IMG/VR virus record: IMGVR_UViG_3300042465_002016
Coordinates: 1 to 56,377 of that record
Length of the DNA: 56,377 bases
Strand: one strand, 5' to 3'
From: a virus
Lineage: Duplodnaviria > Caudoviricetes
The notes under the pieces were generated by a model, which was not told where the DNA came from, did no database searches, and was given only the letters and a program-made list of their open reading frames with translations. Each line of letters opens with the position of its first letter. Within the stretch, counting starts at the first letter, position 1. The translations under genes and the position numbers were made by a program. Of this stretch, positions 1 through 56,377 are shown piece by piece.

Positions 1-520
1 CACCATCAACCTTCTCAACTGACATAATGCTAGCAAATTGGTTTGCTGGACTATCAACAAGAGATAGCTCAATGAGGTCATAGTCCTTGATAATTCTAAT
101 TTGCTTTTCCATTGTATCATCATATGCGTCATCCCACTTGTTCATTCGTCCCCCGATTGAAAAACCAGTGTATGTACCATCAAGAACTTTTTCCCAAGCA
201 TCTTGGGCACCCTTAGAAATATAGGTAGAAACATATATTCCCTTATAAAACTTTTTTGATTCTGGATCAAAATATTTTTCTTCTTTAAATGAGATCATCT
301 TGCCAACAGCAGATGGTTGGTGCATTTCTCTAATGTTTCCACGAAACTTTGCAAAAGCACTCATGCTAGCTTCGGTAGTTACAATGTCCATTTGCTTGTC
401 AATATTGTCTAGAGACGCAAAACCAGAAACTAGTCTTCGTTCTTGATCTACCTTGCCAAAAGGCATTGATAGACGAACGTTGTCTCCGTCTGTAACCCAG
501 GAAGCTTTATTTATAATCAT
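1..520 (-). CDS. Prohead (capsid maturation) protease, HK97-like; runs off the window edge
   Basis: Manual translation from ATG 520: MIINKASW...RLVSGFASLDNIDKQMD...REMHQ...TGFSIGG...LIELSLVDSPAN; protease H/S motifs; directly downstream of portal. Confidence 0.85.
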   Translation of the reverse strand, partial: MIINKASWVTDGDNVRLSMPFGKVDQERRLVSGFASLDNIDKQMDIVTTEASMSAFAKFRGNIREMHQPSAVGKMISFKEEKYFDPESKKFYKGIYVSTYISKGAQDAWEKVLDGTYTGFSIGGRMNKWDDAYDDTMEKQIRIIKDYDLIELSLVDSPANQFASIMSVEKVDG

Positions 521-559
521 AGCTTATCTATTATACCAAACATTTATAAGTTTTCTCAG

Positions 560-2167
560 TTATTGAGATGATCTTCCTTCACCTTTAGGATTTCTTCCAG
601 CAATGGTTGCTGGGCCATCTGACTGGTTATTAACTCTTTCTGTATCCCGTTGGCGATTTGAATTTGCATTTGATTGAGCATCATTTGCTTGCCCTGGAGA
701 CATTACAAATGGAGTATCTCCATCTTTAGTTTGTGGGAGATCAAGAGCTTCTCTAGCCTCATTTGGCATCATAATCTGAGTCTTAACAAGACGTTCAAGA
801 ATCTGAGATTGAGCAATTTCATCTGTAAGGGTTAGCTCATTAAACTTCAATTCTAAGATGTCTGTTTTTTCTTTAATAATCTTGTTGATAATCTTTTCAA
901 GATGGTGTTGAGCTGGTCGAGAAACCTGCTCTTTAAATGTACGATCTTGAGATAGCGCTGCTGCGATTCCTGAATCAGAACCACCAAGTTTAGAGATTGG
1001 AACCTGATGAGCAATTAAAATATCATCACGATTTTGTTTTCTATATTCTTTAAATGAACCATCTTGGATGCCATTCTCAATTGGCTCCATCTTAAACTCA
1101 ACCTTATTCTGGTCTGTATCTCCAGGAAGTGGTATATACAGGGTTCTATGAGATTGAGACTTTAGTCCAGTTTGCAAAAATCTAAACATATTATCTTCTG
1201 CATCTGCACTTAACTTGGCACCCTTTAAGGTAATGATATATCTTGGTACCGCTTTGTTTTCAAAGTAATCAATGTTGTATTGTGATGCTAGCTTATCACC
1301 AATTAAAGATGGAAAAGCAGCAACAATGTCTGGTACGCCATAAAAAGTATTTAATGGTGAATATTCTTTAAGATGAATAATTTCATTTGGTCTAGTATCT
1401 ACCGTAACTGGGTTTTGATTTTTAGCCCCAAAGTTTCTAAAGTAAACAACTTGTTGGCCAATGATTTGAAGGAAGCCATCGTTTAGTCTACGCACACGAA
1501 CAGTTGTTGCTGGAATATGGCCTAGGTATCCAATGTCACCTTCGACAGTTCTTCCTACTTCAATAAAACCATTTCCTGTTGCCTGTAAGTCTGTGTAAAC
1601 CTTTTCCATAGTCTTTGTAAATGAGTCGTCATCATTTAAATTTTCTAGCCAATCACGAAGCTCAATCTTCATTCGTTCAATTCTCTTGCGAGCACGTGAA
1701 GATGCTTGCTCATCACTTGAAGTTTCAAGGCGCAAAGATGTTCTATCTGAAATATCAAAACGGTATCCAAGGCCTACAACATTTTCTACCTTAGCATCAA
1801 TAGCAGCATGATTAGCAAAAGATGTATCATAAAAGTTTGCTAGCTCATACATGTTGTATGGTGGAGTAATAATATCAAATAGGCCATATCCATTTCGGTA
1901 TACTGTTCCAGGATTAATTCCTTTTGTTCCAGTACCGTCAATTCCTGATGACTGAGCATTTGCTGAATCCAGATATGCTGGAGTCATTTCAGCAGCCTTG
2001 TTTAAAAGTCTAACAGTTCTTCTTTTAAAGTTTTGATTAATGCCACCAAGGTCTTTTAGATCATCCCATGTTTTATTAAATGGGTCTTGGGCATGGAAGA
2101 TGTTCTCTTCTTGCTCTTGTGTATTTAGTTTTGCACTAACGTAATCAGAACTATCCCTCATCACCAT
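560..2167 (-). CDS. Portal protein
   Basis: 535 aa; HIPATTVRV, NEIIH, FYGVP, YFENKAVP, AHQVP, MPNEARE motifs typical of HK97/PBSX-like portals; next to protease. Confidence 0.9.
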   Translation of the reverse strand: MVMRDSSDYVSAKLNTQEQEENIFHAQDPFNKTWDDLKDLGGINQNFKRRTVRLLNKAAEMTPAYLDSANAQSSGIDGTGTKGINPGTVYRNGYGLFDIITPPYNMYELANFYDTSFANHAAIDAKVENVVGLGYRFDISDRTSLRLETSSDEQASSRARKRIERMKIELRDWLENLNDDDSFTKTMEKVYTDLQATGNGFIEVGRTVEGDIGYLGHIPATTVRVRRLNDGFLQIIGQQVVYFRNFGAKNQNPVTVDTRPNEIIHLKEYSPLNTFYGVPDIVAAFPSLIGDKLASQYNIDYFENKAVPRYIITLKGAKLSADAEDNMFRFLQTGLKSQSHRTLYIPLPGDTDQNKVEFKMEPIENGIQDGSFKEYRKQNRDDILIAHQVPISKLGGSDSGIAAALSQDRTFKEQVSRPAQHHLEKIINKIIKEKTDILELKFNELTLTDEIAQSQILERLVKTQIMMPNEAREALDLPQTKDGDTPFVMSPGQANDAQSNANSNRQRDTERVNNQSDGPATIAGRNPKGEGRSSQ

Positions 2168-2537
2168 ACATCCTTAAAGTTTTCTGTGCTGCATCAATGG
2201 CACCAAGATCATTCAACGAAGGAATTAATCCTTGCTTCATTCTATCCTTTTGCTCTGAATATTCTTCTTCTGTTACCCTTGTCAATCCAGGAACAAAGAC
2301 TGCTGTTCCTTGACCGTCATCTCCGTAGGAAATTGCTTCTCTTTTTAGTTCTGCAATCTTAGATATATCGCCTTTTTGTGCAGGGATATTTAGTACTGAG
2401 CCTGAGCCGTCTGTAAACCATTTTCCAGTTGACTTTTTATATACATATAGTCCCCAGTCATAGTGCTTATCGATGACTTTTCTGCGTACATTGTTAACAA
2501 TCGGTTTACCAGTTTTTGGGTTTATTAATGAATCCAT
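2151..2537 (-). CDS. Hypothetical phage protein
   Basis: 128 aa ORF coupled to portal; preceded by extended -10 TGGTATACT. Confidence 0.7.
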   Translation of the reverse strand: MDSLINPKTGKPIVNNVRRKVIDKHYDWGLYVYKKSTGKWFTDGSGSVLNIPAQKGDISKIAELKREAISYGDDGQGTAVFVPGLTRVTEEEYSEQKDRMKQGLIPSLNDLGAIDAAQKTLRMYGDEG

Positions 2538-2555
2538 AACCTCAAGTATACCATA

Positions 2556-5500
2556 TTAGACTGGCAGTAGAGTACTTGTCTGCCACTCAGTATCTTTATA
2601 TATCTTAAATTTATTAGCATCAAACGTCATGCCTTCATTATCATCAATGATAATCTTATTAGTTCCAAGATAGTTTTTGTATACATCTGTTGGATTAACT
2701 CCGTACAGTTCTGAGCTTGAGACAACTAAAGTCTCTTGCCAGTCATAATTTTCACTCCAATATGACCATGCGTTGACTACCCCTTCACTGGTTTTAATCT
2801 TTAGCCAAGGTCTAGTCACAACACTTTGGATTTGTTGTAAATTGTTTGCCTGATAGAAAGATATGTTATTAAATAGTATTGGACCATTTAGATTGATTGC
2901 ACCAATATATAAACCAAAGTTTAGTGCAGATGAGAACTGTAGCCCTAACGATCCCCATTCTTTTATTGTAATGATTGGATTTTTAACTGATATACCGTTC
3001 CAGAAATACGTTAGCCCTGTATATTCTGTTCCAGTTAAGCTGCTAGTTGCGTATATCTTTGCTCTTGATCCAGATGGACTATCCGCAACCATGTAAAATT
3101 TAATTGTATCTTCTTTATATCTAATTTCAAAGATTTCAATTGGTGAAGCAGAAAAAGAATCCTGATTTGCAAACATCCAAGCCTGCATTGAGCTTACACG
3201 ATATTCATCTGATAATTCTTTATTAATTGGCATAGCAATACCACGATTTGTTTCAAACTCAAAATCTCCACGAACTTCTATTCCAGAATTTTTTGTTAAA
3301 TAAAGATATGGTGTACTTGACTTATAAATACTAAAAGGATTCTTTGACTTGTAGTCAAAATAAATTCCAGACTTCTTATAAGGAACTAAGTCAACTCCGA
3401 ACCTAGTACCTACTGAGTTAAAAGCATTATCACTAAATGCTTGAGAAGCTATCTCTAATTCTTTAATCTTGATTGGTCTATTAATAATTCCACGAACATT
3501 GAAGTCAATAGAATATACAACTGCTAGGTCGTTAAAATCTACAGACTTGCTAGGATAAATAATTGTATTATCTACAACCTCAAATTTACTGGCAGCCCAG
3601 TCTGGATAGTTATTAATATCAATAACTGATCCTTCTTTAGCTGGAACATTTATAGTAAAGTTATCATCAAGAGCATTTGCTCCATCTGCTATGTATTGAA
3701 AAGTAACATAGCTTTTAACAAAAGATTCAGATGTGTCATACTCATAATACTTTAATGCTTTTTGAGCTAAATCTTCGTAGTTATCCCAACCAGTAATAAG
3801 GCTATTATCTATCTGATAATAGGTTTGTTGAATGGGTGCTGAATAACTTTCTTTTAACTGTTCGTACGTCCAAGAAGAAGTTGTTTCTTTTTCTAAAAGT
3901 TTTGATGGAGATGGATAGCCAATATTAAACTGTAAAAAATCTAAATCATAGAAAGAAGCGCCTTGGGAATTATCAACATATTTAGCAAAATAAGATAGAG
4001 GAAGGTAATCTTCCCAGTATCCAGATACTCCAATGTCAAGGAAGAACTCATTATATGCCTCTATGGGTAATAACGTATAGCTTGCTAAATGGTTTATAAG
4101 AGCAATAGCATTTGTTTCTTCTGTTACCCCACTAACAGACAAATCATCAAAATTAACAACTCCATATTCATTAAAGTAATCTGCTATTGATTTATGGTTA
4201 AGATCTGTTGTAAAACCTAACGAGTAAATTTTACCAGAGAATGAATTAGAAGTTTGCTCATCTCCAGCAATATAAATCTTTAGGCCATTTACATTACCAA
4301 AAAATGCTGAAACATTTCCTCCAAAAACATTAGACAAATCATCTATGTCAATTCCAACTGCAAATAATTGATCTGGCTCAATTGCCTCTGTTGTATATAC
4401 TGTTTCTTCTATTCCATTATAATTTAAGACATATTCAACTATATTTCCATTAAGCCTTGTAATAAAAAAGTCATCAGTTAGTGTGTTATAAATTTTAATT
4501 AATGTTTGAACTGTTCCATCTGCAGCTGAAACTCCAGCATCATAAGACTCTAGCCAGCTTGCTGTATTGTAGTATTCTGCATCAAAAGATTCTGTTGCAG
4601 ATGTATTATAATATCCTCCATCAATTAAGATAACTCCACTACTAAATACTCCGTATATAGATTTTATCTTATCGTTTAAAATATTAAACTTTGGAAAGTT
4701 GAGATATGTTCCTAACGCATTCCATGATGAGTTTGGTCTAAATGTTAAAAACTTGTATGGCAATGCTCCAGATTCTTGATCTGTTTGTATTGCTTTACAG
4801 TCAGTATACAAATCATCTAGACTTTTAGTATCTAAAAATATATTAGGCAAACTATAAGATGGCGTAGTTAACTCTAAAGAAGTTGTTTCTAAATTGTCAA
4901 AACGTCCTTGTTGCCATTGTGCAAAACTTGGATAGTTATAGTTTGCAGTATAGTTTGAAAATGAATAATCTATAAAAGCAGAAGTTCCACCATAGGACGA
5001 GTTGATAGACTGTGCTGAAGATACGGCTTGACCATAAACCCATCTACGCTTTGCAACAGTTACAGAAACTTGGTAAGAGTATATAGCAAGGCAATCTACT
5101 TCGATTAAGCTTACGTTGTCGTACGCATAGAATCCAAGCCAGTCTTGACTTCTTAGCTCTTCATCTAACAAATCTGGTAATGATAAAGATGTAGTATCAA
5201 TAGCAATATCTATTACTTGTTCTCCATTTAACAGTACCGTTACAGAATTTTTAATTAATCTAATGTGTATGAGCATTGGTCTAAACCATTCACCAACAAA
5301 GTGAGACTTAGATTTGCCACCAATAACTAAAGTTAAAAACCCTGAGTCTACATATAGTCCATCTGTAGAAGCAATTGGTCCAAATATTCTTTTTGGATCT
5401 GGAGAGTCTGCAATTATTCTTGCCCAAAACTCTACTGTATATTCTTTGTGCTGCCCAGATTTATTTAAAAATCCTTGACCTGGAAATATCAATGAAGGTT

Positions 5501-6305
5501 TGTTTGATGTATTTGGAATAATCTTAGTTAAACCAGAGGCACCAAACACCAATGGGATACTTGTATTTTTTGCAAGAAGAGCATTATTCTTTGCCAAATA
5601 ATATGCTGTGTCGCTAGATACTCCATAGGCTGCAGCTGGAATTACAGTATCTGTTGTATCAATTGCAATTGTTGCTGGAAAAGATTCTGGTGTAACTCCC
5701 AAAGATTCTTTATGGAATTCCTCAGACCATTGTCCTGCAGTTATTCCATTAAAATAAACTTTGTAATCAGTAGATGTTGCTCCGCCTGAAGACTTTAATA
5801 TTTTTATAATTATTTTAAAGTTTGTGTTTTCGTCAGGGATCTCGAAAGTTTCTGAGATAAAATTCCATGACTGGTACCCTGTTTCTACAAATTGGCTAAA
5901 ATTTTGAACTACTTCTAAAGTAGTTGTATCTGTATATTCATACCCAATAGCAATAGAGTTAATATATAAGCTATCAACATAAAAATAAGAACTAATAGAA
6001 AATGTTCCTAATGTTGTATTAAGGTTTTGAAAGTTAGCAATATCTGGACTTAGTATGATTGATTCTCCAGATGCCCCAGCTGGAACACTGCAAGACACTA
6101 TGCTTGTAGGACTATCAGGAAATGGTTCTCCTGTAATTGCTGACCCAGAACTTAAAGTACAGCTTGTTGGAGTCCAAAGAGATACTATATTCCTTTGTGC
6201 ATCAGTAATTAAACTTACATAATCTGCTTGATCGTCTAGTGCCCAAAGTACCAGAGGGTGCTCTGAGTAAATTTTTTCTGCATATAAATTAGATGGGTTA
6301 GACAT
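2556..6305 (-). CDS. Large virion structural protein with LamG/concanavalin-like segment
   Basis: 1249 aa; beta-rich; YTVEFW...HIRLIKNSVTVLLNG LamG-like stretch; in structural module. Confidence 0.6.
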   Translation of the reverse strand: MSNPSNLYAEKIYSEHPLVLWALDDQADYVSLITDAQRNIVSLWTPTSCTLSSGSAITGEPFPDSPTSIVSCSVPAGASGESIILSPDIANFQNLNTTLGTFSISSYFYVDSLYINSIAIGYEYTDTTTLEVVQNFSQFVETGYQSWNFISETFEIPDENTNFKIIIKILKSSGGATSTDYKVYFNGITAGQWSEEFHKESLGVTPESFPATIAIDTTDTVIPAAAYGVSSDTAYYLAKNNALLAKNTSIPLVFGASGLTKIIPNTSNKPSLIFPGQGFLNKSGQHKEYTVEFWARIIADSPDPKRIFGPIASTDGLYVDSGFLTLVIGGKSKSHFVGEWFRPMLIHIRLIKNSVTVLLNGEQVIDIAIDTTSLSLPDLLDEELRSQDWLGFYAYDNVSLIEVDCLAIYSYQVSVTVAKRRWVYGQAVSSAQSINSSYGGTSAFIDYSFSNYTANYNYPSFAQWQQGRFDNLETTSLELTTPSYSLPNIFLDTKSLDDLYTDCKAIQTDQESGALPYKFLTFRPNSSWNALGTYLNFPKFNILNDKIKSIYGVFSSGVILIDGGYYNTSATESFDAEYYNTASWLESYDAGVSAADGTVQTLIKIYNTLTDDFFITRLNGNIVEYVLNYNGIEETVYTTEAIEPDQLFAVGIDIDDLSNVFGGNVSAFFGNVNGLKIYIAGDEQTSNSFSGKIYSLGFTTDLNHKSIADYFNEYGVVNFDDLSVSGVTEETNAIALINHLASYTLLPIEAYNEFFLDIGVSGYWEDYLPLSYFAKYVDNSQGASFYDLDFLQFNIGYPSPSKLLEKETTSSWTYEQLKESYSAPIQQTYYQIDNSLITGWDNYEDLAQKALKYYEYDTSESFVKSYVTFQYIADGANALDDNFTINVPAKEGSVIDINNYPDWAASKFEVVDNTIIYPSKSVDFNDLAVVYSIDFNVRGIINRPIKIKELEIASQAFSDNAFNSVGTRFGVDLVPYKKSGIYFDYKSKNPFSIYKSSTPYLYLTKNSGIEVRGDFEFETNRGIAMPINKELSDEYRVSSMQAWMFANQDSFSASPIEIFEIRYKEDTIKFYMVADSPSGSRAKIYATSSLTGTEYTGLTYFWNGISVKNPIITIKEWGSLGLQFSSALNFGLYIGAINLNGPILFNNISFYQANNLQQIQSVVTRPWLKIKTSEGVVNAWSYWSENYDWQETLVVSSSELYGVNPTDVYKNYLGTNKIIIDDNEGMTFDANKFKIYKDTEWQTSTLLPV

Positions 6306-6339
6306 ATATCTCCTACCCCTTATTATAGCAGGCTAAGGG

Positions 6340-8370
6340 TTAATAAAGTTTAATCTCACAGGCATCGGTAGAGCAATAAGACTCTCCTTCTGCCTCAAGA
6401 TTTTCAACTCCATCGTAGATAGCAGACCAGTCAATCTTACCAATTGTACCCACATAAGAGTTATATTCTTCTCTTGTTATCTCTGTATACGGTTGCTGTG
6501 GGTAAGTTTTATTTCCCATTGGAAGGAAAGAAACTGCCTTTAGCTGTCCTTCGTACATATTTAGGGCTGGTGCAACAAACTTCTTTTCTGTTTCTTTATC
6601 AAAAGAAAGAGTAACAGAAACGCCATTATCTGACCAGTACTTCTGAGCAGTTGCTGCTAAGCCAATCTTTTCAAATAGGCTAACTTCTTTTTCTGATCTT
6701 TTATGACCAGATGCTACTGGGAAATAAACTACAGATGTATTGGCTGATACTACATCGTCTTCAATTTTATATCCCGCTGCTTTAAATAAATGAAGCATTG
6801 GGTCTGTGTTACCAAAACGAATAGATCTTAGGTAGAACTCTCCACCTGGACCCCAGTGAACTCCTGGAGTTGCTCCAGATAATAACGATACAGATCCTGA
6901 TGGCTTAACTGTTGTTACACGAACAGACTCTCTAACGCATAGCCATTCTGAGTATTTGTGATCATAATGACGAATCTTTTGATACCCTTCATCCATCCAT
7001 TCACGAGTTGTTGGTAATCCATAGGTATCTGCAAAAGATGCAATTCCAGTCAGAGATGTTCCAATACGTCTATTTCTTTGCATGATACCATTTGTTTGCT
7101 GCCAATGTGTTGGCATAAGCGTAACAGTCTTTCCATAAAGATAAGCAAACTTCAATGTCTTGAGGAAGTCTTCCTTGGATTCATGACGATTTAGGTGCAC
7201 TTCTACAAGTGTACAAAGTTCGTATGACTCCAATGGCTGCTCCGCACAAGGATTGAATCCCATGATACGGGAATCTTTATAGTCTGGTACATCTGCAAGA
7301 CGACCATATTCTCTTGCAACATCTAACCAAATAAATCCTGGCTCACCATTATCGGCAATTAAATCAACATAGTCTTCATATTTAGTGCCGACAGTAGCAG
7401 AAATAGAATTATTAGACATCCATGCCCAGCCTGGTTTTTCTGGATCAAATGAATTTCTTTCAGGAAATACTTCTGGATTCTTTAAATTAATAAAACCATT
7501 ATCTTCTGGTGTTCCTAAAGCCAAGGTAGCAGAACGTCTAACATTTCCAGAAACAACACAGGTTCCAATAAGATTAACAATATCAACAATTGCACGACTA
7601 TCTAGCACTTCTCCTGCTCTAGAGCCAATGACATTACGTATGCGTATGTGTAGTTGAATTAATGGTTCTGGACCGCTAGCAACCCCACCAAAGCCTTTAA
7701 TGGCTGATCCTAGAGGACGAATAAGGTCATAGTTAAATTCTTGAATAGATTGATTTTGACGTAAAAATGAATTAATTAAAAGACGAACAGACTCAACCCA
7801 TCCTTCACGAGTATCTGGAATTTCATAGGTAGAAACTGGCTCTGTAGGGGCATAGATAGGCATTTGCTTGTCTTGTCCCAAGGTGTCAAACCCTACTCCA
7901 ATTCCTAACATTAAGGCATCCATTACCCAAGCAAAAAGGGCACCTGGATCATTACGATCAATATCACGGGTAGAAACCATCGCACAATTTTGCAGTGAGG
8001 CTGAGTTTCTTTTCTCCATAGTCATTGGAGTTCCAAAAGCCCAAAGACCTCTGCCTGGAGGTGTCCATTTTAATTCAAACATTCTTTGGAAAGCTTCTTG
8101 TGCTGACTTCTGTGACTTATTATCATTCCAAGGTAGTCTATTATCTTTAGCATGATTCTTTTGAACTGAGTACATACCCTCAATTACACGGCGACATACT
8201 TCGTGCCAACGTTCTTTTGTTCCATCTTCTTTAACACGAGAATATGTTCTGATAAAAGTAATTTCTCCTAAAGAGTTGCTACCCGCATCTGAAAATCCAA
8301 ACGGTGCTGGAGTATTACTATATTTATTTACAAAATCCTCTGATAAGCGAAACGAAAAAACATCTGACAT
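6340..8370 (-). CDS. nrdJ: Class II (adenosylcobalamin-dependent) ribonucleotide reductase
   Basis: RTYSR, PPGRGLW, SLQNC, GNVRRSA, GFNPCAEQPL, TTVKPSGSVSLL, C-terminal CSTDAC. Confidence 0.93.
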   Translation of the reverse strand: MSDVFSFRLSEDFVNKYSNTPAPFGFSDAGSNSLGEITFIRTYSRVKEDGTKERWHEVCRRVIEGMYSVQKNHAKDNRLPWNDNKSQKSAQEAFQRMFELKWTPPGRGLWAFGTPMTMEKRNSASLQNCAMVSTRDIDRNDPGALFAWVMDALMLGIGVGFDTLGQDKQMPIYAPTEPVSTYEIPDTREGWVESVRLLINSFLRQNQSIQEFNYDLIRPLGSAIKGFGGVASGPEPLIQLHIRIRNVIGSRAGEVLDSRAIVDIVNLIGTCVVSGNVRRSATLALGTPEDNGFINLKNPEVFPERNSFDPEKPGWAWMSNNSISATVGTKYEDYVDLIADNGEPGFIWLDVAREYGRLADVPDYKDSRIMGFNPCAEQPLESYELCTLVEVHLNRHESKEDFLKTLKFAYLYGKTVTLMPTHWQQTNGIMQRNRRIGTSLTGIASFADTYGLPTTREWMDEGYQKIRHYDHKYSEWLCVRESVRVTTVKPSGSVSLLSGATPGVHWGPGGEFYLRSIRFGNTDPMLHLFKAAGYKIEDDVVSANTSVVYFPVASGHKRSEKEVSLFEKIGLAATAQKYWSDNGVSVTLSFDKETEKKFVAPALNMYEGQLKAVSFLPMGNKTYPQQPYTEITREEYNSYVGTIGKIDWSAIYDGVENLEAEGESYCSTDACEIKLY

Positions 8371-8533
8371 TTAAGTATGCCACCTTTCTAATATTGGTTG
8401 AGTACTTCGTAGAATCGGAAGTAGTCCTAAGTATAGCATAGAATTAAAAACAATTCCACGCTCAGATTTAATCTATAAAGTTATTGTTTATAGTTAGTAC
8501 TTTTATATAACGAAAGTGTTATAAATAAAACAA

Positions 8534-9202
8534 CTAGTTATATTTGCTGCTGTTAATATGACAAATTTCAATTTCATTTATATTAACATGACTTGGTAAT
8601 GATCCTACCCAGTAAATAGCTTCTGCCAAATCTTCTGCGGTTAATGCTTGATCCCGTTTTTGTTCTTGGGTATCAATAGTTGCTGGACAGATTTCTGTAA
8701 TCTTGATTCCAAATTGAGGGAACTCAAGTCTCATTGTATCAATCAAACCACGCTCACCTCTTTTAGCATTTGTATAATTTCCTCCACCACGATATGGTAC
8801 TTTACCACCAAAAGATGTAACAAAGATAATGGTTGGAGATTCTGATTTTTCCATACATGGTACAAATAGTTGAGATAAATACATGGGGCCAGTAACGTTT
8901 ATGTCGTAGGCTTTTCTAAAGTTTTCTGGAGTCTCATTAATAATGTAAGTTGGACCTGATCCTCCTCCAGCATTATTAACCAAAAGATCTAGGGTAATAT
9001 CTTTGTATTTTTCAAAGAATATCTCTATTGCTTTAGAGTCTGTAATGTCTAGGCTATATACCTCAACATTATCAGATATTAGTTCGGATACTTTTGAAAG
9101 GTTTCTTGAAACAGCAATAACTTTATATCCATTTTCAGACAAACGTTTAACTGTTGCTAACCCAACACCCTTACTTGCTCCAGTTACTATAGCTGTTTTC
9201 AA
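8534..9202 (-). CDS. Short-chain dehydrogenase/reductase (SDR)
   Basis: TGASKGVG, LVNNAG, YTNAK (YxxxK). Confidence 0.92.
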   Translation of the reverse strand: MKTAIVTGASKGVGLATVKRLSENGYKVIAVSRNLSKVSELISDNVEVYSLDITDSKAIEIFFEKYKDITLDLLVNNAGGGSGPTYIINETPENFRKAYDINVTGPMYLSQLFVPCMEKSESPTIIFVTSFGGKVPYRGGGNYTNAKRGERGLIDTMRLEFPQFGIKITEICPATIDTQEQKRDQALTAEDLAEAIYWVGSLPSHVNINEIEICHINSSKYN

Positions 9203-9895
9203 CTACATGCTCTGACTGCGATTAAGTTCCATGTTGTTATGTATCCAGTGACTTGGAACCATGTATTTAAATCCCGTTTTTACAATATGAGCAGTGTGAT
9301 GATATGGTGCTGAAGAAGGAAATATAATAATGCTTCCAGCTTTAGGCTTTAGTCCAAAATCAATTTCATTCTTTGCAACAGCAACATCATAGTCAAGATC
9401 TGGAGATGGGAACTCTCCTATATTCTTATATTCTGAAAGCTTAAATGATATTTCTCCACCATCAAAATCATCGTTTAGGTACATTACCAAAGAATATCTT
9501 AGAGTCTGATCTCCATCTAGCTGATCAAAATGGGCACCCATTCCAATTCCAGCTTTGTATTTTTTAATGTTAAATACTGGAAATAGTCTTGGTTCATCAG
9601 TATCGCCAATAGAAATAGCAAAGTCTTTAGAAACATCATAAAAAGATTCCATAATTGTGTCAAATATAAAAATCATCTTAGATCTATGTGGCTCTTCCAT
9701 TGCGTTTATTTGATTCTTATCAAATGACATTGTTTTTCCATAAATAAAGTTTTTGTCATTAGATGCAGTCCAGTTTTCCCAAGGCTGTGGATTTTCTATT
9801 TTGTCTAACTCATCAATGGTTTTCATCAACTCTTGAAAGTTTTTAACACCATTTTTATAGTAGTAAACTTTTTCATGTAAAATTTCTTTATTCAT
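9203..9895 (-). CDS. 2OG-Fe(II) oxygenase, prolyl-4-hydroxylase-like
   Basis: HFD...YLNDDFDGGE...IIIFPS...YHH...K. Confidence 0.88.
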   Translation of the reverse strand: MNKEILHEKVYYYKNGVKNFQELMKTIDELDKIENPQPWENWTASNDKNFIYGKTMSFDKNQINAMEEPHRSKMIFIFDTIMESFYDVSKDFAISIGDTDEPRLFPVFNIKKYKAGIGMGAHFDQLDGDQTLRYSLVMYLNDDFDGGEISFKLSEYKNIGEFPSPDLDYDVAVAKNEIDFGLKPKAGSIIIFPSSAPYHHTAHIVKTGFKYMVPSHWIHNNMELNRSQSM

Positions 9896-9906
9896 TTGTT
9901 TCTCCC

Positions 9907-10566
9907 TTAGTATCTATTCTTCTCATAAAATCCCTTTTCCTTAATAAAACTAACAAGCACGTATCTTATGGGTCCTGCACCTACGTGCCTTACGCCATGA
10001 TTATACTCGTCATTTCCTGGAAAAAGAACTAATGACCCAGGCTTAGGTTTTAGTTCTAGTCCACTGTTTGCAAAAAACAATTCTCCATCAACATAGTCAT
10101 CATTTAAATACAAAATGGCAGCATACTTAATAGAAGGATCGGTATGCTGGTCTGTATGCGCCTTTAGCTCAACGCCTTCTTGCATTCTTTGAATAGTAGC
10201 AAAACCACTTACCTCTAATGAGTTATCTACCTTTTCAACTAAATCATTTAACCTATTAAATAATGCTCTTTGAAATGGATATTTTCCTATATTTAAATTT
10301 TTGTCTTGCCAGTTTTTAGTTATTTCAAATTTTCCTTCAGCAACTAAGTTTTCAACATCATCTCTACCAAATTTTTGCATACAAAAGTTTTTTAAGTTAG
10401 CGTTATATTCTATAAACCACTCTTCGTTTGGAGTTGATTTGATAACGTCAAAAATTTTATCTAACTCTTCTTTAGATAAGAAGTCTTTAACTATCAAAGC
10501 TTCACCATTAATTTCTTCAACCTGAAAGTTATTTTTTTCTAATATGTCTTTTAAGAAATTAGGCAT
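9907..10566 (-). CDS. 2OG-Fe(II) oxygenase, prolyl-4-hydroxylase-like
   Basis: HTD...LYLNDDYVDGEL...LFPG...HGV...R. Confidence 0.88.
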   Translation of the reverse strand: MPNFLKDILEKNNFQVEEINGEALIVKDFLSKEELDKIFDVIKSTPNEEWFIEYNANLKNFCMQKFGRDDVENLVAEGKFEITKNWQDKNLNIGKYPFQRALFNRLNDLVEKVDNSLEVSGFATIQRMQEGVELKAHTDQHTDPSIKYAAILYLNDDYVDGELFFANSGLELKPKPGSLVLFPGNDEYNHGVRHVGAGPIRYVLVSFIKEKGFYEKNRY

Positions 10567-11317
10567 TATTATCTAGATCCTCTACTTTATACTTATTTCC
10601 ATCAGCATCTAGTTTCCAACCTTGTTTTAAAAGTTCTTGCCATTCAGCTCTTTCAATTTCTTGCTGTGCTCTTGTTGCTTTCATTTCTTCTGCCCAAGCA
10701 TCTCTTAATTCCTGTGGATAGTCAGACTCTTCTCTATCGTCCCAGAAAGATCCAATAGTGTATCTTACTCCACTTTCTATTAGGGATACTTCGTGCATGT
10801 TATTAAATCCCCCGTCAAAAACGGCAAGCATTCCAACTTCTGGTTTAATCTCTATGTTTTGACTTGGAAATTTAAGCAGCCCTCCTTCAAAATCATCATT
10901 AAGATATAAAAAACCTGCATAGCGGCTTCTTGTAAATGCGCCTGATTTTCCTTCAGAGTCTGTATTGTCAGAATGTATTCTTGCGTATGCGCCAGGCTCC
11001 CACTTTTGGGTGTGATATCCAATCTTAGAGATTATTTTTGAATCAAGGTTGTGGACTGAAGCAATTGCCTCTGGCATTATTTTTTCAATGTCTGAAAAAA
11101 TAGTTGGAGATAGCCCAACCTCCAATAATTCTTTATCATTATTTTGTGGCAATACTGAAGAATATGATTCATAAAATGAAATAGGCATCCAAGAAATTAC
11201 ACCATTATTTGCCTGAGCATCTAAAGCTTGAATCATTTTTTTGCAATCTTCTCTGCTTATAAAATTTTTATAAACTACTATGTCTTTTGTTATTCTATCT
11301 TTATTGTTTAAATTCAT
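10559..11317 (-). CDS. 2OG-Fe(II) oxygenase, prolyl-4-hydroxylase-like
   Basis: HSD...LYLNDDFEGG...HEV...RY. Confidence 0.88.
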   Translation of the reverse strand: MNLNNKDRITKDIVVYKNFISREDCKKMIQALDAQANNGVISWMPISFYESYSSVLPQNNDKELLEVGLSPTIFSDIEKIMPEAIASVHNLDSKIISKIGYHTQKWEPGAYARIHSDNTDSEGKSGAFTRSRYAGFLYLNDDFEGGLLKFPSQNIEIKPEVGMLAVFDGGFNNMHEVSLIESGVRYTIGSFWDDREESDYPQELRDAWAEEMKATRAQQEIERAEWQELLKQGWKLDADGNKYKVEDLDNNA

Positions 11318-11997
11318 TATGGTTGCCTATCTCCTGTGTGTTTTGTAATCTCCCAAAAAAATGGGCAAGTAAATCTTAAACCACTTTTAATCTCAGTTAC
11401 TCCATGAATATAATTTTTATCTCCTGGGAAAAAATAAGCAGCACCCTTTTTAGGTTTAAACTGTATACCTTGTAGTGGGAAGTATAACTCTCCACCTTCG
11501 TAGTCGTCATTTAAATAAAACAAACTAGAAAGATCATAGTTAGGAAAATCATTTGGAGTTCCAGCATCTGGTCCTTCGTGAAGCTCTTTGTCTGCATGAG
11601 GATTTTGAAATTGTCCTGGAAGCCATTTAACAATAGTGGTTCCAGTAGGGATAACTTCTACTTTATAAAATTCTTCAATTATTGGTCTTAGCCTTTGAAA
11701 TAGTCCAGCAATGACTGGTGAGATATTGGGATCATTTTTGTCTAAAGTTGGTTGAGTTGCCACTCTATCTTTCCAGTAATCTGAGTCATAAGTAACAGTT
11801 CCATTTTCATTTGTATGGCTTTGAGTTATGTCCCAAATTGTTAAAGATTTAGCAGACTTTTCTAAAAACTCTATCTCTTCTTTAGTCATAAAGTTTTCTA
11901 GCTCAACAATCATATCTTTGCTATCTCCAAACCAGCCAGACGGAGTTATAGAAGGTAGTCTTTTTACTACTGTATATGATTGATTATTTTGTTCCAT
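11317..11997 (-). CDS. 2OG-Fe(II) oxygenase, prolyl-4-hydroxylase-like
   Basis: HAD...YLNDDYEGGEL...HGV...RF; start moved to ATG 11997, 6 nt after TGGTATAAT (leaderless). Confidence 0.88.
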   Translation of the reverse strand: MEQNNQSYTVVKRLPSITPSGWFGDSKDMIVELENFMTKEEIEFLEKSAKSLTIWDITQSHTNENGTVTYDSDYWKDRVATQPTLDKNDPNISPVIAGLFQRLRPIIEEFYKVEVIPTGTTIVKWLPGQFQNPHADKELHEGPDAGTPNDFPNYDLSSLFYLNDDYEGGELYFPLQGIQFKPKKGAAYFFPGDKNYIHGVTEIKSGLRFTCPFFWEITKHTGDRQP

Positions 11998-12016
11998 ATT
12001 TTTATTATACCATTTT

Positions 12017-12742
12017 CTATTCGTATGACCTTCTAGTCCAAACTTTTTTTCGATAGACTCCTCCATCTGGGATACGATATTTTTTACTATTTTCTATATT
12101 GTTATGAGTTATTTCTATTTCTGTGGGAATACTAATTTCAGATTTCCAGTCTTCCCTTAAAAATGGCAAAAGCTGAGCATACGGAGTTCCTGCTGGGATA
12201 ATTCCAGTCCAATCTTTTTGTATAAAAAATGGCATTAATCCAGGAAGGTTAACTTTATCGTTATCAACAATTCCAGAAACTGTCATAAATGGCAAATCAT
12301 AACGATTGAATGGAGATACATACAAAACACTATATCCATCTGGAACTTTAACTCCCCACTCAGGCCACCAAGCAAAGTGAGTTTTTTGGTATCCTTCAGG
12401 GTTGTGAAAGTCTTGCATTGGAGGCCTAGTTGTAACAAAATTTAAATATGCTTTATCTTCAACTCTTGCATCAATAGTTCCATCTTCAGTTATAAAAAAT
12501 TCTACATCGCATGGAGTTACCAAACTATACCCAGTAGTTAAAATATCAAGTACCGAAGGACAGGCTTTCCAGGTAGGAGTTTTTCCAAAACCTGGAGTCT
12601 CATGATACTCACCATTTCCCATCTTAAAAAATCTATCAGCTTCGCTATACCATCTAGGAATTAATTTTGATGTTGATAAAGGTTTTAATTCACTATCTTT
12701 TGTAAGCCAATTTTTATTAGCTATAAATTCAATTATTTTCAT
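12017..12742 (-). CDS. Conserved protein of oxygenase cluster (DUF6065-like)
   Basis: KACP...GYSL...GIVD...AGTPYAQLLPF; resembles the adjacent ORF (CHP...GW...AGTPLATIIP). Confidence 0.55.
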   Translation of the reverse strand: MKIIEFIANKNWLTKDSELKPLSTSKLIPRWYSEADRFFKMGNGEYHETPGFGKTPTWKACPSVLDILTTGYSLVTPCDVEFFITEDGTIDARVEDKAYLNFVTTRPPMQDFHNPEGYQKTHFAWWPEWGVKVPDGYSVLYVSPFNRYDLPFMTVSGIVDNDKVNLPGLMPFFIQKDWTGIIPAGTPYAQLLPFLREDWKSEISIPTEIEITHNNIENSKKYRIPDGGVYRKKVWTRRSYE

Positions 12743-13451
12743 TCATGCTCCTTGTATTATCAATGACACTAAGTTTTAAATTTTTAACCTCGTGTGATCC
12801 AACTGACTCACCTTTTTCATTTACAGCATTTCTATACCAATCGGTCCATTCACCAGATTTATTAATTTCTTGTGCTGCAGTACCATATGCCGTTAATGAT
12901 TCTCCATATTCTTGCGTATAAATAAAATCAACTATTTCAATTGATTCATCTTGTAAAGAAGTTAATGATATAGGAATTATTGTTGCTAATGGAGTTCCTG
13001 CTTTAATAGTAATTTCTTTGTTTGGAGTTTTACATTTAATTGCTAATGGAAAGTCTGTATTTAAAAAAGATGTTGATATTAAAGAAGAAACAACTTCTAT
13101 ATCTGTATTAAAATAATTTTGAGGATTTATGGCAATGACGCTTGTTGTTTCATTTGTTCTTAAAATAAAACCCGTATTAAAACTAACGGTAGATTGTCCT
13201 CTTCCAGTGTATGCATAATTATTGCCTTCTAAAATTGTTACATTATTACTGCTTGTATCGTTGATACCGTTCCAAATAAAATTTATATCTACTGGGCATG
13301 ATATACTCCAACCAACAACATTAGCAGAAGTTACTGGATGACACCTATAGGCATGGCCTTGTGGAGTTTCATCCATCCAATCTCTTTTAATAGACATAGG
13401 GCTTATTGTAAATGCTAAAGGCGTTTTCTTATAACAAGTAATTATTGACAT
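12729..13451 (-). CDS. DUF6065-like protein
   Basis: RDWMDET..HAYRCHP..AN..GW...TGFILRT..P.N motif recalled for DUF6065. Confidence 0.7.
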   Translation of the reverse strand: MSIITCYKKTPLAFTISPMSIKRDWMDETPQGHAYRCHPVTSANVVGWSISCPVDINFIWNGINDTSSNNVTILEGNNYAYTGRGQSTVSFNTGFILRTNETTSVIAINPQNYFNTDIEVVSSLISTSFLNTDFPLAIKCKTPNKEITIKAGTPLATIIPISLTSLQDESIEIVDFIYTQEYGESLTAYGTAAQEINKSGEWTDWYRNAVNEKGESVGSHEVKNLKLSVIDNTRSMNENN

Positions 13452-14125
13452 TATGACCCAGTTTCTTGATACATTTCTGGGGTATGGAATTTACTGCTAT
13501 AGTCAAGCATTGTTACTAATGAATACTTAGTCCCAGAATGAACCACTTTTGCTTTATGAGGATACATAAAATTAGATGGGAATAATACAACATCTCCAGC
13601 TTTTGGAGTATAGGTAATTCCTTGCAGCCTAAAAAATAACTCTCCGCCTTCAAAATTATCATTAATATAGGCAACTAAAGAAACAGTACAATTATATGAG
13701 AACCCATGATCATGGTGCTCCATAAAGTGATGTCCTGCCTCATACTTAATAAAATTAAATGCTTCCCAGTACTTTAAATTATAAATATTAAATCTTCTAC
13801 AATAGTCTTCTACTGCTAACTTTTGTCTGTCATAGCAATCTTGCCAAATACTCTGAAGTTTAATAGAGCTTTCTGATTTATCATTTTCAATATCTGTTTT
13901 TTTAAATTTAAAATCAACACAGTCTCTATATTCTGGCATTAGTTGTTTATATCCTACATAAGCTGGCTGCCAAGCATACCCCTCAGATCCAAGAGGTTTT
14001 AGTACATTTTCTAGTCTATTAATAATATCTAGATCTGTTGGCAAAACATCATGATAAACAAATATTCCTGGAGCAATTTCTTCATAACTACTCCAAGGCT
14101 CTAATATTTTATTTTCTGTATTCAT
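13451..14125 (-). CDS. 2OG-Fe(II) oxygenase, prolyl-4-hydroxylase-like
   Basis: HHD...YINDNFEGGEL...LFPSNFMYPH...GTKY. Confidence 0.9.
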   Translation of the reverse strand: MNTENKILEPWSSYEEIAPGIFVYHDVLPTDLDIINRLENVLKPLGSEGYAWQPAYVGYKQLMPEYRDCVDFKFKKTDIENDKSESSIKLQSIWQDCYDRQKLAVEDYCRRFNIYNLKYWEAFNFIKYEAGHHFMEHHDHGFSYNCTVSLVAYINDNFEGGELFFRLQGITYTPKAGDVVLFPSNFMYPHKAKVVHSGTKYSLVTMLDYSSKFHTPEMYQETGS

Positions 14126-14138
14126 ATAATCTCCTATT

Positions 14139-14852
14139 TTAATTTCTTGTGTGGCCTAAAAGATTTATATCCGTCATAACAACAACGCAATATTTTGTTC
14201 CTGTTTTCATTGGCAAAGAGGCGTGTTCATAAATATAGTTTGAAGGAAAAATAGCTATATCACCAACTTTTGGAGTATAAACAAAATTATCTAATCTTGG
14301 AAATTTAATTTCTCCTCCTTCATAATCATCATTAATATATATTACTGCAGAAACTGTACAGTTATAAGAAGGGCCATGATCTGCATGAATATTGAAATGA
14401 GTTCCTTCACCTTCATACTTAACAAAATTAAATGCTTCATAATATGTAACATCTATGCCCCAGTAATGTGCATAATCATCTACACACATTTTTAATTTTT
14501 GATATATCTCTTCATGGAGATCAATTAGCTCGCCATTACTTTTATCTCTTGGTCCAAGATTTTCTTGCTTGTATTTAAAATCTACAGCATCTCTTGCTTT
14601 TTTAATTGGAACATCAGAGTTTGTTACTTGTGCTTCAGACCATTTATATTTACTATTGCCAGACAAGTTGTACTCAAGTGTATCAATATATCTTTGTGAA
14701 TCATCTTTAGAAAAAACATTATGATAAATGTTTAATCCTAGTCCTGGATTACTAATTGAAATATTACTTTGGGGCATTAATCTTTTAATTCTTGTTGAAA
14801 CTGTTTCAGATCTATCTTTAGTAAACCAAGTATTTTCATTTTCATTATACAT
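14139..14852 (-). CDS. 2OG-Fe(II) oxygenase, prolyl-4-hydroxylase-like
   Basis: HAD...YINDDYEGGE...IFPSNYIYEH...GTKY; close paralog of 13451-14125. Confidence 0.9.
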   Translation of the reverse strand: MYNENENTWFTKDRSETVSTRIKRLMPQSNISISNPGLGLNIYHNVFSKDDSQRYIDTLEYNLSGNSKYKWSEAQVTNSDVPIKKARDAVDFKYKQENLGPRDKSNGELIDLHEEIYQKLKMCVDDYAHYWGIDVTYYEAFNFVKYEGEGTHFNIHADHGPSYNCTVSAVIYINDDYEGGEIKFPRLDNFVYTPKVGDIAIFPSNYIYEHASLPMKTGTKYCVVVMTDINLLGHTRN

Positions 14853-14930
14853 ATTTATAATATCCCCATCTTTAAACGCTATATTTTATTATATCATAAA
14901 AAGGTTATTTAAAACAAAATATAGTGAGTG

Positions 14931-15158
14931 TTACCACTTATCAATAGGGCATTTAGCTGCTTCATAAGTTGCCTTTAATTTCATAAAGCATCCACATTCT
15001 TTACATTGTGAAGTAAGCTTAATATATTTTGGACAACCTTGACATATAGTTAATCTTTCATTAGATAATTCTTCAGAGGCTCTTCCTATGTTTGGATTAA
15101 ACACATCTAAAGGGGTAACTCCATTTTTTTCTTTATATCTTTCCCATGCGCTTTTCAT
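14931..15158 (-). CDS. Small Cys-rich metal-binding protein (DUF6171-like)
   Basis: RLTICQGC...CKECGCFM..K....AKCPIDKW; paralog of 29443-29637. Confidence 0.7.
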   Translation of the reverse strand: MKSAWERYKEKNGVTPLDVFNPNIGRASEELSNERLTICQGCPKYIKLTSQCKECGCFMKLKATYEAAKCPIDKW

Positions 15159-15206
15159 AATTAAATCCTTTTCTTTATTTTAATTATATCATAAGCTTAT
15201 TTAATT

Positions 15207-16151
15207 TTAAGGCCAGTAATATAATCCATCGCCATTACTCATGCAAGGAACATTGCTTGATTGGGTATATGTTGCACCGCTAAAGCCAGAACCTGTAGTG
15301 CAACAATAGGGGCTAGGACATCCCCCCGAATAGGCTGGACTCATTCTGCAAAATCTAGTTGAGGTATTCCAATTACAAAATGTTCCATTATATGATAAAA
15401 CTGAATTAGCAAGGCAACCTACCGAGCTGTTCCAGCTTCCACAATACCAAGTTTGTGCTACAAAGTATGGGAAGAATGGGAAAAAGGGTGGGAAAAATGG
15501 TGGAAAGAATGGGGATAACGTAGTAATAGATCCAGATGCAGCAGAAGCAATGCTTGTGCCGTTAGCGTTTGTTGCGGTAATTGTATAAGTCTGAGAAGTG
15601 CCTGCGGTATCAGCAATAGTAATTGGAGAAGTAGCACCTGTACCAGTTGTAGCGTCGCTGCCAGTTACTGTGTAAGAGCTAATTGCTTTTCCACCAGTAG
15701 CTGGTGCTGAGAAAGCAATAGAGTTTTGATTTACACCAGCTGTTGCAGTTGGGGCAGACATAGTTGCAGGAACTGTTGTTACAGTAACTGAAGAAGATGT
15801 TGTTCCTGTTGCAGTCCCTGAAGCGTTAGACGCTCTAACTAAAAATGTGTATGCTGTATTTGAGGCAAGCCCTTCAAAAGTATATGAAGCGGTTGCGCTA
15901 CCTGTTGTAACAGTATAAGTAGATGGTGTACTTGTAATAGTATAAGATGTTGCTGCTGGAGACAAAGCTGGAAGGGTCCATGCAAGGCTTGCAGCGGCTC
16001 CTGTGCCTGCTGCAGAAGCTGTTGAGGTGGTATTTGCTGTTGCCAAATAAGGACGAGACGTAGCAACATCGCTAGCAGTTAAACTTGTTACATTTAATGG
16101 CTCTAAAAAGTCATTAGAGGCTGACGAACGTTTTCCAGTCTTTTTAGCCAT
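15207..16151 (-). CDS. FN3-domain putative virion protein with PF-rich linker and Cys-rich C-terminus (copy 1)
   Basis: Two FN3-like repeats (LAWT..YTI..LASNTAYTFLVRASN), PFFPPFFPPFFPFFPYF, 8-Cys tail. Confidence 0.75.
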   Translation of the reverse strand: MAKKTGKRSSASNDFLEPLNVTSLTASDVATSRPYLATANTTSTASAAGTGAAASLAWTLPALSPAATSYTITSTPSTYTVTTGSATASYTFEGLASNTAYTFLVRASNASGTATGTTSSSVTVTTVPATMSAPTATAGVNQNSIAFSAPATGGKAISSYTVTGSDATTGTGATSPITIADTAGTSQTYTITATNANGTSIASAASGSITTLSPFFPPFFPPFFPFFPYFVAQTWYCGSWNSSVGCLANSVLSYNGTFCNWNTSTRFCRMSPAYSGGCPSPYCCTTGSGFSGATYTQSSNVPCMSNGDGLYYWP

Positions 16152-16186
16152 TTGCTTTTATTCTCCCTTTAGAGTATACAAAAATC

Positions 16187-17029
16187 CTATTGTCCATAAC
16201 ATTTTCCACTAAATTGACCACAATTATTAAGCCACCCCCACCTTTGAGTATTTTGCTGATAGGTTGTAAAACCGCACTGAGCAATTGGATATGTTAAAGT
16301 GTAATAAAATCTATCTTGATCGTTGCTTGCTACTACGCAAAAGTATGGAAAGAATGGAAAGAACGGTGGAAAGAAAGGTGGAAAGAAAGGAGATAATGTA
16401 GTAATTGAGCCAGATGCAGCAGAAGCAATAGATGCACCATTAGCATTAGTTGCTCGAACTGTATAAGTCTGTGATGTTCCTGCAGTATCAGCAATAATAA
16501 TTGGAGAAGTAGCTCCAGTGCCTGATGTACCATCGGAACCATTTACAGTATATGAACTAATTGCTTTTCCACCAGTAGCTGGTGCTGAGAAAGCAATAGA
16601 GTTTTGATTTGCTCCAGCAGTTGGAGTTGGTGCAGACATTGTGGCTGGAACTGTTGTTACTGTAACAGAACTTGAAGTTGTGCCTGTTGCAGTCCCTGCA
16701 GCATTAGATGCTCTAACTAAAAATGTATACGCTGTATTTGAAGCAAGTCCTTCAAAAGTATAAGAAGCAGTTGCGCTGCCTGTTGTTACGGTATATGTAC
16801 TTGGGGTTGTTGTAATAGTATAAGATGTTGCTGCTGGAGATAATGCTGGAAGGGTCCATGCAAGGCTTGCAGCGGCTCCTGTGCCTGCTGCTGAGGCTGT
16901 TGAGGTAGTATTTGCTGTTGCCAAATAAGGACGAGATGTGCCAACGTCTGAGGCTGTTAGGCTTGTTACATTTAATGGCTCTAAAAAGTCATTAGAGGCT
17001 GACGAACGTTTTCCAGTCTTTTTAGCCAT
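16187..17029 (-). CDS. FN3-domain putative virion protein with PF-rich linker and Cys-rich C-terminus (copy 2)
   Basis: N-terminal ~230 aa nearly identical to copy 1; unrelated 4-Cys tail. Confidence 0.75.
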   Translation of the reverse strand: MAKKTGKRSSASNDFLEPLNVTSLTASDVGTSRPYLATANTTSTASAAGTGAAASLAWTLPALSPAATSYTITTTPSTYTVTTGSATASYTFEGLASNTAYTFLVRASNAAGTATGTTSSSVTVTTVPATMSAPTPTAGANQNSIAFSAPATGGKAISSYTVNGSDGTSGTGATSPIIIADTAGTSQTYTVRATNANGASIASAASGSITTLSPFFPPFFPPFFPFFPYFCVVASNDQDRFYYTLTYPIAQCGFTTYQQNTQRWGWLNNCGQFSGKCYGQ

Positions 17030-17045
17030 TTGCTTTATCCCCTTG

Positions 17046-18980
17046 TTAAGCTGTTAGATCGCCGTAAACAACCCAAGTGTTTGTTGCTCTTTTAAAAAGA
17101 GTTGCAGTTGACCATTGTGTTCTTAATTTTAATCCTGGTGTTGAGTTTACTGTTACTCCAGCATCTCCAGCAATTGTTACTTGACCTGTTGAGGTTTGAA
17201 GAATATCAATTGAGGTTCCAACTGGGAAGGCTACTGCTGAGTTTAGTGGAATTGTAATTGTTGTTGCAGTTGCTTTTGCAACCTCAATTAATGAATCTCT
17301 TTCAGTTAATGCTGATAGTGTGTAAGAATCTGTCTTTTGAATAATTGGTGTACGAGAAGGAGTTCCTTCTTTTGTCTGTGTACCGTCTGAAAATACTACA
17401 CCAGATGAAGGTGTAACTGTTGTTGCTTCAAGAGCGCCTACTGCAAGTGCATCAAGTGAACCTTCGCCAAATGCTACTGTTGTTGATGGCTCTGTTGCTA
17501 CATCCTTAAACAACTTCCACTTAGCATCTGATACATCTCTCACAAAACCTGCGTGTTTTGCAGTACCGTCTGTGTAACCAACTACAATACCAAGATCTAC
17601 TGTATTTGCTGCATTTAAGTGAGCAAGCTGTACAAGGTTATCTTCGATTGTAATAGATGTTGAAGATGCGCTAAATGTTGTACCGTTAACTGTTAAGTTT
17701 CCGTTAACAACAACGTCATTTGTTGATGTAACTGTTCCAGTAAAAGTAGGTGCTGAGAGTGGTGCTTTTGCATCTAATTGAGTTTGAATAGCTGATGTTA
17801 CACCATCTAGGTAACCAAGTTCGGTAGCAGAGACTGTTGATGATGGGGCAATCTTTGTCCAGTCAATTGCTGCTGCTGCATTAATGTCTGCATTTGCAAT
17901 TGTGCCATCAAGAATCATTGTGCTTGTTACAGTACCAGAAGGCAATGTTACAGTGCCTGTAAAGGTGGGTGAGGCTAATGGTGCTTTAGCATCCATTTGT
18001 GTTTGAATAGCAGAAGTAACACCATCTAAGTATCCAATTTCAACATCTGATACATTAAGAACAGTTGCTTGCTTGCCATTTAGTTGTGTTTGAATAGCTG
18101 AGGTAACGCCATTGAGATATCCAATTTCTGTGTCTGAAACATCAGTAACAATTGCTTGCTTATTATTTAATTGTGTTTGAATTGCTGAAGTAACTCCGTC
18201 TACATAATTAAGTTCTTGTGTTGATAGCGATGCACCAGAAAGAATATTTAATTCTGCAGTAGTTGCTGTAACTCCATTAAGAATATTTAACTGTGCAGCA
18301 GAAGCAACTACTCCATCAAGAATATTTAATTCTGAAGTAGATGCTGTGATTCCATCAAGAACATTTAGCTCTGTAGCAGTTGCTAAAAGAACCACATCTT
18401 CATTAATTTTTGGAGAAGTTAAAGTTTTATTAGTAATAGTTTGAGTGTTATCAGATAAAACAACTGTTCCAGTAGCATCTGGAAATGTAATAATTCTATC
18501 TGCTGTTGGATCTGTAACCTTAAGGCTGGTTTCAAAATCATTTGCTGTAGTACCTTCAAATTTAATCTCATTCTGAACTTCAAGGATTGTGCTGTTAACA
18601 GTTGTAGTAGTACCACTTACTGTTAAGTCTCCTGATACTGTTACGTTACCGCTACCGTCAGCAAGAACAACTGTTCCTGTGGCATTTGGAAGTGTAATAG
18701 TGCGATCAGCAGTAGGATCAGTTACTGCAAGAGTAGTTTCATATGCATCTGATGTTGCACCTTCAAATGTAATGCTTGAACCAAAAGATGGATTTGCTGT
18801 TGAGTTAGCATCGATAAAGTAGTCAAGGTTTAGCCAGTGATTTGTACCGTCACCAATTTTAAATTTGTTTGTATCGGTTTCGTACCCGATTTCTCCTGCG
18901 TTTAGGATAGGACCGTTGCCACTGTTAGTAGAGATCCACTGTGCTGCTGTACCTCTACGCTGTTGCATTCTTGTTGCCAT
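17046..18980 (-). CDS. Tail fibre-like protein
   Basis: N-terminal MQQRRGTAAQW..LNAGEIGYETDTNKFKIGDG (Mtd/hyaluronidase-N-like anchor); repeated ElgyLDGVTSAIQTQL units. Confidence 0.75.
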   Translation of the reverse strand: MATRMQQRRGTAAQWISTNSGNGPILNAGEIGYETDTNKFKIGDGTNHWLNLDYFIDANSTANPSFGSSITFEGATSDAYETTLAVTDPTADRTITLPNATGTVVLADGSGNVTVSGDLTVSGTTTTVNSTILEVQNEIKFEGTTANDFETSLKVTDPTADRIITFPDATGTVVLSDNTQTITNKTLTSPKINEDVVLLATATELNVLDGITASTSELNILDGVVASAAQLNILNGVTATTAELNILSGASLSTQELNYVDGVTSAIQTQLNNKQAIVTDVSDTEIGYLNGVTSAIQTQLNGKQATVLNVSDVEIGYLDGVTSAIQTQMDAKAPLASPTFTGTVTLPSGTVTSTMILDGTIANADINAAAAIDWTKIAPSSTVSATELGYLDGVTSAIQTQLDAKAPLSAPTFTGTVTSTNDVVVNGNLTVNGTTFSASSTSITIEDNLVQLAHLNAANTVDLGIVVGYTDGTAKHAGFVRDVSDAKWKLFKDVATEPSTTVAFGEGSLDALAVGALEATTVTPSSGVVFSDGTQTKEGTPSRTPIIQKTDSYTLSALTERDSLIEVAKATATTITIPLNSAVAFPVGTSIDILQTSTGQVTIAGDAGVTVNSTPGLKLRTQWSTATLFKRATNTWVVYGDLTA

Positions 18981-19020
18981 ATTTATGTCCTCCCAGACCT
19001 TTTACTATTATATCAGATAA

Positions 19021-19494
19021 TTAACTAAAATTATCTAATGGACTTCCGCCGTCGTAGCTATTATTCCAGTATTCTGAATCATAAAACCCAGCAATTTCTG
19101 TAGATGTAAAGATTGAATCATAGAACCCTGCATCTTGGAATATTGAAACAATTAGTCCAGTTCCATCAATTGCAGTATCATGAATGTGTTGTCTAAGATC
19201 AGCGGTATCTGAAAATGTAGCAATCATAATCCAGTCAGCAGCATCTGTAGAGTAAATAGACAAATGTTGTGATACTGTATCAAACCATAATTGTCCGTCT
19301 ACTGGAGAAACTGGTGCAGTTGACTCAGTAGGAACAATTGGAACTGCTGCTCCTATTAAGTTATCTACATAAAGTTTTGTTACTGCATGTGTATTAAGAG
19401 TAGGAGTGGCAACTGTTACAGTTCCCCCGAAAGTACCGCCCTGGGCTACATCTAACCCATTCTTTACCTTAAAGTCTTTATTGACAGTTGCCAC
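19021..19494 (-). CDS. Virion structural/fibre-associated protein
   Basis: N-terminus MATVNKDF shared with next ORF; P.DGQLWFDT motif. Confidence 0.6.
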   Translation of the reverse strand: MATVNKDFKVKNGLDVAQGGTFGGTVTVATPTLNTHAVTKLYVDNLIGAAVPIVPTESTAPVSPVDGQLWFDTVSQHLSIYSTDAADWIMIATFSDTADLRQHIHDTAIDGTGLIVSIFQDAGFYDSIFTSTEIAGFYDSEYWNNSYDGGSPLDNFS

Positions 19495-19513
19495 TTCTAG
19501 CCTCTTTTCCTAA

Positions 19514-21295
19514 TTATGCTTCGATGTAGGTCTTGCTTACCTTAACAACAGTATCAGCTGCTGCTCCAGTAACTTGAAGAAGAACATTTCCGTTGTCATA
19601 AACAGCATCTGTTGTTCCTAGTTGAGCATTGCTGATTACATCAGCGTACTCTGTTACGTAAACGTTATTTGATCCATCTACTGCTACAAGCATTTCAATT
19701 ACTTCAATATCAGTACCCTTTTTCATTTGTACGATATATTTGGCAGCTGTATATGTTGTTGCTGAGAATGTATCAATAGTTGTTGCCGAAGTTCCAGCAG
19801 TTGCTGTTGCAGATCCTACAAGGGCATCTGGTAGAGCAATGCTTGTTGCTGCTGCTGCACCAAGAGTTGGTGTAACAAAAGTTGGGCTAGTAGTAAATGC
19901 TACTGTTCCAGAACCTGCTTCATCAGTTAATGCTGCTGCAAGGTTTGCAGATGATGGTGTTCCAAGGAATGTAGCTATGCCAGTTCCAAGACCAGAAACA
20001 TCATTTGCAATTCGTACTGTAAGTGTGTTGCTTGCACCATCAATTGTCTTATTTGTAAGAGTTTGTGTTGCAGCTGTTACTAGTGTACCGTTTAAGTAAT
20101 AGTCCTTACCAGAAGCAAGGTTAAGGTGTTCAGATGAGGTCCATGCATCAGTTGCATCTACCCATGAGAAAGTCTTGTCTGTGGCACCCTTAAGAGTAAG
20201 ACCACCACCGTCAGCACCTGCATCTGTTGGTGTTGCTACTGAGCCAAGTGTAAGGTTCTTATCATCAATTGTGATTTCTGTTGAATTAATTGTAGTTGTT
20301 GTACCATTAACTGTTAGGTCCCCTGAAAGAACCAAAGATGTACCAGTTGCTGCACCAATGTTTGGTGTTACAAGTGTTGGGGTATTAGCAAAAACAAGTG
20401 CTCCAGTACCAGTTTCATCAGAGATGATTCCAGCAAGTTCTGAAGAAGATGTTGCTGCAAGTACGTTTAACTTATCTGTTGTTACAACAAGTGTCTTTGT
20501 CTCTGGAATGGTTGTTCCATTGATAGATGTAGCAGTAGCCACACCAAGTGCTGGTGTTGTAAGTGTTGGGCTTGTAAGAGTCTTATTTGTAAGAGTCTGA
20601 GTATTTGTTGTTCCAACTACTGCGCCAGTTGCGCCGTGTGCCTCTGTTGCTCCTGTGTGAGTTGTAAGGTCTGAAGAAGCAGCCTTAGTTCCAAGTTGAG
20701 TTTGAATTGATGATGTTACGCCATCTACATAGTTAAGCTCTGTAGTTGAAAGTGTTGCACCATCAAGAATGTTAAGTTCTGTAGAAGTTGCTGACATAAC
20801 AACATCTTCATTTACCTTTGGTGATGTTAGTGTCTTGTTGGTAAGTGTCTGTGTATTAGTTGTTCCAACTACCGCACCAGTTGCTCCATGAGCTTCTGTA
20901 AGTCCTGCGTGTGTTGTAACATCTGAAGTAAGTGCTACTGTACCAGTTGCATCTGGGAATGTGATTGTGCGGTCTGCTGTTGGGTCTGTTACTGCAAGAG
21001 TTGTTTCGTAATCATCTGCTGTTGTTCCTTCAAATGTAATTGAAGAAGCAAAGACACCAACTGCTGCTGGGGCTGCCCACTCAACACCATATGTTGCACC
21101 TGATGCTGCTGTAAGTACTTGACCGTTTGTGCCAACGCCTAAACGGGCAACTGCATCATCTGCACTACCAACAATTAAATCACCCTTAGCATCAACGACG
21201 CCTGCTGTGATAATATTCTTTCCATTAACGGTCGCAGTTGATCCCTCAACTACCAGTCCCGCTTTTACTCTAAAATCTTTATTTACTGTTGCCAT
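19514..21295 (-). CDS. Tail fibre-like protein
   Basis: T/A/G-rich; repeated TQTLTNKTLTSP and HGATGAVVGTT; shares segments with 17046-18980. Confidence 0.7.
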   Translation of the reverse strand: MATVNKDFRVKAGLVVEGSTATVNGKNIITAGVVDAKGDLIVGSADDAVARLGVGTNGQVLTAASGATYGVEWAAPAAVGVFASSITFEGTTADDYETTLAVTDPTADRTITFPDATGTVALTSDVTTHAGLTEAHGATGAVVGTTNTQTLTNKTLTSPKVNEDVVMSATSTELNILDGATLSTTELNYVDGVTSSIQTQLGTKAASSDLTTHTGATEAHGATGAVVGTTNTQTLTNKTLTSPTLTTPALGVATATSINGTTIPETKTLVVTTDKLNVLAATSSSELAGIISDETGTGALVFANTPTLVTPNIGAATGTSLVLSGDLTVNGTTTTINSTEITIDDKNLTLGSVATPTDAGADGGGLTLKGATDKTFSWVDATDAWTSSEHLNLASGKDYYLNGTLVTAATQTLTNKTIDGASNTLTVRIANDVSGLGTGIATFLGTPSSANLAAALTDEAGSGTVAFTTSPTFVTPTLGAAAATSIALPDALVGSATATAGTSATTIDTFSATTYTAAKYIVQMKKGTDIEVIEMLVAVDGSNNVYVTEYADVISNAQLGTTDAVYDNGNVLLQVTGAAADTVVKVSKTYIEA

Positions 21296-21308
21296 TTTAT
21301 CTCCTTAG

Positions 21309-21755
21309 TTAGGCCTTTAACCCAATACGCAAATAGCGTAAGGTTATAGGGGTTAGTCCACCCACAGGTACTACAGAAAGTGAAACTGTATCTCCTGCTC
21401 TAGATACGGAGATGGTGCCAATATTCCCATCATTATCTACTGTCCCATACTCGCTGACGTTTACATCTGTAGCATCAGGGACTATGGTTAATTCTGTGGC
21501 CCAATATTTATTTGCACCACCAGAAGTCTTTTTAATTGAGACCATGTATTTTACTGATCTCCACTCGCTTGCTAAAAAGTTATCAAAGATTGTAGTATTT
21601 TCAATACCATTAATTGTAGACTCATTGTTGCCATCTGAACCAAGGTCAGTAGAACGAGCAGAAGAACTGTCAATCAAGTCTTCGTAATTTGTTTGACTTG
21701 GACGATCACCAGTTTGGAATAAAGCTTTTACGCTTGCGATTGATATTTTAGCCAT
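21309..21755 (-). CDS. Structural protein
   Basis: FQTGDRP...DLIDS N-terminal motif; C-terminus resembles end of 19514-21295. Confidence 0.6.
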   Translation of the reverse strand: MAKISIASVKALFQTGDRPSQTNYEDLIDSSSARSTDLGSDGNNESTINGIENTTIFDNFLASEWRSVKYMVSIKKTSGGANKYWATELTIVPDATDVNVSEYGTVDNDGNIGTISVSRAGDTVSLSVVPVGGLTPITLRYLRIGLKA

Positions 21756-21778
21756 ATGCTGATTATATCATAGTTATA

Positions 21779-22096
21779 TTAGATAATATAGTTAGAAAAA
21801 CCAATAATTTGAACACCAATTCCAGGTGGAGCTAATGGGTTTACCCCATCTATTCCTAGGTTTGTAATCTTTATTTTAAATGGAAGAATGTCTTCTGGTT
21901 TTACTTTTTTGGGATAATCTACTGTTTTAATATTTGAAGATTTTGGTTTAATGTCTAATACAATAGAAGACTTAGAAGAAATATTAGAAACTTTTTTAAG
22001 TGTTCCAGTTGACTTGTTAGATAGTTTTTGTTTATAAGGTTTTATATCTTCTAATTTGGATAATGGTTTAAGATCGGAAATAGTTGCTTTAGCCAT
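21779..22096 (-). CDS. Hypothetical basic protein
   Basis: 105 aa ORF in operon; ends PPGIGVQIIG. Confidence 0.55.
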   Translation of the reverse strand: MAKATISDLKPLSKLEDIKPYKQKLSNKSTGTLKKVSNISSKSSIVLDIKPKSSNIKTVDYPKKVKPEDILPFKIKITNLGIDGVNPLAPPGIGVQIIGFSNYII

Positions 22097-22099
22097 TTG

Positions 22100-22522
22100 T
22101 TATGACTCTTGATCTGTAACTTCGCCAATCATAGTCATTTCTCCTTGGCATACCGTCCAAACTCTGGTAGCATCAGATAACTGTACATCAAAAACATCTC
22201 CAGTTAATAGTTGTTTTGATTGAGCTGGTGTTAAGAATACTGTAAACTCTCCGTCATCATCTAAGCCCATTGCGGTAGGAGTTAATGTAAAAAGAAGATC
22301 ATCTCCTACGTTATCAGAGTATCTTCTAAACTGTGATTTAATTGTCCAGTCTGCAATATCAATTGCATCACCTAAATCATCTTGTACATAAATTCTAAAT
22401 GCTGCACTATCTCCAGTAACAATTGTCCAATTAACTAATGGAGGTTTGTTTCCAACATTATATGTTGTTGGTGCTTTTACTGAAGTTAAGCTACTTTCAT
22501 CTTTATTTCTATAATTTACCAT
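22100..22522 (-). CDS. Structural protein (BppU-N-like adaptor)
   Basis: WTIVTGD...FDVQL pattern, paralogous to 26470 and 27669 ORFs; start at ATG overlapping upstream stop. Confidence 0.55.
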   Translation of the reverse strand: MVNYRNKDESSLTSVKAPTTYNVGNKPPLVNWTIVTGDSAAFRIYVQDDLGDAIDIADWTIKSQFRRYSDNVGDDLLFTLTPTAMGLDDDGEFTVFLTPAQSKQLLTGDVFDVQLSDATRVWTVCQGEMTMIGEVTDQES

Positions 22523-23049
22523 TATGCTAACCCTGCTTTCAATGCTGCCCAAGTTCCATTACCTGTTGGTTTACCAACAATTATAACACCAGTAGTTGCG
22601 TGTGATTTTGCTACGACTCCTACTGCTGTTCCTCCAGTAGCTGGCTGAGTTGCTGTTAGTCCCCCAGAAGTTCCAGTGTATAGAATATTTCCAGCGGAAT
22701 AAGAAGAGGTGGCAACATTAGTAAAAATACCAGAAATAACAATAACACCATCAGTTGCTGTAGCAAAAGTTGATTTAGCCAAACCTAATAAAGGATAATT
22801 CATTGTGTTAGTTAGTTTAGTTACTTCTGGTTTTCCGCTGGTACTATTAAATCCAGAAACATAAACAGGATCACCTATGGCAATAGAAACACCACTAACA
22901 TTTGTTACTTCAATTGTTACGTTTGACTCAGCCGCAAACTCAGTAATAACCACTTCAATACGCTCAGCCAAAGACTGAATATCTCCCACAATATCAACTG
23001 GGTCGCTTAAAACAGGGTAAGGAAGATCATAAATTGTAGTCTCAGCCAT
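22522..23049 (-). CDS. Virion structural protein
   Basis: 175 aa; YDLPYP..DP N-terminus, G-rich beta pattern. Confidence 0.55.
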   Translation of the reverse strand: MAETTIYDLPYPVLSDPVDIVGDIQSLAERIEVVITEFAAESNVTIEVTNVSGVSIAIGDPVYVSGFNSTSGKPEVTKLTNTMNYPLLGLAKSTFATATDGVIVISGIFTNVATSSYSAGNILYTGTSGGLTATQPATGGTAVGVVAKSHATTGVIIVGKPTGNGTWAALKAGLA

Positions 23050-23192
23050 AATCTTATTATTATACCACTTCCTAAGAAAGTTATTGAAAAGTTATAAAAA
23101 TGTTACCTAAAATTTGCTTTTGAGGTCAATTTTATGTTATACTTAATACATGCTACCAACAGGTAGCATTTGTTCTCTAGGAGGTTATTATT

Positions 23193-23738
23193 ATGAGAAG
23201 AGACAAGCAAGCTTGGATTGGAATCCTAGCATTAGTTGGTGTTATTGCACCTTTTAGTAACTCTGCTAATGCATCAAGTACCGAAAATAATTTACTAATA
23301 AATAAGTCTGTAGAAGCTCCTGCCTCCGACAAGGAGGCATTTGTTGTTTCTAAGGCAAAAATGTTAGCTAAATTTGAAAACAGAACACACTTAACAGATA
23401 AAGAACTAAAGCAACTCCTTTCTCTTGTAGGGTTTGAGGGTAAGGATTTAGTAGTAGCTTGGGCTATTGCTAAAAAAGAATCTAATGGTCGTCCATTGGC
23501 ATACAATGGCAATCATAAGACTGGAGACTCCTCTTATGGGATGTTTCAAATTAACATGATCGATAATCTAGGTCCTGATCGTAGAGATAAGTTTGATCTA
23601 GATACAAATGCTGAGTTATTCAATCCCGTAAAAAATGCGGAGATTGCATACTATATGTCCAACGGGGGAAATGATTGGTCTTCTTGGAAAGGTATTACGC
23701 CAAAGACTAAGGCTTGGATGAAAAAGTTTCCTAATTAA
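23193..23738 (+). CDS. Secreted lytic transglycosylase / lysozyme-like protein
   Basis: N-terminal signal/TM; AIAKKES.G, SYGMFQINM, LFNP..NA, WSSW. Confidence 0.85.
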   Translation: MRRDKQAWIGILALVGVIAPFSNSANASSTENNLLINKSVEAPASDKEAFVVSKAKMLAKFENRTHLTDKELKQLLSLVGFEGKDLVVAWAIAKKESNGRPLAYNGNHKTGDSSYGMFQINMIDNLGPDRRDKFDLDTNAELFNPVKNAEIAYYMSNGGNDWSSWKGITPKTKAWMKKFPN

Positions 23739-23747
23739 TTTGTAAAA

Positions 23748-23785
23748 TAAAATACCCCCTTGGAAAAATCCTGGGGGGTATTTTT
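23748..23785. terminator. Bidirectional intrinsic terminator
   Basis: AATACCCCC...GGGGGTATT stem flanked by A/T runs, between convergent genes. Confidence 0.7.
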
Positions 23786-23793
23786 ACTATTTA

Positions 23794-24021
23794 TTACTCT
23801 TTTATTTTAGGTAATACGAATACATCATTGACATAATCGTATGTATCTCCAATACCAGCAAATTTACCTCTAAAATTGTTATTATAACTTGTTTGAATCC
23901 AAGTACCGCCAAGGCCAAGTGTGTTGGCTAGAAATTCAGCACCTTCGTTTTCTAGTGAGTTATCTACTACTAAAACACGAAGCACTAAACCATTTTCATT
24001 TATTTCTGCAAAATGTGCCAT
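23794..24021 (-). CDS. Small conserved protein downstream of Gly-rich fibre gene
   Basis: MAHFAEI..VLRV...WIQTSYNNNFRGKFAGIG.TYD; start coupled to upstream stop. Confidence 0.7.
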   Translation of the reverse strand: MAHFAEINENGLVLRVLVVDNSLENEGAEFLANTLGLGGTWIQTSYNNNFRGKFAGIGDTYDYVNDVFVLPKIKE

Positions 24022-25106
24022 TAGAAAGTCACCGATCCTGATCCAGTCCAAGTATAAATTTTGTATCCACCTGAGTTTGAAAAACTAGGTGAGCCAGTAG
24101 TTGATACAGCATTGGCAAAAGTATTTGGATAACGGATTACGCAAATACCTGAACCACCACCACCGCTAGGTGGGGGTGAACCAGAACCACCACCTGTATT
24201 TACAGTGCCAGCAGTTCCGTAGTAACCAGATTGAGCATATTGCCCACCTGCTCCACCGCCACCAGAACCTGCTGCGCCACCTACGCCAACAATTCCTACG
24301 TCAGATGATCCGCCACCGCCACCACCAAATGTTCCAGCCCAAGTACTCTTGCCTGAACCACCAGCTCCACCGTTACGATTACCAGCAGGTGCATCGCCAC
24401 CTGCAGCGCCAGCCCCGCCACCACCACCGCTTTGTCCTGCAAATCCACCAATGCCACCGTAACCACCAGCAAAACCTTGTCCAGCGCTTCCTGCACCACC
24501 TGGGCTACCGTTACGACCACCACCGCCTGAACCACCTGCTGCTGCGTTTACAAGGTTGTAACCACCAAGACCACCTTCATTAACGGATGTAATTCCGCTA
24601 ATAGCTGAAGGGGTTCCGCTTGCATTAACTCCACCGCCACCAATTGTTATTGTGTAGGTAGTTCCAGCGCTAATTGCTGAAGATGACTGAATTACACCAC
24701 CACCACCGCCGCCGCCAGAACCATTGCTAGAAGTCCAAAGAGCACCAGCACCACCAGCAACAAGAACATAGTCAATGCTTGATGGAGCCACTACAGGGGC
24801 AGGAGTAATTGAGTTAGAAACAGATGAATAAGCACCTGTTCCAGATGCATTAACTGCTGCAATCTGGAATGTGTAGGAAGTGTTAGAAGCAAAAGCGCCA
24901 GTTACAGTTAATGGAGATGTAGTTCCAGAAACACTTAAAGCAATTGAAGGCGAAGACACAGCTACATAAGAAGTGATAGGTAAACCACTACTACCTGCTG
25001 TAAAAGGAATTGAAACAGTTGTTGCATTTGTAACCGTCACTGTTCCAATAGTAGGAGCAGCGGGTGTACTTCTACCAGAAGAAGCTAAAACTCCTAGTAT
25101 TGGCAT
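24021..25106 (-). CDS. FN3 + glycine-rich tail fibre/spike protein
   Basis: N-terminal FN3; GGGGGAG repeats; C-terminal GGSG..VIRY. Confidence 0.75.
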   Translation of the reverse strand: MPILGVLASSGRSTPAAPTIGTVTVTNATTVSIPFTAGSSGLPITSYVAVSSPSIALSVSGTTSPLTVTGAFASNTSYTFQIAAVNASGTGAYSSVSNSITPAPVVAPSSIDYVLVAGGAGALWTSSNGSGGGGGGGVIQSSSAISAGTTYTITIGGGGVNASGTPSAISGITSVNEGGLGGYNLVNAAAGGSGGGGRNGSPGGAGSAGQGFAGGYGGIGGFAGQSGGGGGAGAAGGDAPAGNRNGGAGGSGKSTWAGTFGGGGGGSSDVGIVGVGGAAGSGGGGAGGQYAQSGYYGTAGTVNTGGGSGSPPPSGGGGSGICVIRYPNTFANAVSTTGSPSFSNSGGYKIYTWTGSGSVTF

Positions 25107-25849
25107 TAGGCAAGGTCACCTGTCACTAACCAAGTATCGGTTGCAATTTTGACGCAAGTAGCAACTGAGTTAACTACTCTTAATTTAGGTGCTATTGAAG
25201 TAGAAGCTGTTGAAAGAACTGTGGTTGTGCCTGAAGTTACTGCCTGAATTGTTGGCTGACCTGCGCCAGTAATCCAAGCAACATTTATCTGAGTTCCAAT
25301 AGGGAAAGCAACGCTTGCATTTGTTGGAATTGAAAGTGTCTGCGCTGAGGCGTTGTTTGAAGTCACTAACTTGCCGTTATCGGATAAAACAAAAGTATAA
25401 GTTGTTGCTGTGTTAGCGTTAATTCCTAAATTAATCAAAGGTGATGTTAAAGTTTTATTAGTCAATGTTACACTATTTGTAAGATCAACTTCTGGAGTAG
25501 CCCATGATAATCCAGAAGCAGTTGCGCTATTTGCAGTTAAAATTGTTCCATTAGCTCCAACAGTTACAACAGATAAAGTATCGTTTGCTGATGCTGAAAG
25601 CAAATCACCTTTTGCATTAAAGCTTGAGGCAGCAAGAGATCCTCCTCCCCCAATAGCGGTAATTTGTACTTGTAAATCATTAATTGTATAAGCAATTGAT
25701 GGATTAATTAAGTTAGCTGTATTTGTTTCAGCTGTGTTAAAAGTATAAGATCCATAGTGGTATGCTTTAAATGCAGCCTGAATATCAGCTGGGTCAGCAA
25801 GACCTGGAATTTTGGTTGGTACTAAAGTACCTATGTTTTCTACTGCCAT
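25106..25849 (-). CDS. Tail-associated structural protein
   Basis: AKGDL, LTNKTLTSP, AFPIGTQI...W.V.GDL C-terminal domain shared with 17046-18980. Confidence 0.65.
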   Translation of the reverse strand: MAVENIGTLVPTKIPGLADPADIQAAFKAYHYGSYTFNTAETNTANLINPSIAYTINDLQVQITAIGGGGSLAASSFNAKGDLLSASANDTLSVVTVGANGTILTANSATASGLSWATPEVDLTNSVTLTNKTLTSPLINLGINANTATTYTFVLSDNGKLVTSNNASAQTLSIPTNASVAFPIGTQINVAWITGAGQPTIQAVTSGTTTVLSTASTSIAPKLRVVNSVATCVKIATDTWLVTGDLA

Positions 25850-25885
25850 GAATCACCTCTCCAAGAATTATATCACAAGATGTGA

Positions 25886-26470
25886 TTAAGACTCATCTAT
25901 TCCTGCAACTATTGATATAAATAGATGGGTAGTTACGGTTCCATCTAAAGGAATCCATTCTGCTGGTCCTGAATCGTCATCATACTCTACTGCGTTAAAA
26001 TTGATTACAAGGTTTGTTCCTGCTCCAGCAAGAGCTGGTATAGACATAGAAGATGCAAGCGGATTTGAATGTGCAATGCTATATTGAATATTAAAATTTT
26101 CTGCTGTAAGCCCAGTAGCAGATGTAATATTAGAGATTGGAATACTAATTTGTGCTGCTCCAGCATTGTATGTCGTTAAATGTGTTTCAGAATATAAAAC
26201 GGGATTCATATCAAGAATCTCAATCCAAGCATTTCCACCAGGTTGAGCTACAAACTGATAAAGATACCCATAGTCTGCTCCTGGTGACGTATTAATGTAT
26301 AAATCGTTTAGAAGTGGGGTTTGTCCAATTTCTATAATGTTTGGATTTCCTACTCCAACAAATATTTGGCTTCCACGAGTTCCAGTCGGACCAATATCAA
26401 CCAATACCTCAACAATATTTGGTGGGCCTACAACTGTTATATCATCAGTAGATACTAATACTTCAGGCAT
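25886..26470 (-). CDS. Structural protein
   Basis: 194 aa; GPTGTRGS..F.G.G.P, DLYIN. Confidence 0.55.
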   Translation of the reverse strand: MPEVLVSTDDITVVGPPNIVEVLVDIGPTGTRGSQIFVGVGNPNIIEIGQTPLLNDLYINTSPGADYGYLYQFVAQPGGNAWIEILDMNPVLYSETHLTTYNAGAAQISIPISNITSATGLTAENFNIQYSIAHSNPLASSMSIPALAGAGTNLVINFNAVEYDDDSGPAEWIPLDGTVTTHLFISIVAGIDES

Positions 26471-26820
26471 TAAGCAGCACCTGTAATATCATTTGTTACT
26501 GTAATTGTTCCTGTTAAAAGTGTAAAAATAACATCTGGGTTAGGAGTTTCATTAGTTATCTGAACATCATATACATATGTTCCAGCTACTAGGGTTCTTC
26601 CTACTGATGGAACGATTGTGCAAGTTATAATATTAGTTACATCATTTACTACCGCTAAAGCTGCAGTTCCTGCTATACCTCTTGCAGTGGCAATTGTAAA
26701 GATTGCACTATAACCAGTCAGGTCAAATGCTTCGTTATTTAAATTGTTTTTTGGTCGAATAACAAATTCTGCTGTATCGCCACGATAGTAATTAAAATTA
26801 TGAGTTCCTGGAAATGCCAT
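26470..26820 (-). CDS. Structural protein (BppU-N-like)
   Basis: YRGDT...DLTGY...YVYDVQI...LL.G.ITV. Confidence 0.6.
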   Translation of the reverse strand: MAFPGTHNFNYYRGDTAEFVIRPKNNLNNEAFDLTGYSAIFTIATARGIAGTAALAVVNDVTNIITCTIVPSVGRTLVAGTYVYDVQITNETPNPDVIFTLLTGTITVTNDITGAA

Positions 26821-26844
26821 TATTCCTCCTAATATATTATACCA

Positions 26845-27582
26845 CTAAGACACTGATATATACATGCCCTTTAAAATAATAGTACTTTCGCTATCTGTTC
26901 TTGCCTGAATTATTCCACCCTCAGATTTAATCTTTGATATATCTATATAAAGAGTTTGATTAAATGACATTTCGTATGGATATTTATATTTTAACATTCC
27001 TATATATCCTGTTGGTGATTCAACTCTTGGAATATATGTTCTTAGCCAAGCCTCTGTGCTATTTGAATCCGTGCTTAAAATAATATCATATCTAATGTCG
27101 ACTTTTGCTCCTACTTTTAGTTGTTTAAAATTAATTCTGCCAGTGTTCTGGTTCCACAATGAAACCCCACCTATTGGAAGAAATGATAATATGTTATTTT
27201 CAGGATCTTCGTCTATTGATAGAGTTACCCAACCATCATCTCCTCTATTTGGACCAAGATGTATTTGTCTTTTATTTTTATTTTCGTAATAAGCCCACCC
27301 AGGATATTGACCAGATTGGCTTTCGTATGATTGACCGTTGCTTTTTCCAGGCTCTCCTTTAGGGCCTTGAGGACCATCTAAGCCAGGCTTTCCTTCTTTA
27401 CCCTGAATTCCACGCTCCCCTCTAGCTCCTTCTGGGCCTGGAGGTCCTTGTGGTCCTATATCACCCTTTTCTCCAGTTATTCCTGGTACGGCAATATACT
27501 CAATGTTTCCTTGTAATGATTCTTGAGTTAGCTGAACTGTTTCAGCATATTTCTTTTTTGGAAAGTCCATGCTTTTTGGCAT
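26845..27582 (-). CDS. Collagen triple-helix repeat protein
   Basis: Run of G-X-Y triplets (GEKGDIGPQGPPGPEGARGERG...). Confidence 0.8.
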   Translation of the reverse strand: MPKSMDFPKKKYAETVQLTQESLQGNIEYIAVPGITGEKGDIGPQGPPGPEGARGERGIQGKEGKPGLDGPQGPKGEPGKSNGQSYESQSGQYPGWAYYENKNKRQIHLGPNRGDDGWVTLSIDEDPENNILSFLPIGGVSLWNQNTGRINFKQLKVGAKVDIRYDIILSTDSNSTEAWLRTYIPRVESPTGYIGMLKYKYPYEMSFNQTLYIDISKIKSEGGIIQARTDSESTIILKGMYISVS

Positions 27583-27668
27583 GAATTATTTTACCTTAAA
27601 TGTTTTTTTACCAATTTTTATAACAGGTGGCAAATTAGTTTGTGGAGTAGATACTTTTACAACAGGCA

Positions 27669-28070
27669 TTAAAGGCTCGTTCCGCTAACATCACCAAGGA
27701 CACAAATAGTTCCAATAACTGGAGTCCAAGTTGTATCTTCGCCTTCTCCAGAACCAGCTGGAATTACAACTTGTAAATCAAAAGAAAGTTCTGCTACTAC
27801 AGACCTATAGGCTGTTCCCCAATTTGCGGTAGTTAAAGCTGGTATCTGAATTTCCCCATAACCAAGTCCAGAAATAACAGGAAGGTCATCTAATACTTGA
27901 CCACTTGGATCATAGGCTGTAGCAATGTAAGTCCAGTCTGTAGTATCGTATTCTGTTACTTCATCGTCCTCAAAAAATTCAATTTTAAGGTTTGCGCTGT
28001 CCCCACGAACTACTGTCCATTTAATATTTGCTGGAGTAGCTCCATATTTATCAATTGTAGGGGTACACAT
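27669..28070 (-). CDS. Structural protein (BppU-N-like)
   Basis: WTVVRGD...FDLQV; paralog of 22100 ORF. Confidence 0.55.
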   Translation of the reverse strand: MCTPTIDKYGATPANIKWTVVRGDSANLKIEFFEDDEVTEYDTTDWTYIATAYDPSGQVLDDLPVISGLGYGEIQIPALTTANWGTAYRSVVAELSFDLQVVIPAGSGEGEDTTWTPVIGTICVLGDVSGTSL

Positions 28071-28092
28071 AATAATTGATTATACCATAAAA

Positions 28093-28140
28093 CTAACACC
28101 TAGGCGCAATGGGTGGGGTGGGTAGCTTCCTAGGTGTTAG
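28093..28140. other. Intergenic hairpin with G-rich loop
   Basis: CTAACACCTAGG ... CCTAGGTGTTAG 12-bp inverted repeat. Confidence 0.6.
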
Positions 28141-28351
28141 CTCTTAAATTATATCTTATTTTATTAAAAATCCAGTAATATACAGAGTTTAATAACAAAA
28201 AGTTATAATAAAGCCATATTAATAAATTGTTATAAAAAGTTATAATTCAAAACGGGATATCAATACAAAATCCAGTGATGTCTATGCTATACTTAAAATA
28301 TATAAAGAAAAGAATATACTATAGTTAAGGTTTTTAAGTATATTATATATA

Positions 28352-29029
28352 TTAGTAAATAGGTAAATTAGATTCTTTTACAAATCCTAAATAACTGGTT
28401 ATTTTATTATTATATAGCACTTGGTGGTTTAGGTCAAATTTATCTTTAAAGTCTTTTGAGTGAACAAAGTAATTATCTATGTAGCACATTCCATATTGAT
28501 TTTCTATAGATCTTTTAGAAAAACAATTCCAAACGGGGATTCCAGGTATGAGGTTAGGTAAATTATTTCCACCTTCTAGAATTTTTTCACATTCTAATAT
28601 CACATCATCTAAAATTGATTTCATGGTTTTACTATTTTTTATAGCAGCAAAATTTGAACAATTAATTGATCCAGCATACGATTGAAATCCATTGGAAGTA
28701 GATATCATATCCTCACCCTTATAGTATTGAGAAATGACATTATTTAGCGGAGTAGTGCAAATAGAGTCCATGTCGGCATAGAATCCACCATGTGTATATG
28801 TAGCTACCATTCTCCATATATCTGCTTTATTTATACCGCTGGATATTTGATATATCTTGTATAACGTATCGTTATAATCTTTTACATCTTGTTCTCTTTG
28901 TTTTGAGTCAGCGTATCGATGATCCCAGTCTGGATTTAAGTTTTTCCAAGTTCCGATTATATTTTTCTGGAATGGCAATAGGTTTTCAAACTCAGCCTCT
29001 TCAGTCTGCCAAATTATTTTGGGGATCAT
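28352..29029 (-). CDS. Glycosyltransferase, GT32/DXD sugar-binding (OCH1/SUR1-like)
   Basis: MIPKIIWQT, W..LNPDW, KADIWR, GGFYADMD. Confidence 0.88.
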   Translation of the reverse strand: MIPKIIWQTEEAEFENLLPFQKNIIGTWKNLNPDWDHRYADSKQREQDVKDYNDTLYKIYQISSGINKADIWRMVATYTHGGFYADMDSICTTPLNNVISQYYKGEDMISTSNGFQSYAGSINCSNFAAIKNSKTMKSILDDVILECEKILEGGNNLPNLIPGIPVWNCFSKRSIENQYGMCYIDNYFVHSKDFKDKFDLNHQVLYNNKITSYLGFVKESNLPIY

Positions 29030-29034
29030 AAGAA

Positions 29035-29286
29035 CTACTTAGATTTAGATATATACTCTAAAAGAACATCATACATATGATCTAGTTTTCTATTCATATC
29101 TGATCGTTTTGCATCTGCTTCGTTAATACGCTGTTCAAGTCTTGAAATTTGGTCTTTCATAGATGAGCCTGAATTGGGTTTAAGTTCGACGAGATAATGC
29201 TTTACGAGAAATTTAATCCCGCCTGCCATAATACCGACTATGGTTAATACGCTTAAAATTAACGCAGCCCAGTCTTGTATAGTCAT
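29035..29286 (-). CDS. Small membrane protein (TM + coiled coil)
   Basis: N-terminal TM, ELKPNSGSSMKDQI; likely leaderless start ATG 29286. Confidence 0.6.
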   Translation of the reverse strand: MTIQDWAALILSVLTIVGIMAGGIKFLVKHYLVELKPNSGSSMKDQISRLEQRINEADAKRSDMNRKLDHMYDVLLEYISKSK

Positions 29287-29442
29287 AAGATTCATTATAT
29301 CATTATATAAGATTTAATTTTGACGGGATATACAATTCGCCGAAAATAGAGATAACAAACCCTACCCTAGACAACATATGGATCAAAGATCCAAACATGT
29401 CTTAAATCGGCTCCTAGCCTCCCTATAGGCTATAATAAGTAT

Positions 29443-29637
29443 ATGGATGATGTAACACCTTTTGACTTAATTAATGGTTCGCCGAGAGTTGAAAAAGATA
29501 TAAAAGATATTCGCCTGGACATTTGTAAAACCTGTGATTGGTTTAGGCCTAAAACTCAAACATGTAAGAAGTGTGGATGTTTTATGGCTGCTAAGTCTAT
29601 GTTAGCAAATGCTAAATGTCCAATTGGTAAATGGTAA
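29443..29637 (+). CDS. Small Cys-rich protein (DUF6171-like)
   Basis: RLDICKTC...CKKCGCFM..K....AKCPIGKW. Confidence 0.7.
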   Translation: MDDVTPFDLINGSPRVEKDIKDIRLDICKTCDWFRPKTQTCKKCGCFMAAKSMLANAKCPIGKW

Positions 29638-29928
29638 GAGGCCAGGAAGAATTTGTATTCCCCGAAAAATTTAATTATAACAAACCGTTATATATAAAAA
29701 CCTTATTTATTATGGTCTGATTCGGATTTACAGCTACATCCATTGCAACAAAAATCTGAAAATATTTTCATAGCCAGAGATTCGTATTGTGGTTCTGGTT
29801 GGTTTGTCATAGTCTTAATTATACCCTGGATTTTTAGGAAAAGTGGTTTTAGCAAAATCTGAATATTTTGTAGTTATGTATGATACACATTTAAAAAAAC
29901 CTAAACACTAAAAAATAGTGAGCACGTT

Positions 29929-30117
29929 TTAAATTTTCTTAGCCTTGCCATGAATCCAGCCTGAGTGAATACCTGCGAGAGGTGCGTCTATATTTACAGC
30001 CTTGCCAATTGGAAGGATCTCCGCATATTTTTCAATAAAATTATTTAGATGTTCTTTGCTAATAAAATTCATAACTTTTGTGCCACCTGTGACACTGGTC
30101 AATGTTGCGTTTATCAT
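29929..30117 (-). CDS. Hypothetical early protein
   Basis: Paralog of 31885-32061. Confidence 0.65.
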   Translation of the reverse strand: MINATLTSVTGGTKVMNFISKEHLNNFIEKYAEILPIGKAVNIDAPLAGIHSGWIHGKAKKI

Positions 30118-30267
30118 TTATTTTTTCTCCAATACACTAATAATAATTTGTAGATCTTTTTCTGTGAGGAACGTTTGTGCTGCTCCCCATAGTACAGCGT
30201 ATTTATCTGTACCGTAATTTTCTTTAGCCAAAGTAACGGCTTTTTCTCTTAGTTCATACTTATTCAT
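30118..30267 (-). CDS. Hypothetical early protein (49 aa)
   Basis: Manual translation ...LAKENYG...YAVLWG...EKDL; paralog of 31730-31885. Confidence 0.65.
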   Translation of the reverse strand: MNKYELREKAVTLAKENYGTDKYAVLWGAAQTFLTEKDLQIIISVLEKK

Positions 30268-30390
30268 TTAGTTTCCCCCGTTAATAAAACATAGTGCGAT
30301 TGCGATACCTACGCCAATGAAGGCTCCTACTGGTGCCATGAAGTCTGCGTTATCATCTAGCCAGTCTATTGCGTATGTGAATGGATTCAT
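30268..30390 (-). CDS. Small membrane peptide (40 aa)
   Basis: MNPFTYAIDW...GAFIGVGIAIALCF; AGGAG RBS. Confidence 0.5.
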   Translation of the reverse strand: MNPFTYAIDWLDDNADFMAPVGAFIGVGIAIALCFINGGN

Positions 30391-30612
30391 TTAGTTATTC
30401 TCCTTTAGTGAGTAGTAGTGCCAGTTACATACTGACAATTCTTGTCCGTCTAATTCTACTAAGTAAGTCGAGATAGTAGAACCGCAATTGTATAAGTCGC
30501 AACCTGAGCGAGCATAATCTGAGTGTATATCGCAACCATATCCGTCGCACATATCATCAGCGCAATTTAATTCCCATTTAACCTCTGGGGTTATATCCTT
30601 TAGTGTCATCAT
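30391..30612 (-). CDS. Cys-rich hypothetical protein
   Basis: GAAAGG RBS; downstream of promoter 30646-30667. Confidence 0.6.
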   Translation of the reverse strand: MMTLKDITPEVKWELNCADDMCDGYGCDIHSDYARSGCDLYNCGSTISTYLVELDGQELSVCNWHYYSLKENN

Positions 30613-30645
30613 TTTGATAACCTTTCTTGTTGTTGTTATAGTGGA

Positions 30646-30667
30646 AGTATAGCAGGGGGGACTGACA
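30646..30667 (-). promoter_or_regulatory. PafBC/RecA-NDp-type promoter
   Basis: TGTCAG-N10-TATACT on minus strand. Confidence 0.75.
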
Positions 30668-30699
30668 TTTTGACCCCTTTTTGGGGCGTGTCTGATGTG

Positions 30700-30867
30700 T
30701 TACTCGTCACACTCGCAAGGCTGAGCGTAGTCAAACTCGCAGAAGTAGCACCCCTGAGCCTCGAAATGCTTGTCGCAATAGTGACGGAATTGGATCTCGC
30801 CACAATGGATAAATTGGGTGTTATCAGTTAAATAGTACTGATTAACGGGATATAGGGTAAGTGACAT
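30700..30867 (-). CDS. Cys-rich (Zn-binding) protein, 55 aa
   Basis: HCGEIQFRHYC...GCYFCEFDY..PCEC; paralog of 35103-35309. Confidence 0.65.
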   Translation of the reverse strand: MSLTLYPVNQYYLTDNTQFIHCGEIQFRHYCDKHFEAQGCYFCEFDYAQPCECDE

Positions 30868-30897
30868 TTGGATGTCCTTTCTTTTTGTTATACCGCA

Positions 30898-30919
30898 ATT
30901 CTAGCAGGGGGTACTGACA
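30898..30919 (-). promoter_or_regulatory. PafBC/RecA-NDp-type promoter
   Basis: TGTCAG-N10-TAGAAT on minus strand. Confidence 0.75.
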
Positions 30920-30957
30920 TTTTGGCATGTATTTCGGGCGTGTCGCAAAACTATTTT

Positions 30958-30973
30958 TGTGATAAACCTCACA
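30958..30973. promoter_or_regulatory. CRP/GlxR-type box
   Basis: TGTGA-TAAACC-TCACA. Confidence 0.7.
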
Positions 30974-31090
30974 CGACAAATGCTAACAAAACGGACATGC
31001 TTCATTAGCAAAAGAGATCCCGGGCCGTGTCAAGTCGACACACCGATATAATTAAAATTGTTACGTAATTGTTATAATTTCCCCCGTTCT

Positions 31091-31122
31091 TGTGATATTC
31101 CTCACATGTGTTCTATGTCACA
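31091..31122. promoter_or_regulatory. Tandem CRP/GlxR-type boxes
   Basis: TGTGA-TATTCC-TCACA followed by TGTGT-TCTATG-TCACA. Confidence 0.7.
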
Positions 31123-31155
31123 ATGTCCGAATTGTTCTGATTGTACCCCTGAAAA

Positions 31156-31177
31156 TGTCAGACCCCTGTGTTAAACT
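31156..31177 (+). promoter_or_regulatory. PafBC/RecA-NDp-type promoter
   Basis: TGTCAG-N10-TAAACT. Confidence 0.75.
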
Positions 31178-31211
31178 TACAGTATAAAGAAAATAAAGAA
31201 AGGTGGTCAAA

Positions 31212-31457
31212 ATGACTACATTAAAAGAAAAAGGTTGGAAATTATCCTTCCGTGTTGAGTTAAACACAAATCCGAAATATCCTCTTATGAAAGAGTTTAG
31301 TACCTGCTTAGGGGTTATCTTTAATTCTGAGATACAGGCTAATGAGTACCTAGACCTTGTAGCCTTAACGGGTACAATTCTAGAAACTAACCTAGAGGAG
31401 ATCGAATATACTCCCTCTAAGTATGTCGCCTATGCTACTAATAGGAGTTGGGAGTGA
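31212..31457 (+). CDS. Hypothetical early protein
   Basis: GAAAGGT RBS before ATG 31212. Confidence 0.65.
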   Translation: MTTLKEKGWKLSFRVELNTNPKYPLMKEFSTCLGVIFNSEIQANEYLDLVALTGTILETNLEEIEYTPSKYVAYATNRSWE

Positions 31458-31496
31458 TGAGTATCACATCGGACACTATGCCTAAATAGGCAAAAA

Positions 31497-31518
31497 TGTC
31501 AGACCCTAATGCTAAACT
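31497..31518 (+). promoter_or_regulatory. PafBC/RecA-NDp-type promoter
   Basis: TGTCAG-N10-TAAACT; CRP-like AGTGA-N6-TCACA at 31453-31468. Confidence 0.75.
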
Positions 31519-31550
31519 TGCCATATAACGAAAACGAAAGGTGGTCAAAA

Positions 31551-31730
31551 ATGACTATACTAAAAACACAAGAGGTTATAGATAACGCCCTCTTATCCGT
31601 ACTAGAGCCTCACCTATACGGCAGAGCCTCTACCGCACTTATCCCATGCTCTAATTGTAGCGATAACTATTTAGAGGTATTTGCTAAAGATAAAAAGTTC
31701 ACTAAGTTCACATGTCAGGAGTGTAAATAA
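31551..31730 (+). CDS. Zn-ribbon hypothetical protein
   Basis: CSNC...CQEC; GAAAGGT RBS. Confidence 0.6.
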   Translation: MTILKTQEVIDNALLSVLEPHLYGRASTALIPCSNCSDNYLEVFAKDKKFTKFTCQECK

Positions 31731-31885
31731 TGAGTACCTTCGAAAAAATAGATTTGGCTTATGCCTTAGCAAAAGAAAAATATGGCGAGAGTAGTCACAC
31801 TTATGCTGCCCTATGGGGTAGCGCAAGCGTATTGCTTAGCGAAAGAGATTTAGATGTCGTAATCAGAGTAATGGAGAAAAAATAA
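31730..31885 (+). CDS. Hypothetical early protein (51 aa)
   Basis: LAKEKYG...YAALWG...ERDL; TAATG coupling. Confidence 0.65.
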   Translation: MSTFEKIDLAYALAKEKYGESSHTYAALWGSASVLLSERDLDVVIRVMEKK

Positions 31886-32061
31886 TGATAACACTTACAC
31901 TTACCTCATATAATGGTAACACTAAAAAAATGCCTTTCTATTCTAAGCAACAGGTACTAGATTTTCTTTCTGCGTTACCTTCACGCCTTAATAAAAACAC
32001 ATCTCTAAAAGTAGAGTGTGACATCTTAGCAATTAACGGAACTATTAGAGGAGATAAATAA
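31885..32061 (+). CDS. Hypothetical early protein (58 aa)
   Basis: MITLTLTS..G.TK.M.F.SK; TAATG coupling. Confidence 0.65.
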   Translation: MITLTLTSYNGNTKKMPFYSKQQVLDFLSALPSRLNKNTSLKVECDILAINGTIRGDK

Positions 32062-32252
32062 TGTTAGATTTTGATGTCGCTTTTGAAATTAAAACTTGGT
32101 TTGATGACATGCTAGACGAATCGTATAAGCCTTTTGAAATTGGTAACTTATCTTTTTCTGCCTCACAGATTTTGCGAGAGTGCGACCCTATTGCTTATCG
32201 CCAATCGCTATTAGATTTTGAGGACGCTATTAGAGAAAATGAAGAGGTATAA
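32061..32252 (+). CDS. Hypothetical protein
   Basis: FDDMLDE.Y...ASQIL...DPIAYR; coupled ORF. Confidence 0.65.
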   Translation: MLDFDVAFEIKTWFDDMLDESYKPFEIGNLSFSASQILRECDPIAYRQSLLDFEDAIRENEEV

Positions 32253-32534
32253 AAATGGAAATAGATTTATTCGGATTTGCTAACGCAATACAATTAGATC
32301 ATTTAAATAATGATCAACTTTTAGAATTAGAAAAAATACTTAACGGAATTGGAGAATAAAAAAAATGGATCTAACTTTTTTCACTGACGGAAGAGCTTTA
32401 TTTTTCTTAACTTTATTTTTTGCTTTTCGTTTTCTATATTTACTTTCTAAAGAATAGGGCCCGGGGCGCAAAAGTCAAATCGACACGCCGCTATATTTAA
32501 AATTGTTATTAAATTGTTACATAATTTTCTCCAA

Positions 32535-32550
32535 TGTGAGAATGATCACA
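32535..32550. promoter_or_regulatory. CRP/GlxR-type box
   Basis: TGTGA-GAATGA-TCACA. Confidence 0.7.
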
Positions 32551-32598
32551 AAAATAATTTAAGAAATGTCCGAATTGTTAGCATTTCTAATTTGATTT

Positions 32599-32620
32599 TG
32601 TCAGTCTAATAGTATAGACT
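32599..32620 (+). promoter_or_regulatory. PafBC/RecA-NDp-type promoter
   Basis: TGTCAG-N10-TAGACT. Confidence 0.75.
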
Positions 32621-32716
32621 TACATAGTAAGCAATTAAACGAAAGGTCAAAAATGACACTAGAGGAATATAAGGCGCACATAGAGGCGCAACGCAACGCA
32701 AGCAAGGCTCAGGCTT

Positions 32717-32738
32717 TGTCAGTCCTATCCGCTACAAT
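32717..32738 (+). promoter_or_regulatory. PafBC/RecA-NDp-type promoter
   Basis: TGTCAG-N10-TACAAT. Confidence 0.7.
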
Positions 32739-32765
32739 TAAAGAAATAAAGAAAGGTGACAACTA

Positions 32766-32975
32766 ATGTCAGCAAAACCATACACAATAATCAGCCTCTT
32801 AGAAGGAAAAAACTATCGCTCACACTCTCGCAATAATGAGGGAGTTATCATACACGCTACACCACGCCCAGATGTCTGGTACGGCTCAGAGTTTGAGGCG
32901 TATGCTATTGAGGTTCGCCCACCATGGGGAACACCAAACTTTTGGGCAACTGTCGCCGTTAAGGTAGGTGCGTAA
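32766..32975 (+). CDS. Hypothetical protein
   Basis: GAAAGGT RBS; 69 aa. Confidence 0.65.
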   Translation: MSAKPYTIISLLEGKNYRSHSRNNEGVIIHATPRPDVWYGSEFEAYAIEVRPPWGTPNFWATVAVKVGA

Positions 32976-33115
32976 TGATAAACTCAGTTCTAACAATTCC
33001 TTGCGAGGAATGCTACTCAACTGGCTTGATCTTTTTTGGATCAGGCGAGGAATATCATGTCGAGCCTTGTCAGTGCGTAGAGGTACAATTATTTAATACA
33101 CCCGAGAATAACTAA
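32975..33115 (+). CDS. Small Zn-finger-like protein (46 aa)
   Basis: CEECYSTG...PCQC; coupled start. Confidence 0.5.
   Translation: MINSVLTIPCEECYSTGLIFFGSGEEYHVEPCQCVEVQLFNTPENN
33068..33089 (+). promoter_or_regulatory. PafBC/RecA-NDp-type promoter
   Basis: TGTCAG-N10-TACAAT. Confidence 0.7.
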
Positions 33116-33130
33116 GGATAGGAAATATAA

Positions 33131-33340
33131 ATGACAATAGCAATCGAACACTCACTAAAGTTTGTAACTGAGTTTGATGAGAATCATCCAGTAGCAAAAC
33201 AATTTTTAGCACTTAGCGAATTGGATCAGATCCAACTTTTAGAATCAGTGCTACATAAATTTATAGTGCCTGCTTTAGAGCCAGCACTTGCTGAAGTAAA
33301 TGAACACGGCACTTACGCAATTCTAAAGGTGGTTAAATAA
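33131..33340 (+). CDS. Hypothetical protein
   Basis: ORF with RBS downstream of promoter. Confidence 0.6.
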   Translation: MTIAIEHSLKFVTEFDENHPVAKQFLALSELDQIQLLESVLHKFIVPALEPALAEVNEHGTYAILKVVK

Positions 33341-33541
33341 ATGATGACTCGTAAAGACTATGTTGCCACTGCTCAAATTCTTAGCAATTATTTTGCTACA
33401 TCTGTTTTTGATGAGCAAGGAGAAATTTTATTTGCTGATTTGGTAGATGAATTTTCTTTAATGTTCGAAACTGATAACGAAAGATTTGACGCAAACAGAT
33501 TTGCTATTGCTTGCTATAAAGAATTGGAGATGGCAAATTGA
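33341..33541 (+). CDS. Hypothetical phage protein
   Basis: MTRKDYV..A...F..DN.RFD..RF..AC, a pattern I recall from other phages. Confidence 0.7.
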   Translation: MMTRKDYVATAQILSNYFATSVFDEQGEILFADLVDEFSLMFETDNERFDANRFAIACYKELEMAN

Positions 33542-33690
33542 TTTTAGATAATGGAACACTAATCGCAATTGTAATTGCTTTAGCTGGATCGGTTGGAATG
33601 ATGATTGCTTTTTGGCAACGCAATATCCAATTAGAAAAAGAAATTCGCAGACTACAAGTTGCTTTGCGAAGTGAAAGAATAAAAAAGTAA
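33538..33690 (+). CDS. Small membrane protein (50 aa)
   Basis: TTG start after GGAG; TM then basic coiled segment. Confidence 0.5.
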   Translation: MILDNGTLIAIVIALAGSVGMMIAFWQRNIQLEKEIRRLQVALRSERIKK

Positions 33691-33695
33691 AATAA

Positions 33696-33723
33696 AAATC
33701 CTTAGCAAGATTTAAAACTGCTA
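33696..33723 (+). ncRNA. Mini H-type pseudoknot motif, copy 1
   Basis: AAATC-CT-TAGCA-A-GATTT-AAAAC-TGCTA. Confidence 0.7.
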
Positions 33724-33738
33724 GCACGGCCCGGGCCC

Positions 33739-33770
33739 TGTGATATTGATCACATGTGATATTTAACACT
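33739..33770. promoter_or_regulatory. Tandem CRP/GlxR-type boxes
   Basis: TGTGA-TATTGA-TCACA then TGTGA-TATTTA-ACACT. Confidence 0.7.
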
Positions 33771-33815
33771 TTACGTCTATTTGATATTTTTCCCCAATTG
33801 TGCTAAGATTAGTTT

Positions 33816-33962
33816 ATGACTAAGAAAACCGCTGAGGAATTACGCAGACTTATGGAACTTCGCCGTTCTAATGCTGCTACCCCTGTTAGGTCTAAGAAAG
33901 TTTATTCTCGAAAAGATAAATGTCAGTCTGCTATGCTAGAATTAAAAAATAACAACAACTAA
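33816..33962 (+). CDS. Small basic protein (48 aa), leaderless
   Basis: ELRRSNAA...SKKVYSRK; ATG 6 nt after TAAGAT. Confidence 0.55.
   Translation: MTKKTAEELRRLMELRRSNAATPVRSKKVYSRKDKCQSAMLELKNNNN
33921..33942 (+). promoter_or_regulatory. PafBC/RecA-NDp-type promoter
   Basis: TGTCAG-N10-TAGAAT. Confidence 0.75.
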
Positions 33963-33978
33963 GAAAGGTCGTGCCCCC

Positions 33979-34158
33979 ATGACATTTGAAAACGATGAAT
34001 TCTTTGATGAATTCTATTCTACTACCTGCCCTAAGTGTAATGAAAATTCCGTTGATCAATATATGCCTATGTGTGATCATTGCTGGTTAAATGAATTAGC
34101 AGATTCTGTTACTCATGAAGACATGGCCTTAGAAATGAGTCTTTCCCTTGACTACTAA
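33979..34158 (+). CDS. Acidic Zn-finger-like protein (59 aa)
   Basis: CPKC...CDHC; GAAAGGT RBS. Confidence 0.55.
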   Translation: MTFENDEFFDEFYSTTCPKCNENSVDQYMPMCDHCWLNELADSVTHEDMALEMSLSLDY

Positions 34159-34882
34159 TCCCCTGAAATTAAAACGTTCTAACGATAGAAAGGTCGCTAA
34201 CCTTGTCACTAAAAATGGAAAACAAGCAGCCATTGCTAATACCTTCGGCCTTCCCGCTGGAAAGGCTTATTCTTGTCCTGGCGCAACGACTGTTTGCGAG
34301 AGTGTCTGTTACGCAGGGAAACTTGAAAAGGTCTTCCCTTCTGTAAAAGTTAACCTGCTACACAACTGGGAACTATTGCGTAATGCTGATTACTTAACTA
34401 TGCTTAATTTGATCGGTGAAATGATTGCTGATTTTAAGGCTGATTGCGTAAAAAAGAATGCGCCCATGCTATTTCGTATCCATTGGGACGGTGACTTCTT
34501 TAATGATACTTATACTACCGCATGGTCTGATGTAATTAAACTTAATGCGGATGTACAATTCTGGGTTTACACTCGTGTTAAGTCTGCTGCTCTCATTCTA
34601 AAAGATATTGAAAACCTCTCACTGTATTTTTCTGCTGATAGCGAGAATGTTAAAACTGCTGTTGATCTAAAAATTAATAGCGGGGTCCGTATGGCATACC
34701 TTGCTAAGAATTTTGCTATAGGTCAAGCAGACATGAAAGAAATGGTTGGGCGCCCTGCTGCTAAATGTCCTGAGAATAATAAACAAATTCCATTGATTAG
34801 CGCTGCTGGCTCCGCATGCGTATCATGTTCACTTTGCGTTTATTCTAAGAGTGATATTATTTTTTCTGCGACTAAGAAATAA
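34148..34882 (+). CDS. GP88-family (Fe-S/radical-SAM-like) protein
   Basis: FGLPAG..CPGAT..C...CYA, FRIHWDGDFF, FWVYTR, C-terminal CxxCxxC. Confidence 0.75.
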   Translation: MTTNPLKLKRSNDRKVANLVTKNGKQAAIANTFGLPAGKAYSCPGATTVCESVCYAGKLEKVFPSVKVNLLHNWELLRNADYLTMLNLIGEMIADFKADCVKKNAPMLFRIHWDGDFFNDTYTTAWSDVIKLNADVQFWVYTRVKSAALILKDIENLSLYFSADSENVKTAVDLKINSGVRMAYLAKNFAIGQADMKEMVGRPAAKCPENNKQIPLISAAGSACVSCSLCVYSKSDIIFSATKK

Positions 34883-34957
34883 TAAAATGAACCATTGGTT
34901 ATATCTTTTTATTTTTCTTATAATTTTATTTATAACCCAGTGAAAGTGGGCCCGGGT

Positions 34958-34977
34958 TTATCCACAGATTATCCACA
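34958..34977 (+). promoter_or_regulatory. Two perfect DnaA boxes
   Basis: TTATCCACA at 34958 and 34969. Confidence 0.75.
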
Positions 34978-35045
34978 GGGTGATTTACGATGTGAGATTA
35001 AACACACCGAAATATTTTCCCAGTTTACGGCGTGTCGTAGAAAAA

Positions 35046-35067
35046 TGTCAGTGACCCATGGTAGGCT
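35046..35067 (+). promoter_or_regulatory. PafBC/RecA-NDp-type promoter
   Basis: TGTCAG-N10-TAGGCT; CRP-like TGTGA-N6-ACACA at 34991. Confidence 0.75.
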
Positions 35068-35102
35068 TACAGTATAAAGAAAAAGAAAGAAGGTTGCCCC
35101 CT

Positions 35103-35309
35103 ATGGCTACAGTTATAGATAAAACAGATCACTATTTAATTTGGGATATATCTCAGATTTGCTGCGATGAAATACAATTCCGTTATCAGTGCCGTGTATG
35201 CGATGAAATGATGGGTTGCTATTTCTGCTCATTTGATTACTCAGAACCCTGCGATTGTCAGTACGACATGGTAGTATCAGAAATATCAACTACGAAAGAA
35301 GGAAACTAA
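35103..35309 (+). CDS. Cys-rich (Zn-binding) protein
   Basis: CCDEIQFRYQC...GCYFCSFDY..PCDC. Confidence 0.65.
   Translation: MATVIDKTDHYLIWDISQICCDEIQFRYQCRVCDEMMGCYFCSFDYSEPCDCQYDMVVSEISTTKEGN
35256..35277 (+). promoter_or_regulatory. PafBC/RecA-NDp-type promoter
   Basis: TGTCAG-N10-TAGTAT. Confidence 0.7.
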
Positions 35310-35518
35310 TGGAATATAACTACTCACTTACCACTTCATATGACGGAGAATTGGTCAATACCTTAAAGGTAGCAGACCTCTTGGAGATTGTAAACGCTTG
35401 GAATCTATGCGTGGACTATGGCACTGCTAAAGAATATGCTACCTATAATTTGTCAGACCCAACGGGTAAGATGTTTACTAAGACCTTTCACCGCAACGGA
35501 ACAGTAGGAGTAAAGTAA
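35309..35518 (+). CDS. Hypothetical protein
   Basis: AAGGA RBS; TAATG coupling. Confidence 0.6.
   Translation: MEYNYSLTTSYDGELVNTLKVADLLEIVNAWNLCVDYGTAKEYATYNLSDPTGKMFTKTFHRNGTVGVK
35451..35472 (+). promoter_or_regulatory. PafBC/RecA-NDp-type promoter (intragenic)
   Basis: TGTCAG-N10-TAAGAT. Confidence 0.6.
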
Positions 35519-35685
35519 TGGCAAGATTTGAGTTTAACACTTTCATAGATGTAGAAGCAGAAAACTATGATGAGGCTATTGATGTTTTTCAATTCCAATT
35601 AAAATATGGAATAGATAAAGATAATGTTTATGTCGCAGACATAAAAGAATTAACTATTTACAACAACGAAGGCGTAGAGGTATAA
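35518..35685 (+). CDS. Hypothetical protein (55 aa)
   Basis: AGGAG RBS; coupled start. Confidence 0.55.
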   Translation: MARFEFNTFIDVEAENYDEAIDVFQFQLKYGIDKDNVYVADIKELTIYNNEGVEV

Positions 35686-35688
35686 ATA

Positions 35689-35976
35689 ATGGGATCAGTA
35701 ACAGCAATTGGATTAGCAGACACAACACTAGACCTTGAAACGCAATTGCGTTATCACTTACAGGGTAATCATTATCCACCAGTACCCGTTGAAATGGTTG
35801 CCCCTTGTATTGAAGCAATAGATGCCGCCTATGATGAGGACTATGAGCGTGTAATTGATATGCCTATGGTTGGTGACTTTCAGATACGTTGGCGTGGTTT
35901 GACCCAAGCACCAGCGTGGGCTATAATTGAACAACACAACCTGTCATGGTTTATTGACCCAGTAGATGAGGACTAA
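35689..35976 (+). CDS. Hypothetical phage protein
   Basis: HLQGNHYPPVP..M..PC..AI. Confidence 0.7.
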   Translation: MGSVTAIGLADTTLDLETQLRYHLQGNHYPPVPVEMVAPCIEAIDAAYDEDYERVIDMPMVGDFQIRWRGLTQAPAWAIIEQHNLSWFIDPVDED

Positions 35977-36107
35977 TGCTATATATGCCCCCTATAAATA
36001 AATGCCCATGTGATGAACACGAGTGTATGAACCAAGATGACTACACTATTGATGAGTATATGTGCGAGGAATGTTTTATGGACTGCGTAGAAATGGATAA
36101 TGCCTAA

Positions 36108-36350
36108 ATGAATGCTACAATGAAACCTATGGAATTAATCTTTGCTGATCGTCTAAACCCAGGGCAACTAATGCTAAATGATTTAATTGGTATTGAGAAT
36201 GATGTTGTTGAAGTTATTGGAGTTAATGATACTAATAACGGAGATGATTACCAAATTGAGTTCATTGATGAGTTTGGTGAAAAAGATATTGTTAATCTAA
36301 AACATGATGAGTTAGTTTCGCTATATGTTTATGTTGAGGATGATGAGTAA
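36108..36350 (+). CDS. Hypothetical acidic protein
   Basis: 80 aa ORF. Confidence 0.55.
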   Translation: MNATMKPMELIFADRLNPGQLMLNDLIGIENDVVEVIGVNDTNNGDDYQIEFIDEFGEKDIVNLKHDELVSLYVYVEDDE

Positions 36351-36415
36351 TTAGCTATACCCTGCGAAAGCAGGCCCGGGCCGCCCAACCTAAGATGATT
36401 GTCAAACCTATTAAG

Positions 36416-36431
36416 TGTGAGATTTATCACT
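36416..36431. promoter_or_regulatory. CRP/GlxR-type box
   Basis: TGTGA-GATTTA-TCACT upstream of TTGACA-N17-CATACT. Confidence 0.6.
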
Positions 36432-36538
36432 TCCCCGATTTACGATACGAATTGACATTTCCTGGATTTTCTGTCATACTTAGGTATAACCAAATAACAA
36501 TTCCAAATAGTGAGATTATCAGATAATAATTTGATAAA

Positions 36539-36560
36539 TGTCAGTAGGAAATGTTATACT
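36539..36560 (+). promoter_or_regulatory. PafBC/RecA-NDp-type promoter
   Basis: TGTCAG-N10-TATACT. Confidence 0.75.
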
Positions 36561-36593
36561 TAAAATATCAACCAAACAGAAAGGTAATACAAA

Positions 36594-36758
36594 ATGACAG
36601 TAGCAACTGCTCTCTACAATGTAGGCGACACCTACACAACCCAAAAGTCAAAGGTTACAGGAACGATTGTATCTATTGACCCACAAGCAAATGGTAATGT
36701 TCGAGTAAAGTTAGATGTTAATGGCGAACACCGCTACACAACTTGGACAGCAAAGTAA
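36594..36758 (+). CDS. Small beta-rich protein (54 aa)
   Basis: MTVATALYNVGD...RYTTWTAK; GAAAGGT RBS. Confidence 0.65.
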   Translation: MTVATALYNVGDTYTTQKSKVTGTIVSIDPQANGNVRVKLDVNGEHRYTTWTAK

Positions 36759-36809
36759 TCTAATTACTAAGTGCCTAGCGTACAGGCACTATAAATAAGT
36801 GGCGTGAAC

Positions 36810-36837
36810 TATCCTGAGCAAGATACCAAAAGGCTCA
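36810..36837 (+). ncRNA. Mini H-type pseudoknot motif, copy 2
   Basis: TATC-CT-GAGC-AA-GATA-CCAAAAG-GCTC. Confidence 0.65.
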
Positions 36838-36843
36838 CCAAAA

Positions 36844-36865
36844 TGTCAGACCAACCCCCTATAAT
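36844..36865 (+). promoter_or_regulatory. PafBC/RecA-NDp-type promoter
   Basis: TGTCAG-N10-TATAAT. Confidence 0.75.
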
Positions 36866-36900
36866 ATAAATACACCACAAACAGAAAAGGAAAATAACAA

Positions 36901-37323
36901 ATGGCTAGAGCAAAAGCAATAAATGTAAAAATCGCAACACCTAAAATCATCACAGCACTAGAAGCCTCCCTTGCTAAGTTAGAGGCAGACTACTCAACAC
37001 AAGAAAAAAACGAAGCAAAGTATCTAAAGGCAGTAGAAAAGTGGAAAGCAGATGTCTTTGCCTTCGCTATGGCTAATGTCAAGAAGTCTTTTAACTTACG
37101 CACTAATTATCGTTCATACAACGAAACACTAAACATTGACTTTGACCTAAAGGTTACAGAGTCAGAAATGCCAAAAGAGCCTGAGCGTGACTTTGAGTTT
37201 ATTCACGCAAGCACTTATCGTGAGTCTAAGAAAGAATTGTCAAACGCAATTCGTATTCTAAAGATGACAGATGAGGAAACAGTTAATACCTCAACTTACA
37301 ACGCAGTATCCGAATACCTATAA
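36901..37323 (+). CDS. Hypothetical protein
   Basis: AAAGGA RBS; ends AIRILKMTDEETVNTSTY...YL. Confidence 0.75.
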   Translation: MARAKAINVKIATPKIITALEASLAKLEADYSTQEKNEAKYLKAVEKWKADVFAFAMANVKKSFNLRTNYRSYNETLNIDFDLKVTESEMPKEPERDFEFIHASTYRESKKELSNAIRILKMTDEETVNTSTYNAVSEYL

Positions 37324-37344
37324 TTTCCATTTCCTATGGGAACT

Positions 37345-37370
37345 GTCCTGAGCATGACTAGAAACTGCTC
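37345..37370 (+). ncRNA. Mini H-type pseudoknot motif, copy 3
   Basis: GTC-CT-GAGCA-T-GAC-TAGAAAC-TGCTC. Confidence 0.7.
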
Positions 37371-37397
37371 AACACAAAATCTTAGAAAGGTAGCCCA

Positions 37398-37661
37398 ATG
37401 ATTAGCACAATGTTACAGATTAAAGAAGCAACAGAGGAAGCCCTCTTTGATCCTGATCTAATGAGTTTAGCACGATTCATGTTTGAAAATCGTGAGTATA
37501 TGGAAACTGAGGAATTTGCTCAATTACTATTTAAATACAGTTCCTCACTGTCAGCCCTAACAGCAACACTTGTTTCACAGGTTTGTTTATCACACTCAGA
37601 TATGTCAGACATGGTTGCTACAATTAAAGAAATGAAACAACTAACAGAGAGTATGGAGTAG
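37398..37661 (+). CDS. Hypothetical protein
   Basis: GAAAGGT RBS. Confidence 0.65.
   Translation: MISTMLQIKEATEEALFDPDLMSLARFMFENREYMETEEFAQLLFKYSSSLSALTATLVSQVCLSHSDMSDMVATIKEMKQLTESME
37603..37624 (+). promoter_or_regulatory. PafBC/RecA-NDp-type promoter (intragenic)
   Basis: TGTCAG-N10-TACAAT, 40 nt before next start. Confidence 0.65.
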
Positions 37662-37664
37662 CCC

Positions 37665-38069
37665 ATGAATACAACAGCAATCGCAACAGAGGATTTTCTT
37701 AAGGCCACTATCGCTAAGCAAGAGGAGCGCATTAATGATTTGACTGCACATGCCCAGCGCTTAGCGCAGCGTGACTATGACACAGCAGGCACCTTACAAA
37801 AACTGCGGGATGACCTTCATGAATGGACTATGAACGCATTGGAAGAGGCTTCAATCAATGAAGCAGAAGCGCAAGAGATTGCCGACATTGCTGGTTTTGA
37901 ATTAACACAAGAATTTGAATTAGAAGTATCAGTTCAATATTCAATAACCGTTAACGCTAAGAATTTAGAAGAGGCCATGAACGCAATTCATGATTTAGAT
38001 CTTGATTCTATTTCATATGACGAACCAATCACATATCTTTCGGGGACGATTGACCGCATAGATATTTAG
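37665..38069 (+). CDS. Hypothetical acidic protein
   Basis: GGAG RBS; 134 aa. Confidence 0.7.
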   Translation: MNTTAIATEDFLKATIAKQEERINDLTAHAQRLAQRDYDTAGTLQKLRDDLHEWTMNALEEASINEAEAQEIADIAGFELTQEFELEVSVQYSITVNAKNLEEAMNAIHDLDLDSISYDEPITYLSGTIDRIDI

Positions 38070-38084
38070 TAGGGGGCTACTAAT

Positions 38085-38111
38085 GGACCTGAGCACGTCC
38101 TTAAACTGCTT
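38085..38111 (+). ncRNA. Mini H-type pseudoknot motif, copy 4
   Basis: GGAC-CT-GAGCA-C-GTCC-TTAAAC-TGCTT. Confidence 0.7.
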
Positions 38112-38156
38112 CACAAATCCCGGGGGCAAAAATCTTAATTTGTCAAATCTATAAGC

Positions 38157-38172
38157 TGTGATTAAGATCACC
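38157..38172. promoter_or_regulatory. CRP/GlxR-type box
   Basis: TGTGA-TTAAGA-TCACC. Confidence 0.6.
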
Positions 38173-38219
38173 TAGAAAAATGTCCAGATTGTCCACATCT
38201 AACTATCCTAATTTGTATT

Positions 38220-38241
38220 TGTCAGTCTATCCTGCTATACT
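38220..38241 (+). promoter_or_regulatory. PafBC/RecA-NDp-type promoter
   Basis: TGTCAG-N10-TATACT. Confidence 0.75.
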
Positions 38242-38276
38242 TAAAATTCAACAACAACAGAAAAGGAAATAAACTC

Positions 38277-39293
38277 ATGGCACATGACATCGAAACTCAA
38301 AATGGCGTAGCAAGTTTTGCTTCATTTAGAGAACCTGCTTGGCATGGATTGGGTACTGTATTCACAGATGAAAAATCTACCACAGAAATGTTGGCTGCTG
38401 CTAACCTTAATGGGTGGAATGTTCGTCTAGAGGATTTAGAAACCCCAGCACATCTAGCAAGCGACAAGGCGTACCAGTATGTCTTGCGTACTAATCCCAC
38501 AGATAACACTCAAACCGATATTCTCGGAATTGTTGGTGAGCGTTATCACCCATTACAGAATGAGGATCTATTTTCATTCGGTGACAATATCCTAGACGGC
38601 GGGGGTCGTTGGGAAACTGCTGGCTCAATCAAGGGTGGTCGTGTCGTATTCGGTGCGTTAGCACTAGAGCGTGAAACAATTCTTGACCCTAATGGTGTTG
38701 CCGATAAGGTTAAAACTTATTTGCTCATCAACACATCACATGACGGCTCGATTGCTATTCAAGCAAGTATCACGCCAGTTCGTGTTGTATGCGCTAACAC
38801 TCTCAACCTTGCTCTTGGTTCAATCAAGAAAAAGAATGGTGTCAAGCAATCTTTCAAGATTCGCCATACTCAAACTGCTAACGGCAAGGTACAAATTGCT
38901 CGTGAAACTCTTGGCATGGCTAACAAGTATATGGACGAATTCGACATCATGGCTAAGGCTATGATCGAAAAGGAAGTCAATGCTAAGTCATTCAATGACA
39001 TCATTCTTGCTGCTTATCCTAAGCCAGACAAGGATTCTAAAGGCTCAATCAAAAAGTGGGAAAATAAAGTTGGCATGGTCAATGATATTTACACTGGTGA
39101 GTTTAATGGAATGATTGCTGGTAATGCGTGGGGTGCGTTTAATGCTCTCACCGAACGCCTTGACTGGTATCGTTCTGCTCGTGGTGGTAATAACGAATCT
39201 ATGCTCGCAAGCGCAAGCGGATTTGATCCTGCGATTAACGCAGAAAAAAATCGTTTGCTAAAAGTTGTTCAAAATGTTATGGCGTTAGCCTAA
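38277..39293 (+). CDS. DUF932 (TIGR03299-like) phage/plasmid protein
   Basis: REPAWHGLG, LQN...F.F.D, WETAGS..GG..VF, NTSHDGS, TPVRVVCANTL, RHT, WGAFNA.TE. Confidence 0.88.
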   Translation: MAHDIETQNGVASFASFREPAWHGLGTVFTDEKSTTEMLAAANLNGWNVRLEDLETPAHLASDKAYQYVLRTNPTDNTQTDILGIVGERYHPLQNEDLFSFGDNILDGGGRWETAGSIKGGRVVFGALALERETILDPNGVADKVKTYLLINTSHDGSIAIQASITPVRVVCANTLNLALGSIKKKNGVKQSFKIRHTQTANGKVQIARETLGMANKYMDEFDIMAKAMIEKEVNAKSFNDIILAAYPKPDKDSKGSIKKWENKVGMVNDIYTGEFNGMIAGNAWGAFNALTERLDWYRSARGGNNESMLASASGFDPAINAEKNRLLKVVQNVMALA

Positions 39294-39297
39294 CAAA

Positions 39298-39325
39298 AAA
39301 TCCTGAGCATGATTTCAAACTGCTC
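39298..39325 (+). ncRNA. Mini H-type pseudoknot motif, copy 5
   Basis: AAATC-CT-GAGCA-T-GATTT-CAAAC-TGCTC. Confidence 0.7.
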
Positions 39326-39332
39326 ACCATTA

Positions 39333-39406
39333 GGTCTGTTAGCTCAGTTGGTTAGAGCGCTACCCTGTCACGGTAGAGGTCGTGGGTTCAAGTCCCATAC
39401 AGATCG
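39333..39406 (+). tRNA. tRNA-Asp (GTC)
   Basis: Cloverleaf: acceptor GGTCTGT/ACAGATC, anticodon loop CTGTCAC, TTCAA T-loop; no encoded CCA. Confidence 0.92.
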
Positions 39407-39556
39407 CAAGAGCCCGGGCTTGATATTTTTATGACATTTTCTTGCAAACCTTATTACGGTAAGATGACATTTTTCCCAGTTTCTAATTACGATACAGTTG
39501 ACTTTTTCCCCAAACCATGCGATAATTAGTACATACCACAAACCACAAGGAGAATA

Positions 39557-39715
39557 ATGCTTGGCTATACACAAAAAGATTTAGCAGATATGACCTATGG
39601 AGTAGCAAATGCTGATCTGTTAATCAATGCAGATGAGAATCCTGCTATTCATAACTATTTAGTTAAGACAGAAGAATTTTTAAATGGCCTACGAACAGAA
39701 GGGTACTTTGACTAA
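39557..39715 (+). CDS. Hypothetical protein (52 aa)
   Basis: AGGAG RBS; TTGACT-N17-GATAAT promoter upstream. Confidence 0.55.
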   Translation: MLGYTQKDLADMTYGVANADLLINADENPAIHNYLVKTEEFLNGLRTEGYFD

Positions 39716-39957
39716 TGTTTGAATCTAACTGGATTAAGTATGAATGGCTATGTACTGAGTGTGATAGTTTAATGGAACTTAGCACTTATTGGAAAGAGGA
39801 GTATGTAACTACCCCTGTTTGTCCCTGCCCACATCAGGCTATTATTGGGATTGGCAGGCATGTCCTGGAGTCATCATCCTTTGTTTCATACCACAGTGAT
39901 GTGACCAGTATCACACCTACGCCGCTTGTCAAAATCAACTCAAACCCCTATAATTAA
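39715..39957 (+). CDS. Zn-ribbon-like hypothetical protein
   Basis: CTEC...CPC. Confidence 0.5.
   Translation: MFESNWIKYEWLCTECDSLMELSTYWKEEYVTTPVCPCPHQAIIGIGRHVLESSSFVSYHSDVTSITPTPLVKINSNPYN
39900..39954 (+). promoter_or_regulatory. CRP box plus SigA-type promoter
   Basis: TGTGA-CCAGTA-TCACA then TTGTCA-N17-TATAAT. Confidence 0.65.
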
Positions 39958-40114
39958 TATATGGACCTAAAAACAATAACAGAGTATATAAACATACATA
40001 AGGTATCAATGGAACAAGACTTAGAGACAATTAAAAACTCTGGTCGTTGGGCTAATGATAGAGTTGCCTTAGAAGGTGCTATCAACGTATCTAATCATTA
40101 CTTGGAGTATATCA

Positions 40115-40396
40115 ATGAGCGATAAGTATCCTTTTATACCTGACCATTTAACTAAGGCATTAGAAGATATCTCTATTCCATTAATTGATATCATGCATGG
40201 TGAACTAAAGAATCTAATGCTTATTACTGAACAAATATGGGAGGCTGCTAAAAACGGGGACCCATTAGAAGAAGATGAGTATGATGAATCAGATGATTAT
40301 CATCAGGGGTACCTACAGGCCTTGACAGATATGTACTGCCTAACGTATAATTTAAGTATTGACCGTAAAAATATTGAGGAGAAATATAATGCCTAA
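40115..40396 (+). CDS. Hypothetical acidic protein
   Basis: GGAG RBS before ATG 40115. Confidence 0.6.
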   Translation: MSDKYPFIPDHLTKALEDISIPLIDIMHGELKNLMLITEQIWEAAKNGDPLEEDEYDESDDYHQGYLQALTDMYCLTYNLSIDRKNIEEKYNA

Positions 40397-40568
40397 GTGT
40401 TTAGATTGTGGTAACACTAAATTCTTTACTTACTGTGAGAACAGTTACAACGAAGCCGAGTATGACGAAAGCGGTGAGATGATAGATGTAATCTATAAAG
40501 AGTACCACGAGCCAGAGGAAGCCACCTGTAAAGAGTGTGAGTCTATTAACATTGAGGGTAAAGTATGA
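40389..40568 (+). CDS. Zn-ribbon protein
   Basis: CLDCGN...CKECES; AGGAG RBS. Confidence 0.6.
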   Translation: MPKCLDCGNTKFFTYCENSYNEAEYDESGEMIDVIYKEYHEPEEATCKECESINIEGKV

Positions 40569-40897
40569 GTATCCTAATTGAAATGGACTATGATGAATGG
40601 TTTGATACCTACAAGCCAATACCCAATCATATAGACACTAATGCTTCATTTAGCGATGGAGAGTATGGCTATATGTTTGAAACATATGGAGATGAACTAA
40701 CATTTATACAGGGGGCCAATGATAACGTTATTTGGACTTATGGGGATGGTGATGATGGAGGCACGTATATCTGGTCTGGTTATAGCTTTGTTAATAGGAT
40801 TGGATATTTTATTACTGAACGGCCTTGGGTAAATGATGTTCAGGCTTTAGTTATCCCAGCAGATGATGAACTTGACAATGATGAGGATGAGGAGTAA
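40565..40897 (+). CDS. Hypothetical phage protein
   Basis: YKPIPNH...FETYG...IWT...G..FVNRIGYFITE. Confidence 0.7.
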   Translation: MSILIEMDYDEWFDTYKPIPNHIDTNASFSDGEYGYMFETYGDELTFIQGANDNVIWTYGDGDDGGTYIWSGYSFVNRIGYFITERPWVNDVQALVIPADDELDNDEDEE

Positions 40898-40906
40898 AAT
40901 TGTAGT

Positions 40907-41254
40907 ATGACCAAAAAAATAACACTAGACCTAGACCTACACTACGCTGGCATGATCGCAATTGACTCAGGGCAAGCAATGGTTGGCGACCCTGCCTACC
41001 TTGACAACTGGGATGATGACAAAACTAAAGAATGGAATCTCGAAGGCAAAGTAGGCCAGTACTCTTATCAAGGTGCTAGCGCTACTACTCTTACTAAGAA
41101 CTATGGGCAATTAGAAACTGCTACTGCTGTGGTATTCAGTACTGGACTTGGTGACGGACTATATCCTGTCTATGTTCATACAGACGAGGAAGGCACAATT
41201 ACTAAGGTAGTTATTGATTTCGAAGGGGATATTGACCACTATGAATCCGACTGA
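40907..41254 (+). CDS. DUF4241-like protein
   Basis: IDSGQAMVGDP...STGLGDGLYPVY. Confidence 0.6.
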   Translation: MTKKITLDLDLHYAGMIAIDSGQAMVGDPAYLDNWDDDKTKEWNLEGKVGQYSYQGASATTLTKNYGQLETATAVVFSTGLGDGLYPVYVHTDEEGTITKVVIDFEGDIDHYESD

Positions 41255-41537
41255 TAAAGATAAACTAAACCAATGTATATCCCTTCTAGAATCTACGGAC
41301 CTATTCCCTTCACTAGTATGGCTATGGACATGGGATGTTGTTAAAAGTATTTTAGGCGACCCTGAGTATAAAGTAAATGTAACAGAGGAGCAAATGTGGG
41401 GGCACCTATGTGAGGCCGTAGAGAACGGCATGGGTTTCTCTATGGAGTTTGGTTCGGAGTCACTTCACGAGGATATCAGGGAGTGGATGTTGGAGAAAGA
41501 ATACATCTCAGACCCATACGATGAAGATGACGACTAA
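41241..41537 (+). CDS. Hypothetical protein
   Basis: ORF in operon. Confidence 0.6.
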   Translation: MNPTDKDKLNQCISLLESTDLFPSLVWLWTWDVVKSILGDPEYKVNVTEEQMWGHLCEAVENGMGFSMEFGSESLHEDIREWMLEKEYISDPYDEDDD

Positions 41538-41709
41538 CAGATTAGATAAGCGTTTATCTGAATATACATTCGATGAACTATGCGTTGCCATATGTGAATG
41601 GTGCAAGGACCCTGATATGAATATGTCAGAGTACATGTGCCCTAACTGCTACAAAGATGACGAACAGATCTGCACAGAATGCTGCGGATGTTATGATGAG
41701 GAGAACTAA
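41521..41709 (+). CDS. Cys-rich hypothetical protein
   Basis: CEWC, CPNC, CTECCGC; start uncertain. Confidence 0.5.
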   Translation: MKMTTNRLDKRLSEYTFDELCVAICEWCKDPDMNMSEYMCPNCYKDDEQICTECCGCYDEEN

Positions 41710-42065
41710 TGGGAGCACGTATTAACTTTATATTTAAAGACTCAGAGTCAGGGCCTAGTGTAGTACTATATAGTCATTGGGGCCAGATGAACTGGCAACC
41801 TGATATCGCTGCAGCCCTAACACATTCAAGGGCCCGTTGGTCAGACTCTTCATATGCCACCCGCATGATGATTAGTTATCTTATTCAAGACAGTGTTCTA
41901 GACGAGCACGGTTTTGGAATCTATGCAATTAACAATGAGTCATGGGACCTTGGCGAGCAAAGCATTGTTGTTGACTTTGTTAATAATACTATTACTGATA
42001 TTCACCCTGTTGAATTTAACGCATTTATTAATGCATATGCACCTCATCTATCACTAACTAACTAA
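41709..42065 (+). CDS. Hypothetical phage protein
   Basis: MGARINF...LYSHWG...RWSD.SY..R. Confidence 0.7.
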   Translation: MGARINFIFKDSESGPSVVLYSHWGQMNWQPDIAAALTHSRARWSDSSYATRMMISYLIQDSVLDEHGFGIYAINNESWDLGEQSIVVDFVNNTITDIHPVEFNAFINAYAPHLSLTN

Positions 42066-42075
42066 GGAGAAACAA

Positions 42076-42234
42076 ATGGCTAAGAAATCAAAAGCAAAAA
42101 CAATCCCGTACCTAGAAACATGGGATACCCGTTACGGTAAGTCTCAACGTCTTGTACTTCGTAAGAATGGTAAGTTTGTCGATAATACCAGTCTTACAGC
42201 CCTAAAGCAAGGGGAACGGGTCACCTCTCGCTAA
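42076..42234 (+). CDS. Small basic protein (52 aa)
   Basis: AAGGAG RBS. Confidence 0.6.
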   Translation: MAKKSKAKTIPYLETWDTRYGKSQRLVLRKNGKFVDNTSLTALKQGERVTSR

Positions 42235-42313
42235 TATAAAGATGAGGGGCGCATGCTTGTGGTGAACTTGCGCCTCTCTCTTTTATTTGCTATAATGGAC
42301 AGGAGAGGAAAAC

Positions 42314-42550
42314 ATGTATCGAATTACTCGCAGTACCCATACCACTAAAGAGGAAAAGGTTGCTCAAAAAATCTCGGTATTGTTATCAGACTTTACTCTT
42401 GATCTAGAAAAGGTAGGATACTACCTAGCAAAGGCAATCCCACTTCTATTGTTTAAGCGGTCACTAGAAGTATTAGAGTCAGCACAATTCCAAGATGATA
42501 TAATGGAACAAGAGAGAATAGGATATGACCATGACAGACTTTTATCTTAA
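42314..42550 (+). CDS. Hypothetical protein
   Basis: RBS and TGCTATAAT promoter upstream. Confidence 0.65.
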   Translation: MYRITRSTHTTKEEKVAQKISVLLSDFTLDLEKVGYYLAKAIPLLLFKRSLEVLESAQFQDDIMEQERIGYDHDRLLS

Positions 42551-42788
42551 GTGTGACATCTTAAAAGATTTTGCTGTAAGGTATGAAGAAGAGTATAAAG
42601 AATTTATTGAGTTCAACGATATAGGTTTTCCAATAGCGTACTTCCATTCCGAAGGTTTAGTAATGGCTAAGGTTGATGGGCAACGTTATGTCGAAGAAAC
42701 ATGGGAATTACTATTAGCAGAGATGGACGTTGATGATACAGGGTTTGAAGATCTTGATCATCTGATAGAAAGTATTCCACATCAATAA
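42525..42788 (+). CDS. Hypothetical acidic protein
   Basis: F.EFNDIG.P.AY...ETW..LL. Confidence 0.65.
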   Translation: MTMTDFYLKCDILKDFAVRYEEEYKEFIEFNDIGFPIAYFHSEGLVMAKVDGQRYVEETWELLLAEMDVDDTGFEDLDHLIESIPHQ

Positions 42789-42806
42789 TTTTTAGCTACC
42801 TGGTGT

Positions 42807-42836
42807 GGCCCTTCGGGGCCCCCCGGGATTTTTTTT
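42807..42836 (+). terminator. Putative terminator ending the early region
   Basis: GGCC-CTTCGG-GGCC hairpin followed by CCCGGG and T8 run. Confidence 0.6.
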
Positions 42837-42839
42837 GCA

Positions 42840-43600
42840 AATTTATCAAACCATCAAACCTTAAAACCCTATTACGAACCAAACCTTATTTTTCCCAGAA
42901 CTTTATTACGATAGACAAATAATTTTCCCCAATCATAGACAAACCTTCAAACCAGCTATAAAGGTTTTGTATTGTATCTTATACTACTGACATTACGAAC
43001 TGACTTATTTATCCCCCGCCCCAGAAATGACTGCCAGGATAGCTACACATCCCGCAGCGGGGGATCAAAAGATATACCAAATTCCCTAGTATAAAAGACA
43101 TTACGAATAACAAACCTTTTTCCCTGGTTTCTAGATATTTATAAAACCTTTCTATTATTTTTTATTAATTAATTGGACATTTCGAGCAATTTTGTATAGG
43201 GTTTTTAGGCTATAAAGGTTTGACAAATAGAGGTTTGAATGGTATACTCCACAGCTGGGAAGGGAAGGTTTGACAAAGGAAAGGTTTTGTGGTAGGGTTT
43301 TAAAACGTCCTGGACATTACGAACCCTTCTGTCTAAATGCTCCATACTCCACTTCCCTCCCTTTTCCTCCACTCAAAGATAAATCTAAAAAATATCAGTA
43401 AGATCTATCCTGTGGATAACTACAGTAAACCTGTGGATAACTTTACCAAACCATGCCTTCTCCCTGTGGATAACTCTATGATATGATGGACATATGAAAC
43501 CTTTATTAGTCATTTTGCTTGGTCTATTTATCTTTGTAAACTACATGGCATATCTCCAACAAATCCGTATGACCTCATAAACATTACGATAGATCAAATC
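42840..43600. other. Repeat-rich, largely non-coding, origin-like region
   Basis: Repeated ATTACGA, AAACC(T)/AGGTTT, TTTTCCC; AT-rich stretch; DnaA boxes TGTGGATAA at 43411, 43432, 43465. Confidence 0.55.
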
Positions 43601-43739
43601 TTTTCCCCAATCATGGTATGATATCTATATGAAAAATACATATAAGTGTCCAGAATGTGCTACCTCTATTGTCATTACAACCAAGGTACATGATCTACCA
43701 GAGTCTATCATCTGTCCTTGTGATGCTGTAATGCCATTA

Positions 43740-43780
43740 AAACCTTAGCCTTTACCTAACAAACCTTAGCCTTTACCTAA
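43740..43780 (+). repeat. Tandem 20-nt direct repeat
   Basis: AAACCTTAGCCTTTACCTAA x2, separated by one C. Confidence 0.85.
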
Positions 43781-44254
43781 TTTGTCAGGGTATACAATCA
43801 TCTGGCTGTGTGGTATCATGGATATATGGAAATCTTAACCGAACAATGTTATTACTGCGATAAGCCAGCAGAGTATAATGACATTGTTGTAGAAGACCTA
43901 GTATATTCTGTCTCTGGCGTATGTAAGAAACATCTTAGAATGGGGTTATCATCATGAATGACTATAGACCTATAAGTATCTTAGCTTTTATACTTGTTAT
44001 AGCGTTAACGGGAGTTGTTTTCTTTTACCCCGCATAAATAGGGTGCTTGACATACCCTTTGAAATTTGCTACACTTAGATTGAAAAGGAGAAACACATGA
44101 CAACACAAATGATACATGAACTAATGCAAGCAATGTTTGACAACAATAAGTCAGGCGGACTTGATTATGTTGAAAGCAACACGGTCAAAGAGATAATCCA
44201 GGGATACTTCCCAAAGGCTGTTGAGTCTTTCGAACCTGCTTACTAATATAAACC

Positions 44255-44280
44255 CTCCTAGACATGAGTATAAACTGTCT
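44255..44280 (+). ncRNA. Mini H-type pseudoknot motif, copy 6
   Basis: CTC-CT-AGACA-T-GAG-TATAAAC-TGTCT. Confidence 0.7.
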
Positions 44281-44309
44281 ACTTAAAATTTCTACAACAT
44301 ATAGGATAC

Positions 44310-44711
44310 TTGATGACGATTAGACAAGTTAGAACAAAGAGTAATAGATACAATACTGTAAAGTATGACAGTGCTGGGAATATATTAACACCAGCTAGGA
44401 AGAAAGAGATCAAAGAGCTTAAAAAGCTTTCTAAAAACCCTAATGAGAAAAAGGCACCATTAATGAGTAAATGTGGAGCTATTACAAAGAAGAAAAGACC
44501 GTGCCCAATCTTAGTAGAAGCATGGAGAACCAGTGGTTTTTGCCATGTCCATGATCCAGCAGGTAAGTTTAGGCAGCAAACCAAGAAAAAAGGTTATAAG
44601 ACTCATACCTATAAATTAGATTGTAATCACAAATGGTATATGCGGGATGAAGGTATTACCTGTAAGAATTGTCTTATCATTTGGAATCCTGAGATGGATG
44701 CTAACCTATAG
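44310..44711 (+). CDS. Basic Zn-finger protein
   Basis: CGAITKKKRPC...FCHVH (DUF5763-like CCCH); second C.H..CxxC. Confidence 0.55.
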   Translation: MMTIRQVRTKSNRYNTVKYDSAGNILTPARKKEIKELKKLSKNPNEKKAPLMSKCGAITKKKRPCPILVEAWRTSGFCHVHDPAGKFRQQTKKKGYKTHTYKLDCNHKWYMRDEGITCKNCLIIWNPEMDANL

Positions 44712-44972
44712 TGCCCGTGTAGGGCAGGGGAAGGTTTGTTACCCTCTATTTTCCGCCGAACTTGACTAATTTTTCGCCAAGGTGTATACTAAGTATATGA
44801 ATTGTAAACAGTGTGGTATGAATAAAGAAGATATCTCATATTGGGACAATCATCAAACCATGAGTGATTATAGGGTGTGGTGTGCCAAAAGAATCTAAGA
44901 TTATGCGTATGGACTGGAAATCTTTAGGATATTGGCCTGTCTACAAAGACGGCAGAATGGTGTGGGAAAAAA

Positions 44973-45278
44973 ATGATAACCATAAAGATTCAAAAGACTA
45001 AGATACTTCCATTACGATGGATCGGTAATTTATTTGAAAAGATTTCTAGCCCTCATTTAATGAAAGCTTTACACTATGATGATCACGACGATCATGGGTT
45101 TGCTTATAAATACCATTCAGTTATGTGGACAATACTTCGCAGACCATATAAATGGTGGGGAACATATTATGAACTTGACCTACAAGGAATGATAGATGAT
45201 TTAAAAGGATCTGGTTGGGATGACTATGATGAATTTGGCAAAGCATATTGGGATAATGATAAAGGGGAACAAGAATGA
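44973..45278 (+). CDS. Hypothetical protein
   Basis: 101 aa ORF. Confidence 0.55.
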   Translation: MITIKIQKTKILPLRWIGNLFEKISSPHLMKALHYDDHDDHGFAYKYHSVMWTILRRPYKWWGTYYELDLQGMIDDLKGSGWDDYDEFGKAYWDNDKGEQE

Positions 45279-45429
45279 AAAAATCAAACGTAAAAGCTTC
45301 ACAGGCTAAAGTAAAAAGAGCAATAAAAAATAAAAAAAGATTGGCAGATAAGCCAAAGACTTCTAGCCATGAGGCAAAGATTCAAAGAATTCGTCAAGAT
45401 ATTATCGCAGAGCACCTAGGTAATTTCTA

Positions 45430-45636
45430 ATGTGGTCATGGGTATTAGCAGCAATAGGCGTTACAGGCATCTTCCTGGTCGGTAGAAAGACTATCTGGGG
45501 TTGGTTGGTACTATGTGTCAATGAGTGCTTATGGATTGCGTATGCTCTTGCTACTAAGCAATATGGGTTTATAGTTGCTGCGATTGCTTATGGTATTGTA
45601 TATATTAAATCATTTATGCATTGGAGAAAAGGTTGA
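45430..45636 (+). CDS. Small membrane protein, PnuC-like half-transporter fold
   Basis: Three hydrophobic helices; G.K..WGW, LW..YA....QYG. Confidence 0.55.
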   Translation: MWSWVLAAIGVTGIFLVGRKTIWGWLVLCVNECLWIAYALATKQYGFIVAAIAYGIVYIKSFMHWRKG

Positions 45637-45995
45637 TAATTATAGATATTGACGATACCCTTCTAAAAAGAGACGGTACTCCAATACAACACGTTATTGA
45701 TTATGTAAATAGCATTTATGATACCAAGGTTGTTGTAACTGGTAGAAACAGCTCTGAAAGACTTAAGACTGTTGCCCAACTACATAATGCTAAAATTAAC
45801 TATGATAGGCTTGTTATGAATCCTGGTAACTATCAAGATTCTCATAAGTTTAAAGGACAGGTTGCACAAGAATTTGGTTTTGTAACTACCCTTGCTATAG
45901 AAAACAATGCTTCAGCTCGTGCAGCATATGAAAAATTTGGTATTAAAACTTTAGATCCTGCCCTTATTCCACAAGAATGGGACATGCCTGATTAA
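45621..45995 (+). CDS. HAD-superfamily phosphatase (PNKP 3'-phosphatase-like)
   Basis: DIDDTL, VTGR, L.M, K. Confidence 0.75.
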   Translation: MEKRLIIIDIDDTLLKRDGTPIQHVIDYVNSIYDTKVVVTGRNSSERLKTVAQLHNAKINYDRLVMNPGNYQDSHKFKGQVAQEFGFVTTLAIENNASARAAYEKFGIKTLDPALIPQEWDMPD

Positions 45996-46164
45996 TGCGT
46001 AATAGTTTTGAGTTTGAAGAATTAGATGAACCTGTAGATTTACAAGTGCACACTCTTTCACCTACAAAGTGGATGTTAGTTGACCGTGAAACAGGACAGG
46101 TGTATACTGGTAATAAGAATGGCTATTGGGATAGGTTAGAACCAATTATTAAGAAAGAAGTTTA

Positions 46165-46578
46165 ATGAACTTTCAATCAGAATCTAAAAAGTCAGGAGAT
46201 GCTTTTGAAGAACTTGTATATCAAGATTTGGTTAGTAGGGGCTTTGATTATATCCAGCCAAATGTTTATATTGAAGGTGCTGGTTGTGAAGTAGATTTTA
46301 TTGCGTATGATAGCAAGTATGATCTTGTTGAGTATGTAGAAGCAAAAGGTGGGCTTGATGGTGAAGGTAAAAGGCCAGGGGCTAAGAGAACTGATAATGT
46401 TAAAAAAGCTATTGCTAATGGAGCACTAATACAAACAGTAGATGTTAGTGCATACTATATAGTTTATTTTTCATCTGAGCCTAGTGAGGGTTATGCTACT
46501 GAAATGATCAATACCGCTTTAAAACATGACATAATTGATGAAGTAAGATACCTGTTGCCAATAAAGCTTGACTTTTAA
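46165..46578 (+). CDS. PD-(D/E)XK restriction-like endonuclease
   Basis: G.AFEE, EVDF, VEAKG, RTDNVKKAIA. Confidence 0.7.
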   Translation: MNFQSESKKSGDAFEELVYQDLVSRGFDYIQPNVYIEGAGCEVDFIAYDSKYDLVEYVEAKGGLDGEGKRPGAKRTDNVKKAIANGALIQTVDVSAYYIVYFSSEPSEGYATEMINTALKHDIIDEVRYLLPIKLDF

Positions 46579-46602
46579 TATTAGAAAGAGTATACTTAGT
46601 AT

Positions 46603-46806
46603 ATGAGATACGACATGCCTGATGATTTTTTAGAGTTTGTAACTAAAAAGTACGCAAACTATAAAGGTTCTAAGTATGATTTCTTTGCTCGTGAGTGGTC
46701 TTTTATGTGTGGGGCATGTAGTGAAAAACTTTTTGCTCCCACTAAAAAAACTATTACAGAAAATCGTTTGTACCATACTCGTAATTTATGTTTAGGAGGA
46801 TACTAA
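46603..46806 (+). CDS. Hypothetical protein, leaderless
   Basis: TTGACT-N17-TATACT then ATG at +6; CGAC..H...C. Confidence 0.6.
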   Translation: MRYDMPDDFLEFVTKKYANYKGSKYDFFAREWSFMCGACSEKLFAPTKKTITENRLYHTRNLCLGGY

Positions 46807-46991
46807 TGGAAATATTTATAGGAATTGCTATGTTTGTTGCTGGTTGGGCTACATGCTATATTCAAATGACATATGGAGTTGATCAAGATAACTAGAATAG
46901 TTATTTGTCCCGTTTGCAAAAAAGAACTTGAGGTTAGAAAAGGTATTTTTGCACATGAAACATTGTATAGACATTCTAAAGAACACGATAC

Positions 46992-47064
46992 CCCTCTGTA
47001 GTTCAGTGGATAGAACAATGGACTTCTAAGCCATGTGTCGCAGGTTCAATTCCTGCCAGGGGGA
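46992..47064 (+). tRNA. tRNA-Arg (TCT)
   Basis: Acceptor CCCTCTG/CAGGGGG, anticodon loop CTTCTAA, T-loop TTCAATT. Confidence 0.9.
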
Positions 47065-47069
47065 CATAG

Positions 47070-47143
47070 GCACCAGTAGCCAAGTTGGTTAAGGCACCGA
47101 ACTCATAATTCGGCTATCATAGGTTCAAGTCCTATCTGGTGTA
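47070..47143 (+). tRNA. tRNA-CAT (elongator Met or Ile2)
   Basis: Acceptor GCACCAG/CTGGTGT, loop CTCATAA. Confidence 0.85.
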
Positions 47144-47147
47144 CGAA

Positions 47148-47220
47148 TGGGGATTAGCTCAGCAGGCAGAGCGGGAAGCTGTTAACTTCTAGGTCGCTGG
47201 TTCGAATCCAGCATCCCCAG
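47148..47220 (+). tRNA. tRNA-Asn (GTT)
   Basis: Acceptor TGGGGAT/ATCCCCA, loop CTGTTAA, TTCGAAT. Confidence 0.9.
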
Positions 47221-47224
47221 CTAA

Positions 47225-47295
47225 GCGAGTGTTGCATAATGGTAGTGCACCATCCTTCCAAGTTGGTAGTGCCAGTTCGATTCTGGTCACTCGCT
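47225..47295 (+). tRNA. tRNA-Gly (TCC)
   Basis: Acceptor GCGAGTG/CACTCGC, loop CTTCCAA, U discriminator. Confidence 0.88.
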
Positions 47296-47350
47296 CTATG
47301 TTAAGCCAAATGGCTTGACTTTTTAATAATGAAGGGTGTATAATATAAAT

Positions 47351-47563
47351 ATGGATAAAGATAATTTAGCGAATACGCATAGAAATGATGCAGTAACGAT
47401 TATGATGAATTCAATAAACGAAGATAATAGGAAGCTTTGTTTATCGAATGGATTAACTGAAGAGGAAGCTGATCAGCATATAGATAATGCTCAGGCTTCA
47501 TTAGGAATGATTATGTATAACATGTATGACAAGCTAGTAGAGGCTAAGGTTATAGTGGTATAA
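47351..47563 (+). CDS. Hypothetical protein, leaderless
   Basis: TTGACT...TATAAT then ATG at +6. Confidence 0.6.
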   Translation: MDKDNLANTHRNDAVTIMMNSINEDNRKLCLSNGLTEEEADQHIDNAQASLGMIMYNMYDKLVEAKVIVV

Positions 47564-47718
47564 TCAAAAAATGGGACGAAACCATTTTGCTAAAACTTTT
47601 GCTTCACCTTACTTTCAAAGTAGTTACTATAAAAACGAGACTACTGGTGGAAAGATGGAAAAAAGAATAGAAAGATGGTTTAAAAGATTCTTTAAGAAAG
47701 ATAAAAAAGAATCTTAGT

Positions 47719-48420
47719 TTATTTCTCTAAAGTGCTTTTAGCACTAAACATACTTTGAAATTCTGGCAACACTATCTTTTTAAAAGAAATGTCATCTGTA
47801 GATAAGAATATATCTTTTGTGTAGTTTATTCCTTGTCTTTCAGATCTAATAATATGGCTGCCATATACTTTTACGTCTTGGTACTCAGTTCCACCAACAT
47901 TAAAAGTATTACCATACATAGATCTCCATAAAAGTTCTGGGTATTGGTCTATAATTTTCTTTAGCTTTTCTTTCTCCATGTGCATTGGGACATGAAGTTC
48001 ATAATCTAACGGATCAAGTATGTTATTTTTCTTTAGTCTGTCATTAGTTGAAAACAGTTTTCTAATGTAAGAGGAAGATCTTGCTATTTTTTGATATCTG
48101 ACAATCTTTTCAGACAACAAACCTCCATGAAGAGTATCTATTTTATCTATCTTTTGTAAGATAAAGAAGTCGTCATTCATTAAAAAGAATTCTTCAGGGG
48201 TTAAATCTGAATGGCATAGGGCATTAAGATTAGATATAGCATTATGATATTTACTATTATTTTGGTCAACGTATATATAATTTCCAATGTACCAGTCTGG
48301 CTTACCGCCTACTACCCAGATATTGGCTTCTGGAAAACTGTTTAGTACTGACCTAATAGAATACCTTAGCTCTTCATTTTCACCAATACGACATATGTAT
48401 ATAAAGTTCATATTCCCCAT
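47719..48420 (-). CDS. Stealth-like sugar-phosphate transferase
   Basis: EELRYSIRS, FFLMNDDFF, ELHVP. Confidence 0.65.
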   Translation of the reverse strand: MGNMNFIYICRIGENEELRYSIRSVLNSFPEANIWVVGGKPDWYIGNYIYVDQNNSKYHNAISNLNALCHSDLTPEEFFLMNDDFFILQKIDKIDTLHGGLLSEKIVRYQKIARSSSYIRKLFSTNDRLKKNNILDPLDYELHVPMHMEKEKLKKIIDQYPELLWRSMYGNTFNVGGTEYQDVKVYGSHIIRSERQGINYTKDIFLSTDDISFKKIVLPEFQSMFSAKSTLEK

Positions 48421-48486
48421 ACCTTTTATAATAGTATAACATATTTAGGCGTGATATAATATAAAGAATACAAAGATAGGGTGGCA

Positions 48487-49446
48487 ATGTCAAATATAGT
48501 CTTTCTGGGGAACTTTGAGGTTCCTTATAGTAGTGAGAATCATCATGTAAAGTCTTTAGAGTCCCTTGGACATACCGTTCAAAAAATGCAGGAAAAGAAA
48601 TCGACTAGTGAGTCTATCCTTAACGCAGCACTTAATAGTGATCTGTTTGTTTGGGTTCATACACATAAGTGGGCAACTCCTGGAAATATCTCTATGGATG
48701 AGGTATTAATAAAACTTAAAGATGCTGGCATTCCTACAATGAGCTACCACCTAGACTTATGGATGGGTATTGAAAGACAGAAAGACTTAGAGCAAGATAA
48801 CTTTTATAAAACCATTGGTCATTTCTTTACTGTAGATAAACTAATGGCTGATTGGTTTAATGAAAATACATCAGTAACTGGACACTTCTTGACTGCAGGG
48901 GTATACGATAAAGAGTGTTACATTCATTCTGATTACAACCAATATGACTTTCAATATGATGTTATTTTTGTTGGCAGCAAAGGATACCACCATGAGTATA
49001 AATATAGACCAGAGTTAGTAGACTTTTTAAGAAAAACATATGGTAAAAAATTCTTACATGTTGGTGGGGATGGAGATACTGGAACAGTTCGTGGAGATGA
49101 TCTAAACAAGATTTATGCTAAGAGTAAAATTGCTATTGGCGATAGCCTTAATATAGGCTTCAATTACCCATACTATACAAGTGATAGATTATTTGAAAGT
49201 ACTGGTCGTGGTGGTTTTACTATCTACCCTCGCATTAAAGGGTTGGAAGATTATTTTATTGATAAAGAAGAAATTGTTTTTTACGAGCATGGTAACTTAG
49301 TTGATCTTAAAACAAAGATAGATTACTATCTGCTAGATGGAATATCAAGAGAAAAAATAAGATATGCTGGTCACAACAGAACAAAGAATGAACACACATA
49401 TGTCCATAGATGGACTGCAATCTTAGAAGAGTTGGGTATTAAATGA
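48487..49446 (+). CDS. Glycosyltransferase, CgeB/Glyco_trans_1_2-like
   Basis: DVIFVGS, YAKSKIAIG, SDRLFESTGRGGF, HTY..R. Confidence 0.85.
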   Translation: MSNIVFLGNFEVPYSSENHHVKSLESLGHTVQKMQEKKSTSESILNAALNSDLFVWVHTHKWATPGNISMDEVLIKLKDAGIPTMSYHLDLWMGIERQKDLEQDNFYKTIGHFFTVDKLMADWFNENTSVTGHFLTAGVYDKECYIHSDYNQYDFQYDVIFVGSKGYHHEYKYRPELVDFLRKTYGKKFLHVGGDGDTGTVRGDDLNKIYAKSKIAIGDSLNIGFNYPYYTSDRLFESTGRGGFTIYPRIKGLEDYFIDKEEIVFYEHGNLVDLKTKIDYYLLDGISREKIRYAGHNRTKNEHTYVHRWTAILEELGIK

Positions 49447-50327
49447 ATTGCTTAGTAACTGGAGGAGCAGGCTTCATTGGATCTAATCTTGTTGATAAGC
49501 TTATAGACCTTGGTCATAATGTTATCTGTATAGATAATGAGTCAGCAGAGTGTCATGAGCAATTTTACTGGAACTTAAAAGCAAATAATTATAAATATGA
49601 TATCTGTGATTATAATAAGATAGAACATTTATTTAATGGAATTGACTATGTATTTCATATTGCATCTGATGCAAGAATTCAACCAGCAATCCTAAACCCT
49701 AAAAAATCTATTGAGTCTAACGCAGTAGGAACTGCTAATGTGTTAGAACTATCTCGATTAGCAAAAGTAAAAAAGTTTGTTTATTCTAGTACATCCTCTG
49801 CCTATGGCAAGAAAGCAATACTTCCAAACATAGAAACACAACCATCCGACCCACTGACACCATACTCTGCGGCAAAAGTATTTGGTGAAAACCTTGCAAG
49901 AGTTTACTATAATCTTTATGGTCTTGAGACTATATCACTTAGATACTTCAATGTTTATGGAGATAGACAGCCACTTAAAGGCCAGTATGCACCAGTAATA
50001 GGGTTATTCTTAAAGCAGTACCATGAAGGAAAAGCTTTGACAGTTGTTGGAGATGGTTCTCAGCGCAGAGACTTTACACATATATCTGATGTAGTAGAAG
50101 CAAACATTCTTGCATCTGAAGCGAGTCATGGTTTTGGTGAGGTATATAACATTGGGTATGGAAGTAACTATTCTATAATTGATATTGCTAATATGATTTC
50201 AAATGATGTTAAGTTTATCCCGTCAAGAATTGGTGAGGTGCAAGAAACTCTTGCGTCTAATGAAAAATTTAAAGGTTTAACTGGATGGACACCAAAAGTA
50301 TCATTAATAGACTGGTTGCAGAAATGA
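49443..50327 (+). CDS. NAD-dependent nucleotide-sugar epimerase/dehydratase
   Basis: TGGAGFIGS, YSAAK, LRYFNVYG, RDFTHISDVV. Confidence 0.93.
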   Translation: MNCLVTGGAGFIGSNLVDKLIDLGHNVICIDNESAECHEQFYWNLKANNYKYDICDYNKIEHLFNGIDYVFHIASDARIQPAILNPKKSIESNAVGTANVLELSRLAKVKKFVYSSTSSAYGKKAILPNIETQPSDPLTPYSAAKVFGENLARVYYNLYGLETISLRYFNVYGDRQPLKGQYAPVIGLFLKQYHEGKALTVVGDGSQRRDFTHISDVVEANILASEASHGFGEVYNIGYGSNYSIIDIANMISNDVKFIPSRIGEVQETLASNEKFKGLTGWTPKVSLIDWLQK

Positions 50328-51037
50328 CAGAAATGAAAAAAGTAATAGTTAATGGTGAGTTTGAGATTACTTTGCCAGAACATCGTGCTGCTCGCCCCGA
50401 ATGGTACGAACCTAAAGGTTGGGAAAAACCAAGATTAAGACACATGTCTAAAAATATTTCTTCTGGAGATGTTATGTACTATGTTGGTGCAGAAGAAGGC
50501 GAGTTTGCTGCACTATGTCAAATGTGGGGTGCGGAAGTAGTTGTATTTGAACCAAACCCTAAAGTCTGGTCACACTTTCCATTGCTTTGGAGTGCAAACA
50601 ATTTAGATCTTCCAATAGTTTGTATTCCTGGATTTGCATCTGATAAGATAAACAATCTTTCAAGAATATATTATAATGAATGGCCACCAGAAGTTAACAA
50701 CGTAATTGAAGCAGCCCACGGATTTAAAGAACTATACCTTGAAGGAGAGTCCTATGGTCAGATTACTATAGACTCTTGTGTATATGATCATGGTATTAAG
50801 CCACCTACCGCCATCTCATTGGACGTAGAGGGCAGTGAGTGGAGGGTCCTAGGAGGGGCTGAGAAGGTGCTTAGAGAGCACAAACCAAAGATTTGGTTAT
50901 CTGGACACCCTGAGTTTATGTTACAGCAATGGAATGAATCTTTATATAATCTTAGACAATGGATTAAAGGATTAGGTTATACTGAAATAATTTTAGACTA
51001 TCAACATGAGGTTCACTTATACTATGAATCAATCTAA
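50324..51037 (+). CDS. FkbM-family methyltransferase
   Basis: VGAEEG, FEPNP, LDVEGSE..VL.GA. Confidence 0.8.
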   Translation: MTEMKKVIVNGEFEITLPEHRAARPEWYEPKGWEKPRLRHMSKNISSGDVMYYVGAEEGEFAALCQMWGAEVVVFEPNPKVWSHFPLLWSANNLDLPIVCIPGFASDKINNLSRIYYNEWPPEVNNVIEAAHGFKELYLEGESYGQITIDSCVYDHGIKPPTAISLDVEGSEWRVLGGAEKVLREHKPKIWLSGHPEFMLQQWNESLYNLRQWIKGLGYTEIILDYQHEVHLYYESI

Positions 51038-51572
51038 AATTTTTTGGGATAACGCTGCAAAAGATCCAGATGTTAGGTATAAATATATTGCAGACGAGTG
51101 GGCTTCTACTGAAACATTTTTAAATCTTATAGAAAATAATAACGATAACTGGAACAATGTTTTAGAAATTGGATGTGGGATAGGAAGGCTGTTAGTTCCT
51201 TTAGCAGACAAGTATGGCGAATGTAATTTTTACGGATTAGATATTTCTGATGAAATGATAAACCTTGCACCTAAAAGAGATAATATAAAGTATCAAAAAG
51301 TTGGAAACAATCTTGATTTAGTATATTCAATGTTGGTCTTTCAACATATTGAGCACCAAGAAAAGATTAACTACATAAAACTTGCTTATGAAAAATTAAA
51401 AGTTGGTGGCAATTTATTCTTTCAATTTGTTATTGGAGAGGAAAACTCTCCATACTCTTATCAAACATCAAAGTTTGAAATCTACAGGATATTAAATAGT
51501 GCAGGATTTAAAGACTTAATTTTTACAGACCACATGCATCCTGAATGGATGTTTGTTAGGGCTACAAAATGA
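51024..51572 (+). CDS. Class I SAM-dependent methyltransferase
   Basis: VLEIGCGIGR, GLDIS..M, VFQHI, LKVGG. Confidence 0.88.
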   Translation: MNQSKIFWDNAAKDPDVRYKYIADEWASTETFLNLIENNNDNWNNVLEIGCGIGRLLVPLADKYGECNFYGLDISDEMINLAPKRDNIKYQKVGNNLDLVYSMLVFQHIEHQEKINYIKLAYEKLKVGGNLFFQFVIGEENSPYSYQTSKFEIYRILNSAGFKDLIFTDHMHPEWMFVRATK

Positions 51573-52417
51573 TTAATGCATACCTTTACTCTCATGATGG
51601 ACAAGACTATGCAAATGACAAATGGGACTATGGATTATTAAAAGAAATATTTGATAAGAATGAAGTAGATCAGGTAAGGGTTACAGAGATTCCAAAAGGA
51701 GATAAAGCCTTTGTTGTAATCCCTGGACCACAGACTGCTGGCAATGAAGAACTTTTGTCTAATGAATTAAATAAACTTTCTAGAGTTGTTTTATTTATTA
51801 CTGGTGATGAAGAAGGTAAGTTTGACATAGAAAAGATTGTTCATCCCAATATTGAGGTATGGATACAATACCCACATGTAAAACATGAAAAATATAACAA
51901 GCTACCAGTAGGTGTTCCACAGCATTTATCTAAAAATCTTCCACCATATCCAGAAAAAGAATATGATTTATTTTTTGCTGGTCAGATAACTCATCAGAGA
52001 AGAAGTCAATTAGCAGAAGCAATTCAAAAAATACCAAATTCTGTTTTTAAACCAACATCAGGCTTTGCACAAGGAGATACTCCATCAGAATACTATAAGT
52101 CTTTGTCTAAAACTAGGATAGCACCTGCTCCAAGTGGTGCAGTAGTTATAGATTCTTTTAGATTATTTGAAGCAATAGAGCTATTATGTCTACCAATATC
52201 AGATAATATAGATTCAACAGGAAACTATGTAGAATTCTATAAGTCTATATTTGGAAAAACAATGCCAGTTGATAGCGTTTCTAATTGGGCAGACATAAAG
52301 AATATGCTTCCTGGTATGCTAAGTCAGTACCCAAAAAATATGCATCAGGTTGTTACTTGGTGGATAAAATACAAAAGAGATTTATCTATCAAAATTATGG
52401 AGCAAATTAATGCATAA
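51569..52417 (+). CDS. Glycosyltransferase, exostosin/GT47-like
   Basis: DLFFAGQ, Y...L, P.G...DSFRLFEA. Confidence 0.7.
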   Translation: MINAYLYSHDGQDYANDKWDYGLLKEIFDKNEVDQVRVTEIPKGDKAFVVIPGPQTAGNEELLSNELNKLSRVVLFITGDEEGKFDIEKIVHPNIEVWIQYPHVKHEKYNKLPVGVPQHLSKNLPPYPEKEYDLFFAGQITHQRRSQLAEAIQKIPNSVFKPTSGFAQGDTPSEYYKSLSKTRIAPAPSGAVVIDSFRLFEAIELLCLPISDNIDSTGNYVEFYKSIFGKTMPVDSVSNWADIKNMLPGMLSQYPKNMHQVVTWWIKYKRDLSIKIMEQINA

Positions 52418-53171
52418 AAATGACGTAACTATTATTCTTGCAACATCAATTATTCCAGATCATCCAAGTACAGAAATGATTGATGAAACTATTAAATCTA
52501 TTAGACATCACTTTCCAGATAACGAAATAATTATGCAGATTGATGGATTACGCAGGGAACAACAGCATAGAAAGGCAGACTATGATGAGTATAAAAATCG
52601 AATTCTTTGGAAATGTTTGCATGAATACAAAAATGTGTTACCAATAATTTTTGATAAACATAGCCATCAAACTACGATGATGCGTAAAACTATTGACCTA
52701 ATACAAACTTCTTTGCTTCTGTATGTAGAAGGTGATGCACCATTAGTGACTGATGAAGTAATTGAATGGAATAAGTGTCTTGATTTTATTGAATATGAAA
52801 AAGCAAATACAATTCGTTTTCATTTTGAAGCTTTAATTCCTGAACCTCATAAGCATTTGATGTTTGGTTTAGAAGATGGGTTTATGAAAACTGCACAATG
52901 GAGTCAAAGGCCACACCTGACTAGGGTCTCTTATTATAAAAATGTTATCCTTCCTCCACTAAAAGAAAAAACTTTTATTGAAGATGACACACATGGAATA
53001 ATTCAAGACGATATTCTCCCATATGATAAATTTAGTATAGATGGATGGAATAAACATAAGCTTTGGATTTACCACCCTGAAGGAAATATAAAAAGATCCT
53101 ATCATTTAGATGGAAGACAGGGAACAAGAAAGTTTACAAGCGATGATGATGTTTGGGGATATAAAAAATGA
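52410..53171 (+). CDS. Glycosyltransferase, GT-A/GT2-like
   Basis: TI.SIR, IDG, YVEGD, WSQRPH, HLDGR. Confidence 0.65.
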   Translation: MHKNDVTIILATSIIPDHPSTEMIDETIKSIRHHFPDNEIIMQIDGLRREQQHRKADYDEYKNRILWKCLHEYKNVLPIIFDKHSHQTTMMRKTIDLIQTSLLLYVEGDAPLVTDEVIEWNKCLDFIEYEKANTIRFHFEALIPEPHKHLMFGLEDGFMKTAQWSQRPHLTRVSYYKNVILPPLKEKTFIEDDTHGIIQDDILPYDKFSIDGWNKHKLWIYHPEGNIKRSYHLDGRQGTRKFTSDDDVWGYKK

Positions 53172-54205
53172 GACTAGGAATCATTGCAAGATCAGACAAC
53201 ACTGGACTAGGCAATCAAACAAGAGAACTTGTTAACATGCTTAACCCAGACAAGATACTACTAATTGATTCATCACATTTTAACGGGAATCAACAACATC
53301 CAGAATGGTATGAAGGATATAACTATAGAAAAACATCTGTAGGAATGCCAACAACAAAAGAATATCTTAGATTCTTACAGGACATTGATGTAGTATTAAG
53401 CTGTGAAACATTTTATAGTCCTAATTTTATAGACTTAGCTAGGAAGCATAATGTAAAAACAATATTGCAGTACAACTATGAACTCTTTGGTCATATGAAT
53501 AATCCAAGCCTAACACTTCCAGATGTTTTGTTATCACCAAGTCTATGGAACATTGAGATAGTTCAAAGAATGTTTGGAGATAAAACCAAAGTAATTCATT
53601 TGCCACCACCAACAACGACATCAATATTTGATGAGGCTAGAGCAAATAACTTATCTAAAACCCACAAAAGAATTCTTCATATTGGTGGAAAGAAAGCTGC
53701 CAAAGACAGAAATGGTACAGAGTCTATATTAGAAATGATGACAAAATCTAAAGCTGATTTTGAGTTAGTAATCAAAACACAAACAGATCTAAAGGTTAAA
53801 GCCAAAGACTCAAGAATAACTATCGATACTGATAACATCAAGAACAGACAAGACCTTTACTCTGGCTATGATGCTATGATATTACCAAGAAGATATGCTG
53901 GATTATGCTTGCCAATGAATGAGGCATTGATTAGTGGACTACCTGTATTTATGACAGATATCTCTCCTAACAATATTGTTCTTCCAAGTCAATGGCTTAT
54001 CCCTTCAGAAAAAATAGGATCATTTCAAACCAAATCAATGGTAGACATATATACTCCAAACCTTGATAAGTTTGCTAGGATTATTGATGATTATGTTGAG
54101 AACTCTAATAAGACAAAGAGTAAGCAGCAGGCTGTTGAACTAGGGTTTAATCATTTTTCTGTTGAAAACCTTAAAGATAAATACCTAGAAATAATAAACG
54201 GGTAA
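53168..54205 (+). CDS. Glycosyltransferase, GT4/GT-B
   Basis: GLG.Q, Y..YDAMILP, GLCLPMNEALISGLPV. Confidence 0.85.
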   Translation: MRLGIIARSDNTGLGNQTRELVNMLNPDKILLIDSSHFNGNQQHPEWYEGYNYRKTSVGMPTTKEYLRFLQDIDVVLSCETFYSPNFIDLARKHNVKTILQYNYELFGHMNNPSLTLPDVLLSPSLWNIEIVQRMFGDKTKVIHLPPPTTTSIFDEARANNLSKTHKRILHIGGKKAAKDRNGTESILEMMTKSKADFELVIKTQTDLKVKAKDSRITIDTDNIKNRQDLYSGYDAMILPRRYAGLCLPMNEALISGLPVFMTDISPNNIVLPSQWLIPSEKIGSFQTKSMVDIYTPNLDKFARIIDDYVENSNKTKSKQQAVELGFNHFSVENLKDKYLEIING

Positions 54206-54206
54206 C

Positions 54207-54237
54207 AAAAAAGCCAGCCTATCTCTAGACTGGCTAA
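54207..54237. terminator. Intrinsic terminator between convergent genes
   Basis: AAAAA-GCCAG.CTA..TAG.CTGGC hairpin. Confidence 0.6.
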
Positions 54238-54251
54238 TCTGTAAGTATATA

Positions 54252-54524
54252 CTACTTCTTTGGAGCTGCTGCCTTCTTAGCAACTCGCTTTGCAGGTGCC
54301 TTAGCAGCCTTTAGAGCCTCTTCTACGGCCTTAGCATCTGGTAGTACACCAAAAGCCTTGTCGTTTGGATTAATTGCTCTGATTGCCACTGGCGCAAGTG
54401 CTGCCACTAGAGCAGTCCATAGATCCTTTGGATCTGTAACTCCTGCCATATATAGGGCAAGGCCTGATGCCAGGACTGATCTTCCGTATGAGGCAAGTAC
54501 TGCCTTTAGTTGTGTTGTATTCAT
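54252..54524 (-). CDS. Holin-like membrane protein with K/A-rich tail
   Basis: AGGAGG RBS before MNTT; two hydrophobic segments; R.INP.D.AFG. Confidence 0.55.
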   Translation of the reverse strand: MNTTQLKAVLASYGRSVLASGLALYMAGVTDPKDLWTALVAALAPVAIRAINPNDKAFGVLPDAKAVEEALKAAKAPAKRVAKKAAAPKK

Positions 54525-54532
54525 TATTCCTC

Positions 54533-54691
54533 CTAGGATATAACTCGTGTTAGTATTGTGAAGCCAATCCATAGACCAATAATTCCTGCGACTCCCGCAA
54601 AAACTGGTGGTGCTGGTACTGGCAATTTGAATGCAGCAAACACGATCCCGCATCCAAAACCTGTTAGTGTTGATAGTAGAACATCTTTCAT
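54533..54691 (-). CDS. XapX/DUF1427-family small membrane protein
   Basis: Manual translation ...G.VFAAFKLPVPAPPVFAGVAGIIGLWIG... Confidence 0.75.
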   Translation of the reverse strand: MKDVLLSTLTGFGCGIVFAAFKLPVPAPPVFAGVAGIIGLWIGFTILTRVIS

Positions 54692-54877
54692 TTAAATCTT
54701 CTCCGATTCTAATTCATTATAATGTTTATCACAAAGATCTAGTATTCTGATTTCACTGTTAGTCCAAATCTTAGTAGATTCTTCTTTACATTTTTCTTCT
54801 TCACAAATTTGAAATGCAGAAAGAGTTAGTTTTCTTGGATCTTTTAGCTTAAACATCTTGATCCTTTGGTAACACAT
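54692..54877 (-). CDS. Small Cys/His protein
   Basis: C....C...LCDKHY; start uncertain. Confidence 0.5.
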   Translation of the reverse strand: MCYQRIKMFKLKDPRKLTLSAFQICEEEKCKEESTKIWTNSEIRILDLCDKHYNELESEKI

Positions 54878-55265
54878 TCTTTAATTCTTTATATGAAACA
54901 GAAATTTTCTTTAATAGTTCGTTGTTTGGTCCTGCAACTACATCACCATATTTTTCAAAATATTCAATAGATGGATCAACCTCAGCAACAAACTTATTTA
55001 AAGCAGACTGAACATTTTCTATATACTCAAATGCCCAATCTCTTGATTCAGAAATAAAATTTAAAAAACTTTCTTGATGAATTTCTTCATCGGTCTTTAT
55101 ATCTTTACCAGATTGAACAGTGTCAATGTACTCTTGTAAAATAAACTTATCAATAATAGTTTTTGTTAATATATTATTTGCTTTTATCAAGGCACTTAGT
55201 GTTGCAGTATATGCAACAGCAAAAGAAACAGATAAGATACTTAGTATAACAATCGCAATTTTCAT
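54849..55265 (-). CDS. Membrane-anchored hypothetical protein
   Basis: N-terminal TM; F..SRDWAFEYIE.VQ. Confidence 0.7.
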   Translation of the reverse strand: MKIAIVILSILSVSFAVAYTATLSALIKANNILTKTIIDKFILQEYIDTVQSGKDIKTDEEIHQESFLNFISESRDWAFEYIENVQSALNKFVAEVDPSIEYFEKYGDVVAGPNNELLKKISVSYKELKNVLPKDQDV

Positions 55266-55492
55266 TTTAAAGCTTCCCTAGTCACTAAAACAATTGCACC
55301 CTCTAGTTCTAGAGCGTGTTTTAATTGAACTACATATTGTAATGCAGCAATCTTTTCATCATGAACTAAATTAACAAACTTTCTTTCATCTAACTTTATT
55401 GTTAGGAAGTGTTCGTTGTCAATCAAGTCTACCTTAAATCCTTTTGGAGGTGCTACTTGATGAAAAGCTCTACGCATTTCATTTGTATACAT
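55262..55492 (-). CDS. Hypothetical protein
   Basis: Coupled ORF downstream of whiB. Confidence 0.65.
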   Translation of the reverse strand: MYTNEMRRAFHQVAPPKGFKVDLIDNEHFLTIKLDERKFVNLVHDEKIAALQYVVQLKHALELEGAIVLVTREALK

Positions 55493-55495
55493 TTT

Positions 55496-55777
55496 TTAAT
55501 CCGTTGTCATTTTCTGCCACATATCTGCCCAATCACTTTTTGATTTATGATTATTAAACTCTCTTGAAATTTCTCCACTTTCTAAGTATACACCACCCCA
55601 GACACCCCATTCTTTACCTGAGATGCCAACGGCAAAGCATTGCTTAACCATAGGGCATGCAGTACAGATCCCATCAATCTTTAATCTATTACTTACATTA
55701 TCTTCATACTCTTCAAAAAATAAATTTGTATCAAAATCACGACATGGAGCATCGTCTTTCCATAAATGCTGCTTCAT
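55496..55777 (-). CDS. whiB: WhiB-family Fe-S transcription factor
   Basis: W...A.C...D..LFF, IC.ACP...C, GVWGG. Confidence 0.92.
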   Translation of the reverse strand: MKQHLWKDDAPCRDFDTNLFFEEYEDNVSNRLKIDGICTACPMVKQCFAVGISGKEWGVWGGVYLESGEISREFNNHKSKSDWADMWQKMTTD

Positions 55778-55779
55778 GT

Positions 55780-55989
55780 TTACACCTTATACTTACTTGG
55801 AATCTCCCACCCCATACGATTAGGAACAAAAGCAGTTTTTATAAACCATTGATTATTAATTCTTACACCGTTAACATCTGTTCTAGCAATGTTTGTCTTT
55901 TTAAGTTCTAGAACATCCCAGCCATCCCATTTTAATTCACGGTTGTTGGCAACAATTTTTTCCATCATTTTAAGATCTTGTACTAACAT
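55780..55989 (-). CDS. Hypothetical protein
   Basis: ME.IV..N..L.WDGWDV. Confidence 0.65.
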   Translation of the reverse strand: MLVQDLKMMEKIVANNRELKWDGWDVLELKKTNIARTDVNGVRINNQWFIKTAFVPNRMGWEIPSKYKV

Positions 55990-56000
55990 ACTGCTCCCCT

Positions 56001-56357
56001 TTAGTGTCGGAAGATTCCCACTTCGACATTGTTTAATTCTGCAACCTCAAATAGTTTTGAAGTTGGTTGCTTTGGATTACTTAAGAATGCAAAATAGTTT
56101 ACATAAGATATATTTTCTTCTACCCAATTTGTTGGAGCTTTGTAAAATTTAATCTTACGACCTCTTGCCTTCATGCCTCTTTCTGAGAGATTAGAAAATT
56201 CAGAAACAAATGCGTGAACCTTTGCTGGCCCAACTGAATATATTGTAAAGTCTGTATCTTCTTTTCTCATGCTCGATAAGGCAACGCTCATTGCACGAAG
56301 AAAGACTTGATAATCATCAAAGTCGTTCGTTCCCTGAACTACCACTATCATTTGCAT
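56001..56357 (-). CDS. Hypothetical protein, possibly SLOG/DUF2493-like
   Basis: VVVQGT..F.DY N-terminal strand-Gly pattern. Confidence 0.5.
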   Translation of the reverse strand: MQMIVVVQGTNDFDDYQVFLRAMSVALSSMRKEDTDFTIYSVGPAKVHAFVSEFSNLSERGMKARGRKIKFYKAPTNWVEENISYVNYFAFLSNPKQPTSKLFEVAELNNVEVGIFRH

Positions 56358-56377
56358 CTCTTCCCTGTAAGTTGTCT

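Follow-up and report, generated by a model that had tools for sequence, protein, structure and literature searches.

In silico analysis of a viral DNA stretch of 56,377 b (the window, which represents half of a ~115 kb phage genome of 36% GC content found in freshwater-type metagenomes) distinguished 15 sites of the pattern TGTCAG-N10-TANNNT, which are very probably genuine promoters whose -26 element is locked in position. We infer their promoter activity with high confidence from the co-orientation of genes, the extended -10, the A at the predicted start, the leader and the Shine-Dalgarno sequence. The best single guess as to the reader of TGTCAG, although held at slightly less than even odds, is the host activator PafBC; the promoters resemble in build those under PafBC control, which suggests that the phage may borrow the DNA-damage switch of its host.

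The motif has 16 exact matches in the window vs. 0.85 expected from 100 dinucleotide shuffles (mean 0.85, sd 0.95, largest 4), none of which reached 16, so the enrichment stands against the shuffled background proposed in the preliminary description. That description had listed 15 of the matches, and an exact pattern search returned all of its coordinates and strands; one more match, at 42971(-), had been missed. A search with TGTCRG yielded the same 16 matches, i.e. the window contains no TGTCGG in register, and the reversed-pattern control gave 0 + 0 matches. The TGTCAG hexamer alone is not enriched (28 copies vs. 26.4 expected in the window), and since 16 of the 28 stand in register with TANNNT, the signal lies in this register and not in the hexamer count. 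Spacings of N8, N9 and N11 gave 0 matches each in the window, the sole N12 match is site 36844 in another register, and one-mismatch variants of the motif occur there at chance level.

All 15 listed sites precede an ATG ORF of 37-338 aa led by a GAAAGG-type Shine-Dalgarno sequence and placed on the same strand, in agreement with the orientation along local transcription described previously; the distance to the start codon, given as 25-55 nt, was measured as a narrower -10-to-ATG gap of 27-45 nt. Two predicted promoters point leftward: 30646..30667(-) (TGTCAG-N10-TATACT; 73-aa ORF 30391-30612(-); ATG gap of 33 nt; TG at -15/-14) and 30898..30919(-) (TGTCAG-N10-TAGAAT; 55-aa ORF 30700-30867(-); gap of 30 nt; TG-extended -10), both with A at the predicted +1 and without a -35. 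The first rightward unit starts with the site at 31156..31177(+) (TGTCAG-N10-TAAACT), which precedes an 81-aa ORF (31212-31457) and has a ATGTCCGAATTGTT box at 31123, 33 nt upstream. The same strand carries predicted promoters at 31497..31518 (four small ORFs, 31551-32252), 32599..32620 (-35-like TTGATT; 37-aa ORF 32653-32766; ATGTCC box at 32566), 32717..32738 (lying in the 3'-terminal part of the ORF before it; 69-aa ORF 32766-32975), 33068..33089 (TGTCAGTG; 69-aa ORF 33131-33340), 33921..33942 (ORF 33979-34158 and the GP88-family gene 34148-34882), 35046..35067 (TGTCAGTG; 68-aa ORF 35103-35309), 35256..35277 (69-aa ORF 35309-35518), 35451..35472 (ORFs 35518-36350), 36539..36560 (-35-like TTGATA with an 18-bp spacer; 54-aa ORF 36594-36758), 36844..36865 (conserved 140-aa ORF 36901-37323), 37603..37624 (134-aa ORF 37665-38069) and 38220..38241 (-35-like TTGTAT; DUF932 gene 38277-39293, orthologous in 80 relatives).

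The dinucleotide TG is present at -15/-14 in 10 of these 15 sites, and A lies 7 nt past the -10 in 11 of them. A logo of 439 unique cores from the clade displays T at -15 (67%), G at -14 (76%), TAnAMT and, in 77%, A where transcription is predicted to begin; it has no -35 consensus, T occupying -35 in just 50%. With this logo and 12 of the 15 window sites having no TTG at -35/-36, assignment to the canonical SigA/sigma-70 class (TTGACA-like -35, 17 +/- 1 bp) was rejected. The RecA-NDp-type label had previously been given to all 15 sites; three of them (32599, 36539 and 38220) carry a -35-like TTG hexamer. Within the clade, TTG occurs at -35/-36 in 151 of 432 unique sites (~35%; background 4.4%), and 30 of the 432 have a perfect TTGACA.

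The enrichment was confirmed in 80 relatives (1.32 Mb), which contain 687 motif sites vs. 3 for the reversed control. The register is equally strict in the clade (624 + 63 matches for N10 vs. 1 + 6 for N13): in all 268 TGTCAG sites with a strong extended -10, TGn is located exactly 7 nt away, and none of the other TGTCAG-to-TGn spacings checked (3 to 12) was found. The footprint of the DUF932 promoter, drawn from 80 loci with 58 unique sequences, retains GTC in 57 of the 58 orthologues, with the hexamer variants TGTCGG (5), TGTCTG (2) and TGTCAC (1). The relatives have 27 in-register TGTCGG sites (control 1), and a distant lineage (L126) has TGTC(A/G)GTGG at 9 of its 9 sites. A genome-wide phage strategy, as had been proposed, is too broad a description: the 15 sites hold, but they are confined to one 7.6 kb early block. 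Among complete relatives, 6 of 7 (G001), 10 of 11 (G003), 9 of 11 (G005) and 7 of 9 (G002) matches lie inside one ~4-10 kb block, and in G004 the 8 of 13 matches that are on the forward strand all fall in a 5.4 kb block, whose edge carries 2 matches on the reverse strand.

Judging from its genes, the phage is a WhiB-encoding actinophage, kin of Stanwilliamsviridae-type phages. The WhiB-family gene, an actinophage marker, is located at 55496..55777(-) (PF02467, E 1.6e-12, 44.1 bits, cut-off 23.6), and WhiB is also encoded in all five complete relatives. The nearest homologues of the GP88, DUF932, portal and WhiB proteins occur in Mycobacterium, Streptomyces and Rhodococcus phages: the portal shares 45-46% identity with Streptomyces BE phages, the DUF932 protein reaches 51-52%, and the GP88 protein shares 54-56% with Mycobacterium phages. 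The closest cultured kin are ~130 kb phages of Streptomyces and Rhodococcus, so the phage is not a mycobacteriophage; the 36% GC and the freshwater-type metagenomes also indicate that Mycobacterium is not the host, and M. smegmatis, suggested earlier for reporter fusions, is therefore a surrogate only. In the best explanation of the 15 sites, the host is taken to be an uncultured freshwater actinobacterium. A scan of a genome collection produced matches that are mis-binned phage contigs; MAG G006 was rejected as a host lead, being non-actinobacterial, with WhiB in 0 of 12 other genomes of its order. A literature search retrieved no paper connecting Nanopelagicales with PafBC.

The geometry TGTC(G/A)G-N10-TANNNT, attributed in the preliminary description to actinobacterial DNA-damage promoters, agrees with the published PafBC consensus tGTCgg(N10)tA(N3)T, whose 5' part is placed at -28 to -23 in the available sections of the source (PMC8635444). 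GTC is strictly conserved across Actinobacteria and contacted by PafB R46/R50, and PafBC is activated by ssDNA (PMC8635444; PMC11804915); RecA-NDp promoters have been found beyond mycobacteria (PMC8223512). The phage sites share with PafBC promoters the hexamer TGTC(A/G)G, which contains GTC and occupies -28 to -23, the 10 bp to TAnnnT and the host phylum; most of them have no -35. The PafBC-class hexamer was found as TGTCAG in 16 of 16 window matches and with its GTC in 57 of 58 orthologous promoters, and the 10-bp spacing in the window, at the 268 strong sites and in the clade (687 N10 vs. 7 N13). PafBC promoters are described as having no -35, whereas a third of the phage-clade sites have one, and the phage sites also differ in their strong extended -10 and in position 5 of the hexamer, which is mostly A and much more rarely G. 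They belong to a phage and are packed densely, 15 within 7.6 kb. The genes that they precede are ORFans instead of repair genes, a point against reading by PafBC. All six TGTCAG bases are near-fixed in the phages, whereas host regulons, in the sections available, are strict in GTC only (PMC8635444); this could reflect a different, more specific reader. The earlier proposal of PafBC as activator of the early genes is supported in part: it has on its side the promoter-like behaviour of the sites, the PafBC geometry, the actinophage identity and the failure to find WYL or Sigma70_r2 in five complete relatives, and against it the restriction to one block, the ~35% of sites with a TTG -35 and cultured kin without enrichment of the motif.

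In the mechanism that we consider, the early genes of a large phage (~115 kb) that encodes WhiB would be driven by the 15 sites, each composed of an A/T-rich segment at -31 to -29, TGTCAG at -28 to -23, 10 bp, an extended -10 (TGnTAnAMT) and a start A 7 nt on, followed by a leader of ~20-38 nt with a GAAAGG Shine-Dalgarno sequence and by one or several very small ORFan genes. The -10 would be read by host RNA polymerase with the housekeeping sigma and, simultaneously, the -26 hexamer by an adaptor between sigma domain 4 and DNA. The likeliest adaptor would be host PafBC, switched on by single-stranded DNA, which would couple the early block to the host ssDNA/DNA-damage sensor. PafBC needs ssDNA, and a supply of it within the first minute of infection has to be assumed, which counts against this mechanism. 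Somewhat more doubtful than reading by PafBC as such is the wider proposal that a globally abundant freshwater actinophage clade has rebuilt its immediate-early promoters on the host PafBC -26 element, with ssDNA from infection or damage activating the takeover genes. If true, a phage would hijack a host activator instead of making a sigma factor or a MotA/AsiA pair, and the promoters that retain a -35 would be dual-mode.

Instead of PafBC, an adaptor encoded by the phage or delivered with the virion might read TGTCAG, by MotA/AsiA-like sigma appropriation or as a PafB-like HTH protein without WYL, and the TGTCAG block would then be delayed-early or middle, activated by a gene product encoded in the canonical-promoter block (39.9-47.3 kb); we regard this as rather unlikely. 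A second promoter class, TTGACA-N17/18-TATAAT, does adjoin (39926..47344(+); sites 39926, 40322, 40872, 43220 and 47315, several of which put the transcription start on the start codon, i.e. leaderless), and such a pair often reflects two temporal classes; the six fixed bases, tighter than the host PafBC consensus, and the dozens of ORFans available as candidates point the same way. The TGTCAG motif is also not enriched in 11 cultured actinophages, closest kin included (motif vs. control matches: 2 vs. 5 in Jay2Jay, 0 vs. 5 in Rhodococcus phage Grayson and 9 vs. 3 in nine others). These phages infect genera (Rhodococcus, Gordonia and others) that are known to use PafBC, and disuse of the motif by relatives on PafBC-bearing hosts is what a clade-specific phage reader predicts. 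An unrelated reader would, however, have to coincide with PafBC in the GTC hexamer, the -28 to -23 position and the 10-bp spacing, and DNA-binding families are absent from the scanned proteins: WYL and Sigma70_r2 domains were found in none of the five complete relatives, and RNA polymerase, sigma and HTH families neither among the Pfam matches listed for 86 proteins of at least 90 aa from one complete relative (25 of 31 families for one of its protein sets) nor in 20 small early proteins. Confident structure models of the two most conserved uncharacterised early proteins (pLDDT 83 and 87) matched no DNA-binding protein (Foldseek E >= 0.12; VIA Z <= 6.5 and <= 3.0).

The terminal-repeat early region of Jay2Jay (Streptomyces cluster BE, Stanwilliamsviridae) contains a homologous block (DUF932 51% identity; a 244-aa gene at the GP88 position), likewise composed of numerous small genes with individual promoters and leaders, but the promoters are TTGTAT-N17/18-TAGACT with CCGGACA before them, and the block contains no TGTCAG. 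This use of other promoters counts against the PafBC reading. In Streptomyces relatives the position of this block within the terminal repeat (found at 2 places in each record), together with sigma-70-like promoters, fits immediate-early expression, beyond the reach of a newly made factor, and so weighs against a phage-made adaptor. T4 middle promoters (MotA box and -10) represent a similar phage class, with a box at fixed distance upstream of a good -10 that replaces the -35, but the box of the present phages is centred at -26, not -30, and the sequences are unrelated. Pfam and PHROGs recognised nothing similar to MotA or AsiA in the scanned part of the proteome (proteins of at least 90 aa for the complete relative). 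PafBC itself is likened to T4 MotA/AsiA by its authors (PMC8635444).

Less probable still is that host SigA alone reads the extended -10 (and some -35 elements), TGTCAG being the operator of a phage or host shut-off repressor or of another regulator. Early-gene shut-off is frequent in large lytic phages, and with TG at -15/-14 in most sites and TTG at -35 in 35%, many of the promoters could fire without an activator. One protein might also occupy several sites, given that some promoters have TGTCC(G) boxes between -60 and -68: of 779 unique sites in the clade, 61 have TGTCCG at -60 and 27 have it at -68/-67, and the DUF932 promoter has an ATGTCC-N5-TGTCC box (38180..38196(+)) ~40 nt 5' of its TGTCAG, with like boxes at 31123 and 32566. 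This second position-locked box hints at a dedicated regulator, a point against PafBC. An operator, on the other hand, needs no invariant spacing or orientation to the -10, whereas in-register and off-register matches number 687 vs. 7 and the 268 strong sites have one spacing, which points to a rigid RNA polymerase contact; 6 bp is also short for a stand-alone operator, and repressor-type families were not found in the scanned proteins. The least probable of the readings weighed, and an improbable one, is a WYL-family host activator of the -26 type other than PafBC. SiwR of M. smegmatis sets a precedent, and sigma adaptation may be general among Actinobacteria and served by more than one reader; SiwR acts via a -26 region with a conserved GGA triplet (PMC10693628, sections available), but the core conserved in the phages is GTC, the PafB-specific triplet, and the spacing is that of the PafBC motif.

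The 16th pattern match (42971..42992(-)) is an orphan, antisense to the local genes and without a Shine-Dalgarno-led downstream ORF, and is probably a chance occurrence (0.85 expected) or an antisense start. It is kept at the same place in four relatives, three of which are 99-100% and one 91% identical in DUF932.

The window holds 16 matches to TGTCAG-N10-TANNNT in 56,377 bases, against a mean of 0.85 in 100 dinucleotide shuffles (largest count, 4), which bears out the preliminary observation. All 15 sites listed there between positions 30646 and 38241 were recovered by pattern scan of the window, with the correct strands. The additional match (42971-42992, minus strand) is antisense to local genes, without a downstream ORF, and is retained at the equivalent place in four relatives, namely L010, L012 and L014 (99-100% DUF932 identity) and L029 (91%); it may be a chance match or an antisense start. 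The TGTCAG hexamer alone is not enriched (28 copies in the window vs. 26.4 expected). The distinctive part is its register with TANNNT, in which 16 of the 28 copies stand; spacings of 8, 9 and 11 gave no match in the window, nor did the reversed-pattern control, and TGTCGG is absent from the window in register, the TGTCRG pattern yielding the same 16 matches.

Each of the 15 listed sites precedes, in the same orientation as had been noted, an ORF of 37-338 aa that begins with ATG and is led by a Shine-Dalgarno sequence of the GAAAGG type, the distance from the -10 to the ATG being 27-45 nt. Transcription diverges near 31.0 kb, with two minus-strand sites on one side and 13 plus-strand sites on the other. 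The genes behind the promoters are ORFans to which Pfam and PHROGs assigned no function; among the early proteins, these resources named only GP88, DUF932, DUF4241 and phrog_31860, none of which has a known function. Terminators are not enriched (9 vs. 12.9 +/- 4.2 in shuffles). The phage recA gene has no TGTCAG promoter of its own and lies inside the replication operon, directly behind the polymerase gene. A RecA homologue (PF00154, E about 1e-35) is encoded by all five complete relatives, directly downstream of the DnaE-type polymerase gene (G003:C1:30614-31624, minus strand, in the relative G003).

The window was pooled with 80 related loci, which gave 439 unique cores for a clade logo. The 5' part of the module is composed of an A/T-rich stretch at -31 to -29, TGTCAG at -28 to -23 and then W-S-S-C, and is followed by an extended -10 (T at -15 in 67%, G at -14 in 76%, then TAnAMT). 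The predicted start is an A 7 nt past the -10 (77%), with T before it (61%) and an A-rich leader next; in the window, TG is present in 10 of the 15 sites and A at the predicted start in 11. In its predicted anatomy the module is a sigma-70-family promoter whose -10 is extended and which has an additional upstream element at a rigid position. In the 80 relatives, sites in register number 687 and those at an off-register control spacing 7, and all 268 TGTCAG sites with a strong extended -10 share one distance, with zero at the other spacings from 3 to 12. Within the orthologous DUF932 promoter (38220(+) in the window, ahead of the gene at 38277-39293), GTC is kept in 57 of 58 unique sequences, the hexamer variants being TGTCGG (5, then TGG), TGTCTG (2) and TGTCAC (1). 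Across the relatives TGTCGG occurs in register 27 times vs. once in the control, and in a distant lineage 9 of 9 sites read TGTC(A/G)GTGG, which we take to be the full RecA-NDp 5' half. The sites thus number in the hundreds and are conserved across a large phage clade, a stronger observation than the one first stated, and they are very probably real promoters with a locked -26 element.

Some 33-40 nt ahead of TGTCAG, a subset of the promoters carries a further upstream box of locked position, (A)TGTCCG-N4-5-TGTCC/TTGT (38180-38196, 31123 and 32566 in the window, and also clade-wide). Of 779 unique clade sites, 61 have TGTCCG at -60, 27 have it at -68/-67, and 46 have GACAC at -53. The CCGGACA that precedes the promoters of Streptomyces phage Jay2Jay is the TGTCCG-box word on the opposite strand. 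Just downstream of the TGTCAG block, promoters of a different class were distinguished, with the canonical form TTGACA-N17/18-TATAAT (39926, 40322, 40872, 43220, 46568 and 47315, all on the plus strand). For those at 39926, 40322, 40872, 46568 and 47315, the predicted start, 6-7 nt past the -10, coincides with a start codon, at 39961, 40359 (TTG), 40907, 46603 and 47351, respectively; in the window this holds for 4 of the 8 sites matching at least 11 of 12 positions, and for 0 at control offsets. The mRNAs from these promoters would be leaderless, as is common in actinobacteria.

The preliminary description had raised the prospect of a genome-wide phage strategy, which did not hold, the sites being confined to one early block. 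Among the complete relatives, 6 of 7 hits in G001, 10 of 11 in G003, 9 of 11 in G005 and 7 of 9 in G002 fall within one block of about 4-10 kb, and G004, with 13 hits, has its 8 forward-strand ones all together in 5.4 kb, 2 on the reverse strand lying at the edge of that stretch. The early block has a homologue in the terminal-repeat region of Jay2Jay, whose record contains the DUF932 gene twice; the Jay2Jay block differs in having no TGTCAG, its small genes standing behind TTGTAT-N17/18-TAGACT promoters with the CCGGACA box. Scans of whole records gave 2 matches vs. 5 control matches in Jay2Jay, 0 vs. 5 in Rhodococcus phage Grayson, and 9 vs. 3 in total, without a cluster, in nine more cultured actinophages (hosts Rhodococcus, Streptomyces, Gordonia, Microbacterium, Brevibacterium, Mycobacterium, Nocardia and Arthrobacter). 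A scan of IMG/VR with a 14-base version of the promoter returned at least 120 stretches from at least 80 loci. Among the matches listed, 54 loci have protein similarity to the window, most of them with several sites, and 26 have none and mostly carry single chance-like sites, the exception being L163, with typical flanks. No multi-site locus outside the relatives, which reach down to about 50% DUF932 identity, was found among the matches listed; the TGTCAG element therefore appears to mark a broad aquatic clade. Cultured Microbacterium phage Phonegingi (OR475255.1, 39 kb) has two TGTCGG-N10-TAnnnT sites vs. 0 control matches: one, with TAAGAT, in the DnaB-SSB gap 56 nt before ssb (28505-28526, plus strand), and one inside a RuvC-like gene, 157 nt before a RecE-like gene (22987-23008, plus strand).

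The window, an IMG/VR record rated 52% complete, has about 36% GC and 393 relatives in IMG/VR; nothing among 50,697 phage records matched it at the DNA level. It encodes a WhiB-family protein, as do all five complete relatives (112-119 kb); WhiB is treated as a marker of phages of Actinobacteria in the portions available of two studies (PMC6802176; PMC10202952). The window WhiB is 37-40% identical to those of Grayson and of the Streptomyces BE phages (about 130 kb), the portal shares 45-46% identity with the latter, and the closest actinophage proteins to the DUF932 protein are 51-52% identical. The GP88-family protein shares 54-56% identity with Mycobacterium cluster A phages such as D29, its matches in 390 records comprising 283 Mycobacterium, 101 Streptomyces, 4 Fromanvirus and 2 Synechococcus. 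For all four proteins the nearest matches are thus in actinophages. Parts of the region are also present in RNA runs, all of them metatranscriptomes from lakes or fresh water. Taken together, the GC content, WhiB, the actinophage-like proteins and these RNA runs point to a low-GC actinobacterium of fresh water, rather than Mycobacterium, as the most likely host; candidates are Nanopelagicales, acIV and the Luna cluster. A search of genome contigs with the RNR protein gave five loci (L091-L095), all of them contigs of related phages binned into MAGs; the MAG labels (Flavobacterium, Chitinophagaceae, Bifidobacterium, Gammaproteobacteria and Beijerinckiaceae) are unrelated to one another and were set aside as binning contamination. 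One MAG examined, G006, is not actinobacterial, the WhiB Pfam family being found in 0 of 12 genomes of its order; the phage WhiB query had no match at E <= 1e-8, perhaps too strict a threshold, in 300 other genomes of its class.

The phage element and the PafBC consensus are alike in sequence core, position and spacing. According to the excerpts available of two studies (PMC8635444; PMC11804915), the PafBC ChIP-seq consensus is tGTCgg(N10)tA(N3)T, with the 5' part at -23 to -28 and the SigA -10 as the 3' part; PafBC promoters have no -35; the GTC triplet, contacted by PafB R46 and R50, is strict across Actinobacteria; and PafBC, activated by ssDNA, is wedged between sigma domain 4 and DNA ("sigma adaptation"). 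Variation within the phage clade is likewise PafBC-like, with GTC held and TGTCGG variants. However, all six bases of the phage hexamer are nearly invariant, position 5 being A in at least about 90% of the clade sites, whereas in hosts GTC alone is strict. About a third of the clade sites also keep a -35, which PafBC promoters do not have: TTG is found at -35/-36 in 151 of 432 unique clade sites (background 4.4%), including 30 in which a perfect TTGACA abuts TGTCAG, and in the window at 32599, 36539 and 38220. The TTG-bearing sites could fire without any adaptor and would be dual-mode at best; window sites such as 30646(-), 31156 and 36844 have no -35. The closest relatives in culture make no use of the motif.

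Reading of the -26 element by a phage-encoded adaptor is improbable, though far from negligible. With two promoter classes, the genes may fall into two temporal classes as well, and an activator made by the phage would then have a place, but neither WYL nor Sigma70_r2 was found in any of the five complete relatives, and the searches for a reader lower the probability of a phage factor. Pfam analysis of the 86 G003 proteins of at least 90 aa identified a DnaE-type polymerase, DnaB, primase, RecA, ferritin/Dps, HSP20, a nuclease, APS kinase, and structural and lysis proteins, with no RNA polymerase, sigma factor or HTH regulator among the families listed (15 of 15 in one set, the best 25 of 31 in the other). 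No DNA-binding family was detected by Pfam or PHROGs in 20 small proteins encoded from 31.2 to 47.6 kb. Confident AlphaFold models were obtained for the two unknown early proteins with the highest conservation (140 and 95 aa; pLDDT 83.0 and 87.1, respectively), but no convincing PDB match was found for either (best Foldseek E 0.12 and 1.5; best VIA-align wide Z 6.5, from generic long helices, and 3.0); in the protein atlas the 140-aa protein matched viral hypothetical clusters only, and the 95-aa protein nothing.

A lower probability still is given to TGTCAG being a spacer operator on SigA-only promoters. Sigma-54 was rejected, since its -24/-12 spacing does not fit; to our knowledge, Actinobacteria lack rpoN. 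We hold it quite improbable that the reader is another host -26 activator, e.g., a protein like SiwR, as presented in the available part of PMC10693628. The chance arrival of an unrelated reader at the same hexamer, position and spacing seems unlikely, which is the main reason for ranking PafBC first, its reading of the -26 element being given slightly less than an even chance. The original proposal of control by PafBC is partly supported: the matching architecture and the actinobacterial character of the phage speak for it, and the non-Mycobacterium host, the single block and the -35 in a third of the sites speak against it; dependence on PafBC is suggested by motif identity.

Sigma adaptation by PafBC has so far been recognised only for host DNA-damage genes, and its use by a phage would add a way of taking over host transcription that is new, tying early phage expression to ssDNA sensing in a group common in lakes. 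No paper on phage promoters of the PafBC type was found in the partial texts searched; an ACS Infect Dis 2025 paper on pafBC and mycobacteriophage resistance, cited in the portion available of PMC12848934, may bear on the question. Conservation of the PafBC motif throughout Actinobacteria makes the promoters testable in surrogate systems. Should PafBC not be the reader, the natural variation in this rigid -26/-10 promoter, with hundreds of variants in the clade, would still form a data set for finding the factor that is.

Small shares of the region are contained in seven lake metatranscriptome runs. Contigs of four runs, at least 88% similar to the region, cover relatives of its stretch at 30-40.5 kb (400, 141, 46 and 122 contigs, with DNA carry-over possible); such contigs carry no 5'-end, strand or level information. 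In two RNA runs, contigs pass from about 33722 directly to 39329-39340, immediately ahead of tRNA-Asp, omitting about 5.6 kb, which indicates putative mosaicism, with part of the early block (window 33721-39340) absent or replaced in some relatives. The 116,566-b contig of G003 has its first 30 bases recurring at 114,879, the 1,687-b overlap not being identical. The tRNA-Asp (GTC) stands alone at 39333-39407, and tRNAs Arg-TCT, Met-CAT, Asn-GTT and Gly-TCC lie in a row at 46992-47296. Nine tandem minus-strand ORFs of 219-252 aa occupy 8534-14852; the one scanned (9203-9895) encodes a 2OG-Fe(II) oxygenase (PF13640), a family matched by five G003 proteins. A sugar-modification cluster (47719-54205) encodes glycosyltransferases, an NAD-dependent epimerase/dehydratase, FkbM- and class I-type methyltransferases, and a protein with a weak Stealth-like match.

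Follow-up and report, generated by a model that had tools for sequence, protein, structure and literature searches.

In this viral DNA, the eight CCCGGG sites are the form that a "junction box" common to the family takes in one lineage; they stand at the boundaries of small-gene units in an early/host-takeover-like region. Among relatives, the junction word is lineage-private and is replaced in concert. Relatives of this uncultured lake phage have another short palindrome at the corresponding sites, which argues for a private, rapidly evolving system of control or marking and against chance. The window analyzed here is the entire record, one contig of 56,377 bases, which probably represents about half of a 100-119-kb genome as judged from complete relatives. 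A sequence-only reading had proposed that the sites delimit early-gene modules. It was right that they are non-random, intergenic, and module-delimiting and that they must be read by something. The explanation that we favor, tentatively and at less than even confidence, is that a lineage-specific reader binds to the box and that the gene pair gpA/gpB may encode this reader (Table 1).

A recount returned CCCGGG at exactly the eight positions first reported, whereas dinucleotide-preserving shuffles contained 1.60 ± 1.27 copies and reached eight or more in 0 of 100 cases. CCGG was likewise found eight times, each time inside a CCCGGG site, against an expectation of 39.5 ± 6.1. The statement that CCCGGG does not occur outside 31019..42827 was true of the whole record and, because the window is the entire record, of all DNA at hand. 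All sites fall within one 12-kb stretch, an array in which the small-gene units point the same way. Seven of the eight fall outside every plus-strand ORF of at least 45 aa, which bears out their intergenic siting; given a non-coding fraction of 0.18 in 31019-42827, P for site placement outside ORFs was ~6e-6. Site 34951 lies inside a mechanically called 60-aa TTG ORF (34895-35077), for which support was sought and none was found. The spacing had been described as quasi-periodic. The sites are indeed over-dispersed, as six random interior points would leave all seven gaps at least 1221 bases long with a probability of (1 - 7 x 1221/11803)^6, ~4e-4 by hand arithmetic, but true periodicity was not present. 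Over-dispersion is expected if each site ends one gene unit.

Table 1. Junction boxes and associated features of the early-region array
Feature	Position	Strand	Remark
Junction box 1, CCCGGG	31019..31024	.	5' of unit U1; still CCCGGG in close relatives L001 and L006
Junction box 2, CCCGGG	32460..32465	.	Between U1 and U2
Junction box 3, CCCGGG	33730..33735	.	Between U2 and U3; TGTGA-N6-TCACA begins 4 bases downstream
Junction box 4, CCCGGG	34951..34956	.	Between U3 and U4; two exact TTATCCACA boxes downstream, at 34958 and 34969
Junction box 5, CCCGGG	36375..36380	.	Immediately 3' of CCTGC-GAAA-GCAGG hairpin
Junction box 6, CCCGGG	38119..38124	.	5' of DUF932 gene; junction used for typing relatives
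Junction box 7, CCCGGG	39413..39418	.	End of tRNA-Asp 6 bases upstream
Junction box 8, CCCGGG	42822..42827	.	34 bases past stop codon of the 87-aa gene (gpB)
Seven co-directional small-gene units U1-U7	31019..42827	+	Array bounded by boxes
DUF932 gene, 338 aa	38277..39293	+	Anchor for fetching 80 related loci
tRNA-Asp(GTC)	39333..39407	+	Structured element ahead of box 7
gpA, 78-aa hypervariable protein	42314..42550	+	
gpB, 87-aa very acidic hypervariable protein	42525..42788	+	26-base overlap with gpA

The eight junctions have only the 6 bases of the box in common. Mean column identity over the 206-base flanks was 45%, and the invariant columns near the junction centre were CC and GG only. 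Junctions 1 and 2 resembled each other. The promoter/operator blocks differed from junction to junction. CRP-box-like TGTGA-N6-TCACA elements, which had been noted earlier, were clearly enriched (13 seen versus 2.3 expected) and were all confined to 30696-40551. Promoter-like hexamers were found 16-90 bases downstream of several boxes, e.g. TTGTCA-17-TAAGAT (38140-38168), 16 bases downstream of box 6, but their total of 55 was not above shuffles (42 ± 6). The structured elements described upstream of most sites were recovered in part: the tRNA-Asp ahead of 39413 and the hairpin at 42822 stood, whereas the other upstream hairpins folded no better than shuffles. At 42822, the box is the 3' arm of a strong terminator-like hairpin followed by T8 (-19.7 kcal/mol). 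This was the only junction with the form of an intrinsic terminator, a GC-rich stem-loop plus T-run; the other seven had a weak hairpin, none, or a tRNA. A search against Rfam yielded tRNAs only.

Eighty related loci were fetched via DUF932, and the box of each was typed at the junction upstream of this gene. The words found there were CCCGGG, CCGG, RGCGCY, GACGTC, CACGTG, CCTAGG/CTAG, CTCGGG, TTCGA(A/C), GCCAGCC, and others; CYCGRG, CGGWCCG, GGCGCC, and TCGA were further box words of relatives. Most were palindromic; the CTCGGG, CCTAGC, and GCCAGCC types were asymmetric and occurred mostly in one orientation. Contiguous words of 4-6 bp, degenerate palindromes like RGCGCY and CYCGRG among them, are recognized more typically by restriction-modification enzymes than by repressors, a point against the explanation favored here.

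The sites had been expected to keep their positions in relatives. The junction position was indeed kept and the flanks remained alignable among the 80 loci, but the word itself was lineage-private and replaced. The same was seen at box 2, where L002, L064, and L078 retained the flanks and carried another word. Within a genome, the word of the DUF932 junction was seen again at two further junctions, behind tRNA-Asp (49 of 52 distinct junction sequences) and behind gpB (44 of 45), and words of other box types were almost absent. On the DUF932 nucleotide tree, the box type switched at least 22 times. All box types shared one oriented context consisting of an A-run, a T-run, G, the word, and C-rich bases. 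This common context, the terminator stem at 42822, and the plain G-rich box GGGGCGGGG of one lineage would suit passive structural elements that act without a sequence-specific reader, for instance as a GC clamp aiding termination or insulating supercoiling. We consider this very improbable. A clamp requires no particular word, yet the word was the same within genomes at 93 of the 97 tested junctions. Moreover, the word is usually palindromic in genomes that avoid many such words (22 of the 64 hexamer palindromes are missing from G001), and most upstream hairpins in the window do not fold better than shuffles.

Complete relatives of 100-119 kb were analyzed with the early region taken as 13.8 kb. 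The own-word sites inside this region amounted to 8/8 for GACGTC (G001), 9/9 for CCGG (G016), 4/4 for GCCAGCC (G019), 5/5, 6/7, and 7/8 for CYCGRG (G011, G013, and G012), 4/5 for CACGTG (G006), and 7/9 for TTCGAM (G014). For the control hexamer CTGCAG, just 1-6 of 44-69 sites fell in the early region. Thus, the box word is nearly confined to the early region, in genomes with almost no other such palindromes.

These genomes are under extreme restriction-type selection. CCGG was absent from all nine complete relatives whose box word differs from it, and CGCG occurred 0-9 times in each of ten complete genomes. AGCT was not found in 8 of 11 records but 418 times in G011, and TCGA was missing from G011 and G013. 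A genome tended to contain the core tetramer of its own box less often than the other genomes did, with ACGT lowest in G001 and G006 and CTAG lowest in G017 and G018. The main rival explanation starts from here: the boxes could be the sole remaining genomic targets of a restriction-modification-type enzyme that either the host strain or an unrecognized phage gene encodes. At each unit boundary of the early region, this enzyme would methylate, nick, or cut the DNA. Its purpose could be the timing of early-gene shut-off, processing of the terminal repeat, or stimulation of recombination. The box words have the form of Type II sites (4-8 bp, usually palindromic, possibly degenerate) and match known Type II specificities, the degenerate RGCGCY, CYCGRG, and CGGWCCG included. 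In addition, the same word recurred in unrelated sub-lineages: core proteins of the three CYCGRG genomes were only 61-64% identical, and no private gene was common to the three, which is compatible with an external determinant taken from a small repertoire.

Nevertheless, we regard this rival as rather unlikely. The earlier suggestion of a nuclease or methylase target agreed with the form of the words and stays in contention. None of the 137 ORFs of the complete genome G001 matched a DNA methyltransferase or restriction endonuclease family at E <= 1e-5, although profile searches frequently miss restriction enzymes. For the phage, early-region sites that a host enzyme restricts should be disadvantageous, and T5-like phages, as far as they are covered in PMC10644984, resist restriction-modification systems only with sites outside the terminal repeats. 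One lineage (L023) possessed a non-palindromic G-rich box. The covariation with gpA/gpB described below is not explained by such an enzyme alone, unless gpA and gpB are its matched inhibitors or subunits.

Programmed nicks as in T5-like virions, another earlier proposal, found neither support nor refutation in the assembled contigs analyzed. The nicks of T5, BF23, phiKMV-like phages, and tf resemble the boxes in that a short private word is present in limited copies at positions that relatives share, and the enzyme and its site have been suggested to co-evolve (PMC3517423). As described in that report, however, tf and phiKMV-like phages have their nick sites on a single strand only and scattered over much of the genome, and the consensus sequences of tf, phiKMV-like phages, and T5 are asymmetric, which also speaks against a nicking enzyme of the restriction-modification type. 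CCCGGG and most words of the relatives are palindromes restricted to one region. Injection pausing and the supply of ssDNA to PafBC, also put forward earlier, would be further conceivable roles.

Crossover points for module shuffling had also been considered. In a corresponding explanation, the boxes would be part of terminator/promoter cassettes like the PeSLs of T4-like phages, and gene conversion would keep the word uniform with no dedicated reader. As portrayed in PMC4122927 and PMC2839356, PeSLs may be likened to the boxes: they are composite terminator/promoter cassettes that separate small early genes where the genome is plastic, their stem-loop differs by lineage, and they are linked to unit shuffling. 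The stem-loops have forms such as GN-loop-CN and A3-4G3-loop-C3T3-4 (PMC4122927). The order of U3 and U4 was reversed in 54 loci relative to the window and 11 loci like it, and in L009 a box sits between the swapped blocks. The stretch was found in 24 runs, each time as assembled contigs, and a few lake-metagenome contig joints skipped approximately one unit (31215->32651, one run; 35012->36511, two runs). The swap between clades, with boxes at the unit borders, and these joints lend the crossover proposal weak support. The sides of the joints measured just 21-35 letters, which calls for caution, and unit order was otherwise stable over the 80 loci. Similarity among PeSLs extends over tens of bases, a near-consensus promoter among them, and it is through this homology that they act. 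The junctions of the window, with flanks 45% identical, share a 6-base stretch that is too short for homologous exchange. The box word is also absent from the rest of the genome, and the promoter/operator blocks differ by junction. The long mutual similarity of PeSL-type cassettes was thus not found, the word alone being invariant near the centre. Gene conversion does not explain near-exclusivity, palindromy, or the link to gpA/gpB, and we consider the cassette explanation improbable.

The link to gpA/gpB became apparent when box types were mapped on protein trees. With nine types, at least 8 changes are needed; the gpB tree required 10 and the gpA tree 12, whereas the trees of 21 early-region protein families used for comparison required 20-29 each. 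A third family of ~112 aa, encoded 3.0 kb downstream of the DUF932 start, had homoplasy as low as gpA and gpB, and this pair is thus not alone in its covariation signal. Low homoplasy could in part result from weaker recombination in hypervariable genes. New loci were fetched with gpB. When the nearest typed gpB was of the CCGG/CCCGGG type at 60-80% identity, CCGG was present just after gpB in 10 of 15 distinct loci; the predicted word was missing from the remaining 5 of 15 and, below 60% identity, from 15 of 23. Several genomes departed from the rule. In L002, the boxes are RGCGCY, but gpA shares 96% identity with that of the window and gpB is nearest a CCCGGG-type gpB. L044 and L079 combine a CACGTG-like gpB with boxes of another type, and the gpB proteins of the CYCGRG genomes came from at least two clades. 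The pI of gpB was ~4.1 in all 50 distinct members, and because of this strong acidity the protein is unlike a DNA binder. Searches of gpA and gpB against PHROGs and Pfam gave no match and no DNA-binding family, and Foldseek returned nothing at E <= 0.001 and no DNA-binding fold. The best VIA Z-scores were 4.7 and 4.2.

The junction box is a short GC-rich, usually palindromic word present once per early-unit boundary. It is placed behind what may be a structured 3' end (a hairpin, a pseudoknot-like element, or a tRNA) and ~15-100 bases ahead of the next putative promoter/operator block. According to the favored reader explanation, a sequence-specific, probably dimeric DNA reader with a specificity private to the lineage would bind it, and the overlapping hypervariable pair gpA/gpB (42314-42788) is the best candidate for this reader or a part of it. 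When seated on every junction, the reader might silence or insulate the early units jointly. An action on a superinfecting relative with the same word is also conceivable, and this would favor rare words and explain the frequent concerted switches.

A comparable arrangement is known from Cluster A mycobacteriophages of the L5 and Bxb1 type, whose stoperators are likewise a short word at many intergenic places of an actinophage genome; in the accounts given in PMC6550527 and PMC9283540, one phage protein reads the word, and both change in step from one immunity group to the next. Repetition of one word at intergenic sites was found here for 8/8 sites of the window. The oriented, genome-wide 13-bp asymmetric sites of temperate phages with a known monomeric repressor were not. 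The boxes measure 4-7 bp, are mostly palindromic, and occupy ~8 junctions in one 12-14-kb region of an apparently lytic large phage with a candidate reader only. A cultured relative, the Streptomyces phage Jay2Jay, has the same kind of junction in its terminal repeat. There, the 15-bp palindrome TGTCCGnCCCGGACA, a typical operator, follows a GGGCCC-TTCG-GGGCCC hairpin and stands ~25-30 bases ahead of a -35 element.

It is conceivable, although we hold it to be doubtful, that the boxes and the hypervariable pair constitute a new "address and reader" system that has been co-recoded more than 20 times and that marks, insulates, or cuts the early units. If so, a small fast-evolving module would read 4-7-bp palindromes with restriction-enzyme-like specificity, and the words would survive only at early-operon boundaries, where all units could be acted on at once. 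Exclusion between relatives that co-infect, or shifts in the restriction repertoire of the hosts, would then drive the recoding.

In the literature searched on pre-early and terminal-repeat regions, we found no description of a lineage-private palindrome at each unit boundary. A probable homologue of the U1-U7 array is the terminal-repeat region of Streptomyces Jay2Jay-like phages, in which the DUF932 homologue is located inside the terminal repeat and thus at two places per record. By this homology, the array of the window phage may itself belong to a terminal repeat. The pre-early regions of T5 and BF23, which reside in long terminal repeats, are similarly ~10-13 kb in size and contain many short small-gene units with their own promoters. 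SPO1 also carries early/host-takeover genes in long terminal repeats.

The eight CCCGGG sites picked out by the sequence-only reading were located at 31019, 32460, 33730, 34951, 36375, 38119, 39413, and 42822 (boxes 1-8), delimiting U1-U7, the units of small early genes (31019..42827, plus strand). Dinucleotide-preserving shuffles gave an expected number of 1.6, and none of 100 shuffles reached eight. No further site had been noticed, and a count over the whole record agreed: CCGG occurred eight times, each time inside a CCCGGG, as opposed to 39.5 expected. Seven of the eight sites fell outside every plus-strand ORF of at least 45 aa, much as had been claimed, and the site at 34951 was situated inside a 60-aa TTG ORF without support. 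With a non-coding share of 18% in the interval, intergenic placement of the sites had a P of ~6e-6. Quasi-periodic spacing was not borne out. The gaps of 1221-3409 bases were over-even (~4e-4 by hand arithmetic) rather than periodic, and such evenness is expected if every site closes one gene unit. The proposal that most sites follow a hairpin, pseudoknot, or tRNA held in part. The site at 39413 came 6 bases after the end of tRNA-Asp, and the site at 42822 supplied the 3' arm of a strong hairpin with T8 behind it, the sole standout upon RNA folding of seven junctions, whereas the remaining upstream hairpins folded no better than shuffles and Rfam gave tRNAs only. A small pseudoknot-like element (GGAC..GAGCA..GTCC..TGCT) was seen by eye ahead of the junctions at 33730 and 38119. 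A broader definition of the window's word as CYCGRG was ruled out, as a ninth CYCGRG site (CCCGAG, 33101) was not at a junction.

Relatives of the protein encoded by the DUF932 gene downstream of box 6 (38277..39293, plus strand) numbered 393 in IMG/VR, and 80 loci were kept. CCGG was absent from 68 of these (11-21 kb each), CCCGGG was kept at the same places in seven close relatives, and plain CCGG was present in 8-11 copies at the same kind of place in five loci. The junction upstream of DUF932, where the box type was called, had alignable flanks and a variable word: CCCGGG, CCGG, RGCGCY, GACGTC, CACGTG, CCTAGG or CTAG, CTCGGG (i.e. CYCGRG), TTCGA(A/C), GCCAGCC, CGGWCCG, or one G-rich non-palindrome. 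The word typed there was seen again at 49 of the 52 distinct junction sequences downstream of tRNA-Asp and at 44 of the 45 downstream of the last U7 gene; words of another type were almost never present. A passive GC clamp, which we regard as highly improbable, leaves the identity of the word unexplained. An extra box type, GGTCGGTG, was observed after the gene for gpB in L204, L213, L215, L217, and L194, where gpB and the CACGTG-type references had an identity of only 49-54%. Thus, the catalogue of words exceeds the ~11 types listed.

On the DUF932 gene tree, the box type changed at least 22 times, and for 21 protein families of the early region the trees gave 20-29 changes. Sub-lineages of the CYCGRG type shared one word although their core proteins were only 61-64% identical. 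Because of these many changes and the presence of the same word in distant sub-lineages, we deduced that replacement of the word has been frequent and concerted.

In complete genomes, the word was nearly exclusive to the 13.8-kb early region. Of the 44-69 sites of the control hexamer CTGCAG, by comparison, 1-6 were located there. Exclusivity was weak for the CTAG-based types.

Sites of the box word in the 13.8-kb early region and in the whole record of complete relatives
Word	Genome	Early region/whole record
GACGTC	G001	8/8
CYCGRG	G011	5/5
CYCGRG	G013	6/7
CYCGRG	G012	7/8
CCGG	G016	9/9
GCCAGCC	G019	4/4
CACGTG	G006	4/5
TTCGAM	G014	7/9
CCTAGG	G018	7/12
CCTAGS	G017	6/16

A palindromic word that is uniform within each genome but varies from one genome to another, is avoided elsewhere, and undergoes concerted replacement points to a sequence-specific reader acting in trans. 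As the best explanation, we tentatively propose that the box is an operator-like site through which a lineage-specific, probably dimeric DNA-binding factor acts on all early units together. Such a factor might shut off or insulate the early units, or it might exclude superinfecting relatives carrying the same word. The operator reading was supported by the Streptomyces phage Jay2Jay (L087, bases 1-10800), in which a 15-bp palindrome, TGTCCGnCCCGGACA, was found at almost all intergenic junctions in the terminal repeat. The order at these junctions was a GGGCCC-TTCG-GGGCCC terminator hairpin, TGTCCGnCCCGGACA, often a further GGACA repeat, and a TTGnnn-N18-TAGACT promoter, with 25-30 bases separating the palindrome from the -35 element. 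Should the whole early region be under the control of a private word and its reader, this abundant family would offer a natural series of orthogonal DNA word/reader pairs and a clear case of regulatory sites re-coded in concert. The Jay2Jay-like phages, with their analogous junction palindrome, are cultivable, which makes the question accessible at the bench.

Short palindromes were avoided far beyond the box words. In the window, CGCG was absent, and ACGT and TCGA were present 59 and 47 times, respectively, with ~189 expected for each. CCGG was missing from all nine complete relatives that used another box word. CGCG was missing from six of ten complete relatives and reached at most nine copies in the other four. 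AGCT was absent from 8 of 11 records yet present 418 times in G011; TCGA was absent from G011 and G013, two CYCGRG genomes, and 22 of the 64 hexamer palindromes were absent from G001. This on/off avoidance of whole tetramers suggests a changing restriction pressure on unmodified DNA. With CCGG, CGCG, AGCT, and TCGA wholly missing from genomes of at least 100 kb, the pressure on these phages appears exceptionally strong. Paradoxically, exactly one restriction-like word is kept per unit boundary, which bears on the trade-off between defence evasion and regulation. The main rival to the operator-like reading is a restriction-modification-type enzyme, of host or phage origin, whose action at the boxes would be to methylate, nick, or cut. 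The words resemble Type II specificities, identical words recur in unrelated sub-lineages, and the core tetramer of a genome's own word tends to be rarer in that genome than in the others. We nevertheless consider this rival unlikely. No such enzyme was recognised in one complete relative (G001), and such sites should pose the greatest danger in the early or terminal region, as indicated for BF23 (PMC10644984). As for nicks, the sites of tf and phiKMV-like phages are on one strand and the consensus sequences of tf, phiKMV-like phages, and T5 are asymmetric, according to PMC3517423. PMC12143481 made no mention of restriction-modification in Nanopelagicaceae hosts.

For the factor postulated by the operator-like reading, gpA and gpB would be the best candidates. 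The two genes, with an overlap of 26 bases, close U7. Among early-region proteins present in at least 40 typed loci, the families tested for covariation, the tree of gpB (87 aa, 42525-42788) required 10 changes of box type and that of gpA (78 aa, 42314-42550) 12 changes, the minimum possible being 8 in both cases. DUF932 has boxes on both sides and yet required 26 changes, showing that adjoining a box is not the cause of a low count. A third family, ~112 aa long and encoded 3.0 kb downstream of the DUF932 start, had similarly low homoplasy, with 6 changes on a tree of 36 tips and 6 types. An additional 80 loci, retrieved with gpB as the query, form a sample biased towards the clade of the window. 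Among the new loci whose nearest typed gpB was of the CCGG/CCCGGG type, CCGG closely followed gpB in 10 of 15 distinct cases at 60-80% identity and in 8 of 23 below 60%. Exceptions were also found. L002 had RGCGCY boxes, yet its gpA was 96% identical to that of the window and its gpB was CCCGGG-like; L044 and L079 combined a CACGTG-like gpB with other boxes; and the gpB proteins of CYCGRG genomes came from at least two clades. A first pass for type-specific genes over the ORFs of the 80 loci gave nothing clear and was confounded by phylogeny. A pan-genome built from the window and 10 complete relatives contained no family private to the three CYCGRG genomes (G011, G012, and G013) and one 200-aa family common to only two of them; no G011 protein had its two nearest relatives in G012 and G013.

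The gpB protein was very acidic in all 50 distinct members (pI ~4.1) and was predicted with high confidence to fold into five helices (pLDDT 94.5). For gpA, a disordered N-terminus and three helices were predicted (pLDDT 82.5). Neither protein had a PHROG match, a Pfam family even at E <= 5, or a Foldseek match in the PDB at E <= 0.001. The best Z scores for the two proteins in a VIA-align wide search, 4.7 and 4.2, were in the noise range for helical proteins, and the protein atlas returned no named cluster and nothing usable. The gpB family comprised 1889 clusters, none of them named. Prediction of a gpA-gpB complex gave a score of 0.01, which is evidence neither way. A ribbon-helix-helix fold of gpA, considered for the helices behind its disordered N-terminus, was supported by none of the searches. 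Given the lack of family and structure matches, covariation is the sole evidence tying the pair to the boxes.

Products encoded in the record include a portal protein, a ribonucleotide reductase, a set of seven 2OG-Fe(II) oxygenase paralogues, tail fibre proteins, and five tRNAs. The oxygenase genes stand in a row on the minus strand (9203-14852), adjoined by genes for a FabG-like reductase and the ribonucleotide reductase. The window stretch was present in 24 lake-water runs. Among their assembled contigs, which by nature do not reveal molecule ends, no position was listed at which many molecules start or stop. Complete relatives measured 100-119 kb, and the one annotated here (G001) encoded WhiB, the Pol III alpha subunit, RecA, DnaB, and primase; lake actinophages encoding whiB were already known, as stated in the COBRA paper (PMC10914622). 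This family consists of large lake actinophages. A megablast search of the phage collection with the region gave no match. The portal and DUF932 proteins were 45-52% identical to their counterparts in ~130-kb Streptomyces phages such as Jay2Jay, in which the DUF932 gene is located 1.3-2.6 kb from the genome end and twice per record, i.e. in a long terminal repeat. The array of seven co-directional units probably corresponds to this terminal-repeat region. Contigs of several relatives ended within ~1-3.6 kb beyond the last box, several complete records began within ~1-3.6 kb of this place, and many relatives' contigs stopped 4.3-5.2 kb past the DUF932 start. From these ends, a genome end or terminal-repeat boundary may be placed near or after the last box.

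The DUF932 protein was 88-100% identical across the 80 loci, whereas complete relatives were only 61-77% identical in their core proteins. Either the early array is far better conserved than the rest of the genome, or lineages exchange it. In 54 loci (L009 and 53 others), the order of U3, which includes a GP88-family gene, and U4 was reversed relative to the window and 11 window-like loci, and boxes sit at the borders of the swapped units. Contigs from lake metagenomes had joints about one unit apart (31215->32651, skipping 1435 bases; 35012->36511, skipping 1498), which may represent unit-deletion variants, although joints of this kind call for caution and their sides are only 30-35 letters long. 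A PeSL-like role in recombination without a reader would fit, weakly, the one unit swap and the short joints, but just 6 bases are common to the junctions, and we judge it improbable.

Among known systems, stoperators are closest to the boxes in presumed working, PeSLs in placement, and restriction sites in word type; the full definition of none of the three describes the boxes. No description of boxes of this kind was found in the literature searched, which excluded most subscription journals. We rate them with genome-private repeated control sites, an already known kind.

The predicted CRP boxes next to the sites were confirmed as an enrichment of TGTGA-N6-TCACA, with 13 occurrences (at most 1 mismatch) versus 2.3 expected. 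All of these CRP/GlxR-like sites were in the early array (30696-40551), mostly just 3' of boxes. Further operator-like words recurring after boxes were TTGTCAAnTCGACACGCCG, GGGCGTGTCG, and GGACA repeats. Exact copies of the DnaA-box-like word TTATCCACA numbered five in the record and formed two clusters, a tandem pair directly after box 4 (34958-34977) and three copies on the minus strand ~600 bases past the last box (43411-43473), within a 21-base tandem repeat. The stretch past the last box (42830-43500) also contained CAAACC/ATCAAACC and ATTACGA repeats.
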